A stretch of 63,682 nucleotides of DNA, counting the filler. It is 3 parts of 3 records of this genome, joined end to end, with 100 filler letters (N's around TTAATTAATTAA, not from the genome) between each part and the next. Parts side by side here need not be neighbours in the genome. Positions count along the whole stretch, not along the records: positions 1 to 31,063 come from SRR2962707_521; 2 more parts are not named here. One strand, written 5' to 3'. The notes beneath the pieces were generated by a model. That model was not told where the DNA came from. It saw nothing but the letters and a program-made list of their open reading frames with translations, and did no database searches. Below, one piece after another: positions 1-63,682 of the stretch. How positions within the stretch are numbered: the stretch's first letter is position 1; every line of letters starts with the position of its first letter. Made by a program: the position numbers and the translations under genes.

Positions 1-93
1 CGTCCATGACCCGGCATGATCCGCCTGTTCCAACGGCTGCGACACGTCGTTGGCCGACGTGATGGTTCGTGCCAGGCGCTCCAGCGATCCCCA

Positions 94-428
94 TCATGCA
101 CGCGCGTAACCTTGTCCGCTGAAACGCGCATTGAAATTCCATCCCACTGAAGCTGTATCTGAACTTCCATCCGCGCCTTCCGGCCACTTCGGATCCGGGT
201 GGACAAAGAGGTCGCCCATAAGTTGTTCGGACGCCTTCAGGCAGACTGCAACAAGCTCATCGTCTCGTGAGCGTTTCACCGCCTCTTCTCGGGCAGCGGT
301 GAGGTCGGCGAGTCTCAGCGAAAGGAAGCAGCTGGCCGTGGGCGCTTCCAAATATAGGCGAGGAGCGCCTCAGCGTCGCTCTCTTGAAAGCTTCTCAGGA
401 CCAGTCGACCGGTCCGCAGGACATTCAG
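94..428 (-). pseudogene. RimJ/RimL-type GNAT N-acetyltransferase remnant (frameshifted and 3'-truncated)
   Basis: Frame 1 reads LRTGRLVLRSFQESDAEALLAY, then shifts near 352 into LEAPTASCFLSLRLADL...LMGDLFVHP...SVGWNFNARFSGQGYA, which stops right after the GxGYA acetyl-CoA loop. Confidence 0.65.
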
Positions 429-1513
429 AGGCCTTCTTCCGTCGCAAATCTGCTTTTTGGCGCCGGCAAAATGACCGTGAAGCGCGCGCCATGACCGGGT
501 GCGTTTTCACCGCGCGCCTGGCCGTCATGTGCATGAGCAATGGCTCTGACCACGGATAATCCTAGGCCGCTACCGCCCTTGTCGCGCGCTCTCGACTCCT
601 CGTCCCGCCAAAAGGGCTCGAAGGCATTGCTGAGCGCTTCGGGCGAAAGCCCCACACCATTGTCGGTGACCGTCAACACGGCGCCGCCGTGATCTACTTT
701 GGTTGCAATTGAGAGCGGCTTGCCCGGAGCGTAGCGCATTGCGTTGTCGACCAAGGCCAAAACGATTTGGTGCAGTCTCGCAGGATCGGCAGCAACGGGC
801 GCTGGTTCGAGGTCGAGATTAAGGATCATCGATTTTGCACGTAGCGCATCGGCGGAAAGGTCGGTCGCAGCGCGCACGATCGTTGCAAGGTCCGTATCGA
901 CCACAGATAATTCGAGCGTACCCGCATTGAAAAGGCCAAGTGTACGCAGGTCTTCCACGATCCGTGTCATGCCGTCGACTTGGCCGATAAGGAGCGCGAT
1001 CAGCTCATCGTCGAGCGTGAACACACCATCCGCAACACCCTGCAATCGACCCTTGAGAATGGTGAGTGGCGTCCTGAGTTCGTGCGCCGCTGCGGAATTT
1101 GAGTAGCGCAGCTCGGCCTCGGCGCGTTCGAGGCGCTCGGCCATGGCATTGAAATCGGCGACAAGCCGGGCGGATTCGCCAAAACCCCGAATATCCGGAT
1201 TGGCGCGCGCCGTCAGGTCACCGGCCGCAACGGCTCTGATAGCACGCGCAACTTCAATCAACGGAACCACGACGCGCCGGGAGAGCCAGACACCACCAAA
1301 GGCGGCGATCGGCAGGACGATCAGCAGGGTCAGCAGCAGATAGCCCCAGTCGATCCAAGACCAGAGGGATTCGGTACCCTCGAGTTGCGGAAAGAGCTGC
1401 TGCATGACGTCGAAATAAGCCGGAAAGCCGAGATAGGCGACAATCGCGCCGGCCGCCGCCAGAGCGATAGCGACCAGGACGATCTGCAGCGCAGTGCCGA
1501 CCTGTTTAGGCAT
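425..1513 (-). CDS. adeS: AdeS-like sensor histidine kinase
   Basis: Two TM helices, HAMP, H-box AAAHELRTPLTILKGRLQG..DGVF, N-box LVDNAMRY, G-box GGSGLGL; start placed at MPKQVG overlapping the response regulator stop. Confidence 0.85.
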   Translation of the reverse strand: MPKQVGTALQIVLVAIALAAAGAIVAYLGFPAYFDVMQQLFPQLEGTESLWSWIDWGYLLLTLLIVLPIAAFGGVWLSRRVVVPLIEVARAIRAVAAGDLTARANPDIRGFGESARLVADFNAMAERLERAEAELRYSNSAAAHELRTPLTILKGRLQGVADGVFTLDDELIALLIGQVDGMTRIVEDLRTLGLFNAGTLELSVVDTDLATIVRAATDLSADALRAKSMILNLDLEPAPVAADPARLHQIVLALVDNAMRYAPGKPLSIATKVDHGGAVLTVTDNGVGLSPEALSNAFEPFWRDEESRARDKGGSGLGLSVVRAIAHAHDGQARGENAPGHGARFTVILPAPKSRFATEEGL

Positions 1514-2189
1514 TTGGTGTATCCAGACGATAGCCGACGCCGCGCACACCGGTGATCAGATCCGGCAGACCTGCCGCACCGAGCTTGCGGCGAAGATTGC
1601 TCAGATGGCTGTCGACGGTCCGGTTCATCGCATCACCCTCCGGCAGGCAGGCATCGATCAGTTCGCTGCGCTCAAAGACGCGACTTGGAGACCGTGCCAT
1701 ATGTGCGAGGAGGCGATATTCGGTGCGAGTCAGGCCGAGGACGGCCGTCCCGACATGGACCGTCATGGCGTCGCTGTCGATGGTGAGTGGACCCAGCCGC
1801 AGCACCGACGTCGTTCGGCTGCCCTGGCTTCGGCGCAGAATGGCGCGCGCTCGCGCTACGACCTCGAGCGGATTGAACGGCTTTACCACATAGTCGTCGG
1901 CGCCAAGCCGCAAGGCCTGGAGCTTATCGAGATCTTCGGCGAGTGCTGTGACCATGATGACCGGCGTATCGTCGATGCTGCGCAAGGCGGCAAGTGTTTC
2001 AAAGCCATCCATCTTCGGCATCTTGACGTCCAGAACAACAAGATCGGGTTTAAGACGCTGATGGTGCGAAAGGCCAATGTGTGGATCGGTTGCGCTGACA
2101 GTACGATAGCCGTCGCGCTCGAAATAGGCCTGCAGAATGCGGACGATTTCGATGTCGTCTTCAATGATAAGGATTAGCTGGTTGTTCAT
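1506..2189 (-). CDS. adeR: AdeR-like OmpR-family response regulator
   Basis: IEDD, VLDVKMP, GADDYVVKPFNP, winged helix RTVDSHLSNLRRKL...VRGVGYRLD; real start MNNQLILIIEDD at 2189. Confidence 0.88.
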   Translation of the reverse strand: MNNQLILIIEDDIEIVRILQAYFERDGYRTVSATDPHIGLSHHQRLKPDLVVLDVKMPKMDGFETLAALRSIDDTPVIMVTALAEDLDKLQALRLGADDYVVKPFNPLEVVARARAILRRSQGSRTTSVLRLGPLTIDSDAMTVHVGTAVLGLTRTEYRLLAHMARSPSRVFERSELIDACLPEGDAMNRTVDSHLSNLRRKLGAAGLPDLITGVRGVGYRLDTPNA

Positions 2190-2220
2190 GGCGCAGGGCT
2201 CAGGTTTTTGTGCATGTCGG

Positions 2221-3996
2221 TCAGCCGATCGTGGCCAGTTGGCGATAGCGCCCATTCGCTGCGATAAGCTGATCGTGGTTTCCCATTTCGACGATGCGTC
2301 CTTCTTCCAGCACAACGATCTGGTCCGCATTGCGCACCGTCGAGAGACGATGGGCGATCGACACCACAGTGCGATTGTGACGTGCGGCAAGCGCAGCGGA
2401 TAGAGCATTTTCTGTCTGCGGGTCGAGCGCGCTTGTGGCTTCGTCGAGCAGCAGCACGCGTGGATTGCGCAGGATCGTGCGCGCGAGCGAGAGCCGCTGA
2501 CGTTCGCCGCCGGAGAACTGATAGCCGCGCTCGCCGACTTCGGTCTCGATACCCTTCGGCAAGCTGGCCACTTTTTCCCAAAGTTGTGCCAGCTTGAGCG
2601 CCTGCTCAATTTCGGTCGACGAGGCGTCCGGCTTCGCAAAGCGCAGATTCTCTTCGATGCTGGCGTTCAGCAGGAACGGATCCTGCGTCACGACACCGAG
2701 GATGTGAGAGAGCGTTTCAAAGCTCAAATCCTTGAGGTTGATGCCATCCAATGTCACCCGTCCATTATCGGGATCGTAGAGGCGCGCCAGCAGATAACCC
2801 AGCGTGCTCTTGCCTGACCCCGTGCTCCCAACGATGGCGGTGTGCGTGCCGGCCGGAATGCGCAGGACGACATGGTTCAGCGTTTGGCGCTCGGACGCCG
2901 GGTAGGAGAACGAGACGTCCTCGAAAGCGATTTCGCCACGAATGGCCGCGAGATCGACGCTGACGGGCGACTTAGGTTCGACCAAGATCGGCTTGGTGTC
3001 GAGCGTGCCAAAGACCCGCGTCAGTAAGGCACGTGCCTTGCGCAATTCGACCCGGGCGTCGAACAATTCGAGCATCGGCCAGAGCAGCTGCTCCTGCAGC
3101 GCAATCAGAGCGACCAGGGTACCGATCGAGACACCAAAACCCTGTGCCAGCATCAGCCCACCGATGAGGAATGTCAGCGCTGGCAGAATGTCGAGCGCGA
3201 ACATGATGATGGCGATTTCCCACTGACCGGCCGTGTGCGACCGGAGTTCAAGCCGGGCGACATCCGACGAGGTCTGCCGGAATAACCGCACGAGATGATG
3301 GGCGCGTCCCATCGTGCGTCCGAGAATGAACCCGCCGGCCGAGAGGGATTCGGTCACCGTTGCCGACATATCGGCGATGCGCTCCTGTTGCTGGAATGTG
3401 ATGCGCTCGCGCAATGCCGCGACCCGATTGTTGAGCCAGAGCAGGATTGGCATGAAGGTGAGCGATGCGAGCGCGAGGCGCCAATCAAGGAGGATCATGG
3501 CGACGACAGTCGTCAGCACGACGCTGACATTGCGGGCGACGTCGGTCGCGGTATTGGTGAACAACGACTGGAGACCCGCAATGTCGCTCGACATGCGCGA
3601 TTGCACCTCGCCGGTGCGCGAGGTGGCGAAGAAGGCGAGCGAAAGCGACTGCAGGTGTTCGTAAAGCCTGACCCGCAATTCGTGCAGGATCTGCTGGCCG
3701 ATATGGGTCGAGACATAGGCTTGCAGCACGCCGGCAATGGCTGACATGACGGCAATCGCGATGAGGCCACAGCAAAGCCAGACCAGCAGTGGGACATCGC
3801 GAGCCGGCAGCGCATCGTCGATGATCCCGCGCATCATGAATGGCGCCGTCGCGCCCGCTATCCCGGCGATGACGATGAGCCCCAAGACGAGAAGAAGTTG
3901 CCTGACATGTGGGCGGAAGAGAGCGAGCACACGCCGCCAAGGAGTGTGCTGCTGGGCCGAGGCCTCATAGTCTGCGAAGTCGTCGAGGTCATTCAT
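2221..3996 (-). CDS. ABC exporter, fused permease/ATP-binding protein
   Basis: N-terminal TM domain; Walker A GSTGSGKST, signature FSGGERQR, Walker B LLLDEATSALD, H-loop IAHRLST. Confidence 0.92.
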   Translation of the reverse strand: MNDLDDFADYEASAQQHTPWRRVLALFRPHVRQLLLVLGLIVIAGIAGATAPFMMRGIIDDALPARDVPLLVWLCCGLIAIAVMSAIAGVLQAYVSTHIGQQILHELRVRLYEHLQSLSLAFFATSRTGEVQSRMSSDIAGLQSLFTNTATDVARNVSVVLTTVVAMILLDWRLALASLTFMPILLWLNNRVAALRERITFQQQERIADMSATVTESLSAGGFILGRTMGRAHHLVRLFRQTSSDVARLELRSHTAGQWEIAIIMFALDILPALTFLIGGLMLAQGFGVSIGTLVALIALQEQLLWPMLELFDARVELRKARALLTRVFGTLDTKPILVEPKSPVSVDLAAIRGEIAFEDVSFSYPASERQTLNHVVLRIPAGTHTAIVGSTGSGKSTLGYLLARLYDPDNGRVTLDGINLKDLSFETLSHILGVVTQDPFLLNASIEENLRFAKPDASSTEIEQALKLAQLWEKVASLPKGIETEVGERGYQFSGGERQRLSLARTILRNPRVLLLDEATSALDPQTENALSAALAARHNRTVVSIAHRLSTVRNADQIVVLEEGRIVEMGNHDQLIAANGRYRQLATIG

Positions 3997-6900
3997 GGTT
4001 TGAGCTCGCAGGTTGGAGGTCGGTGGTTTCGGAGGCCTTCTTGCCTCGGCCGAAGATCGACATCACGACGAAGTAGAAAACCGGCACGAAGATCAGCGCG
4101 AAGATCGTGGCCGCAATGATCCCGCCCAGAACGCCGGTGCCGAGTGCCTTCTGGGTTTCGGCACTGGCGCCATGGGCATGGACCAGCGGCATGACACCGA
4201 GCGCGAATGCAAGCGATGTCATGACGATCGGCCTGATCCGCAATCGGCCGGCCTCGATGATCGCGTCGCGCAGCACCCACCCTTCGGCAAGCTTAGCCTT
4301 GGCGAATTCGACGATCAGGATGGCGTTCTTGGCGGAAAGGCCGATGACGGTGATGAGGCCGACCTTGAAGAAGACGTCATTGGATTGCCCGCCAAGTTGC
4401 ACCGCTGCGACCGAACCGATGATCCCGAGCGGCACCATCATCATGACCGACAGCGGCACCGTCCAGCTCTCGTAGAGCGCGGCCAGGACCAGGAAGACGA
4501 CCAGCATCGAGATCGCGATCAGCATGGGCATCTGAGTGCCAGACTGACGCTCCTGTAAAGACTCGCCAGTCCATTCGATGCCAAAGCCCTCCGGCAATTG
4601 CTGCACGAGACGCTCGACCTCGGCCATGGCATCGCCATTGGCGATACCCGGCGCACCTTCGCCCTGGAGGGAGTTGGCGAGATAACCATTGTGCCGCGAA
4701 ATCTGCGCGGGAGCGCTGTTCCACTTGGCTGTCACCACTTCGCTCATTGAGACCATGCCGCCCTTGTCGTTGCGGACGAACAGCTTGAGCACGTCGTCGA
4801 CATTCATGCGGTAGCGCGCGTCCGCTTGGACAATGACTTGCTGCAGTTTGCCGCCATTGGAAAAGTCGCCGACATAGCTCGAGGAAATGGCCGTCGCGAG
4901 CGTATCGCTGATCGACTGGAACGCGACCCCGAGCGCTTGCGCCTTGTTGCGGTCGATCTCTAGCTCGACGTTGGGACCATTGGGGAGGCTGTTCTGATAA
5001 AGGCTCGCAAGCTTGGTCGACTTGGCGGCAAGATCGAGTAACTGGTTCTGAGCTGCCGTGAGAGCGTCGAGCCCCTTGCCGCCGCGATCCTGCAGCACAA
5101 AGCTGAAGCCCGAGCCACCACCCAGTTCCTCAATTGGCGCGGGTAACGACACCATGACCGAACCCTCGGGAATATCGGCCATGGCCTGTGTCATGGCTTC
5201 GACTTCCTCACTTGCCGGCATATGGGCGCGGTCTTTCCAGTCCTTGAGCGTCACGAACGCCATGGCGGCATTGGACCCCGACCCCATGAAACTGAAGCCG
5301 TTGATGAGGAGATTTTCCTGCGTGGCTCCGCGCTTGAGCACCTCGGCGTTGAAGAAGCTCGTGACCTTGTCGGTACGCTCCTGCGTCGCACCCGCGGGCA
5401 GCGTGATCGACAAGGTGTAATTGCCCTGGTCTTCATCCGGCATGAAAGCCGATGGGACCTGCGGGAACCAGAAAACGAGCGCAACAACGAGAACGGCATA
5501 AAGCGCCATCATCCGACCGCCACGACGCAGGAGGCCGCCGACGGTTCTGCCATATCCGTGCGTGACCTTATCGACACCCTTGTCGAAAAGCGCGAATGGC
5601 AGCCACTTCTTCTTTCCGTGTTCGACAGGCTTGAGGATCGTCGCACAGAGCGCTGGGGTCAAGGTCAGGGCGAGGAATGCCGAGAACAGGATAGACACCG
5701 ACATCGACAGCGTGAACTGGCGATAAATGGCGCCGACCGACCCGCTGGCAAGACCCATGGGAATGAAGACAGCGACAAGCACGGCAGTAATGCCGATCAC
5801 GGCGCCAGTGATTTCCTTCATGGCCTTTCGCGTGGCGTCCCTGGGTGAAAGCCCTTCGGTTGCCATGATGCGTTCGACGTTTTCAACCACGACGATGGCG
5901 TCGTCTACGATGATGCCGATCGCAAGCACCATGCCGAACATGGTGAGCACGTTGATCGAATAGCCTGTCAACTGCATGACCGCGAAGGTGCCGAGCAAAG
6001 CGACCGGCGCGACGATGGCCGGGATGATCGTGTAGCGGACGTTTTGCAGGAACACGAACATGACCGCGAAGACGAGCGCCATGGCCTCGAGCAGGGTGTA
6101 AATCACCTTCTCGATCGACACCTTGATAAAGGGCGACGTATCGAACGGGAGCGCATACGACATGCCCTCGGGCATTGAGAGCTGGAGTTCTGCAAGGCGC
6201 GCCTTGACGGCATCGGCCGTCGCCACGGCATTGGCGCCGGGTGAGAGCTGGATGGCGGCCCCGGTCGCCTGGTTGCCATTCTGCTGCATCGAGAAGCCGT
6301 TGGACTGGGCGCCGATTTCGACGCGCGCCACATCGGCCAGAAGGACCGTTGCGCCATTGCGCTCGCCCTTGATGGCGATCTTGCCAAAGTCTTCGGTCGT
6401 CGTGAGATCGCTGCGCACGGTCAGGGGCACGGTGATCGCCTGGCCCTGCACGGTCGGGCCCGTGCCAAGTTGACCCGGCGCGATCTGGAGGTTCTGCCCC
6501 TGGATCGCCGCGGTAACATCCGCAAAGCTGAGACCCAGCATTTCAAGCTTGAGGGGATCGACCCAGATGCGCATGGCCTTTTCCGTGCCGAACGACTGCA
6601 GCCGGCCCACGCCCTTGATGCGCTTGAGTTCCGGGACAATGTATTTGGCGAGATAATCCTCAAGATCGAGCGCGGAGAAGCGCTTGCCTTCGGAGGTCAG
6701 CGTAACGATGGCAAGAAAGCCCGATGTTGCGGACTCAACGGTCAGGCCGCTCTGGCGCACCAGAGCCGGCAGGCGCGGTTCGACGCCCTTCAACCGATTC
6801 TGAACGTCCACCATGGCAAGCTCGGGATCGGTGCCCGGAGCGAATGTCAGCGTGACATTGGCGCCACCGGTGCTGTCTGCCGACGAGCCGAAGAAGAGCA

Positions 6901-7123
6901 GGTTCTTGACCCCGGTGAGCTCGCGCTCGATCGGGATGACAACGCCTTCGTTGACGGTCTGCGCCGAGGCACCGGGATAGCTCGCCGAGACACTGACGCT
7001 TGGCGGCGCGATCGAGGGAAAACGCGCCACGGGAAGTTGCGGGATGGCGATAACGCCGAACAACACGATGAATGCTGCCACCACCCACGCAAAGACGGGG
7101 CGATCGATGAAAAACTGGGGCAT
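3989..7123 (-). CDS. HAE1-family RND efflux permease (AcrB/AdeB/MexY type)
   Basis: 1044 aa; MPQFFIDRPVFAWV start, GIIVDDAIVVVENVER proton relay, SAKNAILIVEFA, RIRPIVMTSLAF. Confidence 0.96.
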   Translation of the reverse strand: MPQFFIDRPVFAWVVAAFIVLFGVIAIPQLPVARFPSIAPPSVSVSASYPGASAQTVNEGVVIPIERELTGVKNLLFFGSSADSTGGANVTLTFAPGTDPELAMVDVQNRLKGVEPRLPALVRQSGLTVESATSGFLAIVTLTSEGKRFSALDLEDYLAKYIVPELKRIKGVGRLQSFGTEKAMRIWVDPLKLEMLGLSFADVTAAIQGQNLQIAPGQLGTGPTVQGQAITVPLTVRSDLTTTEDFGKIAIKGERNGATVLLADVARVEIGAQSNGFSMQQNGNQATGAAIQLSPGANAVATADAVKARLAELQLSMPEGMSYALPFDTSPFIKVSIEKVIYTLLEAMALVFAVMFVFLQNVRYTIIPAIVAPVALLGTFAVMQLTGYSINVLTMFGMVLAIGIIVDDAIVVVENVERIMATEGLSPRDATRKAMKEITGAVIGITAVLVAVFIPMGLASGSVGAIYRQFTLSMSVSILFSAFLALTLTPALCATILKPVEHGKKKWLPFALFDKGVDKVTHGYGRTVGGLLRRGGRMMALYAVLVVALVFWFPQVPSAFMPDEDQGNYTLSITLPAGATQERTDKVTSFFNAEVLKRGATQENLLINGFSFMGSGSNAAMAFVTLKDWKDRAHMPASEEVEAMTQAMADIPEGSVMVSLPAPIEELGGGSGFSFVLQDRGGKGLDALTAAQNQLLDLAAKSTKLASLYQNSLPNGPNVELEIDRNKAQALGVAFQSISDTLATAISSSYVGDFSNGGKLQQVIVQADARYRMNVDDVLKLFVRNDKGGMVSMSEVVTAKWNSAPAQISRHNGYLANSLQGEGAPGIANGDAMAEVERLVQQLPEGFGIEWTGESLQERQSGTQMPMLIAISMLVVFLVLAALYESWTVPLSVMMMVPLGIIGSVAAVQLGGQSNDVFFKVGLITVIGLSAKNAILIVEFAKAKLAEGWVLRDAIIEAGRLRIRPIVMTSLAFALGVMPLVHAHGASAETQKALGTGVLGGIIAATIFALIFVPVFYFVVMSIFGRGKKASETTDLQPASSNHE

Positions 7124-7138
7124 TTGGTTCGCCTGAAC

Positions 7139-8320
7139 TTAATGGGTTACGGCTGGTTCGGCCGTCGGGGCCGGCGTAGCAGCGGGTGGCGTGCCGAATG
7201 GAATGGTCCGCACTGCCCCTGCCGCAGAAAGCTTGTCCTGGCCCTCAACGACGACGCTGTCGCCGGACTTGAGACCGCCCGTCACGATATAGCGGCCCTC
7301 GACCAGCTCCCCCAAAGTCACCGGTGTCGGCGTTGCCGTACCGTCGGCGACTACGAAGACACTGGGCACGCCCAAGGTGTCGCGCACCACGGCCTGCTGC
7401 AGCACGCTGATGGCGTCGGGATAGGTGCCGCGTGGCACACGGGCCCTGACATACATGCCTGGCAGAAGGCGGTGATCAGCGTTGTCCGCCTCAGCCCGAA
7501 GACGGACATTGCCAGTCCCCTCATCGACGCTGATGTCGGAAAAGAGTGCCTTGGCCGCGATCACACCATCATCGCCCTCGCTGACGAGGATTTCGATAGG
7601 GATCGTTCCTGTCTCCTTCAGGCCGCCGCTTCTGGCGAGACTGCGCAGGTGCTCAAGCCGAGAGGCGGGCTGGCGAATATCGATATGGACACTGCCAATC
7701 TGCTGGATCGTCGCAAGGCTTGTCGTGCTGGTCGCTTCGGCCAGTGTGCCTTCGCCCGCCATTGCCGCGCCGATCTGCCCATCGAGCGGCGCCTTGATCG
7801 TCGCGAGGTCGAGCGAGAGCCTGGCCTTCTTGAGGGCGGCCTCGGCCTGGGCGACATCGGCCGAAGCCTGGGCCTGTTGCGAGCTGGCCAGGTCATAGGC
7901 CTGGTCACTGATATTGTCGCTGGCCTTGAGGGCGCCGGCGCGTTGGAATTCTGCCCTTGCCTGTTCGCGCACCGCTCGGGCCTTTTGCAACGCCGCTTCG
8001 GCGCTCGCGACATCGGCGGCATAACTTGTGGCATCGAGCTGAAAGAGCGGCTGCCCCTTTTTGACCTCGCTGCCTTCCTCAAAGTACCGCTTGACGATGA
8101 GACCACTGACTTGCGGACGCACCTCTGCTGTCTGCAAGGCTGACACGCGGGCCGGCAGTTCGTCCCAGACAGTGATCGGGCTTGTGTCGAGGGTGGCCAC
8201 CGAAACCAGCGGCGCTTCGGTGGCGGCAGGCGCTTCGGCCTGCTTCTGCGTCGGGGAACATGCGGCAAGGGCGGCGGCCAAAAGCAACGCCGGCACAGAA
8301 CGAAACGTGGTGGAGATCAT
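7139..8320 (-). CDS. RND periplasmic adaptor (membrane fusion protein)
   Basis: Lipobox LAAC, AEVRPQVSGLI..EGSEVKKGQPLFQLD, IKAPLDG, LLPGMYVRA. Confidence 0.94.
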   Translation of the reverse strand: MISTTFRSVPALLLAAALAACSPTQKQAEAPAATEAPLVSVATLDTSPITVWDELPARVSALQTAEVRPQVSGLIVKRYFEEGSEVKKGQPLFQLDATSYAADVASAEAALQKARAVREQARAEFQRAGALKASDNISDQAYDLASSQQAQASADVAQAEAALKKARLSLDLATIKAPLDGQIGAAMAGEGTLAEATSTTSLATIQQIGSVHIDIRQPASRLEHLRSLARSGGLKETGTIPIEILVSEGDDGVIAAKALFSDISVDEGTGNVRLRAEADNADHRLLPGMYVRARVPRGTYPDAISVLQQAVVRDTLGVPSVFVVADGTATPTPVTLGELVEGRYIVTGGLKSGDSVVVEGQDKLSAAGAVRTIPFGTPPAATPAPTAEPAVTH

Positions 8321-8351
8321 GATGCTACTCGAAAAGATGGGTGCGGTGCGG

Positions 8352-9737
8352 TCAATGGGACGCGGGCGTGGGCACTAATGGCGAACCGCCAAGCACACGG
8401 AAAATCTGGACTTCAGTGACTAACTGCTCAAGACGGTTGGCTGCGAGCGCGCTCGATGCTGCCCGGCTGCGTTCCTGCGCATCGAGCCAGACACGCAGCG
8501 CAACAGAACCGGCGCGATAGCGCTCTTCGGTCAGTTTTTCCGCAGATTGCGCAGCCTCGAGTGCAGCCCTCAAGCGATGCGACTTTTGATTGAGCATCGT
8601 TCGCGCACTAAGCGCGGTGCCCGTATCACTGAAGGCCGTAAGGAGCGCTGAGCGGAATTCCGTGACGGCGAGCTGATAATCGACCTCCGAAACCTTCACC
8701 CGCAACTCGCCATCGCGAAAATTGAGGAAGGGCAGCGCCAGACCCGTACCCAGTGTCGCGATCGGATTGGCCAGGATGTGAAGTAGATCGGTGCTGGCCA
8801 CACCGAGATTGCCGGTCAGCGTGATCTGCGGATAAAGGCTTGCCTTCGTGCCATCGACATTGCGCAGCGCCGAACGTAGCCGCAATTCTGCTGCCTGCAA
8901 ATCTGGACGACGTGCAAGCAGATCCGCCGGCAGGCCAGCGGTAATCTGGACCGGCGTACGTCGCGGCAAGGTCTGCGGCTCGCCAACTGGATTGGCCACC
9001 CCATTGAGCAAGACGCCAAGCGCGTTGCGAAGCACCACACGGTTCTGCTCAAGATCGGACATCGAGGCCGCCTGGCTCTCGACCGTCTGGCGCACCTCTG
9101 CCAATTCCAGCTCGGTCGCCGCACCCGCTGCTGCCTGGCTCTTGATCAGGTCCTCGACCTGGCGCGCAAGGTCGAGCGAGGCGCGGGCTGCGGCCATATC
9201 CTGGTTCGTATAGGCAAGGCGCCAATAGGCCTCGATGGTCGAAGCGATGACCGTCGTCCGCGCCGCTGCCACGTCTTGGACCGAGGCTGCTGCCTGCAGC
9301 GCTGCCATATCCTGGCTGCTGGCCAATCGGCCCCAAAGGTCGAATTCGTATGATGCCCCTAATCCGAGACTAAAATTGTTGCTGGTCGCGCTCGCGTCGG
9401 TCAGTGCCACCGCGCTCTGCACATTGCCCGTCCCGCTGAGTTGGGGGACCCTCGCCACTCCAGCCATATCTGCCTGCAACAGCGCCTTGCGCACACGCAG
9501 GTTGGCCGCGAACAGGTCGTTGTTGTGGGCAAGAACCGTCTCGACGAGTTGGTCGAGTTTGGGATCGCCGAAACTGCGCCACCACTGCACGGCGGCCGAC
9601 GGATTGGAAACGCCCGCAGTGTCTACCCACTCCAGCGCATTCGGCAGCGCCGGTCGAACGTATGGTGTGGTCAAGCTCGAACAACCTGCCAGCAAAACGG
9701 CAGGTAGGACAATTGCAAGTCGGAAGGAGGGCATCAC
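8352..9737 (-). CDS. Outer membrane efflux lipoprotein (OprM/NodT family)
   Basis: Lipobox LLAGC, WWRSFGDPKLDQL, YEFDLWGRL, LPADLLARRPDL. Confidence 0.93.
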   Translation of the reverse strand: MMPSFRLAIVLPAVLLAGCSSLTTPYVRPALPNALEWVDTAGVSNPSAAVQWWRSFGDPKLDQLVETVLAHNNDLFAANLRVRKALLQADMAGVARVPQLSGTGNVQSAVALTDASATSNNFSLGLGASYEFDLWGRLASSQDMAALQAAASVQDVAAARTTVIASTIEAYWRLAYTNQDMAAARASLDLARQVEDLIKSQAAAGAATELELAEVRQTVESQAASMSDLEQNRVVLRNALGVLLNGVANPVGEPQTLPRRTPVQITAGLPADLLARRPDLQAAELRLRSALRNVDGTKASLYPQITLTGNLGVASTDLLHILANPIATLGTGLALPFLNFRDGELRVKVSEVDYQLAVTEFRSALLTAFSDTGTALSARTMLNQKSHRLRAALEAAQSAEKLTEERYRAGSVALRVWLDAQERSRAASSALAANRLEQLVTEVQIFRVLGGSPLVPTPASH

Positions 9738-9790
9738 TGAACCAGATCATGAACATGGCCGGCATCCGGCCCAAAGATCAGTCATCAGGT

Positions 9791-9838
9791 CTGTGTGGAG
9801 CAATCATCGAGGAATGGTGCAGATTGCGTGCAGATCTG
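9791..9838. promoter_or_regulatory. Putative AdeR/OmpR-type tandem direct-repeat binding site upstream of the efflux operon
   Basis: Units in 11-bp phase at 9795 GTGGAG, 9806 ATCGAG, 9817 GTGCAGAT, 9828 GTGCAGAT; CTGTGTGGAG resembles the AdeR repeat AAGTGTGGAG. Confidence 0.6.
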
Positions 9839-10239
9839 GAGGTGAGAATGGTTCGCCCGAAGCATCATCGAACGGCAGCTTTCGGTCAGTGGCAAAGCCG
9901 CGACGCTGGCTGCAACGGGGTCGACATCTCCCAGGCAGAGATGCGCCCAATTTCGGTCATTCAACAGGCCTCCTGGCTTCTCGAAAGCTACCGGTCGACC
10001 CGTGCGGCGGCAGTGTCCTTTGGGGGGGCGAGGACTGGCAGTCCGTGGATGAATTTGCTGCGCAGCCACTCTGCGGTCGCCAGCCAGCGACGGAAATGAA
10101 GTGCGTTGGTGCGCGCCTCGACTAACCAACATTGCAACACTGTCTATGCCATCACTCGCTTCACGCGTGCTGATATTCTTGCGAGCCCGCGAGGATGTCA
10201 TGGTGACGATAAGGGACGGGCAACTGCCGAGCAGCGGTA

Positions 10240-11952
10240 TCAGAATGGAAGGGGAGCGTCGGATGGTGGCGTTGCAGCCGCCGCGCCAAACTTTGCCATG
10301 CCAGGATGGGCTACGAAATCGGTGCGGCAATCCAGTACAGTGGGCAGAGCACATGTCAATGCGGCCGTGAACCGTTCCTTGAAGTCCGGGATCGATTCGA
10401 TCACATGACCCTCACAGCCAAAGCCCCTGGCGATCGCAGCATAATCGGTTCCTGACAGGTCCGTCTCAAACTCGAAGCCCGACTTGTGCTGGCCAGCGCG
10501 AATAATGCCCCAAGCAGCGTTGTTGTGGACGATGAAGATGACCGGCAGCTTGTAGCGGCGGGCTGTGTCGAGCTCCTGAATGGTGAAGCCAAAGCTCCCA
10601 TCTCCCGTCGTGCACACGACGGTTCGATCGGGAAACGCCGCCTTGAGCGCAATGGCATAGGCAGTGCCAAAGCCGAGCTGGGCCAGGCCTGGGGCGTGGA
10701 ACCGGGTGCGTACCGAGGCGGCCGAAACCAGGTCATTGTGCCAGAAGGTCGTGTGTCCACCGTCATACGTCACGAGGGCGTCCGGCGGCAATAAGGTGTC
10801 CAGCGCCTTGGCCAGTCCCGCGGGGCTTGGCTTGCCTGGCGCAGATGATGCGTCCGCCATGCCCTGCAAATGCTGGCGATAGGCCGCGTACTGGTTCCTC
10901 AATTTTTCCATCCAGCCTGTGGGTGTCGCTTCGGCATGGCCGGAGATTTCGGAGGCCAGCGCCGTCAGCGCTGCCTTTGCATCGGCCTGAATGGCGATTG
11001 AGGCGGGGATGTTGCGGCCCAGGCAGTCCTCGTCGATGTCGATGTGGATCAATTCCGCGTCCTTGCCGATGGCAGGCGCGCCTGCGCCCCAAAGCCAAGA
11101 CGAAAATCGGCAGCCGACAGCCAGGACCACGTCGGCCTGGACCAGAGCGGTGTTGACCGCGTCGCCGCCAATGACGCCGCCATGGCCGATGAAATTCGGG
11201 TGACCCGAGGGGATGGCGCCAAGCCCCATCTGGGTGGCGGTGGCGGGTGCGCCCAACAGCTCTGCAATATTTGTGAACGCTTCGCCGGCATCGGCGTGCA
11301 TGACGCCGCCCCCGGCAATCAGCAGTGGTCTCTTGGCGCCCACCAGCCGGGCTGCCGCTTCTGCTACGGCGTGGCGATCCGGTTGCGGCAAGGTGCGCGT
11401 GCCCCTGGCCGAGGCATCGAACGCTGCTTCGGCATAGGGAAACTCCTGCGCCAGAAGATCGGCCGGTATGTTGACGTGTACCGGGCCGGGACGGCCGCCA
11501 AGGGCCGTGCGAATGGCCTGAAGGAGCAGTTCGGGCGCCCGGCGGCCATCATGCAGCCGAACACTCCATTTCGTCATCGGCTTGAAAACTTCGACAAGAT
11601 CGAGCTCCATCGTCATGCCGCGGCTGGGATAGCTGAGATGGGTGGCGTTACCGGTCGTGATGACCAGCATCGGCAGATTGTCGGCAAATGCGTTAGCGAC
11701 GCCGGGGACGAGGTTGGCACTTCCGGGGCCCAGTTCTCCGAATACGCATGCGATCTGACCGGTCCCAAAGTAGCCCGCTGAAGCCATCATCGCGGCGGCA
11801 GTCTCGTTTCGGGTGCCGATAAAGCGAATCTGGTTTTGCTCGGACAATGCCTTGAGCAGCGGCATCATCTTTCCACTTGCAATGCCAAACACGCTGTCGA
11901 TCCCGGACATAACGAGACAATCGATTACAGCTTGCGCGCACGATTTCTGCAT
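10240..11952 (-). CDS. Thiamine diphosphate-dependent enzyme (acetolactate synthase/decarboxylase/lyase superfamily)
   Basis: TRNE catalytic Glu, GPGSANL, GRPGPVH, GDGSFGF...HNNAAWG ThDP motif; start after GGAGG RBS. Confidence 0.9.
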   Translation of the reverse strand: MQKSCAQAVIDCLVMSGIDSVFGIASGKMMPLLKALSEQNQIRFIGTRNETAAAMMASAGYFGTGQIACVFGELGPGSANLVPGVANAFADNLPMLVITTGNATHLSYPSRGMTMELDLVEVFKPMTKWSVRLHDGRRAPELLLQAIRTALGGRPGPVHVNIPADLLAQEFPYAEAAFDASARGTRTLPQPDRHAVAEAAARLVGAKRPLLIAGGGVMHADAGEAFTNIAELLGAPATATQMGLGAIPSGHPNFIGHGGVIGGDAVNTALVQADVVLAVGCRFSSWLWGAGAPAIGKDAELIHIDIDEDCLGRNIPASIAIQADAKAALTALASEISGHAEATPTGWMEKLRNQYAAYRQHLQGMADASSAPGKPSPAGLAKALDTLLPPDALVTYDGGHTTFWHNDLVSAASVRTRFHAPGLAQLGFGTAYAIALKAAFPDRTVVCTTGDGSFGFTIQELDTARRYKLPVIFIVHNNAAWGIIRAGQHKSGFEFETDLSGTDYAAIARGFGCEGHVIESIPDFKERFTAALTCALPTVLDCRTDFVAHPGMAKFGAAAATPPSDAPLPF

Positions 11953-11985
11953 CGCCATTCCTCCCTGAGCCATTCACGCCGGAGA

Positions 11986-12005
11986 ATTTAAACGAGCGAT
12001 TAAAT
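11986..12005. promoter_or_regulatory. Palindromic TetR-type operator, copy 1
   Basis: ATTTAAACGAGCGATTAAAT; same arms as copy 2 at 12809. Confidence 0.7.
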
Positions 12006-12066
12006 AGTTCAAGCTGAAATGGCATGTGGTTTGAGAAAAAGTCCTGGTGAGCTTGTGATGACCAAC

Positions 12067-12720
12067 TCAACCGGGCATTGGCGCGGAGAATCCGGCGAGC
12101 AGATAGGGCAGAATCTGCTTGTAGACCTGCCGGGGATCGGAGCCCTTGAGGCGACCGCCGGAAATGGACTCAAGGCCCGGAGGGCCCTGGCGTGTCCCGA
12201 AGAACAGCAATGATCCGATCATGGCGTAGAAGCGCCAGATGATCACATCGCGATCGAGGTGCGGCAGGCAGGCGGTGATTTCATCGACAAAGGCAATGTT
12301 GACGCTGTTGAAGGCGCGTTCCGCGATCTCCTCAACAATCTCAGATGGCTCGTTCAACAATGTGGCGTGTAGCCTGGAAAAGCTATTTTTCTGGGCTTCC
12401 CAGGTTTTTGCCTCTACGAGGGGTTCGAGGTAAATCCTCAGGATTTCCTCGAGGGTCAGCGTGCGTTTTGAGCGTTTGGCCTTGGTCAGCTGATGCATGC
12501 GCTCGGCGACGTGCTGGGCTGCACTGGCGCGGATCACCTCTTCGAAAAGGCCTTCCTTGCTGCCGAAATGGTAATTGATGAGCGCCGAATTGACCTCCGC
12601 CTTCTTGGCGAGATCCCTGACCGAAACCGAACGAAAGCCCTGCTCGGCGAACAAGAGGGTTCCAGCTTCGAGGAGGCGTCGTCGCGTTTCGTTGGACGAT
12701 GCGTTGGTGGTTACGGCCAC
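12067..12720 (-). CDS. TetR/AcrR family regulator (PsrA-like)
   Basis: TRRRLLEAGTLLFAEQGF..VSVRDLAKKAEVNSALINYHFGSKEGL HTH. Confidence 0.92.
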   Translation of the reverse strand: MAVTTNASSNETRRRLLEAGTLLFAEQGFRSVSVRDLAKKAEVNSALINYHFGSKEGLFEEVIRASAAQHVAERMHQLTKAKRSKRTLTLEEILRIYLEPLVEAKTWEAQKNSFSRLHATLLNEPSEIVEEIAERAFNSVNIAFVDEITACLPHLDRDVIIWRFYAMIGSLLFFGTRQGPPGLESISGGRLKGSDPRQVYKQILPYLLAGFSAPMPG

Positions 12721-12789
12721 AGGAATGTCTCGCTGGTCAAACAGAGTAAGAGAAATATAGGGGCAATGACGGGGGTAGAAAAGTTTCGC

Positions 12790-12828
12790 TTGACAGTTTG
12801 TGCGCTCGATTTAATCATGTGTTTAAAT
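12790..12828 (+). promoter_or_regulatory. Sigma70-type promoter (TTGACA -35) overlapped by TetR operator copy 2
   Basis: TTGACA at 12790-12795; ATTTAATCATGTGTTTAAAT at 12809-12828 covers the -10 region. Confidence 0.7.
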
Positions 12829-12901
12829 TGAGCTGCTTAGTCAAGGAGGATGACATGGCCGTTGCAGAGGGTCTACCGCGCTGTGGGGCGAGGTCTCGCC
12901 C

Positions 12902-13432
12902 ATGCTGACCAGCTTGCGATCGCTGGCGCTGGCGGGGACCCGCGCCATGACCGTTCTGGCCTGCGCCGTCCTGGCGCTGGCGACCTTGCATGTGTTCGCC
13001 GATGTCATCGCGACGAAGTTCTTTCACGCGCCCATTCGGGGCACGCATATCATCGTCACCCATTACTATATGGTCGCGCTGTTCTTTCTGCCCCTGGCCT
13101 TTGCAGAGCTTCGTGACCAGCATATCAGCGCCGATCTGCTCTATTCGGCCATGCCGGAATGGTTCAAGCCCTGGCTCAATGGCGCCAATCTGGCGTTTCT
13201 CACCGCGTTTCTGGGCGTGTTGACCTGGCAGGCCTGGATCAAGGCGCTCAGCCAGACCTTGCGTGGTGAACAGGAGACGGCCGCCGGCCTGGTCCTGCTG
13301 ATCTGGCCCTCTCGCTGGCTTGCCGTCCTGGGCTTTGGTGCCATGACGCTCGCCGCCTTGCTGCGCCTGTCGGCCCTGCTGCTTTCAAGCCCCAACGTGG
13401 ACACGCCCAAGGAACTGACTTCCGATGAGTGA
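12902..13432 (+). CDS. dctQ: TRAP transporter small permease
   Basis: 4 TM helices, HISADLL motif, directly upstream of dctM. Confidence 0.85.
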   Translation: MLTSLRSLALAGTRAMTVLACAVLALATLHVFADVIATKFFHAPIRGTHIIVTHYYMVALFFLPLAFAELRDQHISADLLYSAMPEWFKPWLNGANLAFLTAFLGVLTWQAWIKALSQTLRGEQETAAGLVLLIWPSRWLAVLGFGAMTLAALLRLSALLLSSPNVDTPKELTSDE

Positions 13433-14723
13433 TATTGCAATCGGCGGCGTCGGTGTCGTCATTATGATCCTTTTGATTGTGCTGCGGTTTCATATCGGCC
13501 TTGCCATGGGCCTGGTGGCCACTGTGGGCATCGCGGTTATTGCCGGTCCCAACGCAGCCTTTTCTGTCTTGCAGAACGTGCCCTACACTTTTGCGGCCAA
13601 TTGGGAATTCTCGGCTGTTCCGCTATTCATTTTGATGGGAGCTATTGCCCACGCTTCGGGCATGACGGCATCGCTGTTCCAGGCAGCCCGGCTGTGGCTC
13701 TCTTGGTTGCCCGGAGGGCTTGCCATTGCGACCAATGTTGGCTGCGCCGGCTTCTCCGCCGCCGCCGGGTCGAGCATCGTCACATCCGTTGCAATGGGCC
13801 GCATCGCGGTGCCCGAAATGCTCAAATATGGTTATGACAGGGGGCTGGCCACAGGCACGGTGGCTGCGGCGGGAACGCTCGGGGTGATGATCCCACCGTC
13901 TATTCCCATGATCCTCTACGCTTATTTCGCGGAGGTGTCAGTGGGCGCCATGTTCATCGCCGGTGTGGTGCCCGGCCTGCTCACGGCAGGCCTCTACACG
14001 GTGATGATACTGGTGCGCTGCATCATCAATCCCAAGCTGGCTCCGCCAGTGCCGGCCGAGGAAGATCCCAACGCGAAATGGCGGGCCTTGGCCGACGTCT
14101 GGACACTGCCATTCATCATCCTTGTGGTTATCGGTTCGATCTATAGCGGCATCGCAAGCGCGACGGAATCCGCCGCCTTTGGCGTGGTCGCCGCGCTGCT
14201 CATCGCCACCATCAAGCGCACGCTGAGCTGGGCCGTGCTGAAGGATGCCTTTTTCAGCACCATCGAGAACACCGCGAGCATTTTTTTCGTGGTGCTCGGC
14301 GCGGTGCTGCTGACACGCTTCATGGCCTATTCGGACCTGCCCGAGTTCGTGTCGAGCGCGGTGATCGGGCTCAATGTCGAACCGCTGGCCCTGGTGATCA
14401 TAACCGGGTTCATCTTCTTGATCCTGGGCTGCATTCTCGATCCGATCGGCCTGATGTTGCTGGCCCTGCCAGTCTTCCTGCCTATCTTCATCGCCGCTGA
14501 TATCGACCTTATCTGGTTCGGCATTCTGTTCATCAAGTACATCGAAATCGGCCTCATCACGCCCCCCGTCGGCATGAACGTGTTCATCCTGCGCTCCATT
14601 CTGCCGCAGATCCCGGTGGCCACGATCTTCCGCGGCACTGGATGGTTCTTTGTCACCGAACTTGTGGTGGTGGGACTGCTGATCGCGTTCCCGTGGATCG
14701 CGACCGGCCTGGGCCAGCTTTGA
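13425..14723 (+). CDS. dctM: TRAP transporter large permease
   Basis: AVPLFILMG, AGTLGVMIPPSI, IGLITPPVGMNVF. Confidence 0.93.
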   Translation: MSDIAIGGVGVVIMILLIVLRFHIGLAMGLVATVGIAVIAGPNAAFSVLQNVPYTFAANWEFSAVPLFILMGAIAHASGMTASLFQAARLWLSWLPGGLAIATNVGCAGFSAAAGSSIVTSVAMGRIAVPEMLKYGYDRGLATGTVAAAGTLGVMIPPSIPMILYAYFAEVSVGAMFIAGVVPGLLTAGLYTVMILVRCIINPKLAPPVPAEEDPNAKWRALADVWTLPFIILVVIGSIYSGIASATESAAFGVVAALLIATIKRTLSWAVLKDAFFSTIENTASIFFVVLGAVLLTRFMAYSDLPEFVSSAVIGLNVEPLALVIITGFIFLILGCILDPIGLMLLALPVFLPIFIAADIDLIWFGILFIKYIEIGLITPPVGMNVFILRSILPQIPVATIFRGTGWFFVTELVVVGLLIAFPWIATGLGQL

Positions 14724-14751
14724 CTAAGTTTACAACAGGAGGAGACCTGAA

Positions 14752-15843
14752 ATGACGAAGAAACTCGTGGGAGCAACCCTTGCTTCGCTGCTGCTGGCGG
14801 GGTCCGCAAGCGCCGTCGAGCTCACCTATTCCACGCACTTGCCGCCCTCGATTGCGGTCAATTCGGCGGGCATCCAGCCCACTTTCGATGCGATCCAGGA
14901 GGCAACGAACGGCGAAGTGACCTTCAAGTACTTCTGGGCCGGTCAGTTGTACGATGCGGCCGGTGCATTTGAGGCGATCCGCGATGGTGCAATCGACATC
15001 GCGTTCACCCAGCCCGAGGACAAGCAGTCCGACATGCCGGCGAACTTGTTGTTCTCCGATCTCTACTTCAAGGGCGCTAACCCTTATGTCACGGCAGCGG
15101 CAGCCAACGAAACCGTCCTGCTCAACTGCGAGGATTGCCTGGCAGAATACACCAACAACAATGCCATGTTCATGGGCACCCACGCTGCTACCCCGACCGT
15201 GATGGTCTGTGCAAAGCCCGTGGAGACCATGGCCGATCTGCAGGGCAGCAAGGTCATCGGGCAGACCACGATTGCGGGCTGGGTCCAGACCTTCAACGGC
15301 ACCCAGCTCGACGTACCGCCACCGGCGCGGCTGGAAGCCCTTGAGCGTGGCGTCGCCGATTGCACCCTCATGTCTGCCGAATGGCTCTCAGCCTTCTCCA
15401 TCAACGAGGTGGCCGAGACCGTCGTCACCACGGGGACCGGGTCGCAATTCGCCCTGTCGATCGCCACCATGAATGCGACGACCTGGGACGGGCTGTCGGA
15501 CGAAATCCAGGCGGAGTTTCTGCGTGCGATGCCGAATGCAATCGCCGGGATTGTTGATGCCTATACCACCCGGGATGCAGCGGCGATCGAAGAAGCCAAG
15601 TCCATGGGCATAGCCTTTACCGACCTTGGCGGCGCCTATGAGGAAGCGCTGAACGCCTATCTCGAAGGTTACGAGGAAAACGTCATTGCCGAGGCGGAAG
15701 CCCGCGGCGTCGAAAACGCTGCCGAAATCGTCAACGCGTTCCTCGCCAACCTTGAAAAATGGGAAGCGCTCATCGCTGAGAACGGCACCGAGAACTACGC
15801 CGACCTGCTTTGGGACGAAATCTACAGCAAGGTCGAGTACTGA
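14752..15843 (+). CDS. dctP: TRAP transporter substrate-binding protein
   Basis: Signal peptide, IQEATNGEVTFKYF.AGQL, AIRDGAIDIA, ALERGVAD, WDGLSDEIQ. Confidence 0.88.
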   Translation: MTKKLVGATLASLLLAGSASAVELTYSTHLPPSIAVNSAGIQPTFDAIQEATNGEVTFKYFWAGQLYDAAGAFEAIRDGAIDIAFTQPEDKQSDMPANLLFSDLYFKGANPYVTAAAANETVLLNCEDCLAEYTNNNAMFMGTHAATPTVMVCAKPVETMADLQGSKVIGQTTIAGWVQTFNGTQLDVPPPARLEALERGVADCTLMSAEWLSAFSINEVAETVVTTGTGSQFALSIATMNATTWDGLSDEIQAEFLRAMPNAIAGIVDAYTTRDAAAIEEAKSMGIAFTDLGGAYEEALNAYLEGYEENVIAEAEARGVENAAEIVNAFLANLEKWEALIAENGTENYADLLWDEIYSKVEY

Positions 15844-15853
15844 TCGCAACTCC

Positions 15854-15874
15854 GGGGCGGCCAAGGGCCGCCCC
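15854..15874 (+). terminator. GC-rich hairpin after dctP (terminator or mRNA-stabilising stem)
   Basis: GGGGCGGCC-AAG-GGCCGCCCC perfect 9-bp stem; no long U tract. Confidence 0.5.
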
Positions 15875-15890
15875 TCTTCGGGAAAGCCCC

Positions 15891-16334
15891 ATGATCCATC
15901 ATCTCAAGACCTCGATTACGCTTCAGGATGGCGAAAAGATCGTCGAAGCCGCGCTTGCTCACTCTGCCGCGAACGGCTTCCTGCCGATGGCCATCTCCGT
16001 CCTCGATGCGGGCGGTCACACGGTCGTCGCCAAGCGTCAGGACGGTTGTGGCATCCTGCGCCTTGATATTGCCATGGCCAAGGCCTGGGGCGCTCTGGGC
16101 ATGGGCATGCCGGCGAGGACCATCAACGAACGCCTGGGCGGCAACATGCCGTTTCTGACCGGACTGATTGCTGCCTCCGATGGCCGTATGGCACCCAATG
16201 CGGGCGGCGTCCTCATTCTCGATACCGAACAAAAAATCATCGGCGCAGTCGGCCTGAGTGGAGACACGGGCGACAACGACGAGCTTTGCGCAATTGCCGG
16301 CATCAAGACCGCCGGCTTTGCCGTTGGCGCATAA
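15891..16334 (+). CDS. GlcG/HbpS family heme-binding protein
   Basis: ISVLDAGGH..KRQDG..IAMAKAW..GGVLI..IIGAVGLSG...DELCAIAG. Confidence 0.88.
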   Translation: MIHHLKTSITLQDGEKIVEAALAHSAANGFLPMAISVLDAGGHTVVAKRQDGCGILRLDIAMAKAWGALGMGMPARTINERLGGNMPFLTGLIAASDGRMAPNAGGVLILDTEQKIIGAVGLSGDTGDNDELCAIAGIKTAGFAVGA

Positions 16335-16347
16335 CAAGGAGACAATC

Positions 16348-17796
16348 ATGGATTATGGATTGCTGATCGACAACCAGGACCAGCCTGCCCGCGCAGAGGG
16401 CATGTTCGAGCGAACCAACCCAGTCGATGGTTCAACCGCATCGCGCGCCGCAGCTGCGCTATCTGCCGATGTGGATAACGCGGTAGCCTCTGCCGCAGAA
16501 GCCTTCAAGTCATGGTCGATGACCGGCCCGAGCGAGCGCCGCGCCATCTTCAACAAGGCCGCGGATCTGATGGAGGCGTGGACCCCGCGCTTCATCGAAC
16601 TGGGCATCGCCGAGACCGGCGGTACCGGCCCTTGGCACGGGTTCAATTGCTACTTCGCCGCCAAGATCCTGCGGGAAGCGGCAGCAGCCACCACCCAGAT
16701 CAAGGGCGAGGTCATCCCGTCGGACCGTCCTGGCTCGCTTTCAATGGCGATGCGCCAGCCAATTGGCGTGCTGGTGGGTATGGCGCCTTGGAACGCCGCC
16801 CAGATCCTTGGTGTACGGGCTTTCGCCCTGCCCATCGCCTGCGGCAACACCATAGTGTTCAAGGCCTCGGAGAAGTGCCCCGGGACACATCGGCTGCTGG
16901 GCGATCTCATGGTTGAAGCCGGGCTTCCCAAAGGCGTACTCAATATTGTCACCCATGACGCCAAGGATGCGCCCGAAGTCGTCAATGCGCTGATCGACCA
17001 TCCGCTGACCCGCCACATCAATTTCACCGGCTCCACCCGGGTGGGCCGGATCATAGCCGAGCGCGCCGCCCGGCACCTCAAGCCCTGCCTGCTCGAGCTG
17101 GGCGGCAAGGCTCCCCTTGTCGTGCTCGACGATGCGCACATTCCCGGTGCGGTCAACGCAGCCAAGTTCGGCGCTTTCATGAACCAGGGGCAGATCTGCA
17201 TGTCCACCGAGCGAGTGATCGTTGCGGACAGTATCGCGGATGCATTTATCGCCGAGTTTGCCGAAGCCGCCTCAAAGCTGGTGGCGGGAGATCCAAAGAC
17301 GCAGGTGCATCTGGGTTCGGTGATTGATCAGGGCGCCATGGATCATGTCCGCGCGCTCGTCCAGGACGCAGAGAGCAAGGGCGCCGTCAGGGTCGCCGGC
17401 ACGCTGCCCGAAGCCGGAACGATCATGCAGGCCACTGTGATGGATCATATCACGTCGGAGATGCGTCTATATGGCGAAGAGAGCTTCGGGCCGGTCGTTT
17501 CGGTCATTCGCGCCCGCGATGATGCCCATGCCATCGAGATCGCCAATGACACCAGTTACGGCCTCTCGTCCTCGGTCTTCAGCCAGGACATTCGCCGCGC
17601 CCTTGAGGTCGCAAGGCAAATCCAGGCGGGCATCTGCCATATCAATGGCCCAACCGTGTTCGATGAGGCACAGATGCCATTTGGTGGGGTGAAGTCCAGT
17701 GGCTATGGCCGCTTTGGCGGCTCTGCCGGGATAGATGCGTTTACCGAACTGCGCTGGATCACTATCGAGGATCCGGCCCAGCCTTACCCGTTTTGA
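16348..17796 (+). CDS. Aromatic aldehyde dehydrogenase (vanillin/salicylaldehyde dehydrogenase type)
   Basis: APWNA, NFTGSTRVG, LELGGKAP, NQGQICMSTER, EESFGPV, IDAFTELRWIT..YPF. Confidence 0.9.
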   Translation: MDYGLLIDNQDQPARAEGMFERTNPVDGSTASRAAAALSADVDNAVASAAEAFKSWSMTGPSERRAIFNKAADLMEAWTPRFIELGIAETGGTGPWHGFNCYFAAKILREAAAATTQIKGEVIPSDRPGSLSMAMRQPIGVLVGMAPWNAAQILGVRAFALPIACGNTIVFKASEKCPGTHRLLGDLMVEAGLPKGVLNIVTHDAKDAPEVVNALIDHPLTRHINFTGSTRVGRIIAERAARHLKPCLLELGGKAPLVVLDDAHIPGAVNAAKFGAFMNQGQICMSTERVIVADSIADAFIAEFAEAASKLVAGDPKTQVHLGSVIDQGAMDHVRALVQDAESKGAVRVAGTLPEAGTIMQATVMDHITSEMRLYGEESFGPVVSVIRARDDAHAIEIANDTSYGLSSSVFSQDIRRALEVARQIQAGICHINGPTVFDEAQMPFGGVKSSGYGRFGGSAGIDAFTELRWITIEDPAQPYPF

Positions 17797-17850
17797 TCAT
17801 TCGGCGGCACAGACCAATTCTGCGCCGCCCCGCATTTGGGAGTTGGCCCT

Positions 17851-18639
17851 GTGCTGCTTTATCATGGGATTTCCAGTGTCTGCTCGATCAAGGTGCGCCT
17901 GTGCCTCGCCGAACTTGGGCTTCCCTATGACAGCAGGGTCCTCGACCTTCAGGCCGGGGACCAGTATGCGCCTGACTATCTTGCGCTCAATCCCAATGGC
18001 GTGGTGCCGACGCTGGTCGATGATGGTCTGGTCGTCACCGAATCCAGCCTGATCATCGAATACCTTGATCGCGCCTACAATGGCGATCGCCTGATGCCTG
18101 CGGACCGGGCTGGTGAAGTCAGGGCGCGATTGTGGTTGCTGCGCTGCCTCGACATTCATGCGGCAGTAAACACGCTCACCTTTGCCACCATTGGTCGCGA
18201 TAGGATGAGGGCCAGCAAATCGGCCGATGAAATCGAAGCCGATCTGCACAAAATGCCGAACCCCGTGGCCCGGATGAAACGCCGCGACCTGATCACCAAT
18301 GGGCTCAATTCCGTTTATCTCGACGATGCGCTGGATCGCTTCGGGCGCACGCTTTCCGATATCGCGAATGATCTTGGTCAGAATGACTGGATTTCCGGCC
18401 CTTCATTCGGCATCGCGGATATCGCCCTGCTTCCTTACATCGATCGACTGGAGCGTCTCGGATTTGAGGGGTTCTGGCGCGACGTGCCGCTGGTTGCGCA
18501 TTGGTTGGTCCGGATGCAGGCCCGGCAGAGTTATCGCACTGAAGTCGAGGGCAAGCTTGGCGCTGCCGCGACCAGCAGCATGCGAGCCGGTGGTGTGCCC
18601 TACTGGCCAAGAATTGAGAGCCTGCTGGCTTCGGGCTGA
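17851..18639 (+). CDS. Glutathione S-transferase (LigF/PcpC-like)
   Basis: SSVCSIKVRL, LNPNGVVPTL, TESSLIIEYLD, FGIADIAL; GTG start after GGGAG (upstream TTG at 17836 also possible). Confidence 0.88.
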   Translation: MLLYHGISSVCSIKVRLCLAELGLPYDSRVLDLQAGDQYAPDYLALNPNGVVPTLVDDGLVVTESSLIIEYLDRAYNGDRLMPADRAGEVRARLWLLRCLDIHAAVNTLTFATIGRDRMRASKSADEIEADLHKMPNPVARMKRRDLITNGLNSVYLDDALDRFGRTLSDIANDLGQNDWISGPSFGIADIALLPYIDRLERLGFEGFWRDVPLVAHWLVRMQARQSYRTEVEGKLGAAATSSMRAGGVPYWPRIESLLASG

Positions 18640-18670
18640 CCACATTTCCGAAGATCCGGCGGTCGGGTTG

Positions 18671-18719
18671 CATTCACAAAACTGATTGGCGACGTTCCGA
18701 ACAATCAATTTCTCTCAAT
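18671..18719 (+). promoter_or_regulatory. nod-box-like LysR (NodD) binding site
   Basis: C-ATT-CACAAAACT-GAT-N8-TTC-CGAACAATC-AAT-TTCTCTCAAT versus consensus Y-ATC-CAYNNYRYR-GAT-N7-ATC-NAAACAATC-RAT-TTTACCAATC; 100 bp upstream of the operon start. Confidence 0.65.
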
Positions 18720-18818
18720 AATCCGACCTTGTTAGCGTCCCTCTCATAAACGGGTCGTCACGCCTGAAGAGCGTGCTGCCCTGAGGAGTGGCCCAATGGG
18801 CCGATTTGGGAGCTAATC

Positions 18819-19745
18819 ATGTCCACAACTCGTATGCTGTCCTCCGGTCTTGTGCTGGCCACAGTCAGTTTGTCCACGATCGGCGGTGCTATGGCGCAGG
18901 ACAGGACCATCGCATTTTCGCCGCTGTCCCTCGACATTCCAGCGATGCAGGGCCTGTCCGGCGCGCTGAACCATTTCGCCGATGAGGCGGGCATTGGCTA
19001 TATGGCGCTCGACCCCAAGTTTGACGCCACGACCCAGGCCCAGCAGCTGGCGCAGGTCATCGAAACCGGCCGCGTCAACGGCGCCTGGGCCATTACCATT
19101 GGTGCACCAGCTCTGCGTAACGTCGTGCAGCGCGCGGTCGAGAGCGGCATTCCGATGGTCGTTTCCGGCCGGCCCGGAGACTACGGTCTCAGCGAGCCCC
19201 AGCCGGGCATTGCCTTTTCCGATATCGACTATGAAGACTACGGCACGACCATTGGCCGCGAACTGGGCAATTGCATTGTCGAGAAGCTCGAGGGCGAGGG
19301 CAAAGTGTTCTTCCTCGGCGACACTTCTGGCACCGAGGCGGCCAAGATAACCGACGATTTCGGCAAGGCCGGCCTGGAATATGCGGCACCAAACGCCGTC
19401 ATCATTGCCGAAAACCTGGCCCTGGAGCGTCTGGAAAGCCAGCAGAAGGTCTCACAGATGCTGCTGGCGCATGGCGACGCCAATGCGGTCTATGCCTCCA
19501 ATGACGAAAACGCCATGGGTGCCCTGCAGGCCTTTGAGGCTGCCGCACTGCCGACGCCCTGCATCGTGTCGGGCGGCGGCTCCGACGAGGTCCTCGGGTT
19601 TGTGGAGAGCGGCAAGATCTATGCGGCGGCCGGCTTCGACTTCGAAGGCGATGCACATCAGAACTTCCAGACTCTTTTGGCCATGATGGACAAACCGACC
19701 GAGCTCGGTCCCATCCTTTCCATCCCGATCAAACTGACGAAGTAA
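18819..19745 (+). CDS. Sugar ABC transporter substrate-binding protein (RbsB/CUT2 type)
   Basis: Signal peptide AMA-Q, periplasmic binding protein motifs AVESGIPMV, AVYASNDENAMGALQA. Confidence 0.88.
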   Translation: MSTTRMLSSGLVLATVSLSTIGGAMAQDRTIAFSPLSLDIPAMQGLSGALNHFADEAGIGYMALDPKFDATTQAQQLAQVIETGRVNGAWAITIGAPALRNVVQRAVESGIPMVVSGRPGDYGLSEPQPGIAFSDIDYEDYGTTIGRELGNCIVEKLEGEGKVFFLGDTSGTEAAKITDDFGKAGLEYAAPNAVIIAENLALERLESQQKVSQMLLAHGDANAVYASNDENAMGALQAFEAAALPTPCIVSGGGSDEVLGFVESGKIYAAAGFDFEGDAHQNFQTLLAMMDKPTELGPILSIPIKLTK

Positions 19746-19751
19746 ATCCTG

Positions 19752-20825
19752 ATGTCACACGACGCGATCAACGCTGGCGCTCCCTCGGGGGGCGCCATCA
19801 ACGGGGCAGCCGCGAGCAAGACCCACCTGCCCGCCGACATTGCCGTCCTGGTGTTCCTGCGGGACCGCGGTATCTTTGTGCTGTGGGTCTTGCTCCTCGT
19901 GGTCTTTGCCATTTGGAACCACCCGTATTTCGCCACCATCAACAATGCCATGTTGATCGTCAGCGCCGCGTCGCTGACGGCCATCTTTGCAGCGGCAGTG
20001 GCGGTGGGCCTGTTTTCAGGAGCGCTTGATCTATCGTTGCCCGGCGTCGCGGCACTTGCAACCTGTGTCGTGGGCGTGCTGATCAAGCAGTACGGGGTGC
20101 CGGTGCCGTTGTCCCTTCTGGCCGGCGTGGGCGTCGGTGTGATCTGCGGCCTGGTTAACGGCTCTATCGTGCTGCGCGGTCTCAACCCGCTAATCGTCAC
20201 GATCGGCACGCTGTCGGTGACATCGGGCCTGGCCGCACTGGTCGTCGGTGGCTATGCGATTTCGGGCTTGTTCGAACTCGAATTCATGGGCTCGGCCCGC
20301 TATCTCGGCATACCGTCACATGCTTACATTGTTGCCGTCGTCTACGCCGGGTTGACGGTGTTTCTCACCCGTACCCGCCACGGCATTCGCATGCGGGCGG
20401 TTGGCGGCAACGCCGAAGCCGTGCGCCGCGCAGGCCTCAGTGACCAGCGCTACAAGATATTGGGCTTTGTCATCTCGGCCATGCTGGCGTCACTGGGCGG
20501 CATCATGACCATGGCGCTGGTATTTGAAGCGTCTCCTTCGGCCAGTCCGTCCATCCTGTTCACGGCGCTGACCGCAGTGTTTCTCGCCGGCGTGTCGCTG
20601 GCCGGGGGCAGGGGGTCACTTCCGCGCGTGCTGATCGGTGCTTTGGTGCTGGCCACCATCTCCGATGCCCTGACCATTGCCGGCGTACAGCCCTATTGGG
20701 CAACCGTCACCACGGGGGCGCTGATGATTGGAGCACTGGTATTCGACAAGACCATGACCGAGGCTATTTCGAGCCGCCTGGTCAAGGTTTCGACTGCGTC
20801 CGTGCATGAAAGGGGCAGCAAATGA
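19752..20825 (+). CDS. Sugar ABC transporter permease
   Basis: GALDLS, TRHGIRMRAVGGNAEAVRRAG, AVFLAGVSLAGGRGS. Confidence 0.92.
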   Translation: MSHDAINAGAPSGGAINGAAASKTHLPADIAVLVFLRDRGIFVLWVLLLVVFAIWNHPYFATINNAMLIVSAASLTAIFAAAVAVGLFSGALDLSLPGVAALATCVVGVLIKQYGVPVPLSLLAGVGVGVICGLVNGSIVLRGLNPLIVTIGTLSVTSGLAALVVGGYAISGLFELEFMGSARYLGIPSHAYIVAVVYAGLTVFLTRTRHGIRMRAVGGNAEAVRRAGLSDQRYKILGFVISAMLASLGGIMTMALVFEASPSASPSILFTALTAVFLAGVSLAGGRGSLPRVLIGALVLATISDALTIAGVQPYWATVTTGALMIGALVFDKTMTEAISSRLVKVSTASVHERGSK

Positions 20826-21604
20826 CCCAGACCCGCGAAACTGCAGCCCTGCGCCTGACCGGCATTTCCAAGCACTACGGATATATCAAGGCGCTGGATA
20901 ATGTGGACCTGCATGTTCACCCCGGCGAAGTTGTGGCCCTGCTTGGCGATAATGGTGCGGGCAAGTCGACCCTGCTCAAGGTCATGTCCGGAGCCCATCA
21001 GGCCTCGTCCGGCGAGATCGCGGTGAATGGCAAGGCAGTGCACCGTTACGATCCCAAGATCGCGTCCGACCTGGGCGTGGAGATGGTCTACCAGGACCTT
21101 GCCCTGGTCGACACACTGGACATCTCGACTAATCTGCAGCTTGGCAAGGAGCCGCTGCTTCCGTTTCCGCTCAACCTTTTCGGCTTCGTCGATTTTCGCA
21201 AGATGCACCAGATCACCGAGACGCAGCTTGAGCGGCTGGGTGTGCGGACAGCGCCGCCCGAACGCCCAGTCGAAATGCTCTCGGGTGGCCAGCGCCAGGT
21301 CACGGCAATCTCCCGTTCGGCGGTGCGCCTTTTCGAACGTGGCAAGGGCACCATCCTGATGGATGAGCCGACTGCTGCGCTTGGATACGAACAGACCCAA
21401 ATGGTCGAACGGTTGATCCGGCGCATGGCCGATGAAGGTTTTGCCATCGTGCTGGTGACGCACAATCTGCCTTTGTGCTTTGCCGTGTCCGATCGCATTG
21501 TCGTGCTCAATCGTGGTCGCAAGGTTGCCGATGTTCCGCGCAGCGAGGCCGATCACAACCGCGTCGTCGCCTGGATCACAGGCGCCGAACAGGCCATCGC
21601 CTAG
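20822..21604 (+). CDS. Sugar ABC transporter ATP-binding protein
   Basis: GDNGAGKST, LSGGQRQ, MDEPTAALG. Confidence 0.93.
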   Translation: MTQTRETAALRLTGISKHYGYIKALDNVDLHVHPGEVVALLGDNGAGKSTLLKVMSGAHQASSGEIAVNGKAVHRYDPKIASDLGVEMVYQDLALVDTLDISTNLQLGKEPLLPFPLNLFGFVDFRKMHQITETQLERLGVRTAPPERPVEMLSGGQRQVTAISRSAVRLFERGKGTILMDEPTAALGYEQTQMVERLIRRMADEGFAIVLVTHNLPLCFAVSDRIVVLNRGRKVADVPRSEADHNRVVAWITGAEQAIA

Positions 21605-21631
21605 TCGCTCGATTTCCTCAGCAGGTGCAAG

Positions 21632-22477
21632 ATGTTAGAAACGATCACCATCGGCGACCGCGATGGGGAACCCCTCCGTGCCGATTTCTTCAAGCCGGCT
21701 AAAGCCGGTGCCGCCCTGCCGCTGATCGTGGCGGCGTCCGGCGGTGGCTGGCGGCGCGGCAATCGTCAGGCCCTGGAGGCATGGGGCAGGTTCTTCGACG
21801 CGCACGGCTTTGCCTTTGCCAGCATTGACTACGCAAGGGCCAGTACCGGGCCATCCTGGCCGCGCAACGCCCAGGATGTTGCCCAGGCGCTGCGCTATTT
21901 CGCAGCCAACGGTGTGGCGCACGAAATTGATCCTGAAAGGGTCGGCGTACTCGGCGTGTCCGCCGGGGCCCACCTGACAGCGCTGGCGCTGCTGTCCGAT
22001 ACCTTTGAAACGCCTCCGGTCCGCTGCTTTGCAGGCATTTACGGCGTCTACGATCTGATGGCGCATTGGCAGCACGACCTGGCGGCACATGGCCGCCCCG
22101 GCGAGGACTTGACCGAACGCATGATCGGTTGCACGCCTTACGACGACCCACAGCGCTTCCACGACGCGTCGCCTTTGCGGCAGATCACCTATGCCAAGGC
22201 CATGCCGGTGCTGTTGAGCTGGGGCCACAATGATCGTGAGGTCAGCCCGGAACAGTCGGCCCGGTTCGCCATTGCTCTCAAGCAAGCAGGTTTTCCTGTG
22301 CGCTGTCGGGAGTTCGACGAAGCGGGCCATTTTTGGTTCAGCGAGGAAGATCCTGCGGTGTCCGGCACTCTTTCGGCGCGGCTGGCGCCCGAACTGATGC
22401 TGTTCTTCAATAGATCGCTGGCTCCTGCGGAGGCGGGTGTATCCCAGTTTACGCTGGCTTCGCGAGCCGTGATCTAG
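21632..22477 (+). CDS. Alpha/beta hydrolase, HSL-family esterase
   Basis: Oxyanion SGGGW, nucleophile elbow GVSAG, Asp in NDREV, His in AGHFW. Confidence 0.87.
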   Translation: MLETITIGDRDGEPLRADFFKPAKAGAALPLIVAASGGGWRRGNRQALEAWGRFFDAHGFAFASIDYARASTGPSWPRNAQDVAQALRYFAANGVAHEIDPERVGVLGVSAGAHLTALALLSDTFETPPVRCFAGIYGVYDLMAHWQHDLAAHGRPGEDLTERMIGCTPYDDPQRFHDASPLRQITYAKAMPVLLSWGHNDREVSPEQSARFAIALKQAGFPVRCREFDEAGHFWFSEEDPAVSGTLSARLAPELMLFFNRSLAPAEAGVSQFTLASRAVI

Positions 22478-22503
22478 CTCATTCGAGCGTGGAGGAGGAG
22501 CCG

Positions 22504-22950
22504 ATGGACATTACCCCGGACGATTTTCCCGAGATCCGCTGGCACGGCCACTGGATCTGGATGGGTGACAGCACCATTGAAATGGGTTCGCCTGCCGGCG
22601 GGGATCGAAAGCCGCGTCCGCCTGCTCATGGCCTCTTCCGACGCTGCTTCGACCTGGCCTCGGTGCCCGGACGGGTCCCTGCGCGCATCACCGCGGGTTC
22701 GCGCTACATGCTGTTCATCAACGGCCAGCGGCTCGGATATGGCCCCATCCGCGGACATTACCGGCGTCTTTCCTACGACATGAACTATCTGGCGCCGTAT
22801 CTGCAACCGGGCCGGAACACGATTGCCGTCCTCGTCTCGGTCCGTGATGGCAGCCTGGACATAGAAAGCCCGGTTCCGATGCTGGTCGACCTGCCCGGAA
22901 ACCCCGAACAACGCCATCCTGCTGGGTGCACGACAATCAACCTGGACTAG
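22504..22950 (+). pseudogene. Internally deleted alpha-L-rhamnosidase (GH78): N-terminal domain fused to C-terminal tail
   Basis: WIW..LFRRCFDL..ARITAGSRYMLFINGQRLGYGP..YDMNYLAPYLQPGRNTIAVLV is the rhamnosidase N-domain; only about 148 aa, catalytic barrel absent. Confidence 0.7.
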
Positions 22951-22976
22951 ACGCGGCCCCGGCCGTGGGAGGATTT

Positions 22977-24629
22977 ATGCAAGACGACTTTTCTCAAGCC
23001 CCGTTCAACCTGGGTAAGGACGACCTGGCCTGGATCGAGGATCGCATGGCGGCGCTGACGCCGCGCCAGAAGATCGCGCAGCTCTTCAATGTGCTGCTGT
23101 GGGGTTCGGACCCCGCGGCTGTCGCCATGGTGGAGGAATTGCAGCCCGGTTCGGTGGGACGGTTCGATGTGGTCGATGTCGAGAGCGAACGGACGCTGCT
23201 CGATAGGCTGAATGCCAGCTTCACCGTGCCTATGGTGGTGACAACTGATCTAGAGGGCAGTTTTGCCTCGCCCAAGGGCTCGACCCCGTCTCCAAATCCC
23301 ATGGCCTTTGCTGCCATCAATGATCCCGACACGACCGAGAAGGTGTCCGCTGCCATGGCGCGGCAGGCAGCGGAAATCGGCATCAAGTGGTCTTTTACCC
23401 CCGCTGTGGACATCAACAAGGCTTGGCGGTCTGGCATTGTGGGGACGCGCAGCTTCGGCTCCGATCCAGAAAAGATCCGCGAACAGGCGCTGGCCCATAT
23501 GCGCGGCCTCCAGGGTGCCGGTTGCGCCGCCACCGCCAAGCATTGGCCGGGCGAGGGCTATGACGACCGCGATCAGCACCTGGTCACCACGGTCAATCCG
23601 CTCTCGGTCGCCGAATGGGAGTCCACCTATGGCCAGCTCTATCGGGCCCTCATTGAAGGCGGCGTGCTTACCATCATGCCGGCCCATATTGCCTTTCCGG
23701 CCTATATGCGGGACGTCGAGGGTGTAACAGGGCGCGACGCCTACAGGCCCGCCTCGATCAACCGGGCGCTCAACGAGAACCTCCTGCGTGGCCGACTTGG
23801 CTTCAAGGGTCTGCTGGTGTCCGACGCTACGCCCATGGCAGGGCTCACCTCCTGGATGAAGCGGGAGAACCTCGTCGTCGAACTGCTCAATTCCGGTTGC
23901 GACGTCATTCTGTTTGCCAAGGATCTGCGTGCCGACATCGAAACCCTCGAAGCGGCCTTGGCCGATGGCCGGGTGAGCTGGGACCGTGTGGACCAGGCCG
24001 TGCGGCGGCAGCTGGCCCTTAAGGCCCGGATCGGCGTCCGCAAGAACCACGGCATGTTGCCGCCTCCGATGCAAAATGGAGACGATGCCAAGGCCATTGC
24101 CGAGGCGCTCAAGCGCGCACCAACGCTGGTCAAGGACAGCAACCAGCACTTGCCCATGACCCCGGATCGCTATCGAAAGGTGTTGCTGGTCTCCAAGGGT
24201 GTGGTGTTTCCGCCGGCGCCCCAGCCGCTGCCTTTGGCGCTCATCGACATGATGAAGGCGGAGGGCTTCGAGGTGACCCATCACCAGTGGGGCACGCCTG
24301 TCGATCCCGCCGGATACGACCTGCTGCTCTACGTCTTTGCCGAGGAAACTCTCCTCACACGCGGCATCGTTTCGCTCAATTGGCTGGAAATGAACGGCCA
24401 GTTCGAGGCGGCGATGAACCGGCACTGGCATGACGTGCCCACGATCATGGTGTCGTTCGGCTGGCCCTATTACCTGGCCGAGGCCACGCTGGTGCCGACC
24501 TATATCAACGCTTATGCCGCCCACCCGGCCATGCAGCGCAATGTGCTGGATGCCATGATGGGCCGTGCAGGGTTTCCCGGCGAAAGCCCGATGGACGCTT
24601 GGTGTGGCATCGATCCAGCGATCTGCTGA
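22977..24629 (+). CDS. GH3 glycoside hydrolase/phosphorylase (Nag3/NagZ-like subgroup)
   Basis: DLEG, GTRSFGSDP, KHWPGEGYDDRDQH, LGFKGLLVSDA nucleophile; cytoplasmic, start after GGAGG. Confidence 0.9.
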   Translation: MQDDFSQAPFNLGKDDLAWIEDRMAALTPRQKIAQLFNVLLWGSDPAAVAMVEELQPGSVGRFDVVDVESERTLLDRLNASFTVPMVVTTDLEGSFASPKGSTPSPNPMAFAAINDPDTTEKVSAAMARQAAEIGIKWSFTPAVDINKAWRSGIVGTRSFGSDPEKIREQALAHMRGLQGAGCAATAKHWPGEGYDDRDQHLVTTVNPLSVAEWESTYGQLYRALIEGGVLTIMPAHIAFPAYMRDVEGVTGRDAYRPASINRALNENLLRGRLGFKGLLVSDATPMAGLTSWMKRENLVVELLNSGCDVILFAKDLRADIETLEAALADGRVSWDRVDQAVRRQLALKARIGVRKNHGMLPPPMQNGDDAKAIAEALKRAPTLVKDSNQHLPMTPDRYRKVLLVSKGVVFPPAPQPLPLALIDMMKAEGFEVTHHQWGTPVDPAGYDLLLYVFAEETLLTRGIVSLNWLEMNGQFEAAMNRHWHDVPTIMVSFGWPYYLAEATLVPTYINAYAAHPAMQRNVLDAMMGRAGFPGESPMDAWCGIDPAIC

Positions 24630-24631
24630 TC

Positions 24632-25561
24632 CTAGAGGCCCGATGCCCCCTCGGCGTCGGGCCGATGATTGCAGATGATCCCACGGACCCATTTGAGACA
24701 GGCATCGTCCTCGGCGAACCTGCCCCATTGCAACACCAACCTATTCTCCGGGACGTCAAAGGGCAGGGGGCTGACTGCGAGAGGCAGGATTTCCGCAAAT
24801 TTGCGGGCGATGGACTCCGGCAGGGTGCCGATACGGTCCGTACCCACGACCATCCAAGGCACCGCCGAGAAGGCGTTGACGGTCACGCCGGAGCGCAGCA
24901 TGCCATGCGTCTGCTCGATCAAGTTGCGGTCGGCAGGTATTTTTGCCATCTGCCCGATTTCAACAGTGACATGGCTAGCCGCCAGATAGTCCTCGACCGT
25001 CAATGTGCGGCCGGCCAATCGGCTTTCCTTCCACATCAGACAGGCAAAGGGTTCCGAATAGAGCTCCTGCATGGGGTGCTGGGGTGAGGTGTACTGGCGC
25101 GGGATCAGCAGGAAATCCATGCGACCCTGTTCGAGATAGGCATGGGGCGGATGCGTGATCGGACGGATGTTGAAGAAAATGCCCGGTGCGAGCGCCGACA
25201 CCCTGCGGCTCACCCCGGTCATGAAAATGATACTCGCCACGTCCGAAGTCATGATCGAAATCGTGCGCTGTTGCTCCTCAGGCCTGAACTCGCGAACCGC
25301 GAGCACATTGGTGTCGATGCGGCGCAGGAGGTCCCGCACCTCTTCGTGGATGACACGGGCGCGATCGGTCATCACCATTTGGCGGCCGACCCGCACCAGC
25401 AGGTCGTCTTCGAAAAACTCCCGCAGCCGCGTCAGTGCATTGCTCATGGCCGCCTGGCTCAGATGCATGCGCTCGGCTGCTCTCGTCACACTTTTCTCAT
25501 CCAGCAAGGCTTCGAGCGCCACCAGCAGATTGAGGTCCAGATTTCGAAACCGCATGTCCAT
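24632..25561 (-). CDS. NodD-like LysR transcriptional regulator (FdeR/NodD subfamily)
   Basis: MRFRNLDLNLLVALEALL..HLSQAAMSNALTRLREFFEDDLL; DFLLIP..SPQHP; GTDRIGTLP..LQW..DDACLKWVR all parallel NodD. Confidence 0.85.
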   Translation of the reverse strand: MDMRFRNLDLNLLVALEALLDEKSVTRAAERMHLSQAAMSNALTRLREFFEDDLLVRVGRQMVMTDRARVIHEEVRDLLRRIDTNVLAVREFRPEEQQRTISIMTSDVASIIFMTGVSRRVSALAPGIFFNIRPITHPPHAYLEQGRMDFLLIPRQYTSPQHPMQELYSEPFACLMWKESRLAGRTLTVEDYLAASHVTVEIGQMAKIPADRNLIEQTHGMLRSGVTVNAFSAVPWMVVGTDRIGTLPESIARKFAEILPLAVSPLPFDVPENRLVLQWGRFAEDDACLKWVRGIICNHRPDAEGASGL

Positions 25562-25600
25562 CTCCTCCGGTCCCAGTTTGGCAGATGGCAGGCTTGAGTA

Positions 25601-25639
25601 AAGAAATGGATTTGGCCTATGTCATAGTCTCTACTTATG
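25601..25639 (-). promoter_or_regulatory. LysR T-N11-A box plus activation site facing the nodD-like gene
   Basis: Minus strand ATAA-N7-CTAT followed by CAAATCCATT, in the same register as the site at 26555. Confidence 0.6.
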
Positions 25640-25652
25640 GACAGGATGGGCC

Positions 25653-26552
25653 ATGACGCTCGACCCGCGCTTGTTGCGTATTCTTTTGGCGGTTGCGCGA
25701 GAACGCTCGCTCTCGGCCGCCGCTGTGCGCCTCAACATGACCCAACCCTCGGTATCCATCGCCATTGCTCAGCTTGAAGACCGTGTCGGTAAGCAGGTGG
25801 TCATCCGTGATCGCAAGGGCGCGGTGCTGACGTCTGTTGGCGAGATGCTGGTGCGCCATGCCCGTGCGATCGAGAACGTTCTGTCCCATGCCGACCAGGA
25901 CTTGAAGCACCAATTGGTCGATGAGGACAGCCCGCTCACGATTGGCGGCACCACTGGCGCCCTGCTGGCCATTGTCCCCCGGACGACCAGCCTTCTGCAG
26001 TCAGAGGGCCGCGTAGTCGATATTTCGCTGGTCGACGCCACAGACCAGGATCTCGACGAATTGCTGCGCAGCCGTGCCGTGGATCTGGTGCTTTCGCCGG
26101 CGCCAGCCCGTCCAGGCCCGAGTGACATCGAGCATATCCTGCTCCTGCGCGAGCCGTTCCTTTTGGTGGCGGCCCCTGGAGTGGAGCTTCCTCAAAATGG
26201 GCTGAATGTGTCCCAGGCGGCGGGCTATCCGTGGATTCTGCCTCTGGCCCAGGGTGCCACGCGCAGCCAGGTGGAGGCCATGTTCCTCAGCGCCGATACG
26301 CCGCTCCCGCGCAACCTCGTCCGGTGCGACCTGCTGGCAACCATGAAGGAACTTGTGCGCCATACCGGCTCCCTCGCCCTTCTGCCGGCCTCGGTCGTTG
26401 AGGCAGAGATCGCTGCAGGACTGCTGCAGACCGTTCCGCTCGTCGGTGGACCACCGCCGCGCCGCCTGATTGCCCAGCGCCTGCGCAGTGCGGAATTGTC
26501 CCCGACAGCAGCGCGCTTCCTGCGCCATGCGCAAACCCTGCAGGAACTCTAA
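25653..26552 (+). CDS. LysR family transcriptional regulator
   Basis: SLSAAAVRLNMTQPSVSIAIAQLEDRVG HTH; LTTR effector domain. Confidence 0.92.
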   Translation: MTLDPRLLRILLAVARERSLSAAAVRLNMTQPSVSIAIAQLEDRVGKQVVIRDRKGAVLTSVGEMLVRHARAIENVLSHADQDLKHQLVDEDSPLTIGGTTGALLAIVPRTTSLLQSEGRVVDISLVDATDQDLDELLRSRAVDLVLSPAPARPGPSDIEHILLLREPFLLVAAPGVELPQNGLNVSQAAGYPWILPLAQGATRSQVEAMFLSADTPLPRNLVRCDLLATMKELVRHTGSLALLPASVVEAEIAAGLLQTVPLVGGPPPRRLIAQRLRSAELSPTAARFLRHAQTLQEL

Positions 26553-26554
26553 TC

Positions 26555-26593
26555 TATAGGCTACATCTATACTGATCGGCAAAACCATTATTT
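26555..26593 (+). promoter_or_regulatory. LysR recognition and activation sites upstream of the monooxygenase operon
   Basis: Perfect TATAG-N7-CTATA at 26555-26571 followed by CAAAACCATT. Confidence 0.7.
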
Positions 26594-26666
26594 GGCTTTA
26601 GGGGGCACGCCGTCGATAGTCGCCTCCTAACCACGAGAGCCGGTAACGGGCAGTTTAGGATGCGGC

Positions 26667-28241
26667 ATGGCGCCACGGTGGGACATCGCGATCATTGGCG
26701 GCGGGCCGGTTGGAGCCTATCTCGCCAATAGACTTGGTCTTTCAGGCCTGCGCGTGTTGGTCGCCGACCGCGAAACGGCGCCCTATGCCTTGCCGCGCGC
26801 CGTGCATATCGACCACGAAATGGTGCGCCTGCTGGCCGATATCGGCCTGGCCGACCAGATGATCACCCGGATGCGCGCCGGTGACGGACATGTGCATATC
26901 GGGGCGGACCATGGCGTCATTCGCTACCTTTCGGTTGCCGGTAGTCCACGTCGCTATGGCTACGCCAATGACTATTTTTTCTATCAGCCCGAGCTTGAAG
27001 GCGTCCTGCGCGAGGGGCTGGCTCGCTTTGACAAAGTCGAACTGCGTCTCGGGGCCGAACTGGCCGGTCTGACGCAGGATGAGCATGGCGCGACGCTGAC
27101 CTTTGCCGATGGCAGAGTCGAGCAGGTAAAATGGGTGATCGGCTGCGATGGGGCCCGCTCGACCGTCCGCAAGCTGGCCGGCATAAGGCTCGATGATCTC
27201 GAATTTGACGAGCCCTGGTTGGTCGTCGATGCCGAAGTGGATGGGCCGATATCCTTCCCGTCATTTGCCGGGGTGCCTGACGGCGCCAACCTGCAGAACC
27301 TGTCGGTGATGATGTGCGACCCGGCGCGCCCGGCCACGATCGTCCCAGGCCGTGATAACCATCGCCGCTGGGAATTCATGCTGCTGCCCGGCGAAGACGA
27401 TGCCGCAATGGCTATGCCGGAGCGGGTTTCCGAACTTGTGGCGCCCTGGGTGCAAGGCGTGAGCCACACCATCATCCGCGCCGCCACCTATCGCTTCCAT
27501 GGCCTCGTGGCCGAGAAATGGCGGGTGGGGCGCGTGTTCCTCGCAGGTGATAGCGCGCACCAGACGCCGCCGTTTTTTGGCCAGGGCATGTGCCATGGCC
27601 TGCGCGACGCCGCCAATCTGGCCTGGAAGCTGGCGCTGGTCTGTGCCGGCAGGTCCAACAGTCTGCTGCTCGACACCTACCAGCCTGAACGTGAAGCCCA
27701 GGTCCGGCATGTCATAGGGGCCGCTGTCAATGCCGGCCGCTACATCTGTGAACTTGACCCGGGTAAGGCCGCCGAACGTGACGCACGAATCCGCAGCGAC
27801 GGCGGAATGCGCTCCGCCTCCGAACTCATCGCGCCCATGGCATCCTCCATCATTTCGGCCGACGCTGGCGAACGCTTCATCAATCCGCAGCTTGGCGAGG
27901 GACGTTATCTTGACGATGCCACCGGGCGCGGTTGGGTGCTGCTCGAAACCGAACAGCATCAGCTCGGGCAAGCCGCCCGGGCCATACTGGAGGCGCTTGG
28001 TGCCTCGCGGCATGCCCTCGACGCGCTGAACGATAGCCACGCCATGCTGGCCGGCTGGTTTGCCGAACGCAACCTGACTGCTGCGCTGATCCGGCCCGAT
28101 TTCTATATCGGGCTCGTCGCCAACGCGTCGGGCCAATTGAATGACAGGCTGGTCCACATGGCGAATGCGGCGGGACTGGACCAGCGCTCCCCACACGACC
28201 TGACACAAGAAGAACCGGGAAACATCCATGCGCTTCGTTAG
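26667..28241 (+). CDS. FAD-dependent aromatic monooxygenase (MhpA/FdeE-like)
   Basis: GGGPVG, PRAVHID, FYQPELE, GCDGARS, LAGDSAHQTPPFFGQGMCHGLRDAANLAWKL. Confidence 0.9.
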   Translation: MAPRWDIAIIGGGPVGAYLANRLGLSGLRVLVADRETAPYALPRAVHIDHEMVRLLADIGLADQMITRMRAGDGHVHIGADHGVIRYLSVAGSPRRYGYANDYFFYQPELEGVLREGLARFDKVELRLGAELAGLTQDEHGATLTFADGRVEQVKWVIGCDGARSTVRKLAGIRLDDLEFDEPWLVVDAEVDGPISFPSFAGVPDGANLQNLSVMMCDPARPATIVPGRDNHRRWEFMLLPGEDDAAMAMPERVSELVAPWVQGVSHTIIRAATYRFHGLVAEKWRVGRVFLAGDSAHQTPPFFGQGMCHGLRDAANLAWKLALVCAGRSNSLLLDTYQPEREAQVRHVIGAAVNAGRYICELDPGKAAERDARIRSDGGMRSASELIAPMASSIISADAGERFINPQLGEGRYLDDATGRGWVLLETEQHQLGQAARAILEALGASRHALDALNDSHAMLAGWFAERNLTAALIRPDFYIGLVANASGQLNDRLVHMANAAGLDQRSPHDLTQEEPGNIHALR

Positions 28242-29052
28242 CTTCCGCCATCTCGACCGCCAGAGCTGGGGGCGCCTGGACGGCGACCGGGTGGTGGACC
28301 TTGGTGCTCATGCGCCCGATCTCAAGTCAGCCATTGCCGATGGTCTTCTGTCGGCAGGGGCGGACGGGCCGCGCCTCAAGAGGACCAATGTGCACCTCTT
28401 GCCGGTCATTCCAAACCCCGGGAAGATCCTCTGCGTCGGCCACAATTACGAGGAGCACCGGGTCGAGACCGGACGCGACCGGACTGACCATCCCTCGATC
28501 TTCACGCGCTTTGCCGACACATTGGTGGGCGCCGACGATCCAATCGTCCGCCCAGCCGTCTCAACCGATCTCGACTACGAGGCGGAGCTTGCCGTGGTGA
28601 TCGGCAAGCCCGGTCGCCACATCGCAGCCGAAAGCGCCATGGAACACGCCGCTGGCTTTTCGTGCTTCAACGACGCTTCTCTGCGCGACTGGCAATGGCA
28701 CACGCGCCAGTTCATCCCCGGCAAGAATTTTCCCGCCACCGGTGCTTTTGGCCCGGCCTTGGTGACTCCGGACGAGGTTGGTGACCTCGATTCCGTGCTG
28801 GTCGAGTCCTATCTCAATGGCACGCGCATGCAGGGGGCAACGCTTGACCACATGCTGTTCCCCATTCCGGCGATCATCGCCTATGTCTCGGCCTTCACCC
28901 CTCTCAGACCCGGCGACGTCATTGCCACAGGGACGCCCGGTGGCGTCGGCGCCAAGCGCAACCCGCCGGTCTGGATGAAGCCGGGCGACCAGATCGAGGT
29001 GCGCGTTTCCGGCGTCGGCAGCCTCGTCAACCGCATCGCGGCCGAGGCCTGA
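28228..29052 (+). CDS. Fumarylacetoacetate hydrolase family protein
   Basis: KILCVGHNY..H, LDYEAELAVVIG, FND.S.RDWQ, GKNF, PGDVIATGTPGGVG. Confidence 0.94.
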   Translation: MRFVSFRHLDRQSWGRLDGDRVVDLGAHAPDLKSAIADGLLSAGADGPRLKRTNVHLLPVIPNPGKILCVGHNYEEHRVETGRDRTDHPSIFTRFADTLVGADDPIVRPAVSTDLDYEAELAVVIGKPGRHIAAESAMEHAAGFSCFNDASLRDWQWHTRQFIPGKNFPATGAFGPALVTPDEVGDLDSVLVESYLNGTRMQGATLDHMLFPIPAIIAYVSAFTPLRPGDVIATGTPGGVGAKRNPPVWMKPGDQIEVRVSGVGSLVNRIAAEA

Positions 29053-29053
29053 C

Positions 29054-29974
29054 ATGAGCCAGGCGCCGCGCTTCCCCATTTGCGACCTCGCCAACGTGCA
29101 TCTGCTGGTCCCTGACCTCGACAAAGCCGTTCAATTCTACACTGCGGTGTGGGGGCTCATCGAGGCAGGCCGTCTTGATGGCGTCGTCTACCTGCGCGGG
29201 TCGGGGTCCGATCCCTATCTGGTCGCGCTGCACGCGGGTGACCGCGCGGCCGTCGTCAGTGTCGGCTTGCGCGCTGACCCACTCACTGACCTCGCGGCCC
29301 TGCGTGATCGCGTGAAAGCCGCGGGCGCGGATGTCGAGCCGATCGCGCCGGTCAGCGAATTCGGTGGCGGTCAGGGCTTTGCCTATCGTGACCGGGGCAA
29401 CCGACGCGTCACCATCGTACAGGGCGATGACCTGCTGGCGCCCCTCGACGCCCCACTGACACCGCGGCGGCTGGCTCACGTCAATATCAATACGGCCGAT
29501 GTCGAGACCGAACTGGGCTTCTATCAGAAAGCGCTAGGATTTGAGATCACCGACCGCACCAACATAATGAGCTTCGTGCGAACCAATGAAGATCACCATA
29601 TCCTGGTCCTGGCGACGGACACGATCGATACGCTCAACCATATTGCCTTTCTGCAGGACGATCTCGAGTCCGTCATGCTGGCATCCGGGCGCATGGTCGA
29701 TGCCGGTTACCCCGTTGCATGGGGGCCTGGCCGCCATGGTCCTGGCGACAATGTCTTCAACTATTTCATCGATCCGTTCGGCTTCGTCATCGAGCACACC
29801 GCCGAGATCCTGAAGGTCGACGACAGCTACAAGGTCGGCGGACCTGCCGATTGGGTGTGGCCACCCGGACGGACCGATCACTGGGGCGTTGGCCACATCA
29901 AGGGCGAAGACTGCAAGAAGGCCCAAAGGGCCATACCATTCAGCCAGGAAATATCTGCGAGGAATAATACATGA
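29054..29974 (+). CDS. VOC-family extradiol-type dioxygenase (FdeC-like)
   Basis: Two VOC domains; AHVNIN, DHHIL, LNHIAF, WGPGRHGPGDNVFNYFIDPFGFVIEH. Confidence 0.87.
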   Translation: MSQAPRFPICDLANVHLLVPDLDKAVQFYTAVWGLIEAGRLDGVVYLRGSGSDPYLVALHAGDRAAVVSVGLRADPLTDLAALRDRVKAAGADVEPIAPVSEFGGGQGFAYRDRGNRRVTIVQGDDLLAPLDAPLTPRRLAHVNINTADVETELGFYQKALGFEITDRTNIMSFVRTNEDHHILVLATDTIDTLNHIAFLQDDLESVMLASGRMVDAGYPVAWGPGRHGPGDNVFNYFIDPFGFVIEHTAEILKVDDSYKVGGPADWVWPPGRTDHWGVGHIKGEDCKKAQRAIPFSQEISARNNT

Positions 29975-30969
29975 GTAATTCGGCTATTCTGGATGCTCCG
30001 GCGGGCACCACTACGCCCTATGTCATCAAAGCCGGGCAGGGGCGCTCGGTCGTTGTCGCGGGCCAGGTGGTCCGCATCCTGGCCGGAGTTGGAGAGACCG
30101 CATCAGGCTATGGCGCAGTCATGCTGGAATCGAGCATCGACAAGCGGCCGATCCCCATGCATTTCCATGAAAAGGAACATGATACCTGGCTGTGTACCCG
30201 CGGCCGGCTGCAGATCTGGGCCAATGATCAGTGTCGGGTGCTGACCGAAGGCGACTTTGCCTATGTGCGGCCCGGCGACGTTCACTCCTATCAGTGTGTT
30301 GCCCCCCGCACGCAGTTCTTCGGTATCGTGGCGCCCGGAGGCTGGGAAGGTTTCTTCGACGATGCTGGCGAGGCCTGGGCCGCGGCTGCCTTGCCGGAGC
30401 CGACCCATCCCTATGACTTCAGCCGCATGGGGCCGGCGATGGGCAAGCATGGCGTGAACAGGGTCGAAAAGGACTATTGTCTACCCTCAAATGGAGACGA
30501 AACGGACCGTGCATTACCGGCAGGACCGGCCTCCTATGTCTTGCAGTCGGGTTATGGCGCACGTCACCGGCTCAATGGTCACCTCGCAACCACGTTGCTC
30601 GACATAACCATTACCAGCGGCGCATTGGAAATGCGGACCATCGAGGCCGGTCGAGGTGCCGCAATGCCGACTTTGCGGCATGAACAGACGCATGTGACGC
30701 TCTTTGTTCTCAACGGTAGCTTTCGACTGTCGCTCGGCTCAGAAACGCACACTTTGCATGACGGCGACTTTGCCAATATCCCTGCAGGGACCGCCTATGC
30801 CACCGAAGTGGTCAGCGGTCATGCCCGTTGGGTCCTGTCCAGCGCGAACGGCAACGGCCTGCAATATTGGTGCGCTGCCGGTGAACCAACGGAAAGCTAC
30901 TCCTTCACTGAACAAGTTTCCAGGTCGCTCGAAGCCGATTTGTCAGGAGTTGATGCAAAGCTTACCTAG
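29971..30969 (+). CDS. Quercetin 2,3-dioxygenase-like bicupin (QdoI/YxaG type)
   Basis: PYVIKAGQG..PMHFHEKEHD..GDFAYVRPGDVHSY..PGGWEGFF, second cupin SYVLQSGYG..GDFANIPAGT; layout parallels B. subtilis QdoI. Confidence 0.82.
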   Translation: MSNSAILDAPAGTTTPYVIKAGQGRSVVVAGQVVRILAGVGETASGYGAVMLESSIDKRPIPMHFHEKEHDTWLCTRGRLQIWANDQCRVLTEGDFAYVRPGDVHSYQCVAPRTQFFGIVAPGGWEGFFDDAGEAWAAAALPEPTHPYDFSRMGPAMGKHGVNRVEKDYCLPSNGDETDRALPAGPASYVLQSGYGARHRLNGHLATTLLDITITSGALEMRTIEAGRGAAMPTLRHEQTHVTLFVLNGSFRLSLGSETHTLHDGDFANIPAGTAYATEVVSGHARWVLSSANGNGLQYWCAAGEPTESYSFTEQVSRSLEADLSGVDAKLT

Positions 30970-31063
30970 CGTCGGAACGCCCGTTACTCTCGTGCCGAAA
31001 TTTTGCTTGCTGGAGATGGTGTGGCGGGCATCAGTCGGGTTGACCGCACTGCAGGTGCAATGC

Positions 31064-31163
31064 NNNNNNNNNNNNNNNNNNNNNNNNNNNNNNNNNNNNN
31101 NNNNNNNTTAATTAATTAANNNNNNNNNNNNNNNNNNNNNNNNNNNNNNNNNNNNNNNNNNNN
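31064..31163. other. Artificial contig linker (N44-TTAATTAATTAA-N44)
   Basis: Six-frame stop spacer inside an N run; base composition changes across it. Confidence 0.98.
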
Positions 31164-32021
31164 GATCATCACGCTTTCTTTGGTGCTGTCACGTAGAACC
31201 ACCCAAAGGGCGCGCGGATGCCAAAGCTTATAGATCACCATGGCGATCACAAGGCACAGCAAGGCCCCAACAGCCGCTGTTTCTGAAGGCGTCGCGATCC
31301 CACCATACATGGCATAAAGCACACCGAAAATGATGAACAGAAACGGCAAAACCCGTGGCAGAATTTCGAACCGTTGTTTCCAGGTATAGCTACCCGAGCT
31401 AAGGCGGTCCGCGTCACCCGATTTCCAGGTTGCGTACAGTGACCAGACCATGAACAGGCCCACCAGCAACAGGCCGGGGATGACCCCTGCCAAAAACAAG
31501 CGTCCAATTGATGTTTCAGTGGCAATACCATAGACGATCATCGTAACAGACGGAGGGATCAGAATGCCCAACGTGCCACCAGCGGCAATTGAGCCCGCCG
31601 CAACACCGTCCGGGTAACCACGCTTGCGCATTTCCGGAATGCCCATTTTGCCGATCGCCGCACACGTTGCTGGGGAAGATCCTGACATTGCCGCGAAAAG
31701 CGCACAGGCACCAAGGTTGGAAACGACCAAGCCGCCGGGCACACGGGTCAGCCAACGCTCAAGCGCTTCGTACAAATCGGCTCCGGCCCGCGTCGACGCG
31801 ATAGAAGAGCCCATTATGATAAACATCGGAATAGACAAAAGCGCAAAGTTGTCCAGCTTACCGAACAGGATTTCCGGCATAAGCTCTAGCGAGCGCATGC
31901 CGTCGAAAATGACCAGGAAGCCAGCTGAAACGATCAGCAACCCAATCGCGACTGAAACGCCTGAAAACAAAACCAAGATGGTGGAGAGGGCCACAAGCCC
32001 TCCGAGAAGAAGCGGGTCCAT
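31164..32021 (-). CDS. dctM: TRAP transporter large permease, 3' end cut by the contig edge
   Basis: LLSIPMFIIMG, AMSGSSPAT, GGTLGILIPPS, GIATPSETAA. Confidence 0.92.
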
Positions 32022-32024
32022 GTG

Positions 32025-32570
32025 TTAGTTTTCCAGTCCAAAAGGTTTGTCGATACCAAGCAGCACTGCAACAAGGTCAGCGATCAGTTGGAGAAGCAGC
32101 AAGCCAATACCCACAGGAATTGACAGATACGGGATCCAGAGGCGGACGCCCCAAACGGTATCCGACCGCCAGCCCCGCTCCATGGCGAAATGCCAGAAAT
32201 CATACCCGTACCAGAACATGATCGCCATGATCCCAATGGACAGGACCGATGTGAGCATAAAAAGGTAATACCTTGCCCGCGGTGCAAGAGAGAGCGGGAT
32301 CAGGTCGACGTTCACATGCCCCCGCAACCGCTGGACATAGGGCAACCCGACGAGCGTTGCCGAGATAACGAGATAAATCACAGCCTCTGTCTGCCAAATC
32401 GTCGATCCATTGAACACAAAACGGATCACAATCATTTGACAGGTAATCGCAACGGCTGCGACAATCATGGCGGCAGAACACCAGCCTGCCAAGGTGGACA
32501 AGACGGCAACAATTCTCAGAAATAGATTGTCACCGACACGCGCGATGCCTGCAGAGCTTTGGCCTGCCAT
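32025..32570 (-). CDS. dctQ: TRAP transporter small permease
   Basis: 4 TM helices, GHVNVDL motif. Confidence 0.9.
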   Translation of the reverse strand: MAGQSSAGIARVGDNLFLRIVAVLSTLAGWCSAAMIVAAVAITCQMIVIRFVFNGSTIWQTEAVIYLVISATLVGLPYVQRLRGHVNVDLIPLSLAPRARYYLFMLTSVLSIGIMAIMFWYGYDFWHFAMERGWRSDTVWGVRLWIPYLSIPVGIGLLLLQLIADLVAVLLGIDKPFGLEN

Positions 32571-32635
32571 AATCGCCTCACTTTCCGAATTCTTAAATTA
32601 AACATTGGGGCGGCATGACACCGCCCCGACTAAGA

Positions 32636-33622
32636 TCATTCGACCGCAAGCGCCAAATCGAGCAATTCCTGTCCATCGGGAACATCCGAAACAAAGCTCT
32701 TATAGGATGTGTCCTGAGCAATCGCGCGCCATGCCTCGAAGTCGGCACTCGACATTTCCGCGATTTCAACACCAGCGTTACGGAACGCATCTGCCGAAGC
32801 CGCATCCTGCTTTTTGGCTTCTGTAAGGTAGTAAGCTTGCGCTTCTGCTGCCGAAGCCAACAAGGCCGCCTGCTGGTCTGCGTTCAAATCATCAAATGTC
32901 GATTTGTTCATCAGCATTGGCTGATACATAAACCAAAGTGCGACATCACCCGCCGGCGTATAGCAGCTTACCTGTTCATAGATCCGGTAGGACACAAAGG
33001 AAGAAGAGGATGTGTTCGCCGCGCTCAGAACACCTGTCTGCATGGCGTTATAAATCTCTGACGACGCCATGGAAGCGATAGACGCTCCTGCCCCGGCCAG
33101 CATCTGTTCAAATGCTTTCCCGGCAGCGCGTGTTTGCAAGCCCTTCACGTCATCGGGGGATGTGATGCACTTGTCTTTCCCGGCAAAGCCACCGGCAAGG
33201 TAACCGTGTACAAGAACCATGACGTCATCATCCGCCATCTTCTCTTCCAGAGCGTCCATAAACGGAGAGTCGCTCAGACGGGCGGCGTGATCATGGTTTT
33301 TGACCAAACCGGGCATTAACGTCAGGTTATATGCTGGTTGCTGTCCACCCGCGTAGCTCAGCGGCAGGACGGTCATGTCCAACTGACCCCGGCTGAGGGG
33401 CTTATACTGCTCACGCGCCTTGAACAGGGATTGTGAGCCGAAAATCTTGATTTCAAGATCAACATCGGCTGCGGCAACGCCGTCGGCAACGATCTGGGCC
33501 ACTTGGTGGCGAATGTCTTTGCTTGACCACTGGTGCGACAACCGCAACTCAGCCGCGTTCACAAGGCTACCGGCAGATGCCAGTGCGAGCGCCGCGACGG
33601 CCGTTTTGAAAATTCGTTTCAT
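32636..33622 (-). CDS. dctP: TRAP transporter substrate-binding protein
   Basis: Signal peptide, DVKGLQTRA with the conserved Arg, EIYNAMQTGVL. Confidence 0.92.
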   Translation of the reverse strand: MKRIFKTAVAALALASAGSLVNAAELRLSHQWSSKDIRHQVAQIVADGVAAADVDLEIKIFGSQSLFKAREQYKPLSRGQLDMTVLPLSYAGGQQPAYNLTLMPGLVKNHDHAARLSDSPFMDALEEKMADDDVMVLVHGYLAGGFAGKDKCITSPDDVKGLQTRAAGKAFEQMLAGAGASIASMASSEIYNAMQTGVLSAANTSSSSFVSYRIYEQVSCYTPAGDVALWFMYQPMLMNKSTFDDLNADQQAALLASAAEAQAYYLTEAKKQDAASADAFRNAGVEIAEMSSADFEAWRAIAQDTSYKSFVSDVPDGQELLDLALAVE

Positions 33623-33706
33623 GCTTTCCTCCCAAAAATACACTTACCCGGCGAAAATCGGGTATACGTCTCAGTACACGGCAATATGTTTTTCAAGTCA
33701 ATGCTT

Positions 33707-33716
33707 TTGTATACAA
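33707..33716. promoter_or_regulatory. GntR/FadR-type operator palindrome
   Basis: TTGTATACAA between divergent dctP and gntR. Confidence 0.7.
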
Positions 33717-33763
33717 GAATAGTATGGATTGAATTTGTCTCAGCGTCGGGGTAAAATGTTGTC

Positions 33764-34420
33764 ATGGAGATACGGCGCGCAGACACCATTGCAGAAGAGC
33801 TGGAAGAGCTCATTTTCGACGGCACCTATAGTGATGGCGACCGTCTGGATGAAGTACGCCTTGCGGAGCAATTTGGCGTTTCCCGAACCCCACTTCGTGA
33901 AGCTTTACAACGCCTTGCCAGATCCGGTCTGGTCGAGCTGATCCCACGTCGCGGGGCCTTTGTCCGCCAGCCTGGGCCGGTAGAACTGATCGAAATGTTC
34001 GAAGTTATGGCCGAGCTTGAAGCCATCTGTGGACGCCTTGCCGCGATCCGGATTTCTGACCAGGCTCTCACCCTTCTGCAGGACGCAAACGATAAATGCG
34101 AAGCTGCTGTGGCTCAGCATGATTCCGATTCCTATTACGTTGAGAACGAGCGGTTCCACAAAATTATCTATGAACAAAGCGGCAATAGCTTTCTCGCTTC
34201 GGAAGCGTCGAGCCTACACAGACGGCTGAAACCTTTTCGACGTCAGCAGCTGCGCCTTCGAGGACGTATGCGCCAATCAATGGCGGAACATAAAGCTGTT
34301 GTGGATGCTTTGGTCGCCGGAGATTCCGAAGCGGCGGGGCGCGCGTTACGCAGCCATGTCGCTGTTCAGGGCGAAAAATTCCATCATCTGATGTCCAGCT
34401 TAAAAAGCGCCGCCGAATAA
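33764..34420 (+). CDS. GntR family regulator (FCD domain)
   Basis: LAEQFGVSRTPLREAL, NERFH, SMAEHKAVVDAL. Confidence 0.94.
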   Translation: MEIRRADTIAEELEELIFDGTYSDGDRLDEVRLAEQFGVSRTPLREALQRLARSGLVELIPRRGAFVRQPGPVELIEMFEVMAELEAICGRLAAIRISDQALTLLQDANDKCEAAVAQHDSDSYYVENERFHKIIYEQSGNSFLASEASSLHRRLKPFRRQQLRLRGRMRQSMAEHKAVVDALVAGDSEAAGRALRSHVAVQGEKFHHLMSSLKSAAE

Positions 34421-34500
34421 GAACAGTCCAAACGTCGTTACGCCCGACGCGTAGAAAAGCGAAAGCGCCGCTCTGACAAGCGACGCTTTCCAAGTTTTAC

Positions 34501-35487
34501 TTAGACTTTTACAGGTTTTCCGGAAGCCAAAGATTCCGAGGCTGCGTCCGCCAAAATCTGCGCCCGCAAACCATCAACAATACTGGGTTTAGGCGTTTCA
34601 CCACGCTTAACAGCATCGACGAAATGTGCGACCTCTGAAAGATAGGCAGCTTCGTAACGCTCCAGAAAGAAGTTCTGTGTCGGAGCACGTTTAAAACCGG
34701 CCTCTGTGGCCACCTCAACGTTGTTTTCCAGAACATTCTCAGCGCGCAACAAGCCTTTTGAGCCATGGACTTCGACGCGTTGATCATACCCATAGCTTGC
34801 ACGACGTGAGTTTGAGATCTGACAGATCTTACCACTGGCCGTTGTGAGCGTAACTGCAGCAGTATCCACGTCGCCGGCCTCTCCGATTGCCGGATCAACC
34901 AGCGCCGCCCCGACAGCAAAGACCTGAATAGGCTCTTCACCCAGCAGGAACCGGGCCATATCGAAATCGTGAATCATCATGTCCCGGAAAATTCCGCCCG
35001 AGCTTTTGATGTAGCTAACGGGCGGTGCCCCCGGATCACGCGACAAGATCGTCACGATTTCCACATCACCAATTTCCCCGGCAGAAATACGAGATTGGAT
35101 ATTGGCAAAGTTCGGATCAAAGCGACGGTTAAATGCCGTCAAAAAGGCCACACCGTTTTCCTCAACAACCTTAATGCAATCGCGAATACGATCTGCCGAC
35201 ATATCAACAGGTTTCTCGCAAAAGATCGCCTTGCCCGCCTTGGCGGCAGAGTGGATCAGATCGTAATGCGTGTCCGTTGGCGTACAGATGATAATCGCAT
35301 CAACATCATCCGCGCTTAGAATGGCGTCGACATCGCGCACTTCCGCGCCCGTTTTTTCCGCCAGCGCCTGAGCCGATTTTGGAAAGGCATCCGCCACAGC
35401 AACAAGCTGTGCCGTTTCTAGCCTCATGAGAGAGCCCGCATGGACCTGTCCGATCCGGCCACAGCCCAACAAACCAATTCTTAGCAT
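34501..35487 (-). CDS. iolG: myo-inositol 2-dehydrogenase
   Basis: GCGRIG, IFCEKP, NRRFDP, SRDP, SGGIFRDMMIHDFD, YGYDQRVEV, FFLERY. Confidence 0.93.
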   Translation of the reverse strand: MLRIGLLGCGRIGQVHAGSLMRLETAQLVAVADAFPKSAQALAEKTGAEVRDVDAILSADDVDAIIICTPTDTHYDLIHSAAKAGKAIFCEKPVDMSADRIRDCIKVVEENGVAFLTAFNRRFDPNFANIQSRISAGEIGDVEIVTILSRDPGAPPVSYIKSSGGIFRDMMIHDFDMARFLLGEEPIQVFAVGAALVDPAIGEAGDVDTAAVTLTTASGKICQISNSRRASYGYDQRVEVHGSKGLLRAENVLENNVEVATEAGFKRAPTQNFFLERYEAAYLSEVAHFVDAVKRGETPKPSIVDGLRAQILADAASESLASGKPVKV

Positions 35488-35491
35488 TCGC

Positions 35492-36331
35492 TTATCCTTT
35501 TTGACCGTGTCCGAAGGCCTGCAATACGTTGCGTGCGGCAGCGACCAGCGGGTCGTGGGTCTCTTTTAGTATTGTAACGCGATCAAAACGGGAGGGATCA
35601 CGGTTCACGGCTTCTCGCATGGCCTGGCCAAACGCCATACGCAGTTCTGTACCTATATTGAATTTGCAAACCTTTGACCCGGTCGACAATGCTGTACGCT
35701 GCGCCACAGGCACACCAGACCCGCCATGAATGACCAACGGAACTGTTGTCAGCGCTTCGATCGCACGAATGCGCTCAACGTCCAAACCGCCTTCTTTGTC
35801 TTGTTGAAGGTGGACGTTGCCCACTGATATCGCCATTGCGTCAACGCCGGAGTCTTGCGCAAACTTGGCCGCTTCGTCGGGGTCTGTGCCAGCAGAATTT
35901 TCACCCTGCGCATAGCCAACGAAACCAATCTCTCCCTCACAGGAAATCCCGGCAGCATGCGCCATTTCTGCAATTTGCGCAGTCTCATCAATGTTCTGGG
36001 TCAACGGCTTACGTGATCCATCGAACATCAATGACGTAAAGCCGCTGTCCAGCGCTTCCTTGCATTCATCAAACGTATAGCCATGATCTAAATGCGCGAC
36101 GACAGGCACACTGGCGTTTTCGGCCAGGTGGCGGAACATTTTTCCCAGAATTGGCAGGGGTGTATGCGCACGGCACGATGGCCCGGCTTGAAGGATCACC
36201 GGGCAGCCTTCTGCTTCGGCGGCGGCCACATAGGCGCGCATATCTTCCCAGCCAAGCGTGACCAGCCCGGCAACCGCATAGCGGTTTTTTAGGGCTGGCT
36301 GTAGAACCTCTGAAAGAGTGGCAAGGGTCAT
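35492..36331 (-). CDS. Class II aldolase, probable 6-phospho-5-dehydro-2-deoxy-D-gluconate aldolase (IolJ role)
   Basis: HLDHG, GFTSLMFDGS, ISVGNVH, LVIHGGSG, KFNIGTE; lies inside the iol operon. Confidence 0.85.
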   Translation of the reverse strand: MTLATLSEVLQPALKNRYAVAGLVTLGWEDMRAYVAAAEAEGCPVILQAGPSCRAHTPLPILGKMFRHLAENASVPVVAHLDHGYTFDECKEALDSGFTSLMFDGSRKPLTQNIDETAQIAEMAHAAGISCEGEIGFVGYAQGENSAGTDPDEAAKFAQDSGVDAMAISVGNVHLQQDKEGGLDVERIRAIEALTTVPLVIHGGSGVPVAQRTALSTGSKVCKFNIGTELRMAFGQAMREAVNRDPSRFDRVTILKETHDPLVAAARNVLQAFGHGQKG

Positions 36332-37182
36332 TTAAATTTAGCAACCATGTCTTTGATCCCAGGGATCGTTTCAATTTGATACGCATGTGTTGGTTGGAAG
36401 TACTGGACCAAGCTGCGCTGGCTGAGACCACCAAGGATGGTAAAGTAATACATCTCGTAACCCGGCATCACGGCACAGGGGTGATATCCGCTGCCCAGCA
36501 GAATGGTTGACCCATCCATCAGCTGGAAGGCATCACCGGGTTTGCCTTCTTCGTGTTGGATGATTTGAACACCCGCGCCGTGGTTCGGACGGAACCGGAA
36601 GTTATAGGTTTCGTCATGGCGAGTCTCAATAATATTGCCATCTGCGTCTTTGCGATCGGTGTCATGCTTGTGCGCCGGGAACCCGGACCAACCGCCCTGA
36701 CCAACAGTGAACAATTCGCTGACAAGCAGACGGCCAACTTGGCCATGATGCTTTTGACCCAGGATGTGCTTGATTTTGCGGTGTGTTTTCGTGTCGTCAG
36801 ACCCGTATTGAACTTTATCAAGCTCAGCGACACGCACATCAAAGGGATCAAGAACCTTGTCGTATTTAGCACCGGCAATGAAAGTTTCCGTGTCCTTGGT
36901 GCAGACCATGGTCACTTTGGCCCCAACAGGCACGTAAACGCCTTCTGGCTCACCGTCCCAAACATCGATCGTCCGGTTCCCCAAGGCTTTGTATTCAACC
37001 CCTTCGACCGACACGTCTACGGTTCCGGTCGCCGGAACAATACAGGTTTCATAGCCCGGAACTTGATATTCAAAGGCCTCGCCCGCTTTCAACTTAACGA
37101 TATTCAAGTAGTTGAGCGGCACCGTGGGATCATCCACATCAACGATGGCTTTGTTCTTGTTGTCGTGAGGCGCAATATGCAT
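36328..37182 (-). CDS. iolB: 5-deoxy-glucuronate isomerase
   Basis: LLVSE..WSGFPAHKHD, ETYNF, GYHP..PGYEMYY. Confidence 0.92.
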   Translation of the reverse strand: MHIAPHDNKNKAIVDVDDPTVPLNYLNIVKLKAGEAFEYQVPGYETCIVPATGTVDVSVEGVEYKALGNRTIDVWDGEPEGVYVPVGAKVTMVCTKDTETFIAGAKYDKVLDPFDVRVAELDKVQYGSDDTKTHRKIKHILGQKHHGQVGRLLVSELFTVGQGGWSGFPAHKHDTDRKDADGNIIETRHDETYNFRFRPNHGAGVQIIQHEEGKPGDAFQLMDGSTILLGSGYHPCAVMPGYEMYYFTILGGLSQRSLVQYFQPTHAYQIETIPGIKDMVAKFK

Positions 37183-37191
37183 TGGGATTCC

Positions 37192-38172
37192 TTAGGAAGC
37201 TTGGGTTGGGCCGGGATGATCGGCAAGGAAAGACTCGATGTCTTTTGGATAGGGCATGGCGGGCGCGCAGCCTGGTTTGGCCACAACGATCGCGGCACAG
37301 GCGGACCCGCGCAAAACGGCTGATTTCAAATCAAGACCATTCGCAAGGCCGGACATAAGTCCAGCCATAAAACTGTCACCAGCCCCGGTGGGTTTTAACG
37401 CAGTTACTGGGAAAATACCGGTACGAACTTCTTCGCCACTGGCAAATGTGATCGCGCCGTGTTCGCCCATCTTGTAGACGACGATACTTGCTGACGTGGC
37501 AGCAAGTTCACGGGCTTTGGCGAGACCTTTATCGATGCCTCCCGCCATAAAGCCGAATTCTTCGTCATTGCCAACGATGACATCCGAAAGAGATCCGGCT
37601 TTGGAAAGAACCTCTTCTGCGACCTGAGGGGACGGCCAGCTATAAGGGCGATAATCGACATCAAAGATAATCGGCAAACCTGCTTCACGCGCCAATTCGA
37701 ATGCCCGAAAGGCTGCAGAACGTGAAGGTTCCGCGGCAAATACTGTACCCGCGGTCACCAAAGCCCCAAATTTGCTATAGTCCACGGCTTCGACGTCCGC
37801 GACCGACATTTCAAAGTCAGCCGCACCGTTGCGATAGATCACCGACTGGTGGCCTTCGACCCGGCTTTCGTACAAGGCCAAGGAATTGCGGGCTTCGCCA
37901 CCAACGGCCTTAACGTAAGTGTCTTGCACACCGTATTGGCGCAGCTTGTTGACGCAAAACCGCCCCACGGCATCATCCGATACAGAGGTGACCAACGATG
38001 CCTGCCCTCCCAATTTGACAATACCTGCCGCAATATTTGCCGAAGAGCCGCCCATATCGGCAGTAAAACTGTCTGCCGTCTCAGTGGCTTCGCCGGGCGC
38101 CGGGAACATATCCATGCCCACACGTCCAACAATGACAAAGTTATTCTGCTTAATGCCTGCTAAAACATCCAT
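37192..38172 (-). CDS. iolC: 5-dehydro-2-deoxygluconokinase (PfkB family)
   Basis: GRVGMD, GGSSANIA, FDVDYRPYSW, GAGDSF. Confidence 0.9.
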   Translation of the reverse strand: MDVLAGIKQNNFVIVGRVGMDMFPAPGEATETADSFTADMGGSSANIAAGIVKLGGQASLVTSVSDDAVGRFCVNKLRQYGVQDTYVKAVGGEARNSLALYESRVEGHQSVIYRNGAADFEMSVADVEAVDYSKFGALVTAGTVFAAEPSRSAAFRAFELAREAGLPIIFDVDYRPYSWPSPQVAEEVLSKAGSLSDVIVGNDEEFGFMAGGIDKGLAKARELAATSASIVVYKMGEHGAITFASGEEVRTGIFPVTALKPTGAGDSFMAGLMSGLANGLDLKSAVLRGSACAAIVVAKPGCAPAMPYPKDIESFLADHPGPTQAS

Positions 38173-38365
38173 TACTTACGGCCTTCCATGTTTCCAGCCT
38201 TTGCCGCAACCAACACCGGTTGTCGTGGCATATCTATTCCTATCGATTGGTGAAACACCGTGAGAATCACAACAGAACTCTCAATGAAATGCGCGCAATC
38301 GAGCTTGCGCGCGATCGTTCTTGCAACGCTGTAGAGCGCCTCAGCCGTGGCCTCAAAAGACCGCA

Positions 38366-40231
38366 TCACACACCCCGACGCTGCTTTGCGCGCTCCGCTT
38401 CGATTTCCGTGTGTTTTTCAGCGACTTTGGCATTTTCCGTGATATGCGGTGTGCCCACTTCCCACCAAGTATGGCCTTCTGTCGTCCAGCCATCATAAGC
38501 ATCGACCTTCATGACAATGACACTTGTTTTGTCAGCAGCTTTCGCCCGTTTGAACGCCTCGGCAAAATCGACTGGGTTGGCGACCGTTTCTGCATGCGCC
38601 CCCATCGAGGCCGCGTGAGCTTCGAAGTCGACCGCAAAAGGCGCTGGTACTGTGGGGCAATCTTCCAGCAGATTGTTAAAGCTTTCATTCCCAGTGTTGT
38701 TTTGCAGCTTGTTGATGACCGCAAAGCCGCCGTTATCCAGCACACAAATGATCAGCTTTCGCCCGGTCAGGACCGATGAATAGATATCTGAGTTCATCAG
38801 CAGGTAAGATCCGTCACCAGTAAAGACGACGGTGTCTTTGTCAGGCTCACGCTCAAACTGGGCAATACGGGCCCCCCATCCACCGGCAATCTCATATCCC
38901 ATGCAAGAGAAGCCGAACTCGACATCCACCGTACCAATGTCTTTTGTCTGCCAATGCGCCGTGACTTCAGCAGGTAGGCCGCCCGCCGCCGCCACAACCC
39001 GATCGCGATCATCGCAAAGATCGTTAACAACCCGTATCGCCTGACAATAGGAATTAGGACCATTCCCAGGAGTCGTGATCTTATCAGTATAGGCGACCCA
39101 TTTGACCCGCTTTTCCTTGGCAAAGTCAGTCCAGGCGTCAGGTGCTTTATAATCGCCCAATGCCTCAACCAACGCAGGAAGGCTAAGTTTTGCATCCCCA
39201 ACCACAGGCAACGACATGTGTTTCATTGCATCATGACGACCGACATTCACACCAATGATCTTTGCGTCCTGCGCAAAGGCTGTCCATGATCCGGTGGTGA
39301 AATCCTGCAAACGCGTCCCAACAGCGACGATCACATCCGCCTTGGCCGCAATGTCATTTGCACTGTCTGATCCCGTGACCCCAACCGGGCCGATGTTCAA
39401 TGCGTGATCCTGGAGCAGGTTGGCACGACCGGCGATAGTTTCAACGACCGGGATATTGTGTGTTTCGGCAAATTTCGTCAGCTCTGCCACAGCACCTGCA
39501 TATTGCACACCGCCACCTGCGATGATCATCGGGCGTTCCGCCCCTGAAAGCATTGCTGCCGCTTCTGCGATTTCAGCGGTGTCCGGCCCCTGACGGCGGA
39601 TGCGATGAACACGTTTTTTGAAAAAGCTCTCTGGATAGTCGTAGGTCCAGCCCTGAACATCCTGAGGCAGACCAATGAACGCAGGCCCGCAATCCGCCGG
39701 ATCCAACATGGTTGCCAAGGCCGCAGGCAACGACTGCAAAATCTGAGCCGGGTGCGTGATTCGATCCCAGAACCGGGTAACGGCTTTGAAGGAGTCATTC
39801 ACGCCGAGCGCCGGATTCCCAAAATGCTCAAGCTGTTGCAGCACGGGATCAGGCAGACGGGTGATAAACGTATCGCCGCACAGCATCAGCATTGGCAAAC
39901 GGTTCGCATGCGCCAAGGCAGCAGAGGTCAAAAGATTCGTCGTGCCGGGACCCGCGCTGGCCGTGCAGAACATAAAGCGCTGACGCAACCACTGCTTACT
40001 ATAAGCCGCGGCAGCAAAGCCCATGCTTTGTTCATTTTGACCGCGATACAGCGGAAGCGCATCGCGCGAATCATACAGTGCTTCACCAAGACAGGTCACG
40101 TTGCCGTGCCCAAAGATACCAAATCCGCCGCCGCAAACGCGCAGCTCTTGACCGTCTACGATGATGTATTGATTGGCGAGATACTTAATGATCGCCTGTG
40201 CCGTTGTCAGCTGAATAGTGCGGTTCGTCAT
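38366..40231 (-). CDS. iolD: 3D-(3,5/4)-trihydroxycyclohexane-1,2-dione acylhydrolase
   Basis: LTTAQA, GIFGHGNV, NEQSM, PDPVLQQLE, EFGFSCMGYEIAG, GDGSYL. Confidence 0.96.
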   Translation of the reverse strand: MTNRTIQLTTAQAIIKYLANQYIIVDGQELRVCGGGFGIFGHGNVTCLGEALYDSRDALPLYRGQNEQSMGFAAAAYSKQWLRQRFMFCTASAGPGTTNLLTSAALAHANRLPMLMLCGDTFITRLPDPVLQQLEHFGNPALGVNDSFKAVTRFWDRITHPAQILQSLPAALATMLDPADCGPAFIGLPQDVQGWTYDYPESFFKKRVHRIRRQGPDTAEIAEAAAMLSGAERPMIIAGGGVQYAGAVAELTKFAETHNIPVVETIAGRANLLQDHALNIGPVGVTGSDSANDIAAKADVIVAVGTRLQDFTTGSWTAFAQDAKIIGVNVGRHDAMKHMSLPVVGDAKLSLPALVEALGDYKAPDAWTDFAKEKRVKWVAYTDKITTPGNGPNSYCQAIRVVNDLCDDRDRVVAAAGGLPAEVTAHWQTKDIGTVDVEFGFSCMGYEIAGGWGARIAQFEREPDKDTVVFTGDGSYLLMNSDIYSSVLTGRKLIICVLDNGGFAVINKLQNNTGNESFNNLLEDCPTVPAPFAVDFEAHAASMGAHAETVANPVDFAEAFKRAKAADKTSVIVMKVDAYDGWTTEGHTWWEVGTPHITENAKVAEKHTEIEAERAKQRRGV

Positions 40232-40304
40232 GTGCCTATTTCTTCCTCAAGACCGCCAATAAGGCGATTGTCGCTTGCGCGCTTTCGAATCCAACGATAC
40301 TAAT

Positions 40305-40322
40305 TTTGCAACCGGTTGCAAA
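40305..40322. promoter_or_regulatory. LacI-type operator, copy 1
   Basis: Perfect palindrome TTTGCAACCGGTTGCAAA between divergent iol operons. Confidence 0.85.
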
Positions 40323-40347
40323 CCAATTTTCACAGAAAGCGTTCAAG

Positions 40348-41445
40348 ATGACAGAAATAGGCATCGGGATCATAGGCGGTGGATATATGGGGAAAGCCCA
40401 TGCTGTCGCAATGTCAGCCGTTGGCGCGGTCTTCAATACTGCGTTGCGCCCTCGGCTGGAAATGGTCTGTGCGCGATCGGAAGAAAGCGCCGAAACTTAC
40501 CGTAAGGCGTTTGGCTTTGCCCGTGGCACTTCGGACTGGAAAACGCTGGTGAACGATCCCCGCGTCGAAGCCATTGTCATCGCCTCGCCGCAAGAAACCC
40601 ATCGCGAGATCGCTCTGGCAGCCTTTGCCCTGAACAAACCTGTGCTGTGCGAAAAGCCCCTTGGCGCGTCATTAGAAGACAGCCGCGCCATGGTTGCCGC
40701 CGCCGAAGGTCAGATCAGTATGACCGGGTTCAACTATATCCGAACCCCTGCCAGCCAATTTGCCCGCCAATTGATCGCAGACGGCGCGATTGGCGATGTC
40801 ACTTGGTTTCGCGGCGAACATACCGAAGACTTTCTGGCCGACCCGCAAAGCCCCGCTACCTGGCGCACAACCGGCGACGCCAATGGGACAATGGGGGATC
40901 TGGCCCCGCATATGATCAATGGGGCTTTGGCGCTGGTCGGCCCAATCACTTCTTTGATCGCAGAGGTCGAAACCGTGCATAGCACCCGCCCAGGAGGCGA
41001 CGTCACCAATGACGACCATGGGCAAATGATGTGCCGTTTTGCCAATGGAGCGATGGGCCAGCTGTATTTCAGCCGTATCAGCCATGGCCGCAAAATGGGC
41101 TATGCCTATGAGATTACCGGCACCAAAGGGGCAATCCGCTTTGATCAGGAAGATCAGAACGCGATCTGGCTCTATTCGCATGATGAACCAGAAGCGACCC
41201 GAGGGTTTCGCAAAATTCTGACAGGTCCAGCCCATCCCGACTATGAACCCTTTTGTCAGGGGCCCGGTCACGGCACCGGGTACCAAGATCAAATTACCAT
41301 CGAAGCGCGAGACTTTTTGCGCGCGATCGAAACCGAAACGCCCGTCTGGCCCACCTTTAAAGATGGAATGGACGTTAACCAAGTTGTCGCGGCGGCGATG
41401 GCCTCCTCTCAGGCAAAAGCCTGGGTCGATGTCTCAGCCGTTTAA
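40348..41445 (+). CDS. Gfo/Idh/MocA oxidoreductase (inositol stereoisomer dehydrogenase-like)
   Basis: GGGYMGKAH, LCEKP, GFNYIRTP, GDLAPH, GHGTGY. Confidence 0.88.
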   Translation: MTEIGIGIIGGGYMGKAHAVAMSAVGAVFNTALRPRLEMVCARSEESAETYRKAFGFARGTSDWKTLVNDPRVEAIVIASPQETHREIALAAFALNKPVLCEKPLGASLEDSRAMVAAAEGQISMTGFNYIRTPASQFARQLIADGAIGDVTWFRGEHTEDFLADPQSPATWRTTGDANGTMGDLAPHMINGALALVGPITSLIAEVETVHSTRPGGDVTNDDHGQMMCRFANGAMGQLYFSRISHGRKMGYAYEITGTKGAIRFDQEDQNAIWLYSHDEPEATRGFRKILTGPAHPDYEPFCQGPGHGTGYQDQITIEARDFLRAIETETPVWPTFKDGMDVNQVVAAAMASSQAKAWVDVSAV

Positions 41446-41466
41446 AAGTTTGCGAAAGGCAGCATT

Positions 41467-42357
41467 ATGACTATCAAAATCGGCAACGCCCCTTGTTCGT
41501 GGGGTATCGAATTCGCCAGTGATCCTTCTTATCCAACATGGCAATCCGTGTTGGATCAATGCGCGGGCGCCGGGTACACCGGCATTGAACTTGGACCTAT
41601 CGGCTATATGCCAGAGGATCCCAATGTTCTGGCACCGGCATTGGCCGAGCGTGACTTGGAAATCATTGGTGGCGTCATTTTCCGGGCGTTTCACGACCCC
41701 TCGAAATGGGACGACGTCATGGACGCTTCTGTGCGCACCTGCAAAGCGCTGGTGGCTCATGGGGCAAAACACCTTGTTTTGATCGACAGCATCGCAGAAC
41801 GCCGCGCGCCAACCGCGGGCCGTGCCGATGAAGCCGAGCAAATGGACAAGGCCGAATGGACCGCCTTCCGGGACCGCATCGCCACCATCGCCAAAATGGG
41901 GGCCGAAGAATACGGTCTGACCGTGGGCATTCACGCCCATGCTGGCGGCTTTATGGATTTCGAACCCGAGCTGGAGCGTTTGCTCTCTGAAGTCGACGAA
42001 GACATCCTGAAAATCTGTTTCGATACAGGGCACCACTCTTACGCGGGCTTTGACCCTGTTGCCTTTATGGATCGCTACATGAGCCGGATTTCCTATATGC
42101 ATTTCAAAGACATCGACCCCGTTGTCAAAGCGGATGTCGTGGCCAAGCGAACCGGGTTCTACAAGGCCTGCGGACAGGGCATCTTCTGTAACCTTGGTCA
42201 AGGTGATGTTGACTTTCCAGCCGTGCGCCAACGGCTGCTTGATGCGAATTTCGAAGGCTGGTGCACCGTTGAGCAGGATTGCGACCCTGCCATGCCGGGC
42301 ACCCCGCTCGAAGACGCGCGCGCGAATCGCGAATACCTGCAATCTATTGGCTTTTAG
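41467..42357 (+). CDS. iolE: myo-inosose-2 dehydratase
   Basis: IGNAPCSWG, ELGP.GY, CFDTGH, YMHFKD, VEQD. Confidence 0.85.
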   Translation: MTIKIGNAPCSWGIEFASDPSYPTWQSVLDQCAGAGYTGIELGPIGYMPEDPNVLAPALAERDLEIIGGVIFRAFHDPSKWDDVMDASVRTCKALVAHGAKHLVLIDSIAERRAPTAGRADEAEQMDKAEWTAFRDRIATIAKMGAEEYGLTVGIHAHAGGFMDFEPELERLLSEVDEDILKICFDTGHHSYAGFDPVAFMDRYMSRISYMHFKDIDPVVKADVVAKRTGFYKACGQGIFCNLGQGDVDFPAVRQRLLDANFEGWCTVEQDCDPAMPGTPLEDARANREYLQSIGF

Positions 42358-42368
42358 GGAAATCTCGT

Positions 42369-43529
42369 ATGGATAAACTAAAATGGGGTATGATCGGTGG
42401 TGGCGAAGGTAGCCAAATCGGTCCAGCCCACCGCTTGGGTTCTGGCCTTGATGGTCTGTTCGAATTCACAGCCGGCGCTTTAGATCACCGTCCGGACGCT
42501 GGCCGTGATTACGGGCAACGCTTGGGCTTGGCCAAAGACCGATCATACGGCGACTGGACCGAGATGCTGGCGGGTGAAAAAGGCCGTGACGATCGTGTTG
42601 ATCTGGTCACGGTCGCCACGCCAAACGCCACGCATTTCGAGATTACCAAAGCCTTTCTAGAGGCCGGATTTCATGTTCTTTGCGAAAAGCCTATGACAAT
42701 GACGGTAGAAGAAGGTGAGGAGATCGTAAAAATCGCGAGATCCACCGGCAATATCTGTGCCGTCAACTATGGCTACAGCGGGTATTCTTTGGTGCGCCAC
42801 ATGCGCGCCATGGTCGCCCGTGGGGACATCGGGAAGGTCCGGTTGGTCAAAGCTGAATTCGCTCATGGCCACCATGCCGATGCCGCTGACGCAGACAACC
42901 CTCGGGTCCGTTGGCGGTATGACCCGGCGCAGGCCGGCGTATCCGCGCAATTTGCCGATTGCGGTATTCATGCGCTTCACATGGCGTCGTTTGTGACGGG
43001 GCAAGAGGTTACCAAACTCTCGGCGGATTGTGTCTCTTGTATCGATGTTCGAGTGCTTGAAGACGATGCAATGGTTAACTTCCGGATGGATGGGGGGGCG
43101 GTCGGTCGACTTTGGACCTCCTCCATAGCCATAGGACGCCAGCATGGCTTGACGCTTCAAGTGTTTGGCGAAACGGGCGGGCTACGCTGGTCCCAGGAAC
43201 AGCCGAATCAATTGTTCTATATGCCCTTGGGCGAAAGACTTCAGACAATTGAGCGCGGCGAAGGAAACCTGTCGCCCGAAGCCGATCGTACCAGCCGTGT
43301 AACTGTCGGTCACGCCGAAGGTATGCCCCTTGCTTTCGCCAATATTTACAGTGACTTGGCAGAAGCGATACAGGCGCGCAAGGAGGGTCGTGAAATGGAT
43401 CAAGCCGCCAATCTATACCCGCGCGCCGAAGACGGATTGCGGTCTATGGCAGCAGTATTTGCTGTAGCGGAAAGTGGAAAATCAGACGGCTCGTGGCTCG
43501 ATGCTCGTCCACCAATGTTCCGCACTTAA
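42369..43529 (+). CDS. Gfo/Idh/MocA oxidoreductase
   Basis: GMIGGGEGSQIGPAHR, TPNATH, CEKP, WRYDPAQAG, GHAEG..AFANIY. Confidence 0.9.
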   Translation: MDKLKWGMIGGGEGSQIGPAHRLGSGLDGLFEFTAGALDHRPDAGRDYGQRLGLAKDRSYGDWTEMLAGEKGRDDRVDLVTVATPNATHFEITKAFLEAGFHVLCEKPMTMTVEEGEEIVKIARSTGNICAVNYGYSGYSLVRHMRAMVARGDIGKVRLVKAEFAHGHHADAADADNPRVRWRYDPAQAGVSAQFADCGIHALHMASFVTGQEVTKLSADCVSCIDVRVLEDDAMVNFRMDGGAVGRLWTSSIAIGRQHGLTLQVFGETGGLRWSQEQPNQLFYMPLGERLQTIERGEGNLSPEADRTSRVTVGHAEGMPLAFANIYSDLAEAIQARKEGREMDQAANLYPRAEDGLRSMAAVFAVAESGKSDGSWLDARPPMFRT

Positions 43530-43573
43530 ATCGCAAGATGCGCCCAACTTAGGGACGTAAAGAGCGTTTCAAA

Positions 43574-44572
43574 TCATGGGCGGGGCCGTAGCGTGCCCCG
43601 TTCAATCACTTTGCACGGAAACAATCGCGCCTCTGGATAGCGGTCAGGTTCGTCAAGCATGGCCACCATCAACTCAACGGACGAATTGATAATCTGTTGG
43701 ATTGGCTGATGTACGGTCGTCAGATTGATATATTCCCAAGACGCCATCTCCATGTCATTTAGACCAATGATACCAATATCTTGAGGAACGCTCAGGCCAA
43801 AGTCTTTGATGGCACTCAACGCGCCGATTGACAGGACATCATCACCGCAGAAATAGGCCTCTGCCCTGCCCGCGTTCAACAACCGCATCATTTCCTGGCG
43901 ACCTGCCTGAAAAGAATAAGCGTCGGCAAAACTATGGCTGAACCTGATGGTCGGATGACGGCGAATCTCTTCCTCAAAGCCCTTGAAACGGTCTTGAGTC
44001 GACGTGGCTGACTGGGGGCCCCCTAGGAACGCCACGTCGGTATAACCACGCTCCAGCAGCTCTCGTGCGGCCATACGGCCTGCTTCAACGTTATCAATTC
44101 CAACGACGTGTACTTGGGGGCTGCTGGAGTAACGGCCAAACGTATGAACCACGGGAAGCTTCTGATCACGAAACGCCAGAGAGAACACGGGTGGCAAGGT
44201 TGAAGAGGCGACGATTGCGCCATCGACCGAGTATTGTTGGAGCATTTTCAGCGAATTTTCGGGATCGATTTCATCGCTTAAATTGACCAGCAGGGGCCGT
44301 AAACCCCGGTCCTGCAATCCACGCGTGAACAAATCAAAGACCTGCAAAAAAATCGGGTTGTGAAAGTTGTTACTGACCAGGCCAATCAATTTAGTCCGGC
44401 GAGTCGTCAAACTCCGAGCAAGAAAATTCGGGCTGTACCCCAGTTCAGAGGCCGCTTTTTCCACTTTCCGGCGCATTTTCACGGAAACGGAAGCGCCATC
44501 CGTAAAGGTGCGCGAAACCGCCGAAGTCGAAACCCCTGCTCTCATCGCCACATCTTTTAGCGTTGCCGCCAT
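43574..44572 (-). CDS. LacI family regulator of the inositol cluster
   Basis: TLKDVAMRAGVSTSAVSR HTH, YSPNFLARSL hinge, LTTVHQP; start at MAATLK. Confidence 0.93.
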   Translation of the reverse strand: MAATLKDVAMRAGVSTSAVSRTFTDGASVSVKMRRKVEKAASELGYSPNFLARSLTTRRTKLIGLVSNNFHNPIFLQVFDLFTRGLQDRGLRPLLVNLSDEIDPENSLKMLQQYSVDGAIVASSTLPPVFSLAFRDQKLPVVHTFGRYSSSPQVHVVGIDNVEAGRMAARELLERGYTDVAFLGGPQSATSTQDRFKGFEEEIRRHPTIRFSHSFADAYSFQAGRQEMMRLLNAGRAEAYFCGDDVLSIGALSAIKDFGLSVPQDIGIIGLNDMEMASWEYINLTTVHQPIQQIINSSVELMVAMLDEPDRYPEARLFPCKVIERGTLRPRP

Positions 44573-44655
44573 GAACTTGCTCCACTTTTTCCCATTTTGT
44601 CGCGTTTGTTTACAGGAAGGTAAAAAAATCCGCAGCAGAAAAATTTCAAAAGCTG

Positions 44656-44673
44656 TTTGCAACCGGTTGCAAA
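44656..44673. promoter_or_regulatory. LacI-type operator, copy 2
   Basis: Identical TTTGCAACCGGTTGCAAA between lacI and the ABC operon. Confidence 0.85.
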
Positions 44674-44758
44674 AATTTCGAATCCATGTTCTCTTGAGCA
44701 TCGAGACGGGCAATACCCGCTCTAAATACGATGACTTCAAAGTTCTTGGGAGGAATAA

Positions 44759-45709
44759 ATGAAATCCATTGTGACGAAACTGATGCTGACGGCCGCCGTT
44801 ATTGCATCCCCTTTCATGGCTGCTGCTGACGGCCATGGCGATGATCTGACCTACATCATGGTCAGCCACGCACCAGATTCAGACAGCTGGTGGAACACGA
44901 TCAAAAACGGCATCTCGCTCGCAGGCGAACAGATGGATGTTTCAGTCGAGTACCGCAACCCGCCAACTGGCGACCTTGCTGACATGGCCCGCATCATCGA
45001 GCAGGCCGCCGCTTCTGGTCCAAACGGCATCATTACAACACTCAGCGACTATGACGTCCTCAAAGGGCCAATCATGGCAGCTGTCGACCAAGGCATCGAC
45101 GTCATCATCATGAACTCTGGCTCACCTGCGCAAGCGCGTGAAGTTGGTGCATTGATGTATGTTGGTCAGCCTGAGTACGATGCGGGCCACGCGGCTGGCA
45201 TGCGCGCTAAGGGTGACGGCGTTGGTTCGTTCCTCTGCGTTAACCACTACATCAGCTCGCCTTCGTCCACTGAGCGTTGCCAAGGCTTCGCTGACGGCCT
45301 GGGCGTCGAGCTCGGCAACCAGATGATCGACAGCGGACAGGATCCGTCCGAGATCAAAAACCGTGTTCTGGCGTATTTGTCGGCAAACCCAGAGACAGAC
45401 GCTGTTCTGACACTTGGGCCAACCTCTGCTGACCCAACCATTCTGGCGTTGAACGAAAACGGCTTGGCTGGCGACATCTACTTTGGCACCTTTGACCTTG
45501 GCGAAGAGATCGTCAAAGGCCTGAAAGCTGGCATCATCAACTGGGGTATTGATCAGCAGCCCTTCCTGCAGGCATACCTGCCGGTCGTCGTGCTGAGCAA
45601 CTACCACCGTTATGGCGTTCTGCCTGGCAACAACATCAACTCAGGTCCTGGCTTTGTGACAGCCGATGGTCTTGAAATGGTTGAAAAATTCGCTGGCGAA
45701 TTCCGGTAA
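44759..45709 (+). CDS. Sugar (inositol) ABC transporter substrate-binding protein
   Basis: Signal peptide, SHAPDSDSWW, YVGQPEYDAG, IDQQPFLQAY. Confidence 0.9.
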   Translation: MKSIVTKLMLTAAVIASPFMAAADGHGDDLTYIMVSHAPDSDSWWNTIKNGISLAGEQMDVSVEYRNPPTGDLADMARIIEQAAASGPNGIITTLSDYDVLKGPIMAAVDQGIDVIIMNSGSPAQAREVGALMYVGQPEYDAGHAAGMRAKGDGVGSFLCVNHYISSPSSTERCQGFADGLGVELGNQMIDSGQDPSEIKNRVLAYLSANPETDAVLTLGPTSADPTILALNENGLAGDIYFGTFDLGEEIVKGLKAGIINWGIDQQPFLQAYLPVVVLSNYHRYGVLPGNNINSGPGFVTADGLEMVEKFAGEFR

Positions 45710-45721
45710 ATTCTTCTGATT

Positions 45722-45758
45722 GGGCGGCCTATGGTTTTGCATTGGCCGCCCTTTTTTT
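45722..45758 (+). terminator. Rho-independent terminator-like hairpin after the binding-protein gene
   Basis: GGGCGGCC...GGCCGCCC followed by T7. Confidence 0.75.
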
Positions 45759-45779
45759 ATCCAAATTTTGGGGGTTTCG

Positions 45780-46892
45780 ATGTCTGACGTGACAAACGAT
45801 GACGAACGCATCAAGGACATTTCACGCTTTAGAAAAGCGCTTATTAGACCAGAGCTCGGCGGCATGGTTGGTACAGTCGCAGTCTTTACTGTATTTGGCC
45901 TTATTGCTTGGGACACCGGCATGTTCAGCGCAGCTGGCATTCTAAACTGGAGCCAGGTTTCCGCACAATTCATGATCATCGCAGTTGGCGCTTGCCTCTT
46001 GATGATTTCGGGCGAATTCGACCTCTCGGTCGGGTCTATGATTGGCTTTGCTGGCATGATGGTCGCCCTGATGGGTCCCATAATGGGATTACCCATGTGG
46101 CTGGTCATTATTCTAACATTTGTAATTTGCGTCGGGTTTGGCGCTCTCAACGGGTATATTGTGGTTCGAACGGGGCTTCCGAGCTTCATCGTAACACTGG
46201 CCACCCTGTTCATTTTGCGTGGCTTCACGATCTTCCTGCCGCAAGCGATTGAAAACAAAACGATCATCGGCGGTATCAACGACCATGCAGCTGGCGACTG
46301 GCTTGCGCCCCTCTTCGGCGGCACCATCGGACGCGGCTTTTTTCAATGGCTCGGTGATATTGGCGTCATTGGTGTTTTCACCCGCGGCACACGCGAAGGG
46401 CAACCCGTCGTTGAGGGCATTCCTGTTCTCATCCTCTGGGCTATTGGCCTTGTGATAGTCGGCCACATTATTTTGACGCGAACACGCTTCGGCAACTGGA
46501 TCTTCGCATCGGGTGGTGATGCTCAAGCTGCACGTTATACTGGTGTGCCCGTTAGCCGTGTCAAAATTTTGATGTTCATGTTCACCGCGTTTTGCGCAAC
46601 GGTTTTCGCCTTGTGTCAGGTGATGGAATTCGGCGGCGCCGGTTCGGACCGCGGTATTCTGAAAGAGTTCGAAGCCATTATTGCTGTGGTTATCGGTGGC
46701 GCGTTGCTAACTGGCGGTTATGGCTCGGTGATTGGCGCAGCACTTGGAGCGTTGATCTTTGGCGTGGTCCAACAGGGTCTGTTCTTTGCAGGTGTTGAAT
46801 CTTCGCTATTCCGCGTGTTCCTTGGCGTCATCCTGCTCTTGGCTGTGATCCTGAACACTTACATTCGTCGTCTGATTACAGGAGAACGCTAA
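45780..46892 (+). CDS. Sugar ABC transporter permease
   Basis: GEFDLSVGS, TRFGNWIFASGG, AVVIGGALLTGGYGS. Confidence 0.92.
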   Translation: MSDVTNDDERIKDISRFRKALIRPELGGMVGTVAVFTVFGLIAWDTGMFSAAGILNWSQVSAQFMIIAVGACLLMISGEFDLSVGSMIGFAGMMVALMGPIMGLPMWLVIILTFVICVGFGALNGYIVVRTGLPSFIVTLATLFILRGFTIFLPQAIENKTIIGGINDHAAGDWLAPLFGGTIGRGFFQWLGDIGVIGVFTRGTREGQPVVEGIPVLILWAIGLVIVGHIILTRTRFGNWIFASGGDAQAARYTGVPVSRVKILMFMFTAFCATVFALCQVMEFGGAGSDRGILKEFEAIIAVVIGGALLTGGYGSVIGAALGALIFGVVQQGLFFAGVESSLFRVFLGVILLLAVILNTYIRRLITGER

Positions 46893-47668
46893 TGGACCCG
46901 ATTATCCGTATGAAAGACATCGAAAAGCACTTTGGCTCTGTGATTGCGCTGGCCGGTGTTACGGTAGAGTTCTACCCCGGTGAATGCCACTGCCTCTTGG
47001 GCGACAACGGTGCCGGCAAGTCGACCTTTATTAAGACGATGTCCGGTGTTCACAAACCGACAAAGGGCGAAATCACCTTTGATGGCAAGCCAATGCATTT
47101 TGAAGATCCGCGCGACAGTATCAACGCGGGGATTGCCACAGTGTACCAAGACTTGGCCATGATCCCGTTGATGTCCGTTAGCCGGAACTTCTTTATGGGC
47201 AATGAGCCGATCAAGAAGATTGCGGGAATGCCTTTCTTTGATCATGAGCACGCCAATGATGTGACCATGACAGAAATGCGTAAGATGGGCATCAACTTGC
47301 GAGGCCCTGATCAGGCGGTGGGTACATTGTCGGGCGGGGAACGCCAGACTGTTGCTATTGCCCGTGCGGTCTACTTCGGGGCGAAAGTCCTGATTTTGGA
47401 TGAGCCGACGTCGGCTTTGGGTGTTCGTCAGACCGCCAACGTTTTGGCCACCATCGACAAAGTGCGGAAACAAGGCATCTCGGTTGTCTTTATTACGCAC
47501 AACGTCCGTCATGCGATGGCAGTTGGTGATCGTTTCACGGTTCTGAACCGCGGCAAAACCTATGGCACAGCCAAGAAAGGCGAAATTACGCCCGAAGCCC
47601 TTCAGGACATGATGGCCGGTGGCCAAGAGCTCGCATCCCTTGAGGGATCTCTCGGCGGCACAGTCTAA
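46892..47668 (+). CDS. Sugar ABC transporter ATP-binding protein
   Basis: GDNGAGKST, LSGGERQ, LDEPTSALG. Confidence 0.94.
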   Translation: MDPIIRMKDIEKHFGSVIALAGVTVEFYPGECHCLLGDNGAGKSTFIKTMSGVHKPTKGEITFDGKPMHFEDPRDSINAGIATVYQDLAMIPLMSVSRNFFMGNEPIKKIAGMPFFDHEHANDVTMTEMRKMGINLRGPDQAVGTLSGGERQTVAIARAVYFGAKVLILDEPTSALGVRQTANVLATIDKVRKQGISVVFITHNVRHAMAVGDRFTVLNRGKTYGTAKKGEITPEALQDMMAGGQELASLEGSLGGTV

Positions 47669-47714
47669 ACGCTTAATATTCGCCCATCTCACGAGGCGAA
47701 ACATACCAACTTTC

Positions 47715-47748
47715 GGGCGGCTTCCTTTCAGGAGCCGCCTATTTTTTT
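47715..47748 (+). terminator. Rho-independent terminator
   Basis: GGCGGCTTCCT-TTC-AGGAGCCGCC followed by a T run. Confidence 0.75.
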
Positions 47749-47843
47749 GCTTATCCCAAATCGACACCGAAACTTGCCCTTGCCATCTTGTTGTTTGCGC
47801 AAACATCTGGAAAGACTCGGGCAACTTGACGAAAGGGCGTTGC

Positions 47844-49487
47844 ATGCCGTTAGAGATGACAAAAGACTGGTGGAAATCGGCGATCGGTTACCAAATCTAC
47901 CCACGCAGTTTTGCTGACAGCAATGGTGATGGCATTGGTGACATTCCCGGTATCATCTCAAAGCTCGACTACCTTGAGGCGTTGGGCATCGGATTTATCT
48001 GGCTTTCCCCCGTCTATAAGTCCCCCATGCAGGACAACGGTTACGACATTTCGGACTATTACGACATTGCGCCAGAGTTTGGCACACTCGCCGAAATGGA
48101 CAACCTGATCGAAAAAGCCGCCCAGCGCGGAATCGGCATCGTCATGGATCTAGTTGTAAACCACAGCTCAGATGAACATGCGTGGTTTCAAAACGCACTG
48201 ACTTCGCGCGATGCGGAATTTCGGGATTATTACGTTTGGCGAGATCCCGGCCCCGACGGTGGTCCACCCAACGATGTTCGGTCCTTCTTTGGTGGCCCCG
48301 CCTGGCACCTGGATTCCGAAAGTGGCCAGTATTACTTGCACCTGTTCGACCAAAAACAACCCGATCTGAATTGGCAAAACCCAAAGCTGCGCCAAGACGT
48401 CTACAAAATGATGAACTGGTGGTTTAACCGGGGGATCGCAGGCTTTCGAATGGACGTCATCGACTTGATCGGAAAAGATCCTGACAACGGCATTTTCGCC
48501 GACGGGCCAGACCTGCATAAGTTCTTGCAGGAAATGCACGACGCGACATTGCGAGGCCGTCAGGTTGTCACCGTCGGCGAAGCTTGGTCTGCCTCTCTGG
48601 AAAACGCCAAACTATACACTGGCGTGGATCGTGATGAGCTGTCGATGGTCTTCCAATTCTCCCACATCAGCCAAGACTGGGACAAAGAGTTTGGTAAGTT
48701 CCGCGCCAAAGACGTCGATTTTCTGGCTTTGAAACAAACGTTTAACAAATGGCAGGCCGCCTTGGCCGACGACGGATGGAACTCATTGTTCTGGAGCAAT
48801 CATGACCTACCCCGTGCCGTGTCAAAATACGGGAATGATAAGGAATACCGCGTTGAAAGCGCGAAAGCCCTGGGCCTCATCCTGCATTTGATGAAGGGAA
48901 CGCCCTATATTTATCAGGGTGAAGAGATTGGTATGACGAATTCTCACTTCGATAAGATCGAGGATTTCAACGATGTCGAAATCTTTGGGCATTGGACCGA
49001 TCTTAGCGAAAAAGGTTTGACCGAAGCCGAGTTTCTTGAAGGCGCGAACCAGAACGGGCGGGATCATGCCCGTACGCCGATGCATTGGACCGATGGGCCA
49101 CAGGCAGGCTTTACCGAAGGAACGCCCTGGTTGCCGGTTCACCCAAATCATGCAACGATCAATGCAGACGCGGCAATCGCAGACCCCAACTCAGTTCTAG
49201 CATTTTACCGCAAATTGACGCGTCTGCGCGCAGCAGCGCCGGTACTGATTGAAGGGGCCTTCACCCCGTTGCTCGAAGAACACCCGCAAATCTGGGCCTA
49301 TGTCCGAGGGGCGCAGGACGACGCCGTTCTTGTGATTGCAAATATGTCGGAAACCACGGTAACAATTGAAGTGCCCGATGCATTCGTAGGATCAGTCTCC
49401 ACACTGCTTTCGACACATGATCCGAGATCTGCTCTTGCTGAAACCCTGTCGCTGGCACCCTACGAAGCCTTTGCGGTAAAACAATAA
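47844..49487 (+). CDS. GH13 alpha-glucosidase / oligo-1,6-glucosidase
   Basis: YQIYPRSF, DLVVNH, QPDLN, GFRMDV, VGEA, NHD, GRDHARTPM. Confidence 0.94.
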   Translation: MPLEMTKDWWKSAIGYQIYPRSFADSNGDGIGDIPGIISKLDYLEALGIGFIWLSPVYKSPMQDNGYDISDYYDIAPEFGTLAEMDNLIEKAAQRGIGIVMDLVVNHSSDEHAWFQNALTSRDAEFRDYYVWRDPGPDGGPPNDVRSFFGGPAWHLDSESGQYYLHLFDQKQPDLNWQNPKLRQDVYKMMNWWFNRGIAGFRMDVIDLIGKDPDNGIFADGPDLHKFLQEMHDATLRGRQVVTVGEAWSASLENAKLYTGVDRDELSMVFQFSHISQDWDKEFGKFRAKDVDFLALKQTFNKWQAALADDGWNSLFWSNHDLPRAVSKYGNDKEYRVESAKALGLILHLMKGTPYIYQGEEIGMTNSHFDKIEDFNDVEIFGHWTDLSEKGLTEAEFLEGANQNGRDHARTPMHWTDGPQAGFTEGTPWLPVHPNHATINADAAIADPNSVLAFYRKLTRLRAAAPVLIEGAFTPLLEEHPQIWAYVRGAQDDAVLVIANMSETTVTIEVPDAFVGSVSTLLSTHDPRSALAETLSLAPYEAFAVKQ

Positions 49488-49558
49488 ATGACAACCAAGA
49501 TGGGTGACATTTCACTTATCTTGGCGTCCCATCACCAATGCTGCTCAAAGGGCTCGAG

Positions 49559-50818
49559 ATGACAGACCTGAACGATATGCGCGAAATTGCACGGCAAATG
49601 TTTGACGCGGCCGTTGATGCAGCAGACCCCGGAAAGGCCCTTGACCGGGCCGTTAACGACGCGCCGTTTCCGGTTTCAACAGGCCGAACTTTGCTGATCG
49701 CAATCGGAAAGGCGGCCCCGTCGATGATGGCGGCCGCGCTAAAACATGTCTCAGGCCCGCATGAAGCTTTGGTGGTGACACACCATGAAAACGCGATGGA
49801 CGTTCCGGGCGCAACTGTATTGCGGGCTGGCCACCCAGTCCCGGACTCTGCCGGTGAAATCGCCGGACAGGCCATTATGCGTCTTCTTGCCAGCACAACA
49901 TCACAGGATCAGGTTATCGCACTGATTTCAGGTGGTGGCTCAGCATTGGTGCCCGCCCCCGTCGCTGGATTGACGCTGGATGACAAGATCGCCGTGAACA
50001 AGCTGTTGCTGGGCGGCGGCCTCGACATTGTGAAAATGAATCTTGTCCGTCAGCAACTGTCTCAACTCAAAGGCGGTGGTTTTCTGAACCTTGCGGCACC
50101 TGCGCCGGTCACCGCCTATATTCTCTCGGATGTGATTGGCGATGATCTGCGTGCGATTGCCAGTGGACCAACCGTTGGTCCCATTGGCACGGCGCAAGAA
50201 GCGCTTGCCATTTTGGACGAGGCCAACCTGTTGGATAAACTACCATCAGCTGTTCGAACACATTTGGAAAGTGAGTCAACGCCGACCAAGACACCCGATG
50301 CCACCAACATTATCGTCGGGTCAAATTCCAAGTCCCTGGCGGCGATGATCCCCGTTGCACCAGAGTGGAGCCCGGAAATCGTGTCGGATGCCTTGGTCGG
50401 AGATGTCGATGAAGCCGCGCGGATCGTCTTGGAAAGCCTAAAGCCGTCAGACGGCCCCAAAGCGTGGCTGTTTGGGGGGGAAACCACGGTTGTTCTAAAA
50501 GGCTCAGGGCGTGGCGGCCGCAATCAAGAGCTGGCATTGCGCCTTGCCCGAATGGCCCCTGCCCTGCCTTTTGACTGGTGCTTTCTGTCAGGCGGCACCG
50601 ACGGGCGCGATGGACCAACAGACGCCGCCGGCGCAATCGTTGATGCTGGAACTGTCGAACGTATTGCGGAAAAAGGCCTAAAACTGGACGCTTTGCTGGA
50701 CAACAATGACAGTTACAAAGCTCTGGAGGCTGCGGCAGATCTTTTGATGACCGAAGCGACCGGGACAAATGTCGCCGACGTCCAAGTCCTTTTGACACGG
50801 CCGCGCAACGGCTCTTGA
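49559..50818 (+). CDS. Glycerate kinase (DUF4147/MOFRL, TtuD type)
   Basis: GKAA, AGHPVPD, ISGGGSAL, IASGP, GGRNQE, GTDGRDG, TGTNVAD. Confidence 0.92.
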   Translation: MTDLNDMREIARQMFDAAVDAADPGKALDRAVNDAPFPVSTGRTLLIAIGKAAPSMMAAALKHVSGPHEALVVTHHENAMDVPGATVLRAGHPVPDSAGEIAGQAIMRLLASTTSQDQVIALISGGGSALVPAPVAGLTLDDKIAVNKLLLGGGLDIVKMNLVRQQLSQLKGGGFLNLAAPAPVTAYILSDVIGDDLRAIASGPTVGPIGTAQEALAILDEANLLDKLPSAVRTHLESESTPTKTPDATNIIVGSNSKSLAAMIPVAPEWSPEIVSDALVGDVDEAARIVLESLKPSDGPKAWLFGGETTVVLKGSGRGGRNQELALRLARMAPALPFDWCFLSGGTDGRDGPTDAAGAIVDAGTVERIAEKGLKLDALLDNNDSYKALEAAADLLMTEATGTNVADVQVLLTRPRNGS

Positions 50819-50866
50819 ACTTCCTGCACAAGTGGCAGAGCGTGCGCAAAAAGGCAGGAGGCCCAG

Positions 50867-51853
50867 ATGCGCATTGTCATAAACGGATTCGGTCGGATTG
50901 GACGTACGGTACTGCGTCAATTGATGACAACAAGAAAAGACAGCGGCCTCACCGTCGTCGGGATCAATGATATCGCGCCATTGGAGGCCTTGGCCTATCT
51001 GACACGATATGACAGTGTCTTTGGCCCCTTTCCCGGCAGTGTCGAAGAAACCTCGGATGGATTGATCATCGATGGACAGGCCATCAGCGTCACACATGAG
51101 CCTGATCAATCGGTTCTGGACCTGAGTGATGTAGATCTTGTGCTGGAATGCACCGGAAAGCTAAACACGCGCGAAGAGGCGTCGCGCAGCTTGAGCGCTG
51201 GTGCTAAAGCGGTTTTGTTGTCTGGGCCTTGCGACGGTGCGGAAATCACAGTTGTTTTAGGAGCAAACGACCAAGAATTGACCGATCAGAGGATTGTGTC
51301 GAACGCGTCTTGTACGACGAACGCCATAGCCCCCTTGTTAAGCGTGATCGAAGACGGTTTCGGCGTTGTCAGCGGACATATGACCACAGTTCACTGTTAT
51401 ACAAATAGCCAACCCATGGTCGACGGTCCTCGCGGAGCGCTGGCTCGGTCGCGCGCCGGGGCCGTGTCCATGGTACCGACAACAACCAGCGCCACTAAAC
51501 TGCTCGGGCAGGTTTTACCTCAGCTCGAGGGCAAACTAAGCGGCGCGGCAATTCGGGTACCAACCCCCAGCGTTTCAGCGATTGACGTTGTTTTAACGCT
51601 TCGCGACAAACCGACAGAACCGTTTGACAGTTGGTTGCAGAAAAGTGCCGAGGCAAAATCGGTTTTGGGATGGACACGTGACCCGGTTGTGTCAGCAGAT
51701 ATGCGCATGCGCCCCGAGTCTTTGGTGATCGCCCTCCCTGAAACCCAACAGATTGGCGACCATCAGGTCCGGGTGTTCGGCTGGTATGACAATGAATGGG
51801 GGTTTTCTTCCCGCATGATCGATATGGCTTTGAAAATGTTAAATAGGCCATAA
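50867..51853 (+). CDS. gap: Glyceraldehyde-3-phosphate dehydrogenase family protein (divergent paralog)
   Basis: INGFGRIGR, SNASCTTNA, AIRVPT, WYDNEWGFS. Confidence 0.85.
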   Translation: MRIVINGFGRIGRTVLRQLMTTRKDSGLTVVGINDIAPLEALAYLTRYDSVFGPFPGSVEETSDGLIIDGQAISVTHEPDQSVLDLSDVDLVLECTGKLNTREEASRSLSAGAKAVLLSGPCDGAEITVVLGANDQELTDQRIVSNASCTTNAIAPLLSVIEDGFGVVSGHMTTVHCYTNSQPMVDGPRGALARSRAGAVSMVPTTTSATKLLGQVLPQLEGKLSGAAIRVPTPSVSAIDVVLTLRDKPTEPFDSWLQKSAEAKSVLGWTRDPVVSADMRMRPESLVIALPETQQIGDHQVRVFGWYDNEWGFSSRMIDMALKMLNRP

Positions 51854-52264
51854 ACCGAATCGAATTTCGATAAGAATTATAGCGCTATCTGTTTTGTTTG
51901 CGCTAAATGAGCTCAGAAATACGGCAAGTCCATGTGTCGGCCTTAGTGTTGCCAAAACATTCTACAATCTGCCTAGCATAACCCCTATTCAGGCCAAATT
52001 TTGAGCACATGTTAAAGGCAACCTGACCTTAACTGTATCACCCTATAGGTTTTCACGCCTCAGCCAAAAAATCGGCGGTGTGATTGCCGCTGTAAGAACT
52101 CCGTGACCTGTCTCTTTCAGGCTCATTGGGGCGATCGGTCCGGTTAAGCGCGCACCCACGTGGCTTGGCCGGGCCGAACGTTTTCCGTTTGCGCTAACAG
52201 GGTTTCGATGCCGTTTGGACTGAGCTAAACGTTGCTCAAGTAATTCAATTTAAGGACCTGCCAC

Positions 52265-53230
52265 ATGAGCGCCCCCTCGATTTTTGATGACCGTATGCTT
52301 TCACTTGGTTTGGCACGTGTTGCCGAACAGGCAGCCATTGCCTCCGCAAAGCTGATCGGTCGCGGCGACGAAAAAGCGGCTGACCAAGCTGCGGTTAACG
52401 CGATGCGCGAACAGCTGAATCTATTGGACATCGCAGGCGTTGTCGTTATCGGCGAAGGCGAACGTGACGAAGCACCGATGCTGTTCATCGGCGAAGAAGT
52501 TGGCACAGGCAATGGCCCCGGTGTGGATATCGCACTGGACCCGCTGGAAGGCACGACGTTGACCGCCAAAGATATGCCTAACGCCCTGACAGTCATTGCT
52601 ATGGGCCCCCGTGGATCCATGCTGCACGCCCCTGATGTTTACATGGATAAGCTGGCCGTCGGTCCAGGCTACGAAGAAAACGTCGTAACTCTGGAAATGT
52701 CGCCAAGCGAACGTGTTAACGCGCTGGCAGTCGCCAAAGGTTGCAAACCTGAGGACATCACCGTCTGTATTCTGGAGCGCCCGCGCCACGAAGAAATGAT
52801 CGAAGAAGTGCGCTCCACAGGTGCTGCGATCCGTCTTATCACGGACGGCGACGTGGCCGGCGTGATGCATTGCGCCGAGCCTGAGTTGACGGGCATTGAT
52901 ATGTATATGGGCTCTGGTGGTGCACCAGAGGGCGTTTTAGCCGCATCCGCATTGAAATGCATGGGGGGCCAAATTCAGGGCCGCCTGATGTTCCGCAATG
53001 ATGACGAACGTGGCCGGGCCGCAAAAGCTGGCATCACGGATCTGGACAAGATCTATAGCCGCGATGAGATGGTCACAGAAGACGTTATCTTTGCCGCGAC
53101 TGGTGTTACGGGTGGGACATTGCTTCCGGGGATCAAACGGGAAGTCGGCTATTTGACGACAGAAACCATTTTGATGCGCTCCAAAACCGGATCGGTTCGG
53201 CGTATGGTCTATCGCAACCCGACCGAATAA
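52265..53230 (+). CDS. glpX: Class II fructose-1,6-bisphosphatase
   Basis: GEGERDEAPML, DPLEGT, APDVYMDKL, DGDV, GGAPEGV, FAATGVT. Confidence 0.97.
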   Translation: MSAPSIFDDRMLSLGLARVAEQAAIASAKLIGRGDEKAADQAAVNAMREQLNLLDIAGVVVIGEGERDEAPMLFIGEEVGTGNGPGVDIALDPLEGTTLTAKDMPNALTVIAMGPRGSMLHAPDVYMDKLAVGPGYEENVVTLEMSPSERVNALAVAKGCKPEDITVCILERPRHEEMIEEVRSTGAAIRLITDGDVAGVMHCAEPELTGIDMYMGSGGAPEGVLAASALKCMGGQIQGRLMFRNDDERGRAAKAGITDLDKIYSRDEMVTEDVIFAATGVTGGTLLPGIKREVGYLTTETILMRSKTGSVRRMVYRNPTE

Positions 53231-53241
53231 GGTACCTGATG

Positions 53242-53270
53242 TCGCGGCGGCCTTTGTCGCCGCGATTTTT
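53242..53270 (+). terminator. Rho-independent terminator after glpX
   Basis: TCGCGGCGGC-CTTT-GTCGCCGCGA followed by TTTTT. Confidence 0.75.
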
Positions 53271-53302
53271 GCGTATTTAAAAAGAGAAGATGCGGGGGCG
53301 TT

Positions 53303-55051
53303 TTGCCGGGATATCTGGGGATTGAACGGTCGCTGACCGGGCGGCATTGGCTTGGCCCAACGCCGGAGGTTGAAAGACAAACCGACGCTTTGGTGCAGCA
53401 GACTTCCTTGTTGCGCCCATTGTGTCAGACATTGGCGCGTTTGGGCGTGTCCGGGCAGGACGCCCAAAGCTATCTTGCACCGACATTACGTGACCTTTTG
53501 CCGGACCCGCGGTCCATGCGCGACGTCGAAGTCGCGGCGACCCGTTTGTTAAAGGCGGTCATGGCACAGGAAAGAATTGCAATTTTTGCCGATTATGATG
53601 TCGACGGGGGCACATCTGCCGCGTTGCTGCTGGATTGGCTTAGACAATTGGGCCGCGATGCGACGCTTTATGTGCCAGACCGGATCGACGAGGGCTATGG
53701 CCCGAATGTCGAAGCGATGTCGGACCTGGCTGCCCGTCATGACCTGATTGTTTGCGTGGATTGTGGGACATTGAGCCATGATCCGATCGCAGCGGCCAAG
53801 GCGGCCGATGTCATTGTCTTGGATCACCATTTGGGCGGGGAAACCTTGCCCGACGCTCTCGCCGTCGTTAACCCCAATCGTCAGGACGAAGATGGGGCTT
53901 TGGCCCATCTGTGCGCCGCCGCCGTCGTATTTTTGGTTTTGGTGGAATGTGGGCGCCAGATGCGTGTCGAGGGCCACAAAGGCCCGGATTTGATGAGCAT
54001 GCTGGATCTGGTCGCCCTGGCCACAGTAGCAGATGTTGCGCCGCTAAAAGGGGTGAACCGCGCGCTGGTGCGACAAGGCCTGAAGGTCATGGCACAGCGG
54101 GCCCGGCCCGGTCTGGTCGCCTTGTCGGATGTTGGGCGTTTGGACACGGCCCCCAACGCTTATCACCTTGGATTTGTGCTGGGCCCCCGCGTCAACGCAG
54201 GTGGGCGGATCGGAAAGGCTGATCTGGGGGCGCGACTATTGGCCTCAACCTCACCGCATGAAGCAAAGGCCATGGCTGAAAGGCTGGATGCGCTCAACAC
54301 GGAGCGGCGCGATATTGAAGCCTCAGTGCGTGCGGCGGCCCTTGAACAGGCGGAAACCCGGGGATTGGACGCGCCGTTGATCTGGGCGGCAGGCGAAGGC
54401 TGGCACCCCGGAGTCGTGGGAATTGTCGCCTCTCGACTGAAGGAACTGACCAACCGGCCTGCGGTTGTGATTGGGTTCGACGGGGATGAGGGCAAAGGCT
54501 CTGGCCGCTCCGTTTCCGGTGTCGACCTTGGCGCGTCAATCCAGCGTCTGGCGGCAGAAGATCTTTTGATCAAAGGCGGTGGCCATAAAATGGCGGCGGG
54601 CCTCACTGTTTCCCGAGACAAACTGGAGGCCGCATTAGAACGGCTGTCCGAGTTGCTTGAAAAACAGGGCGCTGGTCAAGGCGGCGCGGCAGATTTGCGG
54701 CTAGACGGTGTGATGATGCCGGGAGCAGCAACACCGGAACTGATTGAACAGCTGGAGGCCGCAGGGCCGTTTGGCTCTGCGGCGCCTGCCCCGCGTTTCG
54801 TCTTTCCCGACGTTCAGATTAGCTTTTGCCGTCGTGTCGGAGAAAGCCACCTTAAAATCAACTTCGGCGATGGTATGGGCGCCAAGATTGATGCGATTTG
54901 CTTTGGCGCATTTGATGGGCCTATTGGGCCGGCGATCGAAGGCCATGGCGGCAAGCGTTTTCACTTGGCCGGTCGGCTGGAAATCAATGAATGGGGGGGA
55001 CGCCGCAGTGTTCAACTACGGCTGGAAGATGCGGCCTTAGCAGACGCCTAA
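53303..55051 (+). CDS. recJ: ssDNA-specific exonuclease RecJ
   Basis: DYDVDG, VDCG, DHH, GPRVNAGGR, GSGRS, GGHKMAAG. Confidence 0.96.
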   Translation: MPGYLGIERSLTGRHWLGPTPEVERQTDALVQQTSLLRPLCQTLARLGVSGQDAQSYLAPTLRDLLPDPRSMRDVEVAATRLLKAVMAQERIAIFADYDVDGGTSAALLLDWLRQLGRDATLYVPDRIDEGYGPNVEAMSDLAARHDLIVCVDCGTLSHDPIAAAKAADVIVLDHHLGGETLPDALAVVNPNRQDEDGALAHLCAAAVVFLVLVECGRQMRVEGHKGPDLMSMLDLVALATVADVAPLKGVNRALVRQGLKVMAQRARPGLVALSDVGRLDTAPNAYHLGFVLGPRVNAGGRIGKADLGARLLASTSPHEAKAMAERLDALNTERRDIEASVRAAALEQAETRGLDAPLIWAAGEGWHPGVVGIVASRLKELTNRPAVVIGFDGDEGKGSGRSVSGVDLGASIQRLAAEDLLIKGGGHKMAAGLTVSRDKLEAALERLSELLEKQGAGQGGAADLRLDGVMMPGAATPELIEQLEAAGPFGSAAPAPRFVFPDVQISFCRRVGESHLKINFGDGMGAKIDAICFGAFDGPIGPAIEGHGGKRFHLAGRLEINEWGGRRSVQLRLEDAALADA

Positions 55052-55287
55052 AATGCCTTGAACGTCAAGGTCGTGAGCGTGCGTTCAATTCCGACAATAT
55101 CCAAGAGCCGCTCGCTGATATACTTACCAATATCCTGATCAGACGGGATATAGATCTTCATCAACAGATCATATTCGCCGCTTGTCGAATGAAGTTCAGA
55201 ATGGAGCTCTCTCAAAGCAATTTCTTCGGCAACACGGTAAGTGGTGCCGGGTTTACAGCGAATTTGGATGAAGACACATGTGCTCAT
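55048..55287 (-). CDS. Stand-alone Lrp/AsnC ligand-binding domain protein
   Basis: MSTCVFIQIRC..STSGEYDLLMK..GIERTLT, 79 aa without HTH. Confidence 0.82.
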   Translation of the reverse strand: MSTCVFIQIRCKPGTTYRVAEEIALRELHSELHSTSGEYDLLMKIYIPSDQDIGKYISERLLDIVGIERTLTTLTFKAF

Positions 55288-55410
55288 AAATTTCGGTCCT
55301 TTTTTGGGAAAGCTGACACAAGCGCCACGCCCTGACAAGCGCGAACCCACAAGCCCTTGGCGAAACCGCCTGTCCTCCCTATAAGGCCTTGACCTGCAAG
55401 GAGAGACGCC

Positions 55411-55626
55411 ATGCGCCGCGCAACAGTAACCCGCACCACCGCTGAAACTGAAATAAATGTCGAAATCAATATCGACGGCAGTGGGCGATATGACAATCAA
55501 AGTGGCGTCGGTTTCTTTGACCACATGCTCGATCAATTGTCGCGCCACTCGCTGATTGATTTCACAATCCGTGCCAAGGGTGATTACCACATCGATGATC
55601 ACCACACCGTCGAAGACACCGGCATT
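55411..55626 (+). CDS. hisB: Imidazoleglycerol-phosphate dehydratase, 5' part (cut by the contig edge)
   Basis: [30 protein letters not shown]. Confidence 0.96.
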
Positions 55627-55726
55627 NNNNNNNNNNNNNNNNNNNNNNNNNNNNNNNNNNNNNNNNNNNNTTAATTAATTAANNNNNNNNNNNNNNNNNN
55701 NNNNNNNNNNNNNNNNNNNNNNNNNN
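55627..55726. other. Artificial contig linker (N44-TTAATTAATTAA-N44)
   Basis: Same spacer as at 31064; sharp switch to AT-rich sequence. Confidence 0.98.
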
Positions 55727-55752
55727 GTAGGCTTGCCTCGAGGTAGTTGATT
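55727..55752. repeat. Partial REP-like intergenic repeat, with a degenerate direct copy at 56244-56266
   Basis: GGCTTGCCTCGAGGTAGTTGATT versus TGTTTGTCTCTAGGTAGTTGCTT. Confidence 0.5.
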
Positions 55753-55768
55753 AGAAAATTTTAGTTTC

Positions 55769-56221
55769 TTATTCAAATGTTTTTTCCATTACAGGTAGTA
55801 ATCTTCCTATAATATTACTCTTTTTATAATCGGTTACTTTAAAACCAAATTTGGCGTAAAATGTTTCAGCATTTGGGTCGGCAATTAAAAATACTTTGTG
55901 ATATTTTAATTCTTTTACTTTTGCTAAAAAATGATTCATTAATACTGCACCATAACCACTTCCAATATGTTTTTGAGAAACAAAAAAGAAATCTAATTCA
56001 ATAGTATCTTTACTTCGTATAATAAAAGCAAAAAAACCAACAAGCTTATCAGAATCTATAAGTTTGTATACATAATTCTTTTGTAGATACTCCGAAGTGA
56101 TAGTAAGCTCTGGAATCCATTTTTTTATTTCAACTTCAGAATAGCCCCAATGAGATTTGGAAGCAATAGTTATTTCTGTGAGTAACTTATTGTCGTTAAT
56201 AGCAGCTTTAACTAAATTCAT
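55769..56221 (-). CDS. GNAT family N-acetyltransferase
   Basis: SKSHWGY, FFVSQKHIGSGYG, ADPNAETFYAKFGF. Confidence 0.9.
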   Translation of the reverse strand: MNLVKAAINDNKLLTEITIASKSHWGYSEVEIKKWIPELTITSEYLQKNYVYKLIDSDKLVGFFAFIIRSKDTIELDFFFVSQKHIGSGYGAVLMNHFLAKVKELKYHKVFLIADPNAETFYAKFGFKVTDYKKSNIIGRLLPVMEKTFE

Positions 56222-56283
56222 TATTTAGATTTGAATATACCTATGTTTGTCTCTAGGTAGTTGCTTTTTCTTTTACTTACAAT

Positions 56284-57273
56284 TTAATAGCAGTAACTCA
56301 AGCCAATTTCTTCTTTTACTTTATCCATAATTTCCATGAGTTGATGACTAAACTTATGAGTCATAATAGGACTTTCTGTTTTTCCACTGCGTAAAAGTTC
56401 GTTAAAATGAGCTATTTCGAAATTATATCCTAATGTATTTACATCGTAATGTTTGGTTGTCTGTTTTCCATCTGCATCAGTAAAAGTTACAGAAGTAGGT
56501 CTGTGAAATTGCGTATGTAATTTTATAGTTCCTTTTTCACATTTTATGGTAGCTTCTGTGGGAGTTTCTTCTTTTAATGTTGAAGAAAGCCTTGCAACAG
56601 CTCCATTTTTATAAGAAAAAATCATGTTGCAAGAAGAATCTGCTCCTGTTTCAAAAAAGGTACCATTTGCTTGGATGTCATCTGGCTTGCCTAGAATAGA
56701 CATTGCGCAAAAAATAGGATAGATTCCAATATCTAATAAACTTCCGCCACCTAATTGTTTGTCGAATAATCGAGTAGAGGCATCAAATTCACGATAAAAC
56801 CCAAAATCAGCATCAATAGATACTACTTTTCCATAATTCCCTTCCTCTAAAAAATTAAGAACATCTTGGTAATGAGGTAAAAAAGCAGTCCATAACGCTT
56901 CCATTAACAAAACACCTTCTTGCTTTGCCGTTTGCAGCATCACATCTACATCGGCACTATTTAAAGCCAAGGGCTTTTCACAGAGTACCGCTTTTTTATT
57001 CAGTAAACAATCAATGGAATATGCTTTATGAAAAGTATGAGGTGTGGCAATGTAAATGGCATCAACGTTAGGATCTGTAATTAAATCCATATAATTTCCA
57101 TAAGCTACTTTAGCGCCATAGGTTTCTTTAAACTCTTCAGCCTTTTCTAGTGTTCTAGATGCAACAGCATATAATTCTGTATCCTTAACCGTTAGTAAGT
57201 CTTGAGCAAATTTAGTAGCAATACGACCTGGGGCTAGAATTCCCCATTTTATTTTTTTATTTCTTGATAGCAT
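56284..57273 (-). CDS. Gfo/Idh/MocA oxidoreductase
   Basis: WGILAPGRIA, YIATPH, LCEKP, MEALWT, GGGSLLDIGIY. Confidence 0.92.
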   Translation of the reverse strand: MLSRNKKIKWGILAPGRIATKFAQDLLTVKDTELYAVASRTLEKAEEFKETYGAKVAYGNYMDLITDPNVDAIYIATPHTFHKAYSIDCLLNKKAVLCEKPLALNSADVDVMLQTAKQEGVLLMEALWTAFLPHYQDVLNFLEEGNYGKVVSIDADFGFYREFDASTRLFDKQLGGGSLLDIGIYPIFCAMSILGKPDDIQANGTFFETGADSSCNMIFSYKNGAVARLSSTLKEETPTEATIKCEKGTIKLHTQFHRPTSVTFTDADGKQTTKHYDVNTLGYNFEIAHFNELLRSGKTESPIMTHKFSHQLMEIMDKVKEEIGLSYCY

Positions 57274-58984
57274 TGGTTGTTCTGTTTAAAATTTCTAAGA
57301 TTATAGCAATAATAATGACCATGGCACAACCAATAAAGTTTAGCCATAAATATCCTAGTTTTTCATCTCCTGCATCATATCGATGAATGGCAAAATAGTA
57401 AATAAGGATGATGGCTATTTGTGTGACAATGGCGCTTATAAAAACGGCATTTCCACGAATAAATTTTATAAAAAATGCAATTAAAAATATTCCGAGTACA
57501 TTTCCGTAGAAAATAGAACCGATAATATTTACTAATTGGATTAAATTATCTAAAAGCGAAGCAAAATTAGCGAACAAAATGGCTATAATCCCCCATCCAA
57601 ATGTAAACCAACGAGTAGCATTTAAATAGTATTTTTCATCGTGTTCTTTCTTTTGTCTTCTTTTAAAAAGGTCAATGGTAGTAATGGTTCCTAAAGCATT
57701 TAATTCGGATGCTGTAGAAGACATGGCAGCTGAAAATATTACAGCTAACAATAACCCCATAAGTCCTGTTGGAATTTTATTCAGTATAAAATGTATAAAA
57801 ACATAATCTTTATCGTTGGTTTCTAAATCTTCATCTACTTTTTGAATAAGAGCTTTAGCGTCTTGGCGACTTTTTATTTCTTTTTTATTGATATCTTGAA
57901 TTTGCTTTTTAGCAGCTACAATTAATTCGTAATCTTTAACATCTAAAACTGCGGAAAATCGCTCTTGAGCCATTTTTTTATCTTTTTCGAGCGCCAAATG
58001 TTGCTTTTCTAATTGCTGATATTGATCGGCATATTCCGATTGTTGTACCGCTTCTACTGCAGCAGGATTAAAATTTAAAGGAGAATGATTGTATTGGTAA
58101 TACACAAAAACCATAACTCCAACTAACAGTATAAAAAATTGCATCGGTACTTTAAACAGACCGTTAAAAATAAGTCCTAACTGACTTTCTCTAACTGACT
58201 TCCCCGATAAATAGCGTTGTACCTGACTTTGGTCGGTTCCGAAATAGGCGAGGGCTAAAAAGAGGCCTCCCGTAATTCCACTCCAAAATGTATAACGACT
58301 TTTAGGGTTTAAAGAGAAATCAAGGATGTTAAGTTTGTCGTTAGCACCCGCAATTTTCATAGCCTTACTAAAGGTTATATCTTCTGGGAGGTAACTCATT
58401 ACTAAATAAAAAGCCGTAAACATTCCTGTCATTATAACAAACATTTGCTGCTTTTGCGTAACACTTACCGCTTTTGTCCCACCAGAAACAGTATATATTA
58501 TTACCAAAATCCCAATAACAATATTTAGAGTTTTTGTTTCCCAGCCTAAAACCGCAGATAATATTATAGAAGGCGCATATATGGTAATTCCTGCAGCCAA
58601 TCCACGTTGTATTAAAAAGAGAATGGCAGCTAAGGAACGTGTTTTTAAATCGAATCTATTTTCGAGGAATTCATAGGCAGTATATACTTTTAATTTATGA
58701 TAAATAGGGACGAAGACCACACAGATAATTATCATGGCCAGTGGAAGTCCAAAGTAGAATTGCACAAACCCCATTCCGTCATGAAAAGCTTGTCCAGGAG
58801 TAGACAAGAAAGTAATAGCACTAGCCTGTGTTGCCATTACAGAAAGGCCAACGGTATACCATTTTGCCTCATTACCACCTAAAATATAGTCGGATACGTT
58901 TTGACTTCCTTTGGTTTTTAAATAACCGTACCCTACAATAAATAGTAGGGTACCCGTTAGTACTATCCAATCGATTAATTCCAT
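57257..58984 (-). CDS. Sodium:solute symporter (SSS family)
   Basis: SVMATQASAITF, YTVSGG, YFGTDQSQVQRYL, SAAMSS. Confidence 0.93.
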   Translation of the reverse strand: MELIDWIVLTGTLLFIVGYGYLKTKGSQNVSDYILGGNEAKWYTVGLSVMATQASAITFLSTPGQAFHDGMGFVQFYFGLPLAMIIICVVFVPIYHKLKVYTAYEFLENRFDLKTRSLAAILFLIQRGLAAGITIYAPSIILSAVLGWETKTLNIVIGILVIIYTVSGGTKAVSVTQKQQMFVIMTGMFTAFYLVMSYLPEDITFSKAMKIAGANDKLNILDFSLNPKSRYTFWSGITGGLFLALAYFGTDQSQVQRYLSGKSVRESQLGLIFNGLFKVPMQFFILLVGVMVFVYYQYNHSPLNFNPAAVEAVQQSEYADQYQQLEKQHLALEKDKKMAQERFSAVLDVKDYELIVAAKKQIQDINKKEIKSRQDAKALIQKVDEDLETNDKDYVFIHFILNKIPTGLMGLLLAVIFSAAMSSTASELNALGTITTIDLFKRRQKKEHDEKYYLNATRWFTFGWGIIAILFANFASLLDNLIQLVNIIGSIFYGNVLGIFLIAFFIKFIRGNAVFISAIVTQIAIILIYYFAIHRYDAGDEKLGYLWLNFIGCAMVIIIAIILEILNRTTNAIKK

Positions 58985-58988
58985 AGTA

Positions 58989-59090
58989 CTATTTGTTTGA
59001 AATCATAATTAGATAAAAAACAAAAATGTAAATCGCATTCATAATCAATACAATAGAATACTCTCTTTTCCAAACAAACTTACTAAGCAT
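58989..59090 (-). CDS. 33-aa single-TM peptide, probable SSS accessory subunit
   Basis: MLSKFVWKREYSIVLIMNAIYIFVFYLIMISNK* fills the gap between the PIG-L gene and the SSS gene exactly (2 and 4 bp spacers); below the ORF-track cutoff. Confidence 0.75.
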   Translation of the reverse strand: MLSKFVWKREYSIVLIMNAIYIFVFYLIMISNK

Positions 59091-59092
59091 GA

Positions 59093-61621
59093 CTATCCTT
59101 TTATTGGGTTTAAATTTGTACTTTCTTCTTTTCCAATAGAAAGCATATTGGCAAATATTTTATAAGCCCCTGGAACACCAGCAGGGAGTTCTCTAAAGAA
59201 ACTCAATCCTGAGTAAATATAATATCCTTTTCCATATGGAGCAACCAATAAGCTACCGTCTTTTTTACTTTCCCCTTTGTCGTGCATCGAAAAAATTGAG
59301 GTAAATTCCTCTCCCCATTTGTCAGGGAAATATAATCCTCGTTCTTGTACCCAACCAGTAAAATCGTTTTGAGATATTTTGTTGGGAGTATTTAATAACG
59401 GATTGTTTGGTGCGTTAAAAGTAACTTCAGCATTTTCATCGGTTACACGGTCTCGAGATAATTGCAACAAATAGGGTGCCAGATTATCCATTCCAAGTCC
59501 GTTTCTCCCGGCAGTATTATATTGAACAATTAAATTGCCACCTTCCTTTACATAATCTAAAAGAATATGTTGTTTAAATTTAAGAGATTCATGAATATTA
59601 TATGCTCTAATCCCCATTACTACTGCATCGAAATTTTTTAAGTATCCATTACTAATATTTTCTGGCTGTATTACAGTTACAGTATATCCTATTTGACGTA
59701 AACTTTCTGGTACTTCATCTCCAGCACCAGCAACATAAGCAATGTTTTCTCCTGTTTTCTTTATGTTTAAACGCACCACTTTAAAACTAGCAGGAAGTAA
59801 AACTGATTGCGTAGGAATATGGTCGTAAGCTATGGTTACTAGTTCCTGAGTATATTCTTTTCCATCTATTTTTATGATAGGTGTAATAGTTTCCTGATTT
59901 TCATCTGCTGGAGGGGTTACTGTAAAAATAACTGTTTTTGTATCACCCTTTTTAGCAATGGAAAAATCTATTTGTTGAGGACTCACATTCCATCCGCTAT
60001 TGTATTTTAAATGTATGTTTCCTGAAATATTATCTGCTCCAGAAGTAATGGTTACTGGAATGTCCTTAGATTTTTCATCAGAAAAAATAATTACTTTATT
60101 AGCTACAGAAGTGGAAACCCTAGGAAGAATTTCAAAGGGTTGATAAATTTCACCTTTATCAGGCTTTGAAAATTTATAAATGATATTTTTTTCAAAAGGA
60201 ATACTAACTCCTTCGATATTTATGGTGAATGTAGCTTTAACTAATCTAGGAGTTTCTGGTTTTCCTCTTAGTAATTGCGGCGCTTTGTACATTCCTAATG
60301 TACCTTCTTCTTTTAACCAATAGGGTGCTGTGTATTCACTATTTTCAGGAATAGTAATTTTTTGATTGGTAGTTATAAATTTATTGTTTTCTAATTTTTT
60401 ACTGATAATTTGTACAACATCACTAGGAGAGATACTTATGTTTTTAAGCGTCATATTGGAGGACGATCTATTAATAATTGAAGCGTTAATACTGATGTTT
60501 TCTCCAGGTACAGCAGAAGCTTGTGCAGTTGTTGCTTCTATAAATAAGCCGCTACAGGCTTCCATAATTTTTTTAATCTCTTCTAATTTAATTTCCCGCC
60601 AATAATCATCTTTTAAATTAGAAATTAATTGATAGGCTTTTGCTAAATCTGCAAGATGTTCTGATGGATTTTTAAAATTGAAATTAGCTTCTATATCTAA
60701 TAATATTTCGGCAATAGCTTCTCCGCCTTCTACACGCCCCCAAGTAGTATTAATACCATCAAAAATAGTATTGTTTCTTGGAAAACTTCCTTTTAACAGT
60801 TCAATATATTCTTTTTCAGAACCACGGGCAGAAATCCCACCAAATCCCTGACTTAAATGTTGGCTACGAGCAATGGAAGCAATCTCGTTATTACTTTGCC
60901 CAAGTGTAGGGTAGTAGGTGCCAATATCTACACTTAGCATTTTTGATTTATTGGCCTCTTCAAATTTTTCCTGACTTCCATAGAACCACCAAGAAGTATT
61001 AAAAAACATACGTTCTGGCTGCCAAAGGTCTGTATATTTTAATTGTTCTGGATAGCTATTTTTATCATTCACAAGGTCAAATGCTTCAACGCTTAACATG
61101 GCCGAAGAAGTATGGTGACCGTGTGTTGTACCCGGACTTCTATGGTCAAAACGGTTGATAATTACATCGGGTTTAAAGTTTCTAATAACCCAAACAACAT
61201 CAGAAAGTACCTCGTCTTTATTCCAAATCTCTAAGGTTTCATCTGGATGTTTCGAAAACCCAAAGTCGTTAGCACGCGAGAAAAATTGCTCGCCACCGTC
61301 CACACGTCTAGCCGCTAGAAGCTCTTGAGTTCTTAAAACTCCTAAAAGTTCTCGTAATTCTGCTCCTATTAAATTCTGCCCTCCATCTCCTCTTGTAAGC
61401 GATAAATAGCCAGTTCTTGCCTTTACTTCATTAGAAAGATAAGAAATTAACCGCGTGTTTTCATCATCGGGGTGTGCAGCAATATAGAGTGCTGTTCCAA
61501 GGAAATTAAGCTTTTGTACTGCTTGATAAATATCAGCAGAAGAATAGGTTTTTGGCTTCTGTGAATACGTAGAAAATGTAAATACTAATCCAATAAAAAG
61601 AAAGGATAATATTTTTTGCAT
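59093..61621 (-). CDS. Exported PIG-L/LmbE family deacetylase with Ig-like and glutamine-amidotransferase-like C-terminal domains
   Basis: Signal peptide, AHPDDE, TRGDGGQN, RTQEL, DFGFSK, HGHH; C-terminal GAGDEVP..VVMGIRAYN..WVQERGLYF. Confidence 0.88.
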   Translation of the reverse strand: MQKILSFLFIGLVFTFSTYSQKPKTYSSADIYQAVQKLNFLGTALYIAAHPDDENTRLISYLSNEVKARTGYLSLTRGDGGQNLIGAELRELLGVLRTQELLAARRVDGGEQFFSRANDFGFSKHPDETLEIWNKDEVLSDVVWVIRNFKPDVIINRFDHRSPGTTHGHHTSSAMLSVEAFDLVNDKNSYPEQLKYTDLWQPERMFFNTSWWFYGSQEKFEEANKSKMLSVDIGTYYPTLGQSNNEIASIARSQHLSQGFGGISARGSEKEYIELLKGSFPRNNTIFDGINTTWGRVEGGEAIAEILLDIEANFNFKNPSEHLADLAKAYQLISNLKDDYWREIKLEEIKKIMEACSGLFIEATTAQASAVPGENISINASIINRSSSNMTLKNISISPSDVVQIISKKLENNKFITTNQKITIPENSEYTAPYWLKEEGTLGMYKAPQLLRGKPETPRLVKATFTINIEGVSIPFEKNIIYKFSKPDKGEIYQPFEILPRVSTSVANKVIIFSDEKSKDIPVTITSGADNISGNIHLKYNSGWNVSPQQIDFSIAKKGDTKTVIFTVTPPADENQETITPIIKIDGKEYTQELVTIAYDHIPTQSVLLPASFKVVRLNIKKTGENIAYVAGAGDEVPESLRQIGYTVTVIQPENISNGYLKNFDAVVMGIRAYNIHESLKFKQHILLDYVKEGGNLIVQYNTAGRNGLGMDNLAPYLLQLSRDRVTDENAEVTFNAPNNPLLNTPNKISQNDFTGWVQERGLYFPDKWGEEFTSIFSMHDKGESKKDGSLLVAPYGKGYYIYSGLSFFRELPAGVPGAYKIFANMLSIGKEESTNLNPIKG

Positions 61622-61859
61622 GCTATAAGTTTTAGGTATTTGTTCAAATATAGAAATAATTGTTGGTTGCCCGTTAGTTGTTGCAACGGAAAAAAAGTAC
61701 AACTTTAAAAGTTTTAAAATAAGTTGTATGATTTATTCGATAATCAAGGTTTAACTTTCTTACACTTCCGTTGGAGTGCTTTGTTTTTTGAGTTGTTAAA
61801 ACTTATCTCTATTATTTTTATGCCTAGAACTGTTTTTATCTTACTAAGGATAAAGCATA

Positions 61860-62105
61860 TTAATTACATATTTTGTCTTCTAAAATATCACATTCAACTC
61901 CTTTAGATTTTAAGAGTTGTATAATAGAATCAGAATTGATAAAAGTTCCTTCAATTCTTAAAATCGAATGCCCGCAGGGATAGGGTTTATTAAAATCTTC
62001 TAGATCAAAATTAATTTCTAAACTAGGATAATTTCCCTCTAATAGCATAAGAATTTCTTTTGAGAGAATTTCAGACTGAATGTTTGTCATAAATACTTCA
62101 ACCAT
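61860..62105 (-). CDS. Small hypothetical protein
   Basis: 81 aa, MVEVFMTN..INFDLED..ILRIEG..CDILED, translationally coupled to the upstream oxidoreductase. Confidence 0.7.
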   Translation of the reverse strand: MVEVFMTNIQSEILSKEILMLLEGNYPSLEINFDLEDFNKPYPCGHSILRIEGTFINSDSIIQLLKSKGVECDILEDKICN

Positions 62106-62106
62106 A

Positions 62107-63012
62107 CTAAAAGCTTTCTTCAGTTAATTCTTTATTTATTATCGCCCCTGTTATGTTTCCGCTATAAACAGCAGTTGCTACAGAACGCATCATAGCGCTA
62201 TTATCACCGCAAGCAAAAACTCCATTTACGGTTGTTTTTTGCATGAAATCAACTTCAATATATCCATTTTCGGTAAGTTTGCAACCTAATTCTGTAGGAA
62301 TAGAAGTACTCTGTTTGAATGTTGTTGCCGTATAAGCACATTCAAAAATTTCTTTGGAACCGTCTGTAAAAATAATCTGTTCTAGGATTCCTTTTTTATG
62401 TATTATTTCTGAAATTTCCTTTTCAATAATTTTAATATTATGTTGTTTAAGTTTTTGAAGCTGACTCTCATTAAAGTTCTTTTTTTCAGAAGTTAAGATG
62501 GTAATTTCTTTAGTTAGATTGTTTACTAAGGACGCTAAATGAAAAGCTTTATTGCCATTGGCAATGATGGCTGTTTTTTTGTCTCTAATCTCATATCCAT
62601 GGCAATATGGACAATGCACAACAGAAATTCCCCAACATTGCTCAATTCCTTTTATAGCTGGCAATTGATCTTTAATTCCTGTTGCAAACACTACTTTTTT
62701 TCCTTTAAAAACAGCTCCATTATTAGTAGTGATTTCAAATCCTTCTGAAATTTTTCTTCCTTTTAAAGCGATACCGTCATAAAATGTTATTGTATCATAT
62801 TTTGAAACTTGTTTTTTTGATACTTCAGTGATCTCTCGTGGAGTTTTTCCATCCTGAGTTAGGAAGTTATGAGAATGAGGAGTCTGTTTGTTACAAGGAT
62901 CTCCGGCATCTATAATCAGAGTTTTTCTTAGAGAGCGCCCTAAGGTCATAGCTGTAGAAAGTCCTGCGTAACTGCCGCCTATTATAATTACTTCAAATTG
63001 ATTTGTATCCAT
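62107..63012 (-). CDS. Thioredoxin-reductase-like FAD oxidoreductase with CPYC motif
   Basis: IIGGSYAG, SHNFLTQDG, ATG, HCPYCHGYE, GVFACGD. Confidence 0.9.
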   Translation of the reverse strand: MDTNQFEVIIIGGSYAGLSTAMTLGRSLRKTLIIDAGDPCNKQTPHSHNFLTQDGKTPREITEVSKKQVSKYDTITFYDGIALKGRKISEGFEITTNNGAVFKGKKVVFATGIKDQLPAIKGIEQCWGISVVHCPYCHGYEIRDKKTAIIANGNKAFHLASLVNNLTKEITILTSEKKNFNESQLQKLKQHNIKIIEKEISEIIHKKGILEQIIFTDGSKEIFECAYTATTFKQSTSIPTELGCKLTENGYIEVDFMQKTTVNGVFACGDNSAMMRSVATAVYSGNITGAIINKELTEESF

Positions 63013-63099
63013 TTTATTAATTTTTTATTTGAAAAGAGTATCGATTCTAACATAGAATTTCTATCCTAAATCTTACTCTTTTAGTTATTATAATATTTA

Positions 63100-63173
63100 A
63101 TTGCGATACAGTCGCAATAGTATGTTTGACAAATATACTATTTTTTTGTATTATTGCAACATAATCGCAATAA
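63100..63173. promoter_or_regulatory. Two palindromic operators ATTGCRA-N5-TCGCAAT for the adjacent Fur-family regulator
   Basis: ATTGCGA-TACAG-TCGCAAT at 63100-63118 and TTATTGCAA-CATAA-TCGCAATAA at 63151-63173. Confidence 0.72.
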
Positions 63174-63174
63174 A

Positions 63175-63552
63175 ATGAATAGAAGAAATACACCTACAAA
63201 AGAAGCAGTATTAAGCTTACTTTCAAGCTCAAAAAAAGCGTTGAGTCAGGATGCTATAGAAAGACAGCTTGATATTAAAATTAATAGAGCTACGATATAC
63301 AGGGTACTGAATAGATTTTGTGAGGACGATTTAGTACATAGAATTGTTGCGGAGGATGGAAAGCAATATTTTGCTATTTGTAAAAAATGTGAACCATCGG
63401 AAAAGACTCAATATCATTTTCACTTTAGATGTTTGTCTTGCGACACCATAGAGTGTTTAAAAATCCCTGTTCAATATTCTATTCCAGAAGGATATGAGGT
63501 TCAAAATGCAAATTGTGTGCTTACAGGTACATGCAACGATTGTTCGTTATAG
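63175..63552 (+). CDS. Fur-family metal-dependent repressor (Zur-like)
   Basis: NRATIYRVLNRF, HFHFRCLSC, C-terminal CNDC; ATG at 63175. Confidence 0.9.
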   Translation: MNRRNTPTKEAVLSLLSSSKKALSQDAIERQLDIKINRATIYRVLNRFCEDDLVHRIVAEDGKQYFAICKKCEPSEKTQYHFHFRCLSCDTIECLKIPVQYSIPEGYEVQNANCVLTGTCNDCSL

Positions 63553-63637
63553 CTGTTGTGGAGTTTAAAGTTGTAAGTAAGAAAGTAGAAAGTTAAAAAG
63601 TTACTATGTTTAAAGGTATAGTGTCTAGTGTCATAAA

Positions 63638-63682
63638 AATCTTCAAATCTTCCAATCTTTCAATCTTTCAATCTTTCAATCT
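63638..63682. repeat. 8-bp tandem repeat (AATCTTYM) running off the window end
   Basis: AATCTTCA AATCTTCC AATCTTTC AATCTTTC AATCTTTC AATCT. Confidence 0.85.

Follow-up and report, generated by a model that had tools for sequence, protein, structure and literature searches.

The 3' end of contig 1 of the window (the whole stretch of DNA analysed, 63,682 nucleotides with filler) carries a locus by which a Devosia-like bacterium would import and degrade plant flavonol glycosides in three modules, a reading to which we assign a probability of roughly 0.58. The window comprises three joined contigs with GC contents of approximately 61, 54 and 33%, and with N runs at 31064-31163 and 55627-55726; the bicupin gene is the last one ahead of the first joint, and the locus is truncated by the end of the contig 94 bp later, which counts against a full reading of it. 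All gene families named in the first-pass annotation were found at 18819-30969 by Pfam, NCBIfam and PDB sequence comparison; the block was also termed an island there, and its composition gives it no mark of mobile origin. The following features were predicted:

12067-12720, minus strand: TetR regulator, upstream neighbour
12902-15843, plus strand: TRAP transporter Q/M/P, upstream neighbour
16258-17796, plus strand: aldehyde dehydrogenase, upstream neighbour
17836-18639, plus strand: GST, weakly like maleylacetoacetate isomerase
18672..18711, plus strand: putative nod-box-like operator, kept in five loci
18819-19745, plus strand: Peripla_BP_4 binding protein (Pfam/NCBIfam)
19752-20825, plus strand: BPD_transp_2 permease (Pfam/NCBIfam)
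20822-21604, plus strand: single-domain ABC ATPase (Pfam/NCBIfam)
21632-22477, plus strand: BD-FAE/Abhydrolase_3 esterase, alpha/beta-hydrolase with GVSAG motif
22489-22950, plus strand: GH78 alpha-L-rhamnosidase remnant, 153-aa ORF (alignment to the GH78 of a Devosia MAG)
22926-24629, plus strand: GH3 of the BglP/NagZ type with Asp-His dyad motif (5VQD match)
24632-25561, minus strand: LysR1, NodD-like LysR-type regulator (NodD1 match)
25653-26552, plus strand: LysR2 (Pfam/NCBIfam), FMO-adjacent in many loci
26555..26571, plus strand: LysR-type box TATAG-N7-CTATA, 96 bp 5' of the FMO start codon
26667-28241, plus strand: group A FAD monooxygenase (FMO; MhpA/phenol-hydroxylase type, with C-terminal domain)
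28228-29052, plus strand: FAH-family enzyme (Pfam/NCBIfam), start overlapping the FMO stop
29054-29974, plus strand: two-domain VOC dioxygenase, type I extradiol-like
29971-30969, plus strand: quercetinase-family bicupin (YxaG match, structure model)
31064..31163, no strand: artificial junction between contigs, N runs around ttaattaattaa; the locus is truncated at this point

The CUT2-type ABC importer of the first module would carry a flavonol glycoside into the cytoplasm, and the BglP-type GH3 enzyme would take off the glucose, possibly via phosphorolysis; the GH78 rhamnosidase kept by relatives is deleted here, and the operon would be governed by a nod-box-like operator read by the NodD-like LysR1. 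In the second module, the bicupin would open the C ring of the flavonol to yield a depside and CO, and the esterase would cut the depside to the B-ring acid (protocatechuate from quercetin) and 2,4,6-trihydroxybenzoate. For the third module, encoded in the operon behind LysR2, the FAD monooxygenase is predicted to generate a 1,2,3,5-tetraoxygenated ring, the VOC dioxygenase to cleave this ring to a 2,4-diketo acid, and the FAH enzyme to hydrolyse the latter to small acids. Gene families, fold, conservation of the operators and co-occurrence are observed, and every substrate and every regulatory link named is a predicted one. No published account of such a bacterial cluster was found in a literature search.

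The modules recur across genera, and the arrangement is not chance. Among 33 bicupin loci, a VOC gene is found nearby at 29 (absent from four, which counts against the pathway), FMO at 27 and FAH at 25, with the full triad at 25; an esterase gene lies within 10 kb at 25 loci, directly adjacent in several, together with the triad at 20, and a glycosidase gene is present at 15. The carriers comprise Devosiaceae, Rhizobiaceae, Rhodobacterales and Sphingomonadaceae, as well as one Acidobacteriota MAG and one Gemmatimonadota MAG. Sphingomonas carries a GH1 and a TonB receptor in place of the GH3 and ABC importer of Devosia and Rhodobacterales, and this exchange of glycosidase and importer for non-homologous proteins that serve one purpose is an indication that the substrate is a glycoside. 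That these genes are neighbours without a common pathway is very improbable: gene order differs among genera, and the ABC/GH3/LysR1 part is found at only four of the 33 loci, but the co-occurrence extends over several families and phyla, start and stop codons overlap at FMO/FAH and at VOC/bicupin, and operators are held in common. The single joined pathway proposed by the first-pass annotation stands in the co-occurrence of deglycosylation, quercetinase/esterase and triad genes, but needs revision for the rhamnosidase, the GH3 and the control. A lack of co-occurrence in other genomes, which that annotation would have taken as a refutation, was not observed. The TetR and TRAP block (12067..15843) possibly belongs to the same catabolic neighbourhood; in Tianweitania (L003), an equivalent ThDP enzyme-TetR-TRAP block lies immediately 5' of FMO-FAH-VOC-bicupin. 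The aldehyde dehydrogenase and GST genes (16258..18639) are tentatively associated with the locus, and the GST shares 53% identity with a GST within the Alloyangia plasmid cluster.

The importer (18819..21604) consists of a binding protein, a permease and a single-domain ATPase, and its orthologues occur together with GH3 and LysR1 in L007, L014, L016 and G001. The usual cargo of CUT2 importers is free sugars, which counts against glycoside import. No evident signal peptide was found on any of the enzymes of the locus. The ORF at 22489-22950 has no Pfam match; two segments of an 832-aa GH78 from a Devosia MAG, residues 1-117 (74%) and 793-831 (49%), align to it, and this correspondence to both ends of a full GH78 identifies it as a true rhamnosidase remnant, as it had been called, with an in-frame internal deletion of approximately 675 codons in which the catalytic Bac_rhamnosid6H domain (394-636 of the 832-aa relative) is missing. 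A contig of run X8, possibly the source sample, covers 22751-23075 with zero differences. Removal of rhamnose from rutin-type glycosides, also part of the earlier proposal, cannot work here because residues 118-792 of the GH78 are gone. The GH3 enzyme is of the BglP/NagZ type, and not a classical beta-glucosidase, by homology to the beta-glucoside phosphorylase 5VQD (E 2.8e-85 across residues 22-562) and by motif: KHWPGEGYDDRDQH aligns to the KHxPGxGxDxRDQH motif of 5VQD and matches KH(F/W)PG.G..D..D.H, the Asp-His dyad pattern. It may represent a flavonoid beta-glucoside phosphorylase or glucosidase. BglP shares with it full-length homology and this motif, but was recovered by metagenomic screening on activated aryl glucosides, for which the available text of PMC8950772 states no flavonoid context.

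The bicupin is predicted from its sequence and structure model to be a flavonol 2,4-dioxygenase (quercetinase) that releases CO. It matches YxaG in the PDB with E 2.3e-35, at an identity of only about 22-30%. Its structure model (pLDDT 91.0) superimposed in Foldseek on YxaG with a TM-score of 0.89 (rmsd 2.2 A, 330 columns) and on a fungal quercetinase with 0.85; among the matches listed, all through rank 13 are quercetinases (TM 0.80-0.90), and other bicupins appear from rank 20 (TM about 0.5). The 3-His-1-carboxylate site of the N-terminal cupin is intact, with H64, H66, D71 and H105 at the ligand positions; D71 aligns to the YxaG Glu by the ligand numbering of YxaG, and none of these residues, nor E69, varies among 19 sequences. 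In the C-terminal cupin, L235, H237, V242 and Y276 occupy the four ligand positions, so that three of four ligands are lost, which counts against the assignment, as does the low identity; this degenerate pattern is conserved across the family, and a second metal site of the YxaG type is absent. The Bacillus subtilis quercetin 2,3(2,4)-dioxygenase YxaG/QdoI is alike in bicupin fold, in sequence homology and in having one cupin with a His/His/acid/His site, but here only the N-terminal cupin keeps its ligands, and the gene closes a four-gene catabolic operon. The Bacillus quercetinase has a single-gene arrangement under TetR/MarR-type control; the one-site arrangement seen here is more like that of the fungal quercetinase.

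The esterase (21632-22477), presumably cytoplasmic, is a candidate depside esterase, and the FAH enzyme a candidate 2,4-diketo-acid (acylpyruvate) hydrolase; the FAH family also includes isomerases and decarboxylases, which counts against the latter assignment. The FMO scores 475.6 bits to NF004829 (cut-off 390 bits), and the VOC protein matches the uncharacterised protein 3B59 (E 9.4e-34). The triad also occurs without the bicupin: on a Falsirhodobacter plasmid with a TRAP transporter, a GntR regulator and an ACMSD-family decarboxylase, in Massilia with an MFS transporter and a decarboxylase, and in G233 with a TonB receptor. The occurrence of the triad alone beside carboxylate transporters makes the phloroglucinol-type ring, once freed, its probable substrate. 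No decarboxylase was found on contig 1, which counts against the proposed pathway; the decarboxylase linked to the triad elsewhere most resembles ACMSD, an enzyme whose substrate is a product of ring cleavage, so the order of the A-ring steps is not fixed. According to the available text of PMC10832562, a fungal route of monooxygenase, ring cleavage and FAH via 1,2,3,5-tetrahydroxybenzene also accepts 2,4,6-trihydroxybenzoate; this route is alike in its decarboxylating monooxygenase, ring cleavage and FAH-like hydrolase, but its ring cleaver is a DUF3500 protein, whereas a VOC dioxygenase is predicted here.

The same families would also fit an fde/ifc-type order in which the A ring is attacked first, with FMO hydroxylating C8 on the still intact flavonoid, VOC cleaving the A ring, FAH or the esterase freeing a pyranone and the bicupin opening it. 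We consider this order unlikely. The Variovorax ifc genes, as described in the available text of PMC11069340, likewise serve an oxidative route with a plant-root link, and ifc and fde share FAD monooxygenase, glyoxalase/VOC, alpha/beta hydrolase and cupin families, the Variovorax cupin IfcD opening a pyranone; quercetin is also hydroxylated by FdeE (available text of PMC11303751). FMO (40%), VOC (36%) and FAH (53%) are encoded together with two small cupins on a Bosea plasmid from the rhizosphere of soybean, and the same chemistry would apply to an A ring as to free phloroglucinol. However, the triad is found without any cupin beside TRAP carboxylate-type transporters and a decarboxylase, esterase-bicupin pairs are found without the triad (L010, L012, L033), and among the matches listed the close structural matches of the bicupin are true quercetinases only. 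In the same available text of PMC11069340, quercetinases are treated by the ifc authors as a separate route, IfcA acts specifically on isoflavone aglycones and the cupins IfcD1/IfcD2 on a pyranone, and neither an esterase-quercetinase pair nor a glycoside module is described. The fde genes of Herbaspirillum seropedicae resemble the locus in the NodD-like LysR activator FdeR and in monooxygenase, VOC, hydrolase and cupin families, but open the naringenin A ring, and the accessible descriptions mention neither a quercetinase step nor a glycosidase or a sugar importer; the label "fde-like" given earlier holds for family composition but for nothing beyond family level, Fde and Ifc being compared by description only. 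A substrate other than a flavonol, such as phloretin or phloroglucinol glucoside, a tannin-like depside, an algal phlorotannin fragment or another plant phenolic glycoside or ester, has a small chance: the carriers include several marine or alga-associated bacteria (Aquimixticola, Alloyangia and a red-alga Falsirhodobacter), and BglP-type GH3 enzymes were discovered using generic aryl glucosides (available text of PMC8950772), but all strong sequence and fold matches of the bicupin are flavonol dioxygenases, and LysR1 falls in the flavonoid-sensing NodD group.

For the preferred reading, degradation of flavonol glycosides, LysR1 provides a candidate sensor. It is identical to NodD1 of R. etli CFN42 at 110 of 297 residues (37%) over its full length (E 8e-68), including the N-terminal DNA-binding HTH region, and NodD1 records rank among its best plasmid matches; LysR2 matches NodD1 with 26% over 155 aa only. 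The NodD-like LysR of the first-pass annotation is supported by LysR1. The 40-bp operator (18672..18711; ATT-N9-GAT, 8 nt, TTC-N9-AAT) lies 108 bp 5' of the binding-protein start codon, ahead of the transporter/esterase/glycosidase operon. Against a two-box R. etli consensus it is the best site in the window (19/27), where 20 shuffles gave 16-18, a margin of only one position, which counts against a nod-box reading; its distal half matches R. etli boxes at 14/16, and that of Alloyangia at 15/16. The box pattern was found at 11 sites with at most three mismatches in 832 kb, compared with none in 30 shuffles. Six of the 11 lie outside the set used to build the pattern, and all six (counting L043, which adjoins L002) precede cluster genes in loci with a LysR1 orthologue; recurrence is limited to loci linked to such an orthologue, and one Alloyangia site is immediately 5' of cupin-esterase genes. 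LysR1 would read this operator. The likeness to rhizobial NodD and nod box comprises full-length homology and two ATC-N9-GAT-like halves, but the putative target genes are catabolic rather than nod genes, and the spacer exceeds that of the R. etli boxes by one base. NodD-like control as proposed earlier fits the ABC-esterase-GH operon with its putative operator, but not the bicupin operon, which stands behind LysR2 and a different box. LysR2 orthologues (at least 30% identity) adjoin FMO in 21 of the 33 loci, the ATAG-N7-CTAT core is conserved across six aligned loci of five genera, with one to two substitutions in L003 and L007, and LysR2 likely regulates the FMO-FAH-VOC-bicupin operon. The lack of nodulation genes was confirmed for contig 1, on which no nod genes were found; among five relatives' genomes, NodA (PF02474) was detected in that of the nodulating Allorhizobium undicola (G005) only, and not in those of the Devosia MAG, D. 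subaequoris, Sphingomonas floccifaciens or Aquimixticola.

Flavonols are major signals in root exudate and litter, and what becomes of quercetin in bacteria once quercetinase has acted is poorly defined. A 2026 preprint calls the depside esterases insufficiently characterised, and A-ring and C-ring routes are handled as separate in a 2024 paper. The locus supplies candidate genes covering the entire route, together with a candidate operator-regulator pair that can be tested. It would link NodD-type flavonoid sensing to nutrition instead of symbiosis, and it suggests what GH3 glucoside phosphorylases may do in nature and that bacteria may have an equivalent of the fungal tetrahydroxybenzene pathway. 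More tentatively, and with the odds somewhat against it, it might represent a widespread, undescribed bacterial route from flavonol glycosides to central metabolism that combines a NodD-like sensor, a BglP-type GH3, a depside esterase and the triad. Such a route would imply that Alphaproteobacteria of soil and sea that do not nodulate use nod-box-like operators, that the GH3 naturally splits flavonoid glucosides by phosphorolysis, that the esterase is the long-missing partner of quercetinase, and that the triad forms a new bacterial phloroglucinol-ring pathway via 1,2,3,5-tetrahydroxybenzene. If this is true, NodD-type flavonoid sensing would be a catabolic regulon that predates nodulation or extends beyond it.

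The locus lies entirely within contig 1 of the window; two stretches of N (31064-31163 and 55627-55726), both flanking the linker ttaattaattaa, indicate that three contigs were placed end to end. The GC content drops at the joints, from about 61% before 31 kb to 54% as far as 55.6 kb and then to 33%; since it is uniform throughout contig 1, an interpretation of the locus as a mobile island was rejected. Contig 1 terminates 94 bp past the end of the bicupin gene, and the locus is cut there. The nearest genome by nucleotide identity is that of Devosia subaequoris (93% over the binding-protein gene). Genes on the third contig (for a PIG-L-domain protein, an SSF symporter and a GFO/IDH/MocA oxidoreductase) look like those of a different organism, and the assembly may therefore be a mixed bin. 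Upstream of the locus, at 3989-9737, the minus strand encodes the permease, adaptor and NodT-family outer-membrane subunit of an RND efflux pump; genes for a ThDP enzyme and a TetR regulator come next. In Tianweitania, a syntenic ThDP-TetR-TRAP block adjoins the monooxygenase operon.

All gene families named in the first-pass annotation were recovered at the locus; those with Pfam/NCBIfam or PDB matches are as follows.

Predicted genes of the locus (window coordinates)
18819-21604, CUT2-type ABC importer
21632-22477, BD-FAE/Abhydrolase_3 esterase with GVSAG serine motif
22926-24629, GH3 glycosidase
24632-25561, minus strand, LysR1 (NodD-like regulator)
25653-26552, LysR2 (second LysR regulator)
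26667-28241, group A FAD monooxygenase
28228-29052, FAH-family protein
29054-29974, two-domain VOC dioxygenase
29971-30969, bicupin (quercetinase family)

Stop and start codons overlap at monooxygenase/FAH, VOC/bicupin, permease/ATPase and rhamnosidase remnant/GH3, which is consistent with two operons (18819-24629, and 25653 or 26667 to 30969); simple scans for sigma-70 promoters and terminators yielded nothing exceeding shuffled sequence. No signal peptides were evident by eye at the N-termini of the locus enzymes, and a glycoside would therefore need to be imported.

A Devosia metagenome-assembled genome (MAG) carries the genes in the order operator, binding protein (83% identity to the window), permease (90%), ATPase (92%), esterase (81%), full GH78 rhamnosidase, GH3 (88%), LysR1 (87%), LysR2, monooxygenase, FAH, VOC and bicupin. 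The full GH78 protein (832 aa) occupies the position equivalent to the window ORF at 22489-22950, for which no Pfam match was obtained. This ORF, previously proposed as a rhamnosidase remnant, does align to residues 1-117 (74%) and 793-831 (49%) of the MAG protein, and on this alignment it is an in-frame deletion remnant of GH78 from which the core, including the catalytic domain, has been lost. In D. subaequoris (locus L001, 8704-10936), a 10.2-kb deletion from the permease through the VOC gene directly fuses the sequences corresponding to window positions 19730 and 29953, such that only the binding protein, the bicupin and the nod-box-like element are left; the monooxygenase was not found in the D. 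subaequoris genome. Directly past the bicupin gene of the Devosia MAG, a thiolase and two CoA-transferase subunits are encoded on the opposite strand (locus L002, 11040-13578), which could supply the last steps of a beta-ketoadipate route handling the B-ring acid, or be unrelated. Window region 27269-31050 (3.8 kb) is also present, with one differing letter, in contigs from the runs of three other studies; these join unrelated sequence upstream of 27269, within the monooxygenase gene, and branch at 31021-31050, where the window contig ends. This pattern may reflect a recent transfer or a rearrangement beside a repeat.

Among characterised bicupins, the only matches of the window protein at E<=1 were Bacillus subtilis YxaG (E 2.3e-35), the Aspergillus quercetinase (1.2e-14) and Streptomyces QueD (4e-10). 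A structure model built from 19 homologues (pLDDT 91.0) retrieved YxaG as top match in Foldseek (TM 0.89), followed by the fungal quercetinase (0.85), with oxalate decarboxylases and gentisate/salicylate dioxygenases at a TM of only about 0.5. A function as gentisate dioxygenase, as raised by the nearby GST and FAH genes, was rejected on this fold score and for want of any gentisate/salicylate dioxygenase match at E<=1. The family alignment shows no variation at H64, H66, E69, D71 and H105. In the C-terminal cupin, L, V and Y stand at three of the four sites that correspond to ligands in YxaG; the enzyme probably contains a single catalytic site.

A scan with one genome per species yielded 33 loci encoding a bicupin relative (six of them shorter than 15 kb), which were scored by tblastn (E<=1e-15, query coverage >=50%, identity >=30%). 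The co-occurrence expected by the first-pass annotation was borne out: VOC was found near the bicupin in 29, the monooxygenase in 27, FAH in 25 and the complete triad of these three also in 25 of the 33 loci. An esterase belonging to one of two BD-FAE types was present in 25 (in 20 together with the triad), and a glycosidase in 15 (GH1 in 11, GH3 in four, GH78 in two). Besides Devosia, Tianweitania, Rhizobium/Allorhizobium, Rhodobacterales and Sphingomonas, the carriers include one MAG each of Acidobacteriota and Gemmatirosa. The monooxygenase is seldom found in its close form: of 301 alphaproteobacterial genomes sampled, two encode it at E<=1e-120, and the Devosia MAG is one of them. The Sphingomonas order is GH1, esterase, TonB-dependent receptor, FAH, monooxygenase and LysR, divergent from VOC and bicupin; GH1 and the TonB receptor stand in for the GH3 and ABC importer of Devosia, and this use of a different glycosidase and uptake system in equal roles argues for a bulky glycoside as substrate. 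The GH3 protein matches the GH3 beta-glucoside phosphorylase BglP (PDB 5VQD; E 2.8e-85), with NagZ-type enzymes next in rank. BglP itself was discovered by use of activated aryl glucosides (PMC8950772); it may be speculated that a flavonol glucoside, with its good leaving group, would be a natural counterpart of these.

The triad might act on the A ring of the intact flavonoid, as in fde/ifc-type pathways, or on a monoaromatic acid released from it. Three of the 33 loci (L010, L012, L033) have an esterase-bicupin pair without the triad, and the triad occurs without a bicupin beside small-acid transporters on Falsirhodobacter and Massilia plasmids: the former (45 kb) encodes an ACMSD-family decarboxylase, GntR, a TRAP transporter, monooxygenase (61%), FAH (68%) and VOC (55%), and the latter MFS, decarboxylase, VOC, FAH and monooxygenase. 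Genome G233 is a third such case, with a TonB receptor, monooxygenase, VOC and FAH. An Alloyangia plasmid combines LysR1 (55%), a more distant bicupin, two hydrolases, GntR, FAH, GST (53% to the window GST), TRAP, monooxygenase, FAH and VOC. The pattern of triad and bicupin modules favours degradation of a free monoaromatic acid by the triad over attack on the intact flavonoid. Four Rhizobium/Allorhizobium loci (L005, L011, L016, L017) carry a second, more distant triad (monooxygenase 38-42%, VOC 47-51%, FAH 52-54% where present) with GntR and an ACMSD-family decarboxylase, preceding esterase and bicupin. The plasmid of Bosea sp. F3-2 from soybean rhizosphere (locus L044, 11604-17664: cupin, VOC, MFS, cupin, monooxygenase, FAH, plus a LysR regulator; proteins 36-53% identical to the window triad) is a candidate ifc/fde-like relative.

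For degradation of the free acid, the quercetin-derived depside would yield 2,4,6-trihydroxybenzoate, which would be hydroxylated, with or after decarboxylation, to 1,2,3,5-tetrahydroxybenzene; cleavage beside the vicinal hydroxyls would then give a 2,4-diketo acid, the substrate class of FAH hydrolases. This chemistry, which we infer, parallels a fungal pathway (PMC10832562) that accepts the same acid and finishes near acetopyruvate with an FAH-like step. FdeE and FdeC carry out the same ring chemistry on intact naringenin, at its A ring (PMC11069340); what separates the two readings is therefore the order of steps, not their kind. The literature comparison covered these two sources and PMC8950772, PMC11303751, PMC12809279, PMC5557065 and the preprint 10.64898/2026.07.17.739263. 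No described bacterial cluster of this kind was found in the literature searched, nor was an aerobic phloroglucinol route; a plasmid search with VOC gave no Herbaspirillum or Variovorax among the 40 records and ten organism names listed.

LysR1, annotated earlier as NodD-like, is indeed 37% identical to NodD1 of R. etli CFN42 in an alignment of 297 residues; the two are nearly identical in the DNA-binding region at the N-terminus, and bona fide NodD1 genes are among the best of its 623 plasmid matches; LysR2 is without such similarity. A 40-bp element (18672-18711) with two ATC-N9-GAT-like halves lies upstream of the binding-protein gene and is conserved in five loci of four genera. The reference consensus was derived from two nod boxes upstream of nodB on R. 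etli p42d, located by the nod-box layout. The element is the best match to this consensus on both strands of the 63.7-kb window (19/27), which is only marginal because the maxima of 20 shuffles were 16-18; its spacer is one base longer than that of the R. etli boxes. Comparison between loci gave a stronger result: when a pattern derived from the five sites was scanned over 832 kb of DNA from the loci compared, it matched 11 sites at <=3 mismatches, against none in 30 block shuffles. Six of the 11 lay outside the building set. These six precede the cupin-esterase genes adjoining LysR1 in Alloyangia, GH3 in Aquimixticola, Cypionkella and A. undicola, an unknown gene in Aquimixticola and, as predicted beforehand, the binding-protein gene of the Devosia MAG. 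The box is present in 6 of 6 LysR1-bearing loci and, among loci without LysR1, only in the deletion derivative of D. subaequoris. Aquimixticola (L007, 3268-4452; behind a nod-box-like element) and A. undicola (L016; after GH78) encode a conserved protein of about 380-394 aa that has no Pfam domain and is absent from the window. NodA was found in one of five carrier or relative genomes, that of the nodulating A. undicola only.

A second box, TATAG-N7-CTATA (26555-26571), precedes the monooxygenase gene and is conserved in six aligned loci, with 1-2 substitutions in two. From the placement of the two boxes, split control is most likely in this genome, with uptake, esterase and deglycosylation under LysR1 and with ring disposal plus the bicupin under LysR2. 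Control by a NodD-like regulator, as previously proposed for the whole locus, would thus apply to the first operon with its nod-box-like element, but probably not to the monooxygenase-to-bicupin operon with LysR2 and its separate box. Subject to this and the other corrections given above, the outline of a flavonol-glycoside pathway was largely right, and the catabolic locus, its functions being predicted, is real, conserved and in part decayed.

Follow-up and report, generated by a model that had tools for sequence, protein, structure and literature searches.

The window analysed here, a stretch of 63,682 nucleotides from a Devosia genome, carries at 18671..18719 on the plus strand a conserved element with a putative control site of about 46 bases. 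The element ends exactly 100 nt 5′ of the ATG (18819) of the first gene of an ABC transport operon, a placement given in an earlier note on this DNA and confirmed here by both the letters and the gene coordinates. The operon, with all of its genes on the plus strand, begins with a periplasmic solute-binding protein (Peripla_BP_4, 18819..19745) and an ABC permease (BPD_transp_2, 19752..20825), both assigned through profile matches, and continues with an ABC ATPase of 260 aa having a single nucleotide-binding domain (20822..21604), an alpha/beta hydrolase of the BD-FAE esterase family according to Pfam (21632..22477), the remnant of a GH78 alpha-L-rhamnosidase (22489..22950) and a GH3 glycosidase of the beta-glucosidase/NagZ type (22926..24629). 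Only the binding protein, among the operon products, has a signal peptide. The best NCBIfam matches of the ATPase were two-domain sugar ATPases of about 500 aa, only half of which was covered. The rhamnosidase remnant, 153 aa long, carrying an in-frame deletion and matching no family by itself, corresponds with its residues 1–117 and 114–152 to the two ends of a gene of about 830 aa in L003; some 117 residues are left of the N-terminus and some 40 of the C-terminus, with about 675 codons missing. That gene is intact in L003, L004, L043 and L046, with the L003 and L004 products matching Bac_rhamnosid6H and Bac_rhamnosid_N.

At the end of the operon, on the minus strand, lies the gene for a LysR regulator of the NodD/FdeR superfamily, here called LysR1 (24632..25555, the start probably being M3 of the ORF 24632-25561), which is convergent with the operon, 5.9 kb away from the target and divergent from a second regulator gene, the PcaQ-like LysR2 (25653..26552, plus strand). 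The earlier note had placed a NodD-like gene at the end of the same operon; the position was right, but the gene, being convergent and on the minus strand, is not a member of that operon. LysR2 is the presumed regulator of the ring-cleavage genes downstream of it, where a set of probable aglycone-degradation genes (26667..30969, plus strand) encodes an MhpA-like FAD hydroxylase, a FAH-family hydrolase, a two-domain extradiol (VOC) dioxygenase and a bicupin. The bicupin (29971..30969, plus strand) is quercetinase-like, matching the B. subtilis quercetin 2,3-dioxygenase 2h0v with an E value of 2.3e-35.

Outside of this locus, the window holds an efflux system of the RND type, with AcrB-like, membrane-fusion and outer-membrane proteins, beside an ABC exporter at 2221-9737, with a TetR regulator further on at 12067-12720. 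At 34501-43529 there is a cluster resembling those for the breakdown of inositol or sugars, which encodes MocA-type oxidoreductases, a class II aldolase, KduI/IolB, a PfkB kinase and an IolD-like TPP enzyme, and beyond which a LacI-type regulator is found at 43574-44869. At 55000-63682 the GC content falls abruptly from 52–61% to about 32–39%, and this part is probably foreign DNA.

The element consists of CATTCACAAAACTGAT (18671-18686), TGGCGACG (18687-18694) and TTCCGAACAATCAATTTCTCTCAAT (18695-18719), and as a whole appears to comprise an operator plus the −35 region. Its distal dyad, ATT-N9-GAT (18672..18686, plus strand), corresponds to the distal dyad, ATC-N9-GAT, of rhizobial nod boxes and is presumably the recognition site; it is followed by a spacer of 8 nt (18687..18694), not conserved in the alignment of instances, and by a proximal dyad, TTC-N9-AAT, with a T tract (18695..18711). 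The latter carries the core AACAATCAATTT at 18700-18711 and would be the activation site, abutting the −35 position. Both dyads contain T-N11-A (18673/18685 and 18696/18708), and their centres are 23 bp apart when taken as 18672-18686 and 18695-18709. The core and the ATTCAC-N6-GAT half at 18672-18686 were thus present as the earlier note had described them, as was the one extra base of the spacer, with 8 nt compared with 7 nt in the 14 true nod boxes that we collected.

Downstream of the element, a −10-like hexamer TAGCGT (18733..18738, plus strand; conserved as TAnnnT) starts 21 nt after CAATTT. Its columns T134, A135 and T139 were invariant in an alignment of five upstream regions, and the same distance of 21 nt was seen in eight of nine instances of the element. 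Neither a consensus sigma-70 promoter nor a terminator was found in 18500-18900, the lack of a consensus promoter being as expected for a promoter that depends on an activator, and transcription is predicted to start around 18745. Searching 18600-18900 against the Rfam families gave no match, and a DNA search of plasmids returned only a trivial match of 52 nt. The predicted 5′ leader contains a palindrome, GGCCCAATGGGCC (18790..18802, plus strand), just 5′ of the ribosome-binding site GGGAG (18808-18812); this palindrome is kept in relatives with other letters, as GGCCCCAGGGGGCC in L003 and GGCCATTGGCC in L002.

For comparison with the nod box we used 14 genuine nod boxes taken from NodA-positive genomes (7 strong NodA matches in 401 Hyphomicrobiales genomes). 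These were found using the skeleton ATC-N9-GAT-N7-ATC-N9-GAT, a few having AAT in the first dyad, which means that 12 positions are largely fixed by ascertainment and that the boxes, having been collected by their dyad pattern, provide no independent test of a definition by two dyads and a 7-nt gap. With an ungapped 49-nt position weight matrix (PWM) the element scored −1.0 bits, compared with 41.6–69.0 bits for the true boxes. This strict matrix was replaced by a gapped model allowing the spacer to vary by ±1, whereupon the element scored 14.3 bits, with 0.5 bits from the distal and 13.8 bits from the proximal half, as compared with 44.5–58.0 bits for the 14 true boxes and 26.7–34.2 bits for their proximal halves. 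Scoring of this kind had been proposed in the earlier note as a check on the resemblance, and by that check the element fell far below the genuine boxes, although it ranked first among 127,267 positions in the window. Two ATC-N9-GAT dyads with a 7-nt gap are not what the element contains, since it reads ATT-N9-GAT, 8 nt, TTC-N9-AAT, with the invariant ATC/GAT triplets altered at three of four places and both dyads degenerate; the core AACAATCRATTT, which is prominent in the consensus of the 14 boxes, is found in its proximal half.

If the element were a genuine nod box, bound by a symbiotic NodD as part of a nodulation regulon, this would agree with the shared core, the ATTCAC-N6-GAT half, the common two-dyad layout and the first rank in the window, as well as with one of the related loci being in Allorhizobium undicola, which we take to be a nodulating species. 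We nonetheless regard that explanation as very improbable, considering the low score, the changed triplets and the spacer of 8 instead of 7 nt, and also because the genes downstream encode ABC transport, an esterase and a glycosidase instead of nod, nol or noe functions, because the hosts include marine Rhodobacterales, and because no NodA match was found in the close relative G001, the one of G001–G004 that was covered by the NodA search.

Among windows shuffled with a first-order Markov model, 8 of 100 reached 14.3 bits (null maximum per window with a mean of 6.5 and sd of 4.2). The evidence for the element from the single sequence is hence only marginal, and the question of chance is settled by conservation. 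In all five aligned upstream regions the element was kept while its flanks had diverged, the invariant columns being CATTCAC, TCAATTT and part of the first dyad. The orthologous operons of Devosia, Tianweitania, Aquimixticola and Allorhizobium all have this conserved footprint in front of them; conservation upstream of such operons, a check named in the earlier note, was thereby borne out. For five of six related loci, the top match of the nod-box PWM across the entire locus was the orthologous element. The element recurs in L046, L047, L048 and L049, and the nine instances that could be aligned, corresponding to only 6–8 independent ones for the LysR1-type subclade, share the pattern ATTCAC-N6-xAT-N8-...TCAATTT, with ATTCAC invariant in eight and TCAATTT in all nine. 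In the box of L048, a Paracoccus MAG (around 7922-7965), it is the other arm of the dyad that has been retained in the distal half, with GGTGAAT in place of ATTCACC, as would be consistent with a dimer recognising a palindrome. That the resemblance should be fortuitous and the site devoid of regulatory function, as the weak significance of the single-site score would allow, is hardly credible with an element that different families and orders have kept, with a constant spacing to the −10-like hexamer, and that recurs before pathway genes in differing arrangements. The site is almost certainly a functional operator, judging from this pattern of conservation.

The related loci came from a Devosia MAG and from Tianweitania, Aquimixticola (Rhodobacterales) and A. 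undicola, with a second genome scan, using the solute-binding protein as query, adding one new locus (L046). A LysR1 orthologue was present in seven of eight related loci having the box, in three layouts and with two different target operons. The gene is convergent at the operon end in the window, L043 and L044. It is instead located upstream in L045 (Aquimixticola), where GH3 is divergent from the box, and directly upstream of the box, in tandem, in L046 (A. undicola). In L047, L048 and L049 (Alloyangia, Paracoccus and Mangrovicoccus, all three Rhodobacterales), LysR1 and the box are followed by another operon, encoding a bicupin and a BD-FAE esterase. The pairing of a NodD-like regulator with the box, as suggested in the earlier note, was thus seen as co-occurrence across genomes and gene orders. 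An exact search for ATTCAC-N27-TCAATTT in the genomes of five relatives gave only the known site in four of them and one extra match, probably by chance, in A. undicola. The stand-alone GH3 gene of that species, about 10 kb from the main locus and with a product 57% identical to the GH3 of the window, has a copy of the box with one mismatch (ATTGAC...TCAATTT) about 50 nt upstream of it (L218, 1501-1540), implying that the box follows pathway genes even when these are dispersed.

The solute-binding protein of the window is 98% identical to its counterpart in Devosia subaequoris. In D. subaequoris DSM 23447 (L042, 9001-10872), about 11 kb are missing in comparison with the window, from the permease through the VOC dioxygenase and including both LysR genes, so that the binding-protein gene (aa 1–304) directly abuts a quercetinase-like bicupin and the box is left as an orphan. 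No LysR1 orthologue was found in the genome of D. subaequoris, the one exception among the eight loci with the box, the best match there having 32% identity.

LysR1 itself has the domains HTH_1 and LysR_substrate (Pfam), and its similarity to NodD extends over the full length, with 36% identity over 295 aa to NodD1 of S. americanum (E 3e-66). Its best plasmid-borne relatives were the Alloyangia orthologue (54.8%) and then NodD1 proteins (about 37%), and many of its homologues carry automatic names such as ‘nod box-dependent transcriptional activator’ or ‘Nodulation protein D 2’. The NodD-like nature of the regulator, as claimed before, was therefore upheld, NodD1 proteins being its best named plasmid matches. 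A maximum-likelihood tree was calculated for 88 proteins by a quick search, with a very long outgroup branch that makes the root unsafe. In this tree the NodD clade comprised 11 rows with a support of 100 and excluded LysR1. Between the subclade of LysR1 (window, L043, L045-L049) and the remaining 80 rows there was a branch of 0.83 (SH-aLRT 91). A large and mostly betaproteobacterial clade included a Herbaspirillum protein. LysR1 would accordingly belong to a distinct alphaproteobacterial subclade of the NodD/FdeR superfamily, outside of the NodD clade. Within its first 66 residues, forming the DNA-binding domain, 36–37 are the same as in NodD proteins and 40–43 as in FdeR-like proteins, and its recognition helix, LSQAAMSNAL, is nearer to the FdeR type (LSQSAMSNAL) than to the NodD type (LSQPAMSAAI).

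The occurrence of similar sites was analysed in the whole regulator family using a PWM built from six LysR1-type boxes only, with a spacer of 7 or 8. For 42 of 80 genome loci of NodD-like regulators, the best match in the entire locus was within −350..+20 of the regulator start, whereas about 2 were expected from the lengths, and for a further 7 of the 80 the best match was located just downstream of the regulator gene. The result was replicated in an independent metagenome set, with 24 of 53 testable loci against 3.2 expected, after 27 of 80 loci had been dropped before the count (<3 kb, or <200 nt upstream); no members of the LysR1 subclade were found among these 80 metagenome NodD-like loci (34–43% identical). 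For seven of nine NodD-clade loci the best match was the genuine nod-box-type site. Nod-box-like operators were thus found beside NodD-like regulators in Alpha-, Beta- and Gammaproteobacteria, a spread over three classes which argues that the operator design predates symbiosis. The spacer is 7 nt in most of the family-wide sites, in nod boxes and in fdeO, but 8 nt in all nine sites of the LysR1 subclade. Published fdeO is the 73-bp operator of FdeR, as given in Table S2 of PMC12809279. By eye, the matches in L062 (Herbaspirillum), L148 and L152 are identical to fdeO at all but 1–2 positions of a 47-nt core, the assignment of L062 as an FdeR orthologue being based on the genus and this operator match only.

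Taken at the level of its letters, the element is not a canonical nod box, yet it is truly related to the nod box, because the nod-box PWM puts its orthologues at the top of most of their loci and the LysR1-type PWM conversely picks out nod-box-type sites in most NodD-clade loci. It falls in an operator class of the NodD/FdeR family that is anchored on the nod box and fdeO, being a two-dyad site of 45–47 bp whose proximal core is ...CAATC(N)ATTT and which adjoins the gene of a NodD-like regulator or its target promoter. The earlier idea of a non-symbiotic NodD/nod-box pair used for catabolism can consequently be kept with regards to the NodD-like regulator and the nod-box architecture, but not as to a strict nod box or membership of the NodD clade.

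With regards to which protein binds the element, a search of the window for a second box, which covered the LysR1–LysR2 and LysR2–hydroxylase intergenic regions, found none; neither the promoter of LysR1 itself nor the region upstream of the quercetinase-containing operon of the window has one. The next-best PWM matches in the window, at 13–16 bits, are located in an AT-rich island. Between LysR1 and LysR2, a weak AAGAAATGGATTT was considered and judged not convincing as a second box. The lack of a second box leaves autoregulation of LysR1 and control of the lower pathway unexplained. One may therefore ask whether the box is bound by another regulator, either LysR2 or an unlinked factor, with LysR1 controlling something else. 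This would be in line with the lack of a box in the promoter of LysR1, with LysR2 adjoining LysR1 in the window, L044 and L045, and with LysR regulators generally recognising T-N11-A dyads. Such an alternative nevertheless appears improbable, since L043 and L046-L049 have the box and LysR1 with no LysR2 homologue within the fetched flanks, since this type of box tracks NodD-like regulators in both the genome and the metagenome loci, and since it agrees with fdeO, the operator employed for the NodD-like FdeR. Within the fetched flanks, LysR2 was linked to the box in only two of seven related loci (L044 and L045), which argues against LysR2 as the binder. On these grounds LysR1 is, with good confidence, the protein expected to bind the element.

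As to the function of the target genes, the combination of a rhamnosidase, a beta-glucosidase, a quercetinase and an esterase corresponds, according to established enzymology, to the set of enzymes that breaking down a flavonol rutinoside, for example rutin, would require, and the locus looks like a utilisation system for rutin-like flavonol glycosides. The rhamnosidase and quercetinase homologies support the catabolic role anticipated in the earlier note and point to plant flavonol glycosides. Since only the binding protein has a signal peptide, the substrate must enter the cell as a glycoside; the type of transporter usually carries monosaccharides, so that import of a flavonoid glycoside would be unusual. 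As the rhamnosidase is deleted in the strain of the window, the pathway may here be decaying.

LysR1 could also bind the box and respond to a compound other than a flavonoid, with the inducer and substrate being another plant rhamnoglucoside, an acylated phenolic glycoside or an intermediate such as hydroxybenzoate. BD-FAE esterases act on feruloyl or acetyl esters according to the Pfam description, the GST, FAH and MhpA-like genes would fit a gentisate-type or hydroxyphenylpropionate pathway just as well, neither the bicupins nor the esterases matched a naming NCBIfam equivalog, and LysR regulators often sense intermediates. We consider this rather unlikely, because in three genomes (L047-L049) the box directly precedes a bicupin gene whose product is, over its full length, homologous (E 1.4e-66) to the structurally solved quercetin 2,3-dioxygenase of B. 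subtilis, with the window bicupin being quercetinase-like too, because a rhamnosidase with a beta-glucosidase fits flavonoid rutinosides or neohesperidosides, and because both of the characterised relatives, NodD and FdeR, sense flavonoids. For the signal being specifically a flavonol, the balance tips slightly in favour. Taken as a whole, a LysR1 operator controlling an operon for flavonol glycosides is the best explanation of the element, and we hold it to be likely.

The mechanism that we propose for this putative LysR1-controlled switch is modelled on that of related regulators. A LysR1 tetramer would bind to the two imperfect dyads, 18672-18686 and 18695-18709, with the T-rich 3′ end of the proximal dyad abutting the −35 position of a weak promoter that has TAGCGT (18733-18738) as its −10 hexamer. 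Binding of the inducer, most likely a flavonol such as quercetin or its rhamnoglucoside, would rearrange the complex as for FdeR and other LysR regulators, whereby RNA polymerase would be recruited. The glycoside would then be imported by the ABC system, with sugars and acyl groups being removed in the cytoplasm by the GH78 rhamnosidase (deleted in the window strain), the GH3 glucosidase and the BD-FAE esterase, and the aglycone would be degraded by the neighbouring quercetinase-like bicupin and the ring-cleavage genes.

Compared with the rhizobial nod box and NodD, the system of the window has in common two dyads of the ATC-N9-GAT type and a core, AACAATC(R)ATTT, with CAAT about 6 nt later. 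From the end of the box to the transcription start predicted for the window promoter there are about 27 nt, similar to the usual distance from a nod box to the transcription start. It differs in having ATT...GAT and TTC...AAT as its dyads, a spacer of 8 instead of 7 nt, catabolic targets and a regulator outside of the NodD clade. The bicupins of L047-L049 and of the window are homologous to YxaG/QdoI of Bacillus subtilis. The Bacillus quercetinase gene is under the control of TetR/MarR-type repressors and is not known to be controlled by a LysR regulator.

A closer precedent is found in FdeR of Herbaspirillum seropedicae, described in PMC10799723 and PMC12809279 as a ‘NodD-like’, non-symbiotic activator of flavonoid catabolism, there degradation of naringenin, that is used as a biosensor, and for which the model given in these sources has one regulatory site and two alternative activation sites. 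Its operator fdeO, ATTGAT-N6-CAT-N7-ATCAAAACAATCCATTTGATCAAT, has the same layout and core as the element. LysR1 differs from FdeR by belonging to another subclade, with about 38–43% overall identity, by the spacer being one base longer, by its gene being convergent and 5.9 kb away instead of divergent from the target, and by having glycoside import, deglycosylation and quercetinase as targets in place of the fde meta-pathway. The earlier proposal of a catabolic pair usable as a biosensor was hence largely right, yet not unprecedented, given what these sources describe for FdeR. Outside rhizobia, MexT of Pseudomonas aeruginosa is likewise a LysR regulator with an experimentally confirmed site containing ATC-N9-GAT, termed nod-box-like by its authors (PMC2794183), but with ATCA-N5-GTCGAT-N4-ACYAT as its motif and an efflux/redox regulon, and with neither a flavonoid link nor a AACAATCRATTT core in the passages of that paper on the site.

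In the open-access literature we found no description of the present system, searched for as a quercetinase or rhamnosidase together with a LysR regulator. What appears to be new is the distinct alphaproteobacterial subclade, the 8-nt spacer, an arrangement in which the regulator gene is not oriented divergently to its target, and the set of target genes. We tentatively propose, at somewhat less than even odds for the proposal in its entirety, that LysR1 and its box with the 8-nt spacer form an undescribed switch for flavonols (quercetin/rutin), orthogonal to NodD and FdeR, that would coordinate the import and deglycosylation of glycosides with quercetinase in Alphaproteobacteria from marine and soil habitats. 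In a wider sense, the nod-box architecture would be ancestral to the entire NodD/FdeR superfamily, with the symbiotic pair having been recruited, operator included, from regulators of flavonoid catabolism.

Such a system would be no surprise in kind, as the principle is already established by FdeR in the sources cited above. Should LysR1 indeed sense flavonols, however, it would provide a regulator/operator pair for a second class of flavonoid biosensors, current FdeR sensors responding to naringenin, and the genes under its presumed control would constitute a candidate bacterial pathway for rutin-type compounds, with an ABC importer, GH78, GH3, an esterase and a quercetinase. It would also offer a deep-branching catabolic relative for the question of how NodD and the nod box originated.
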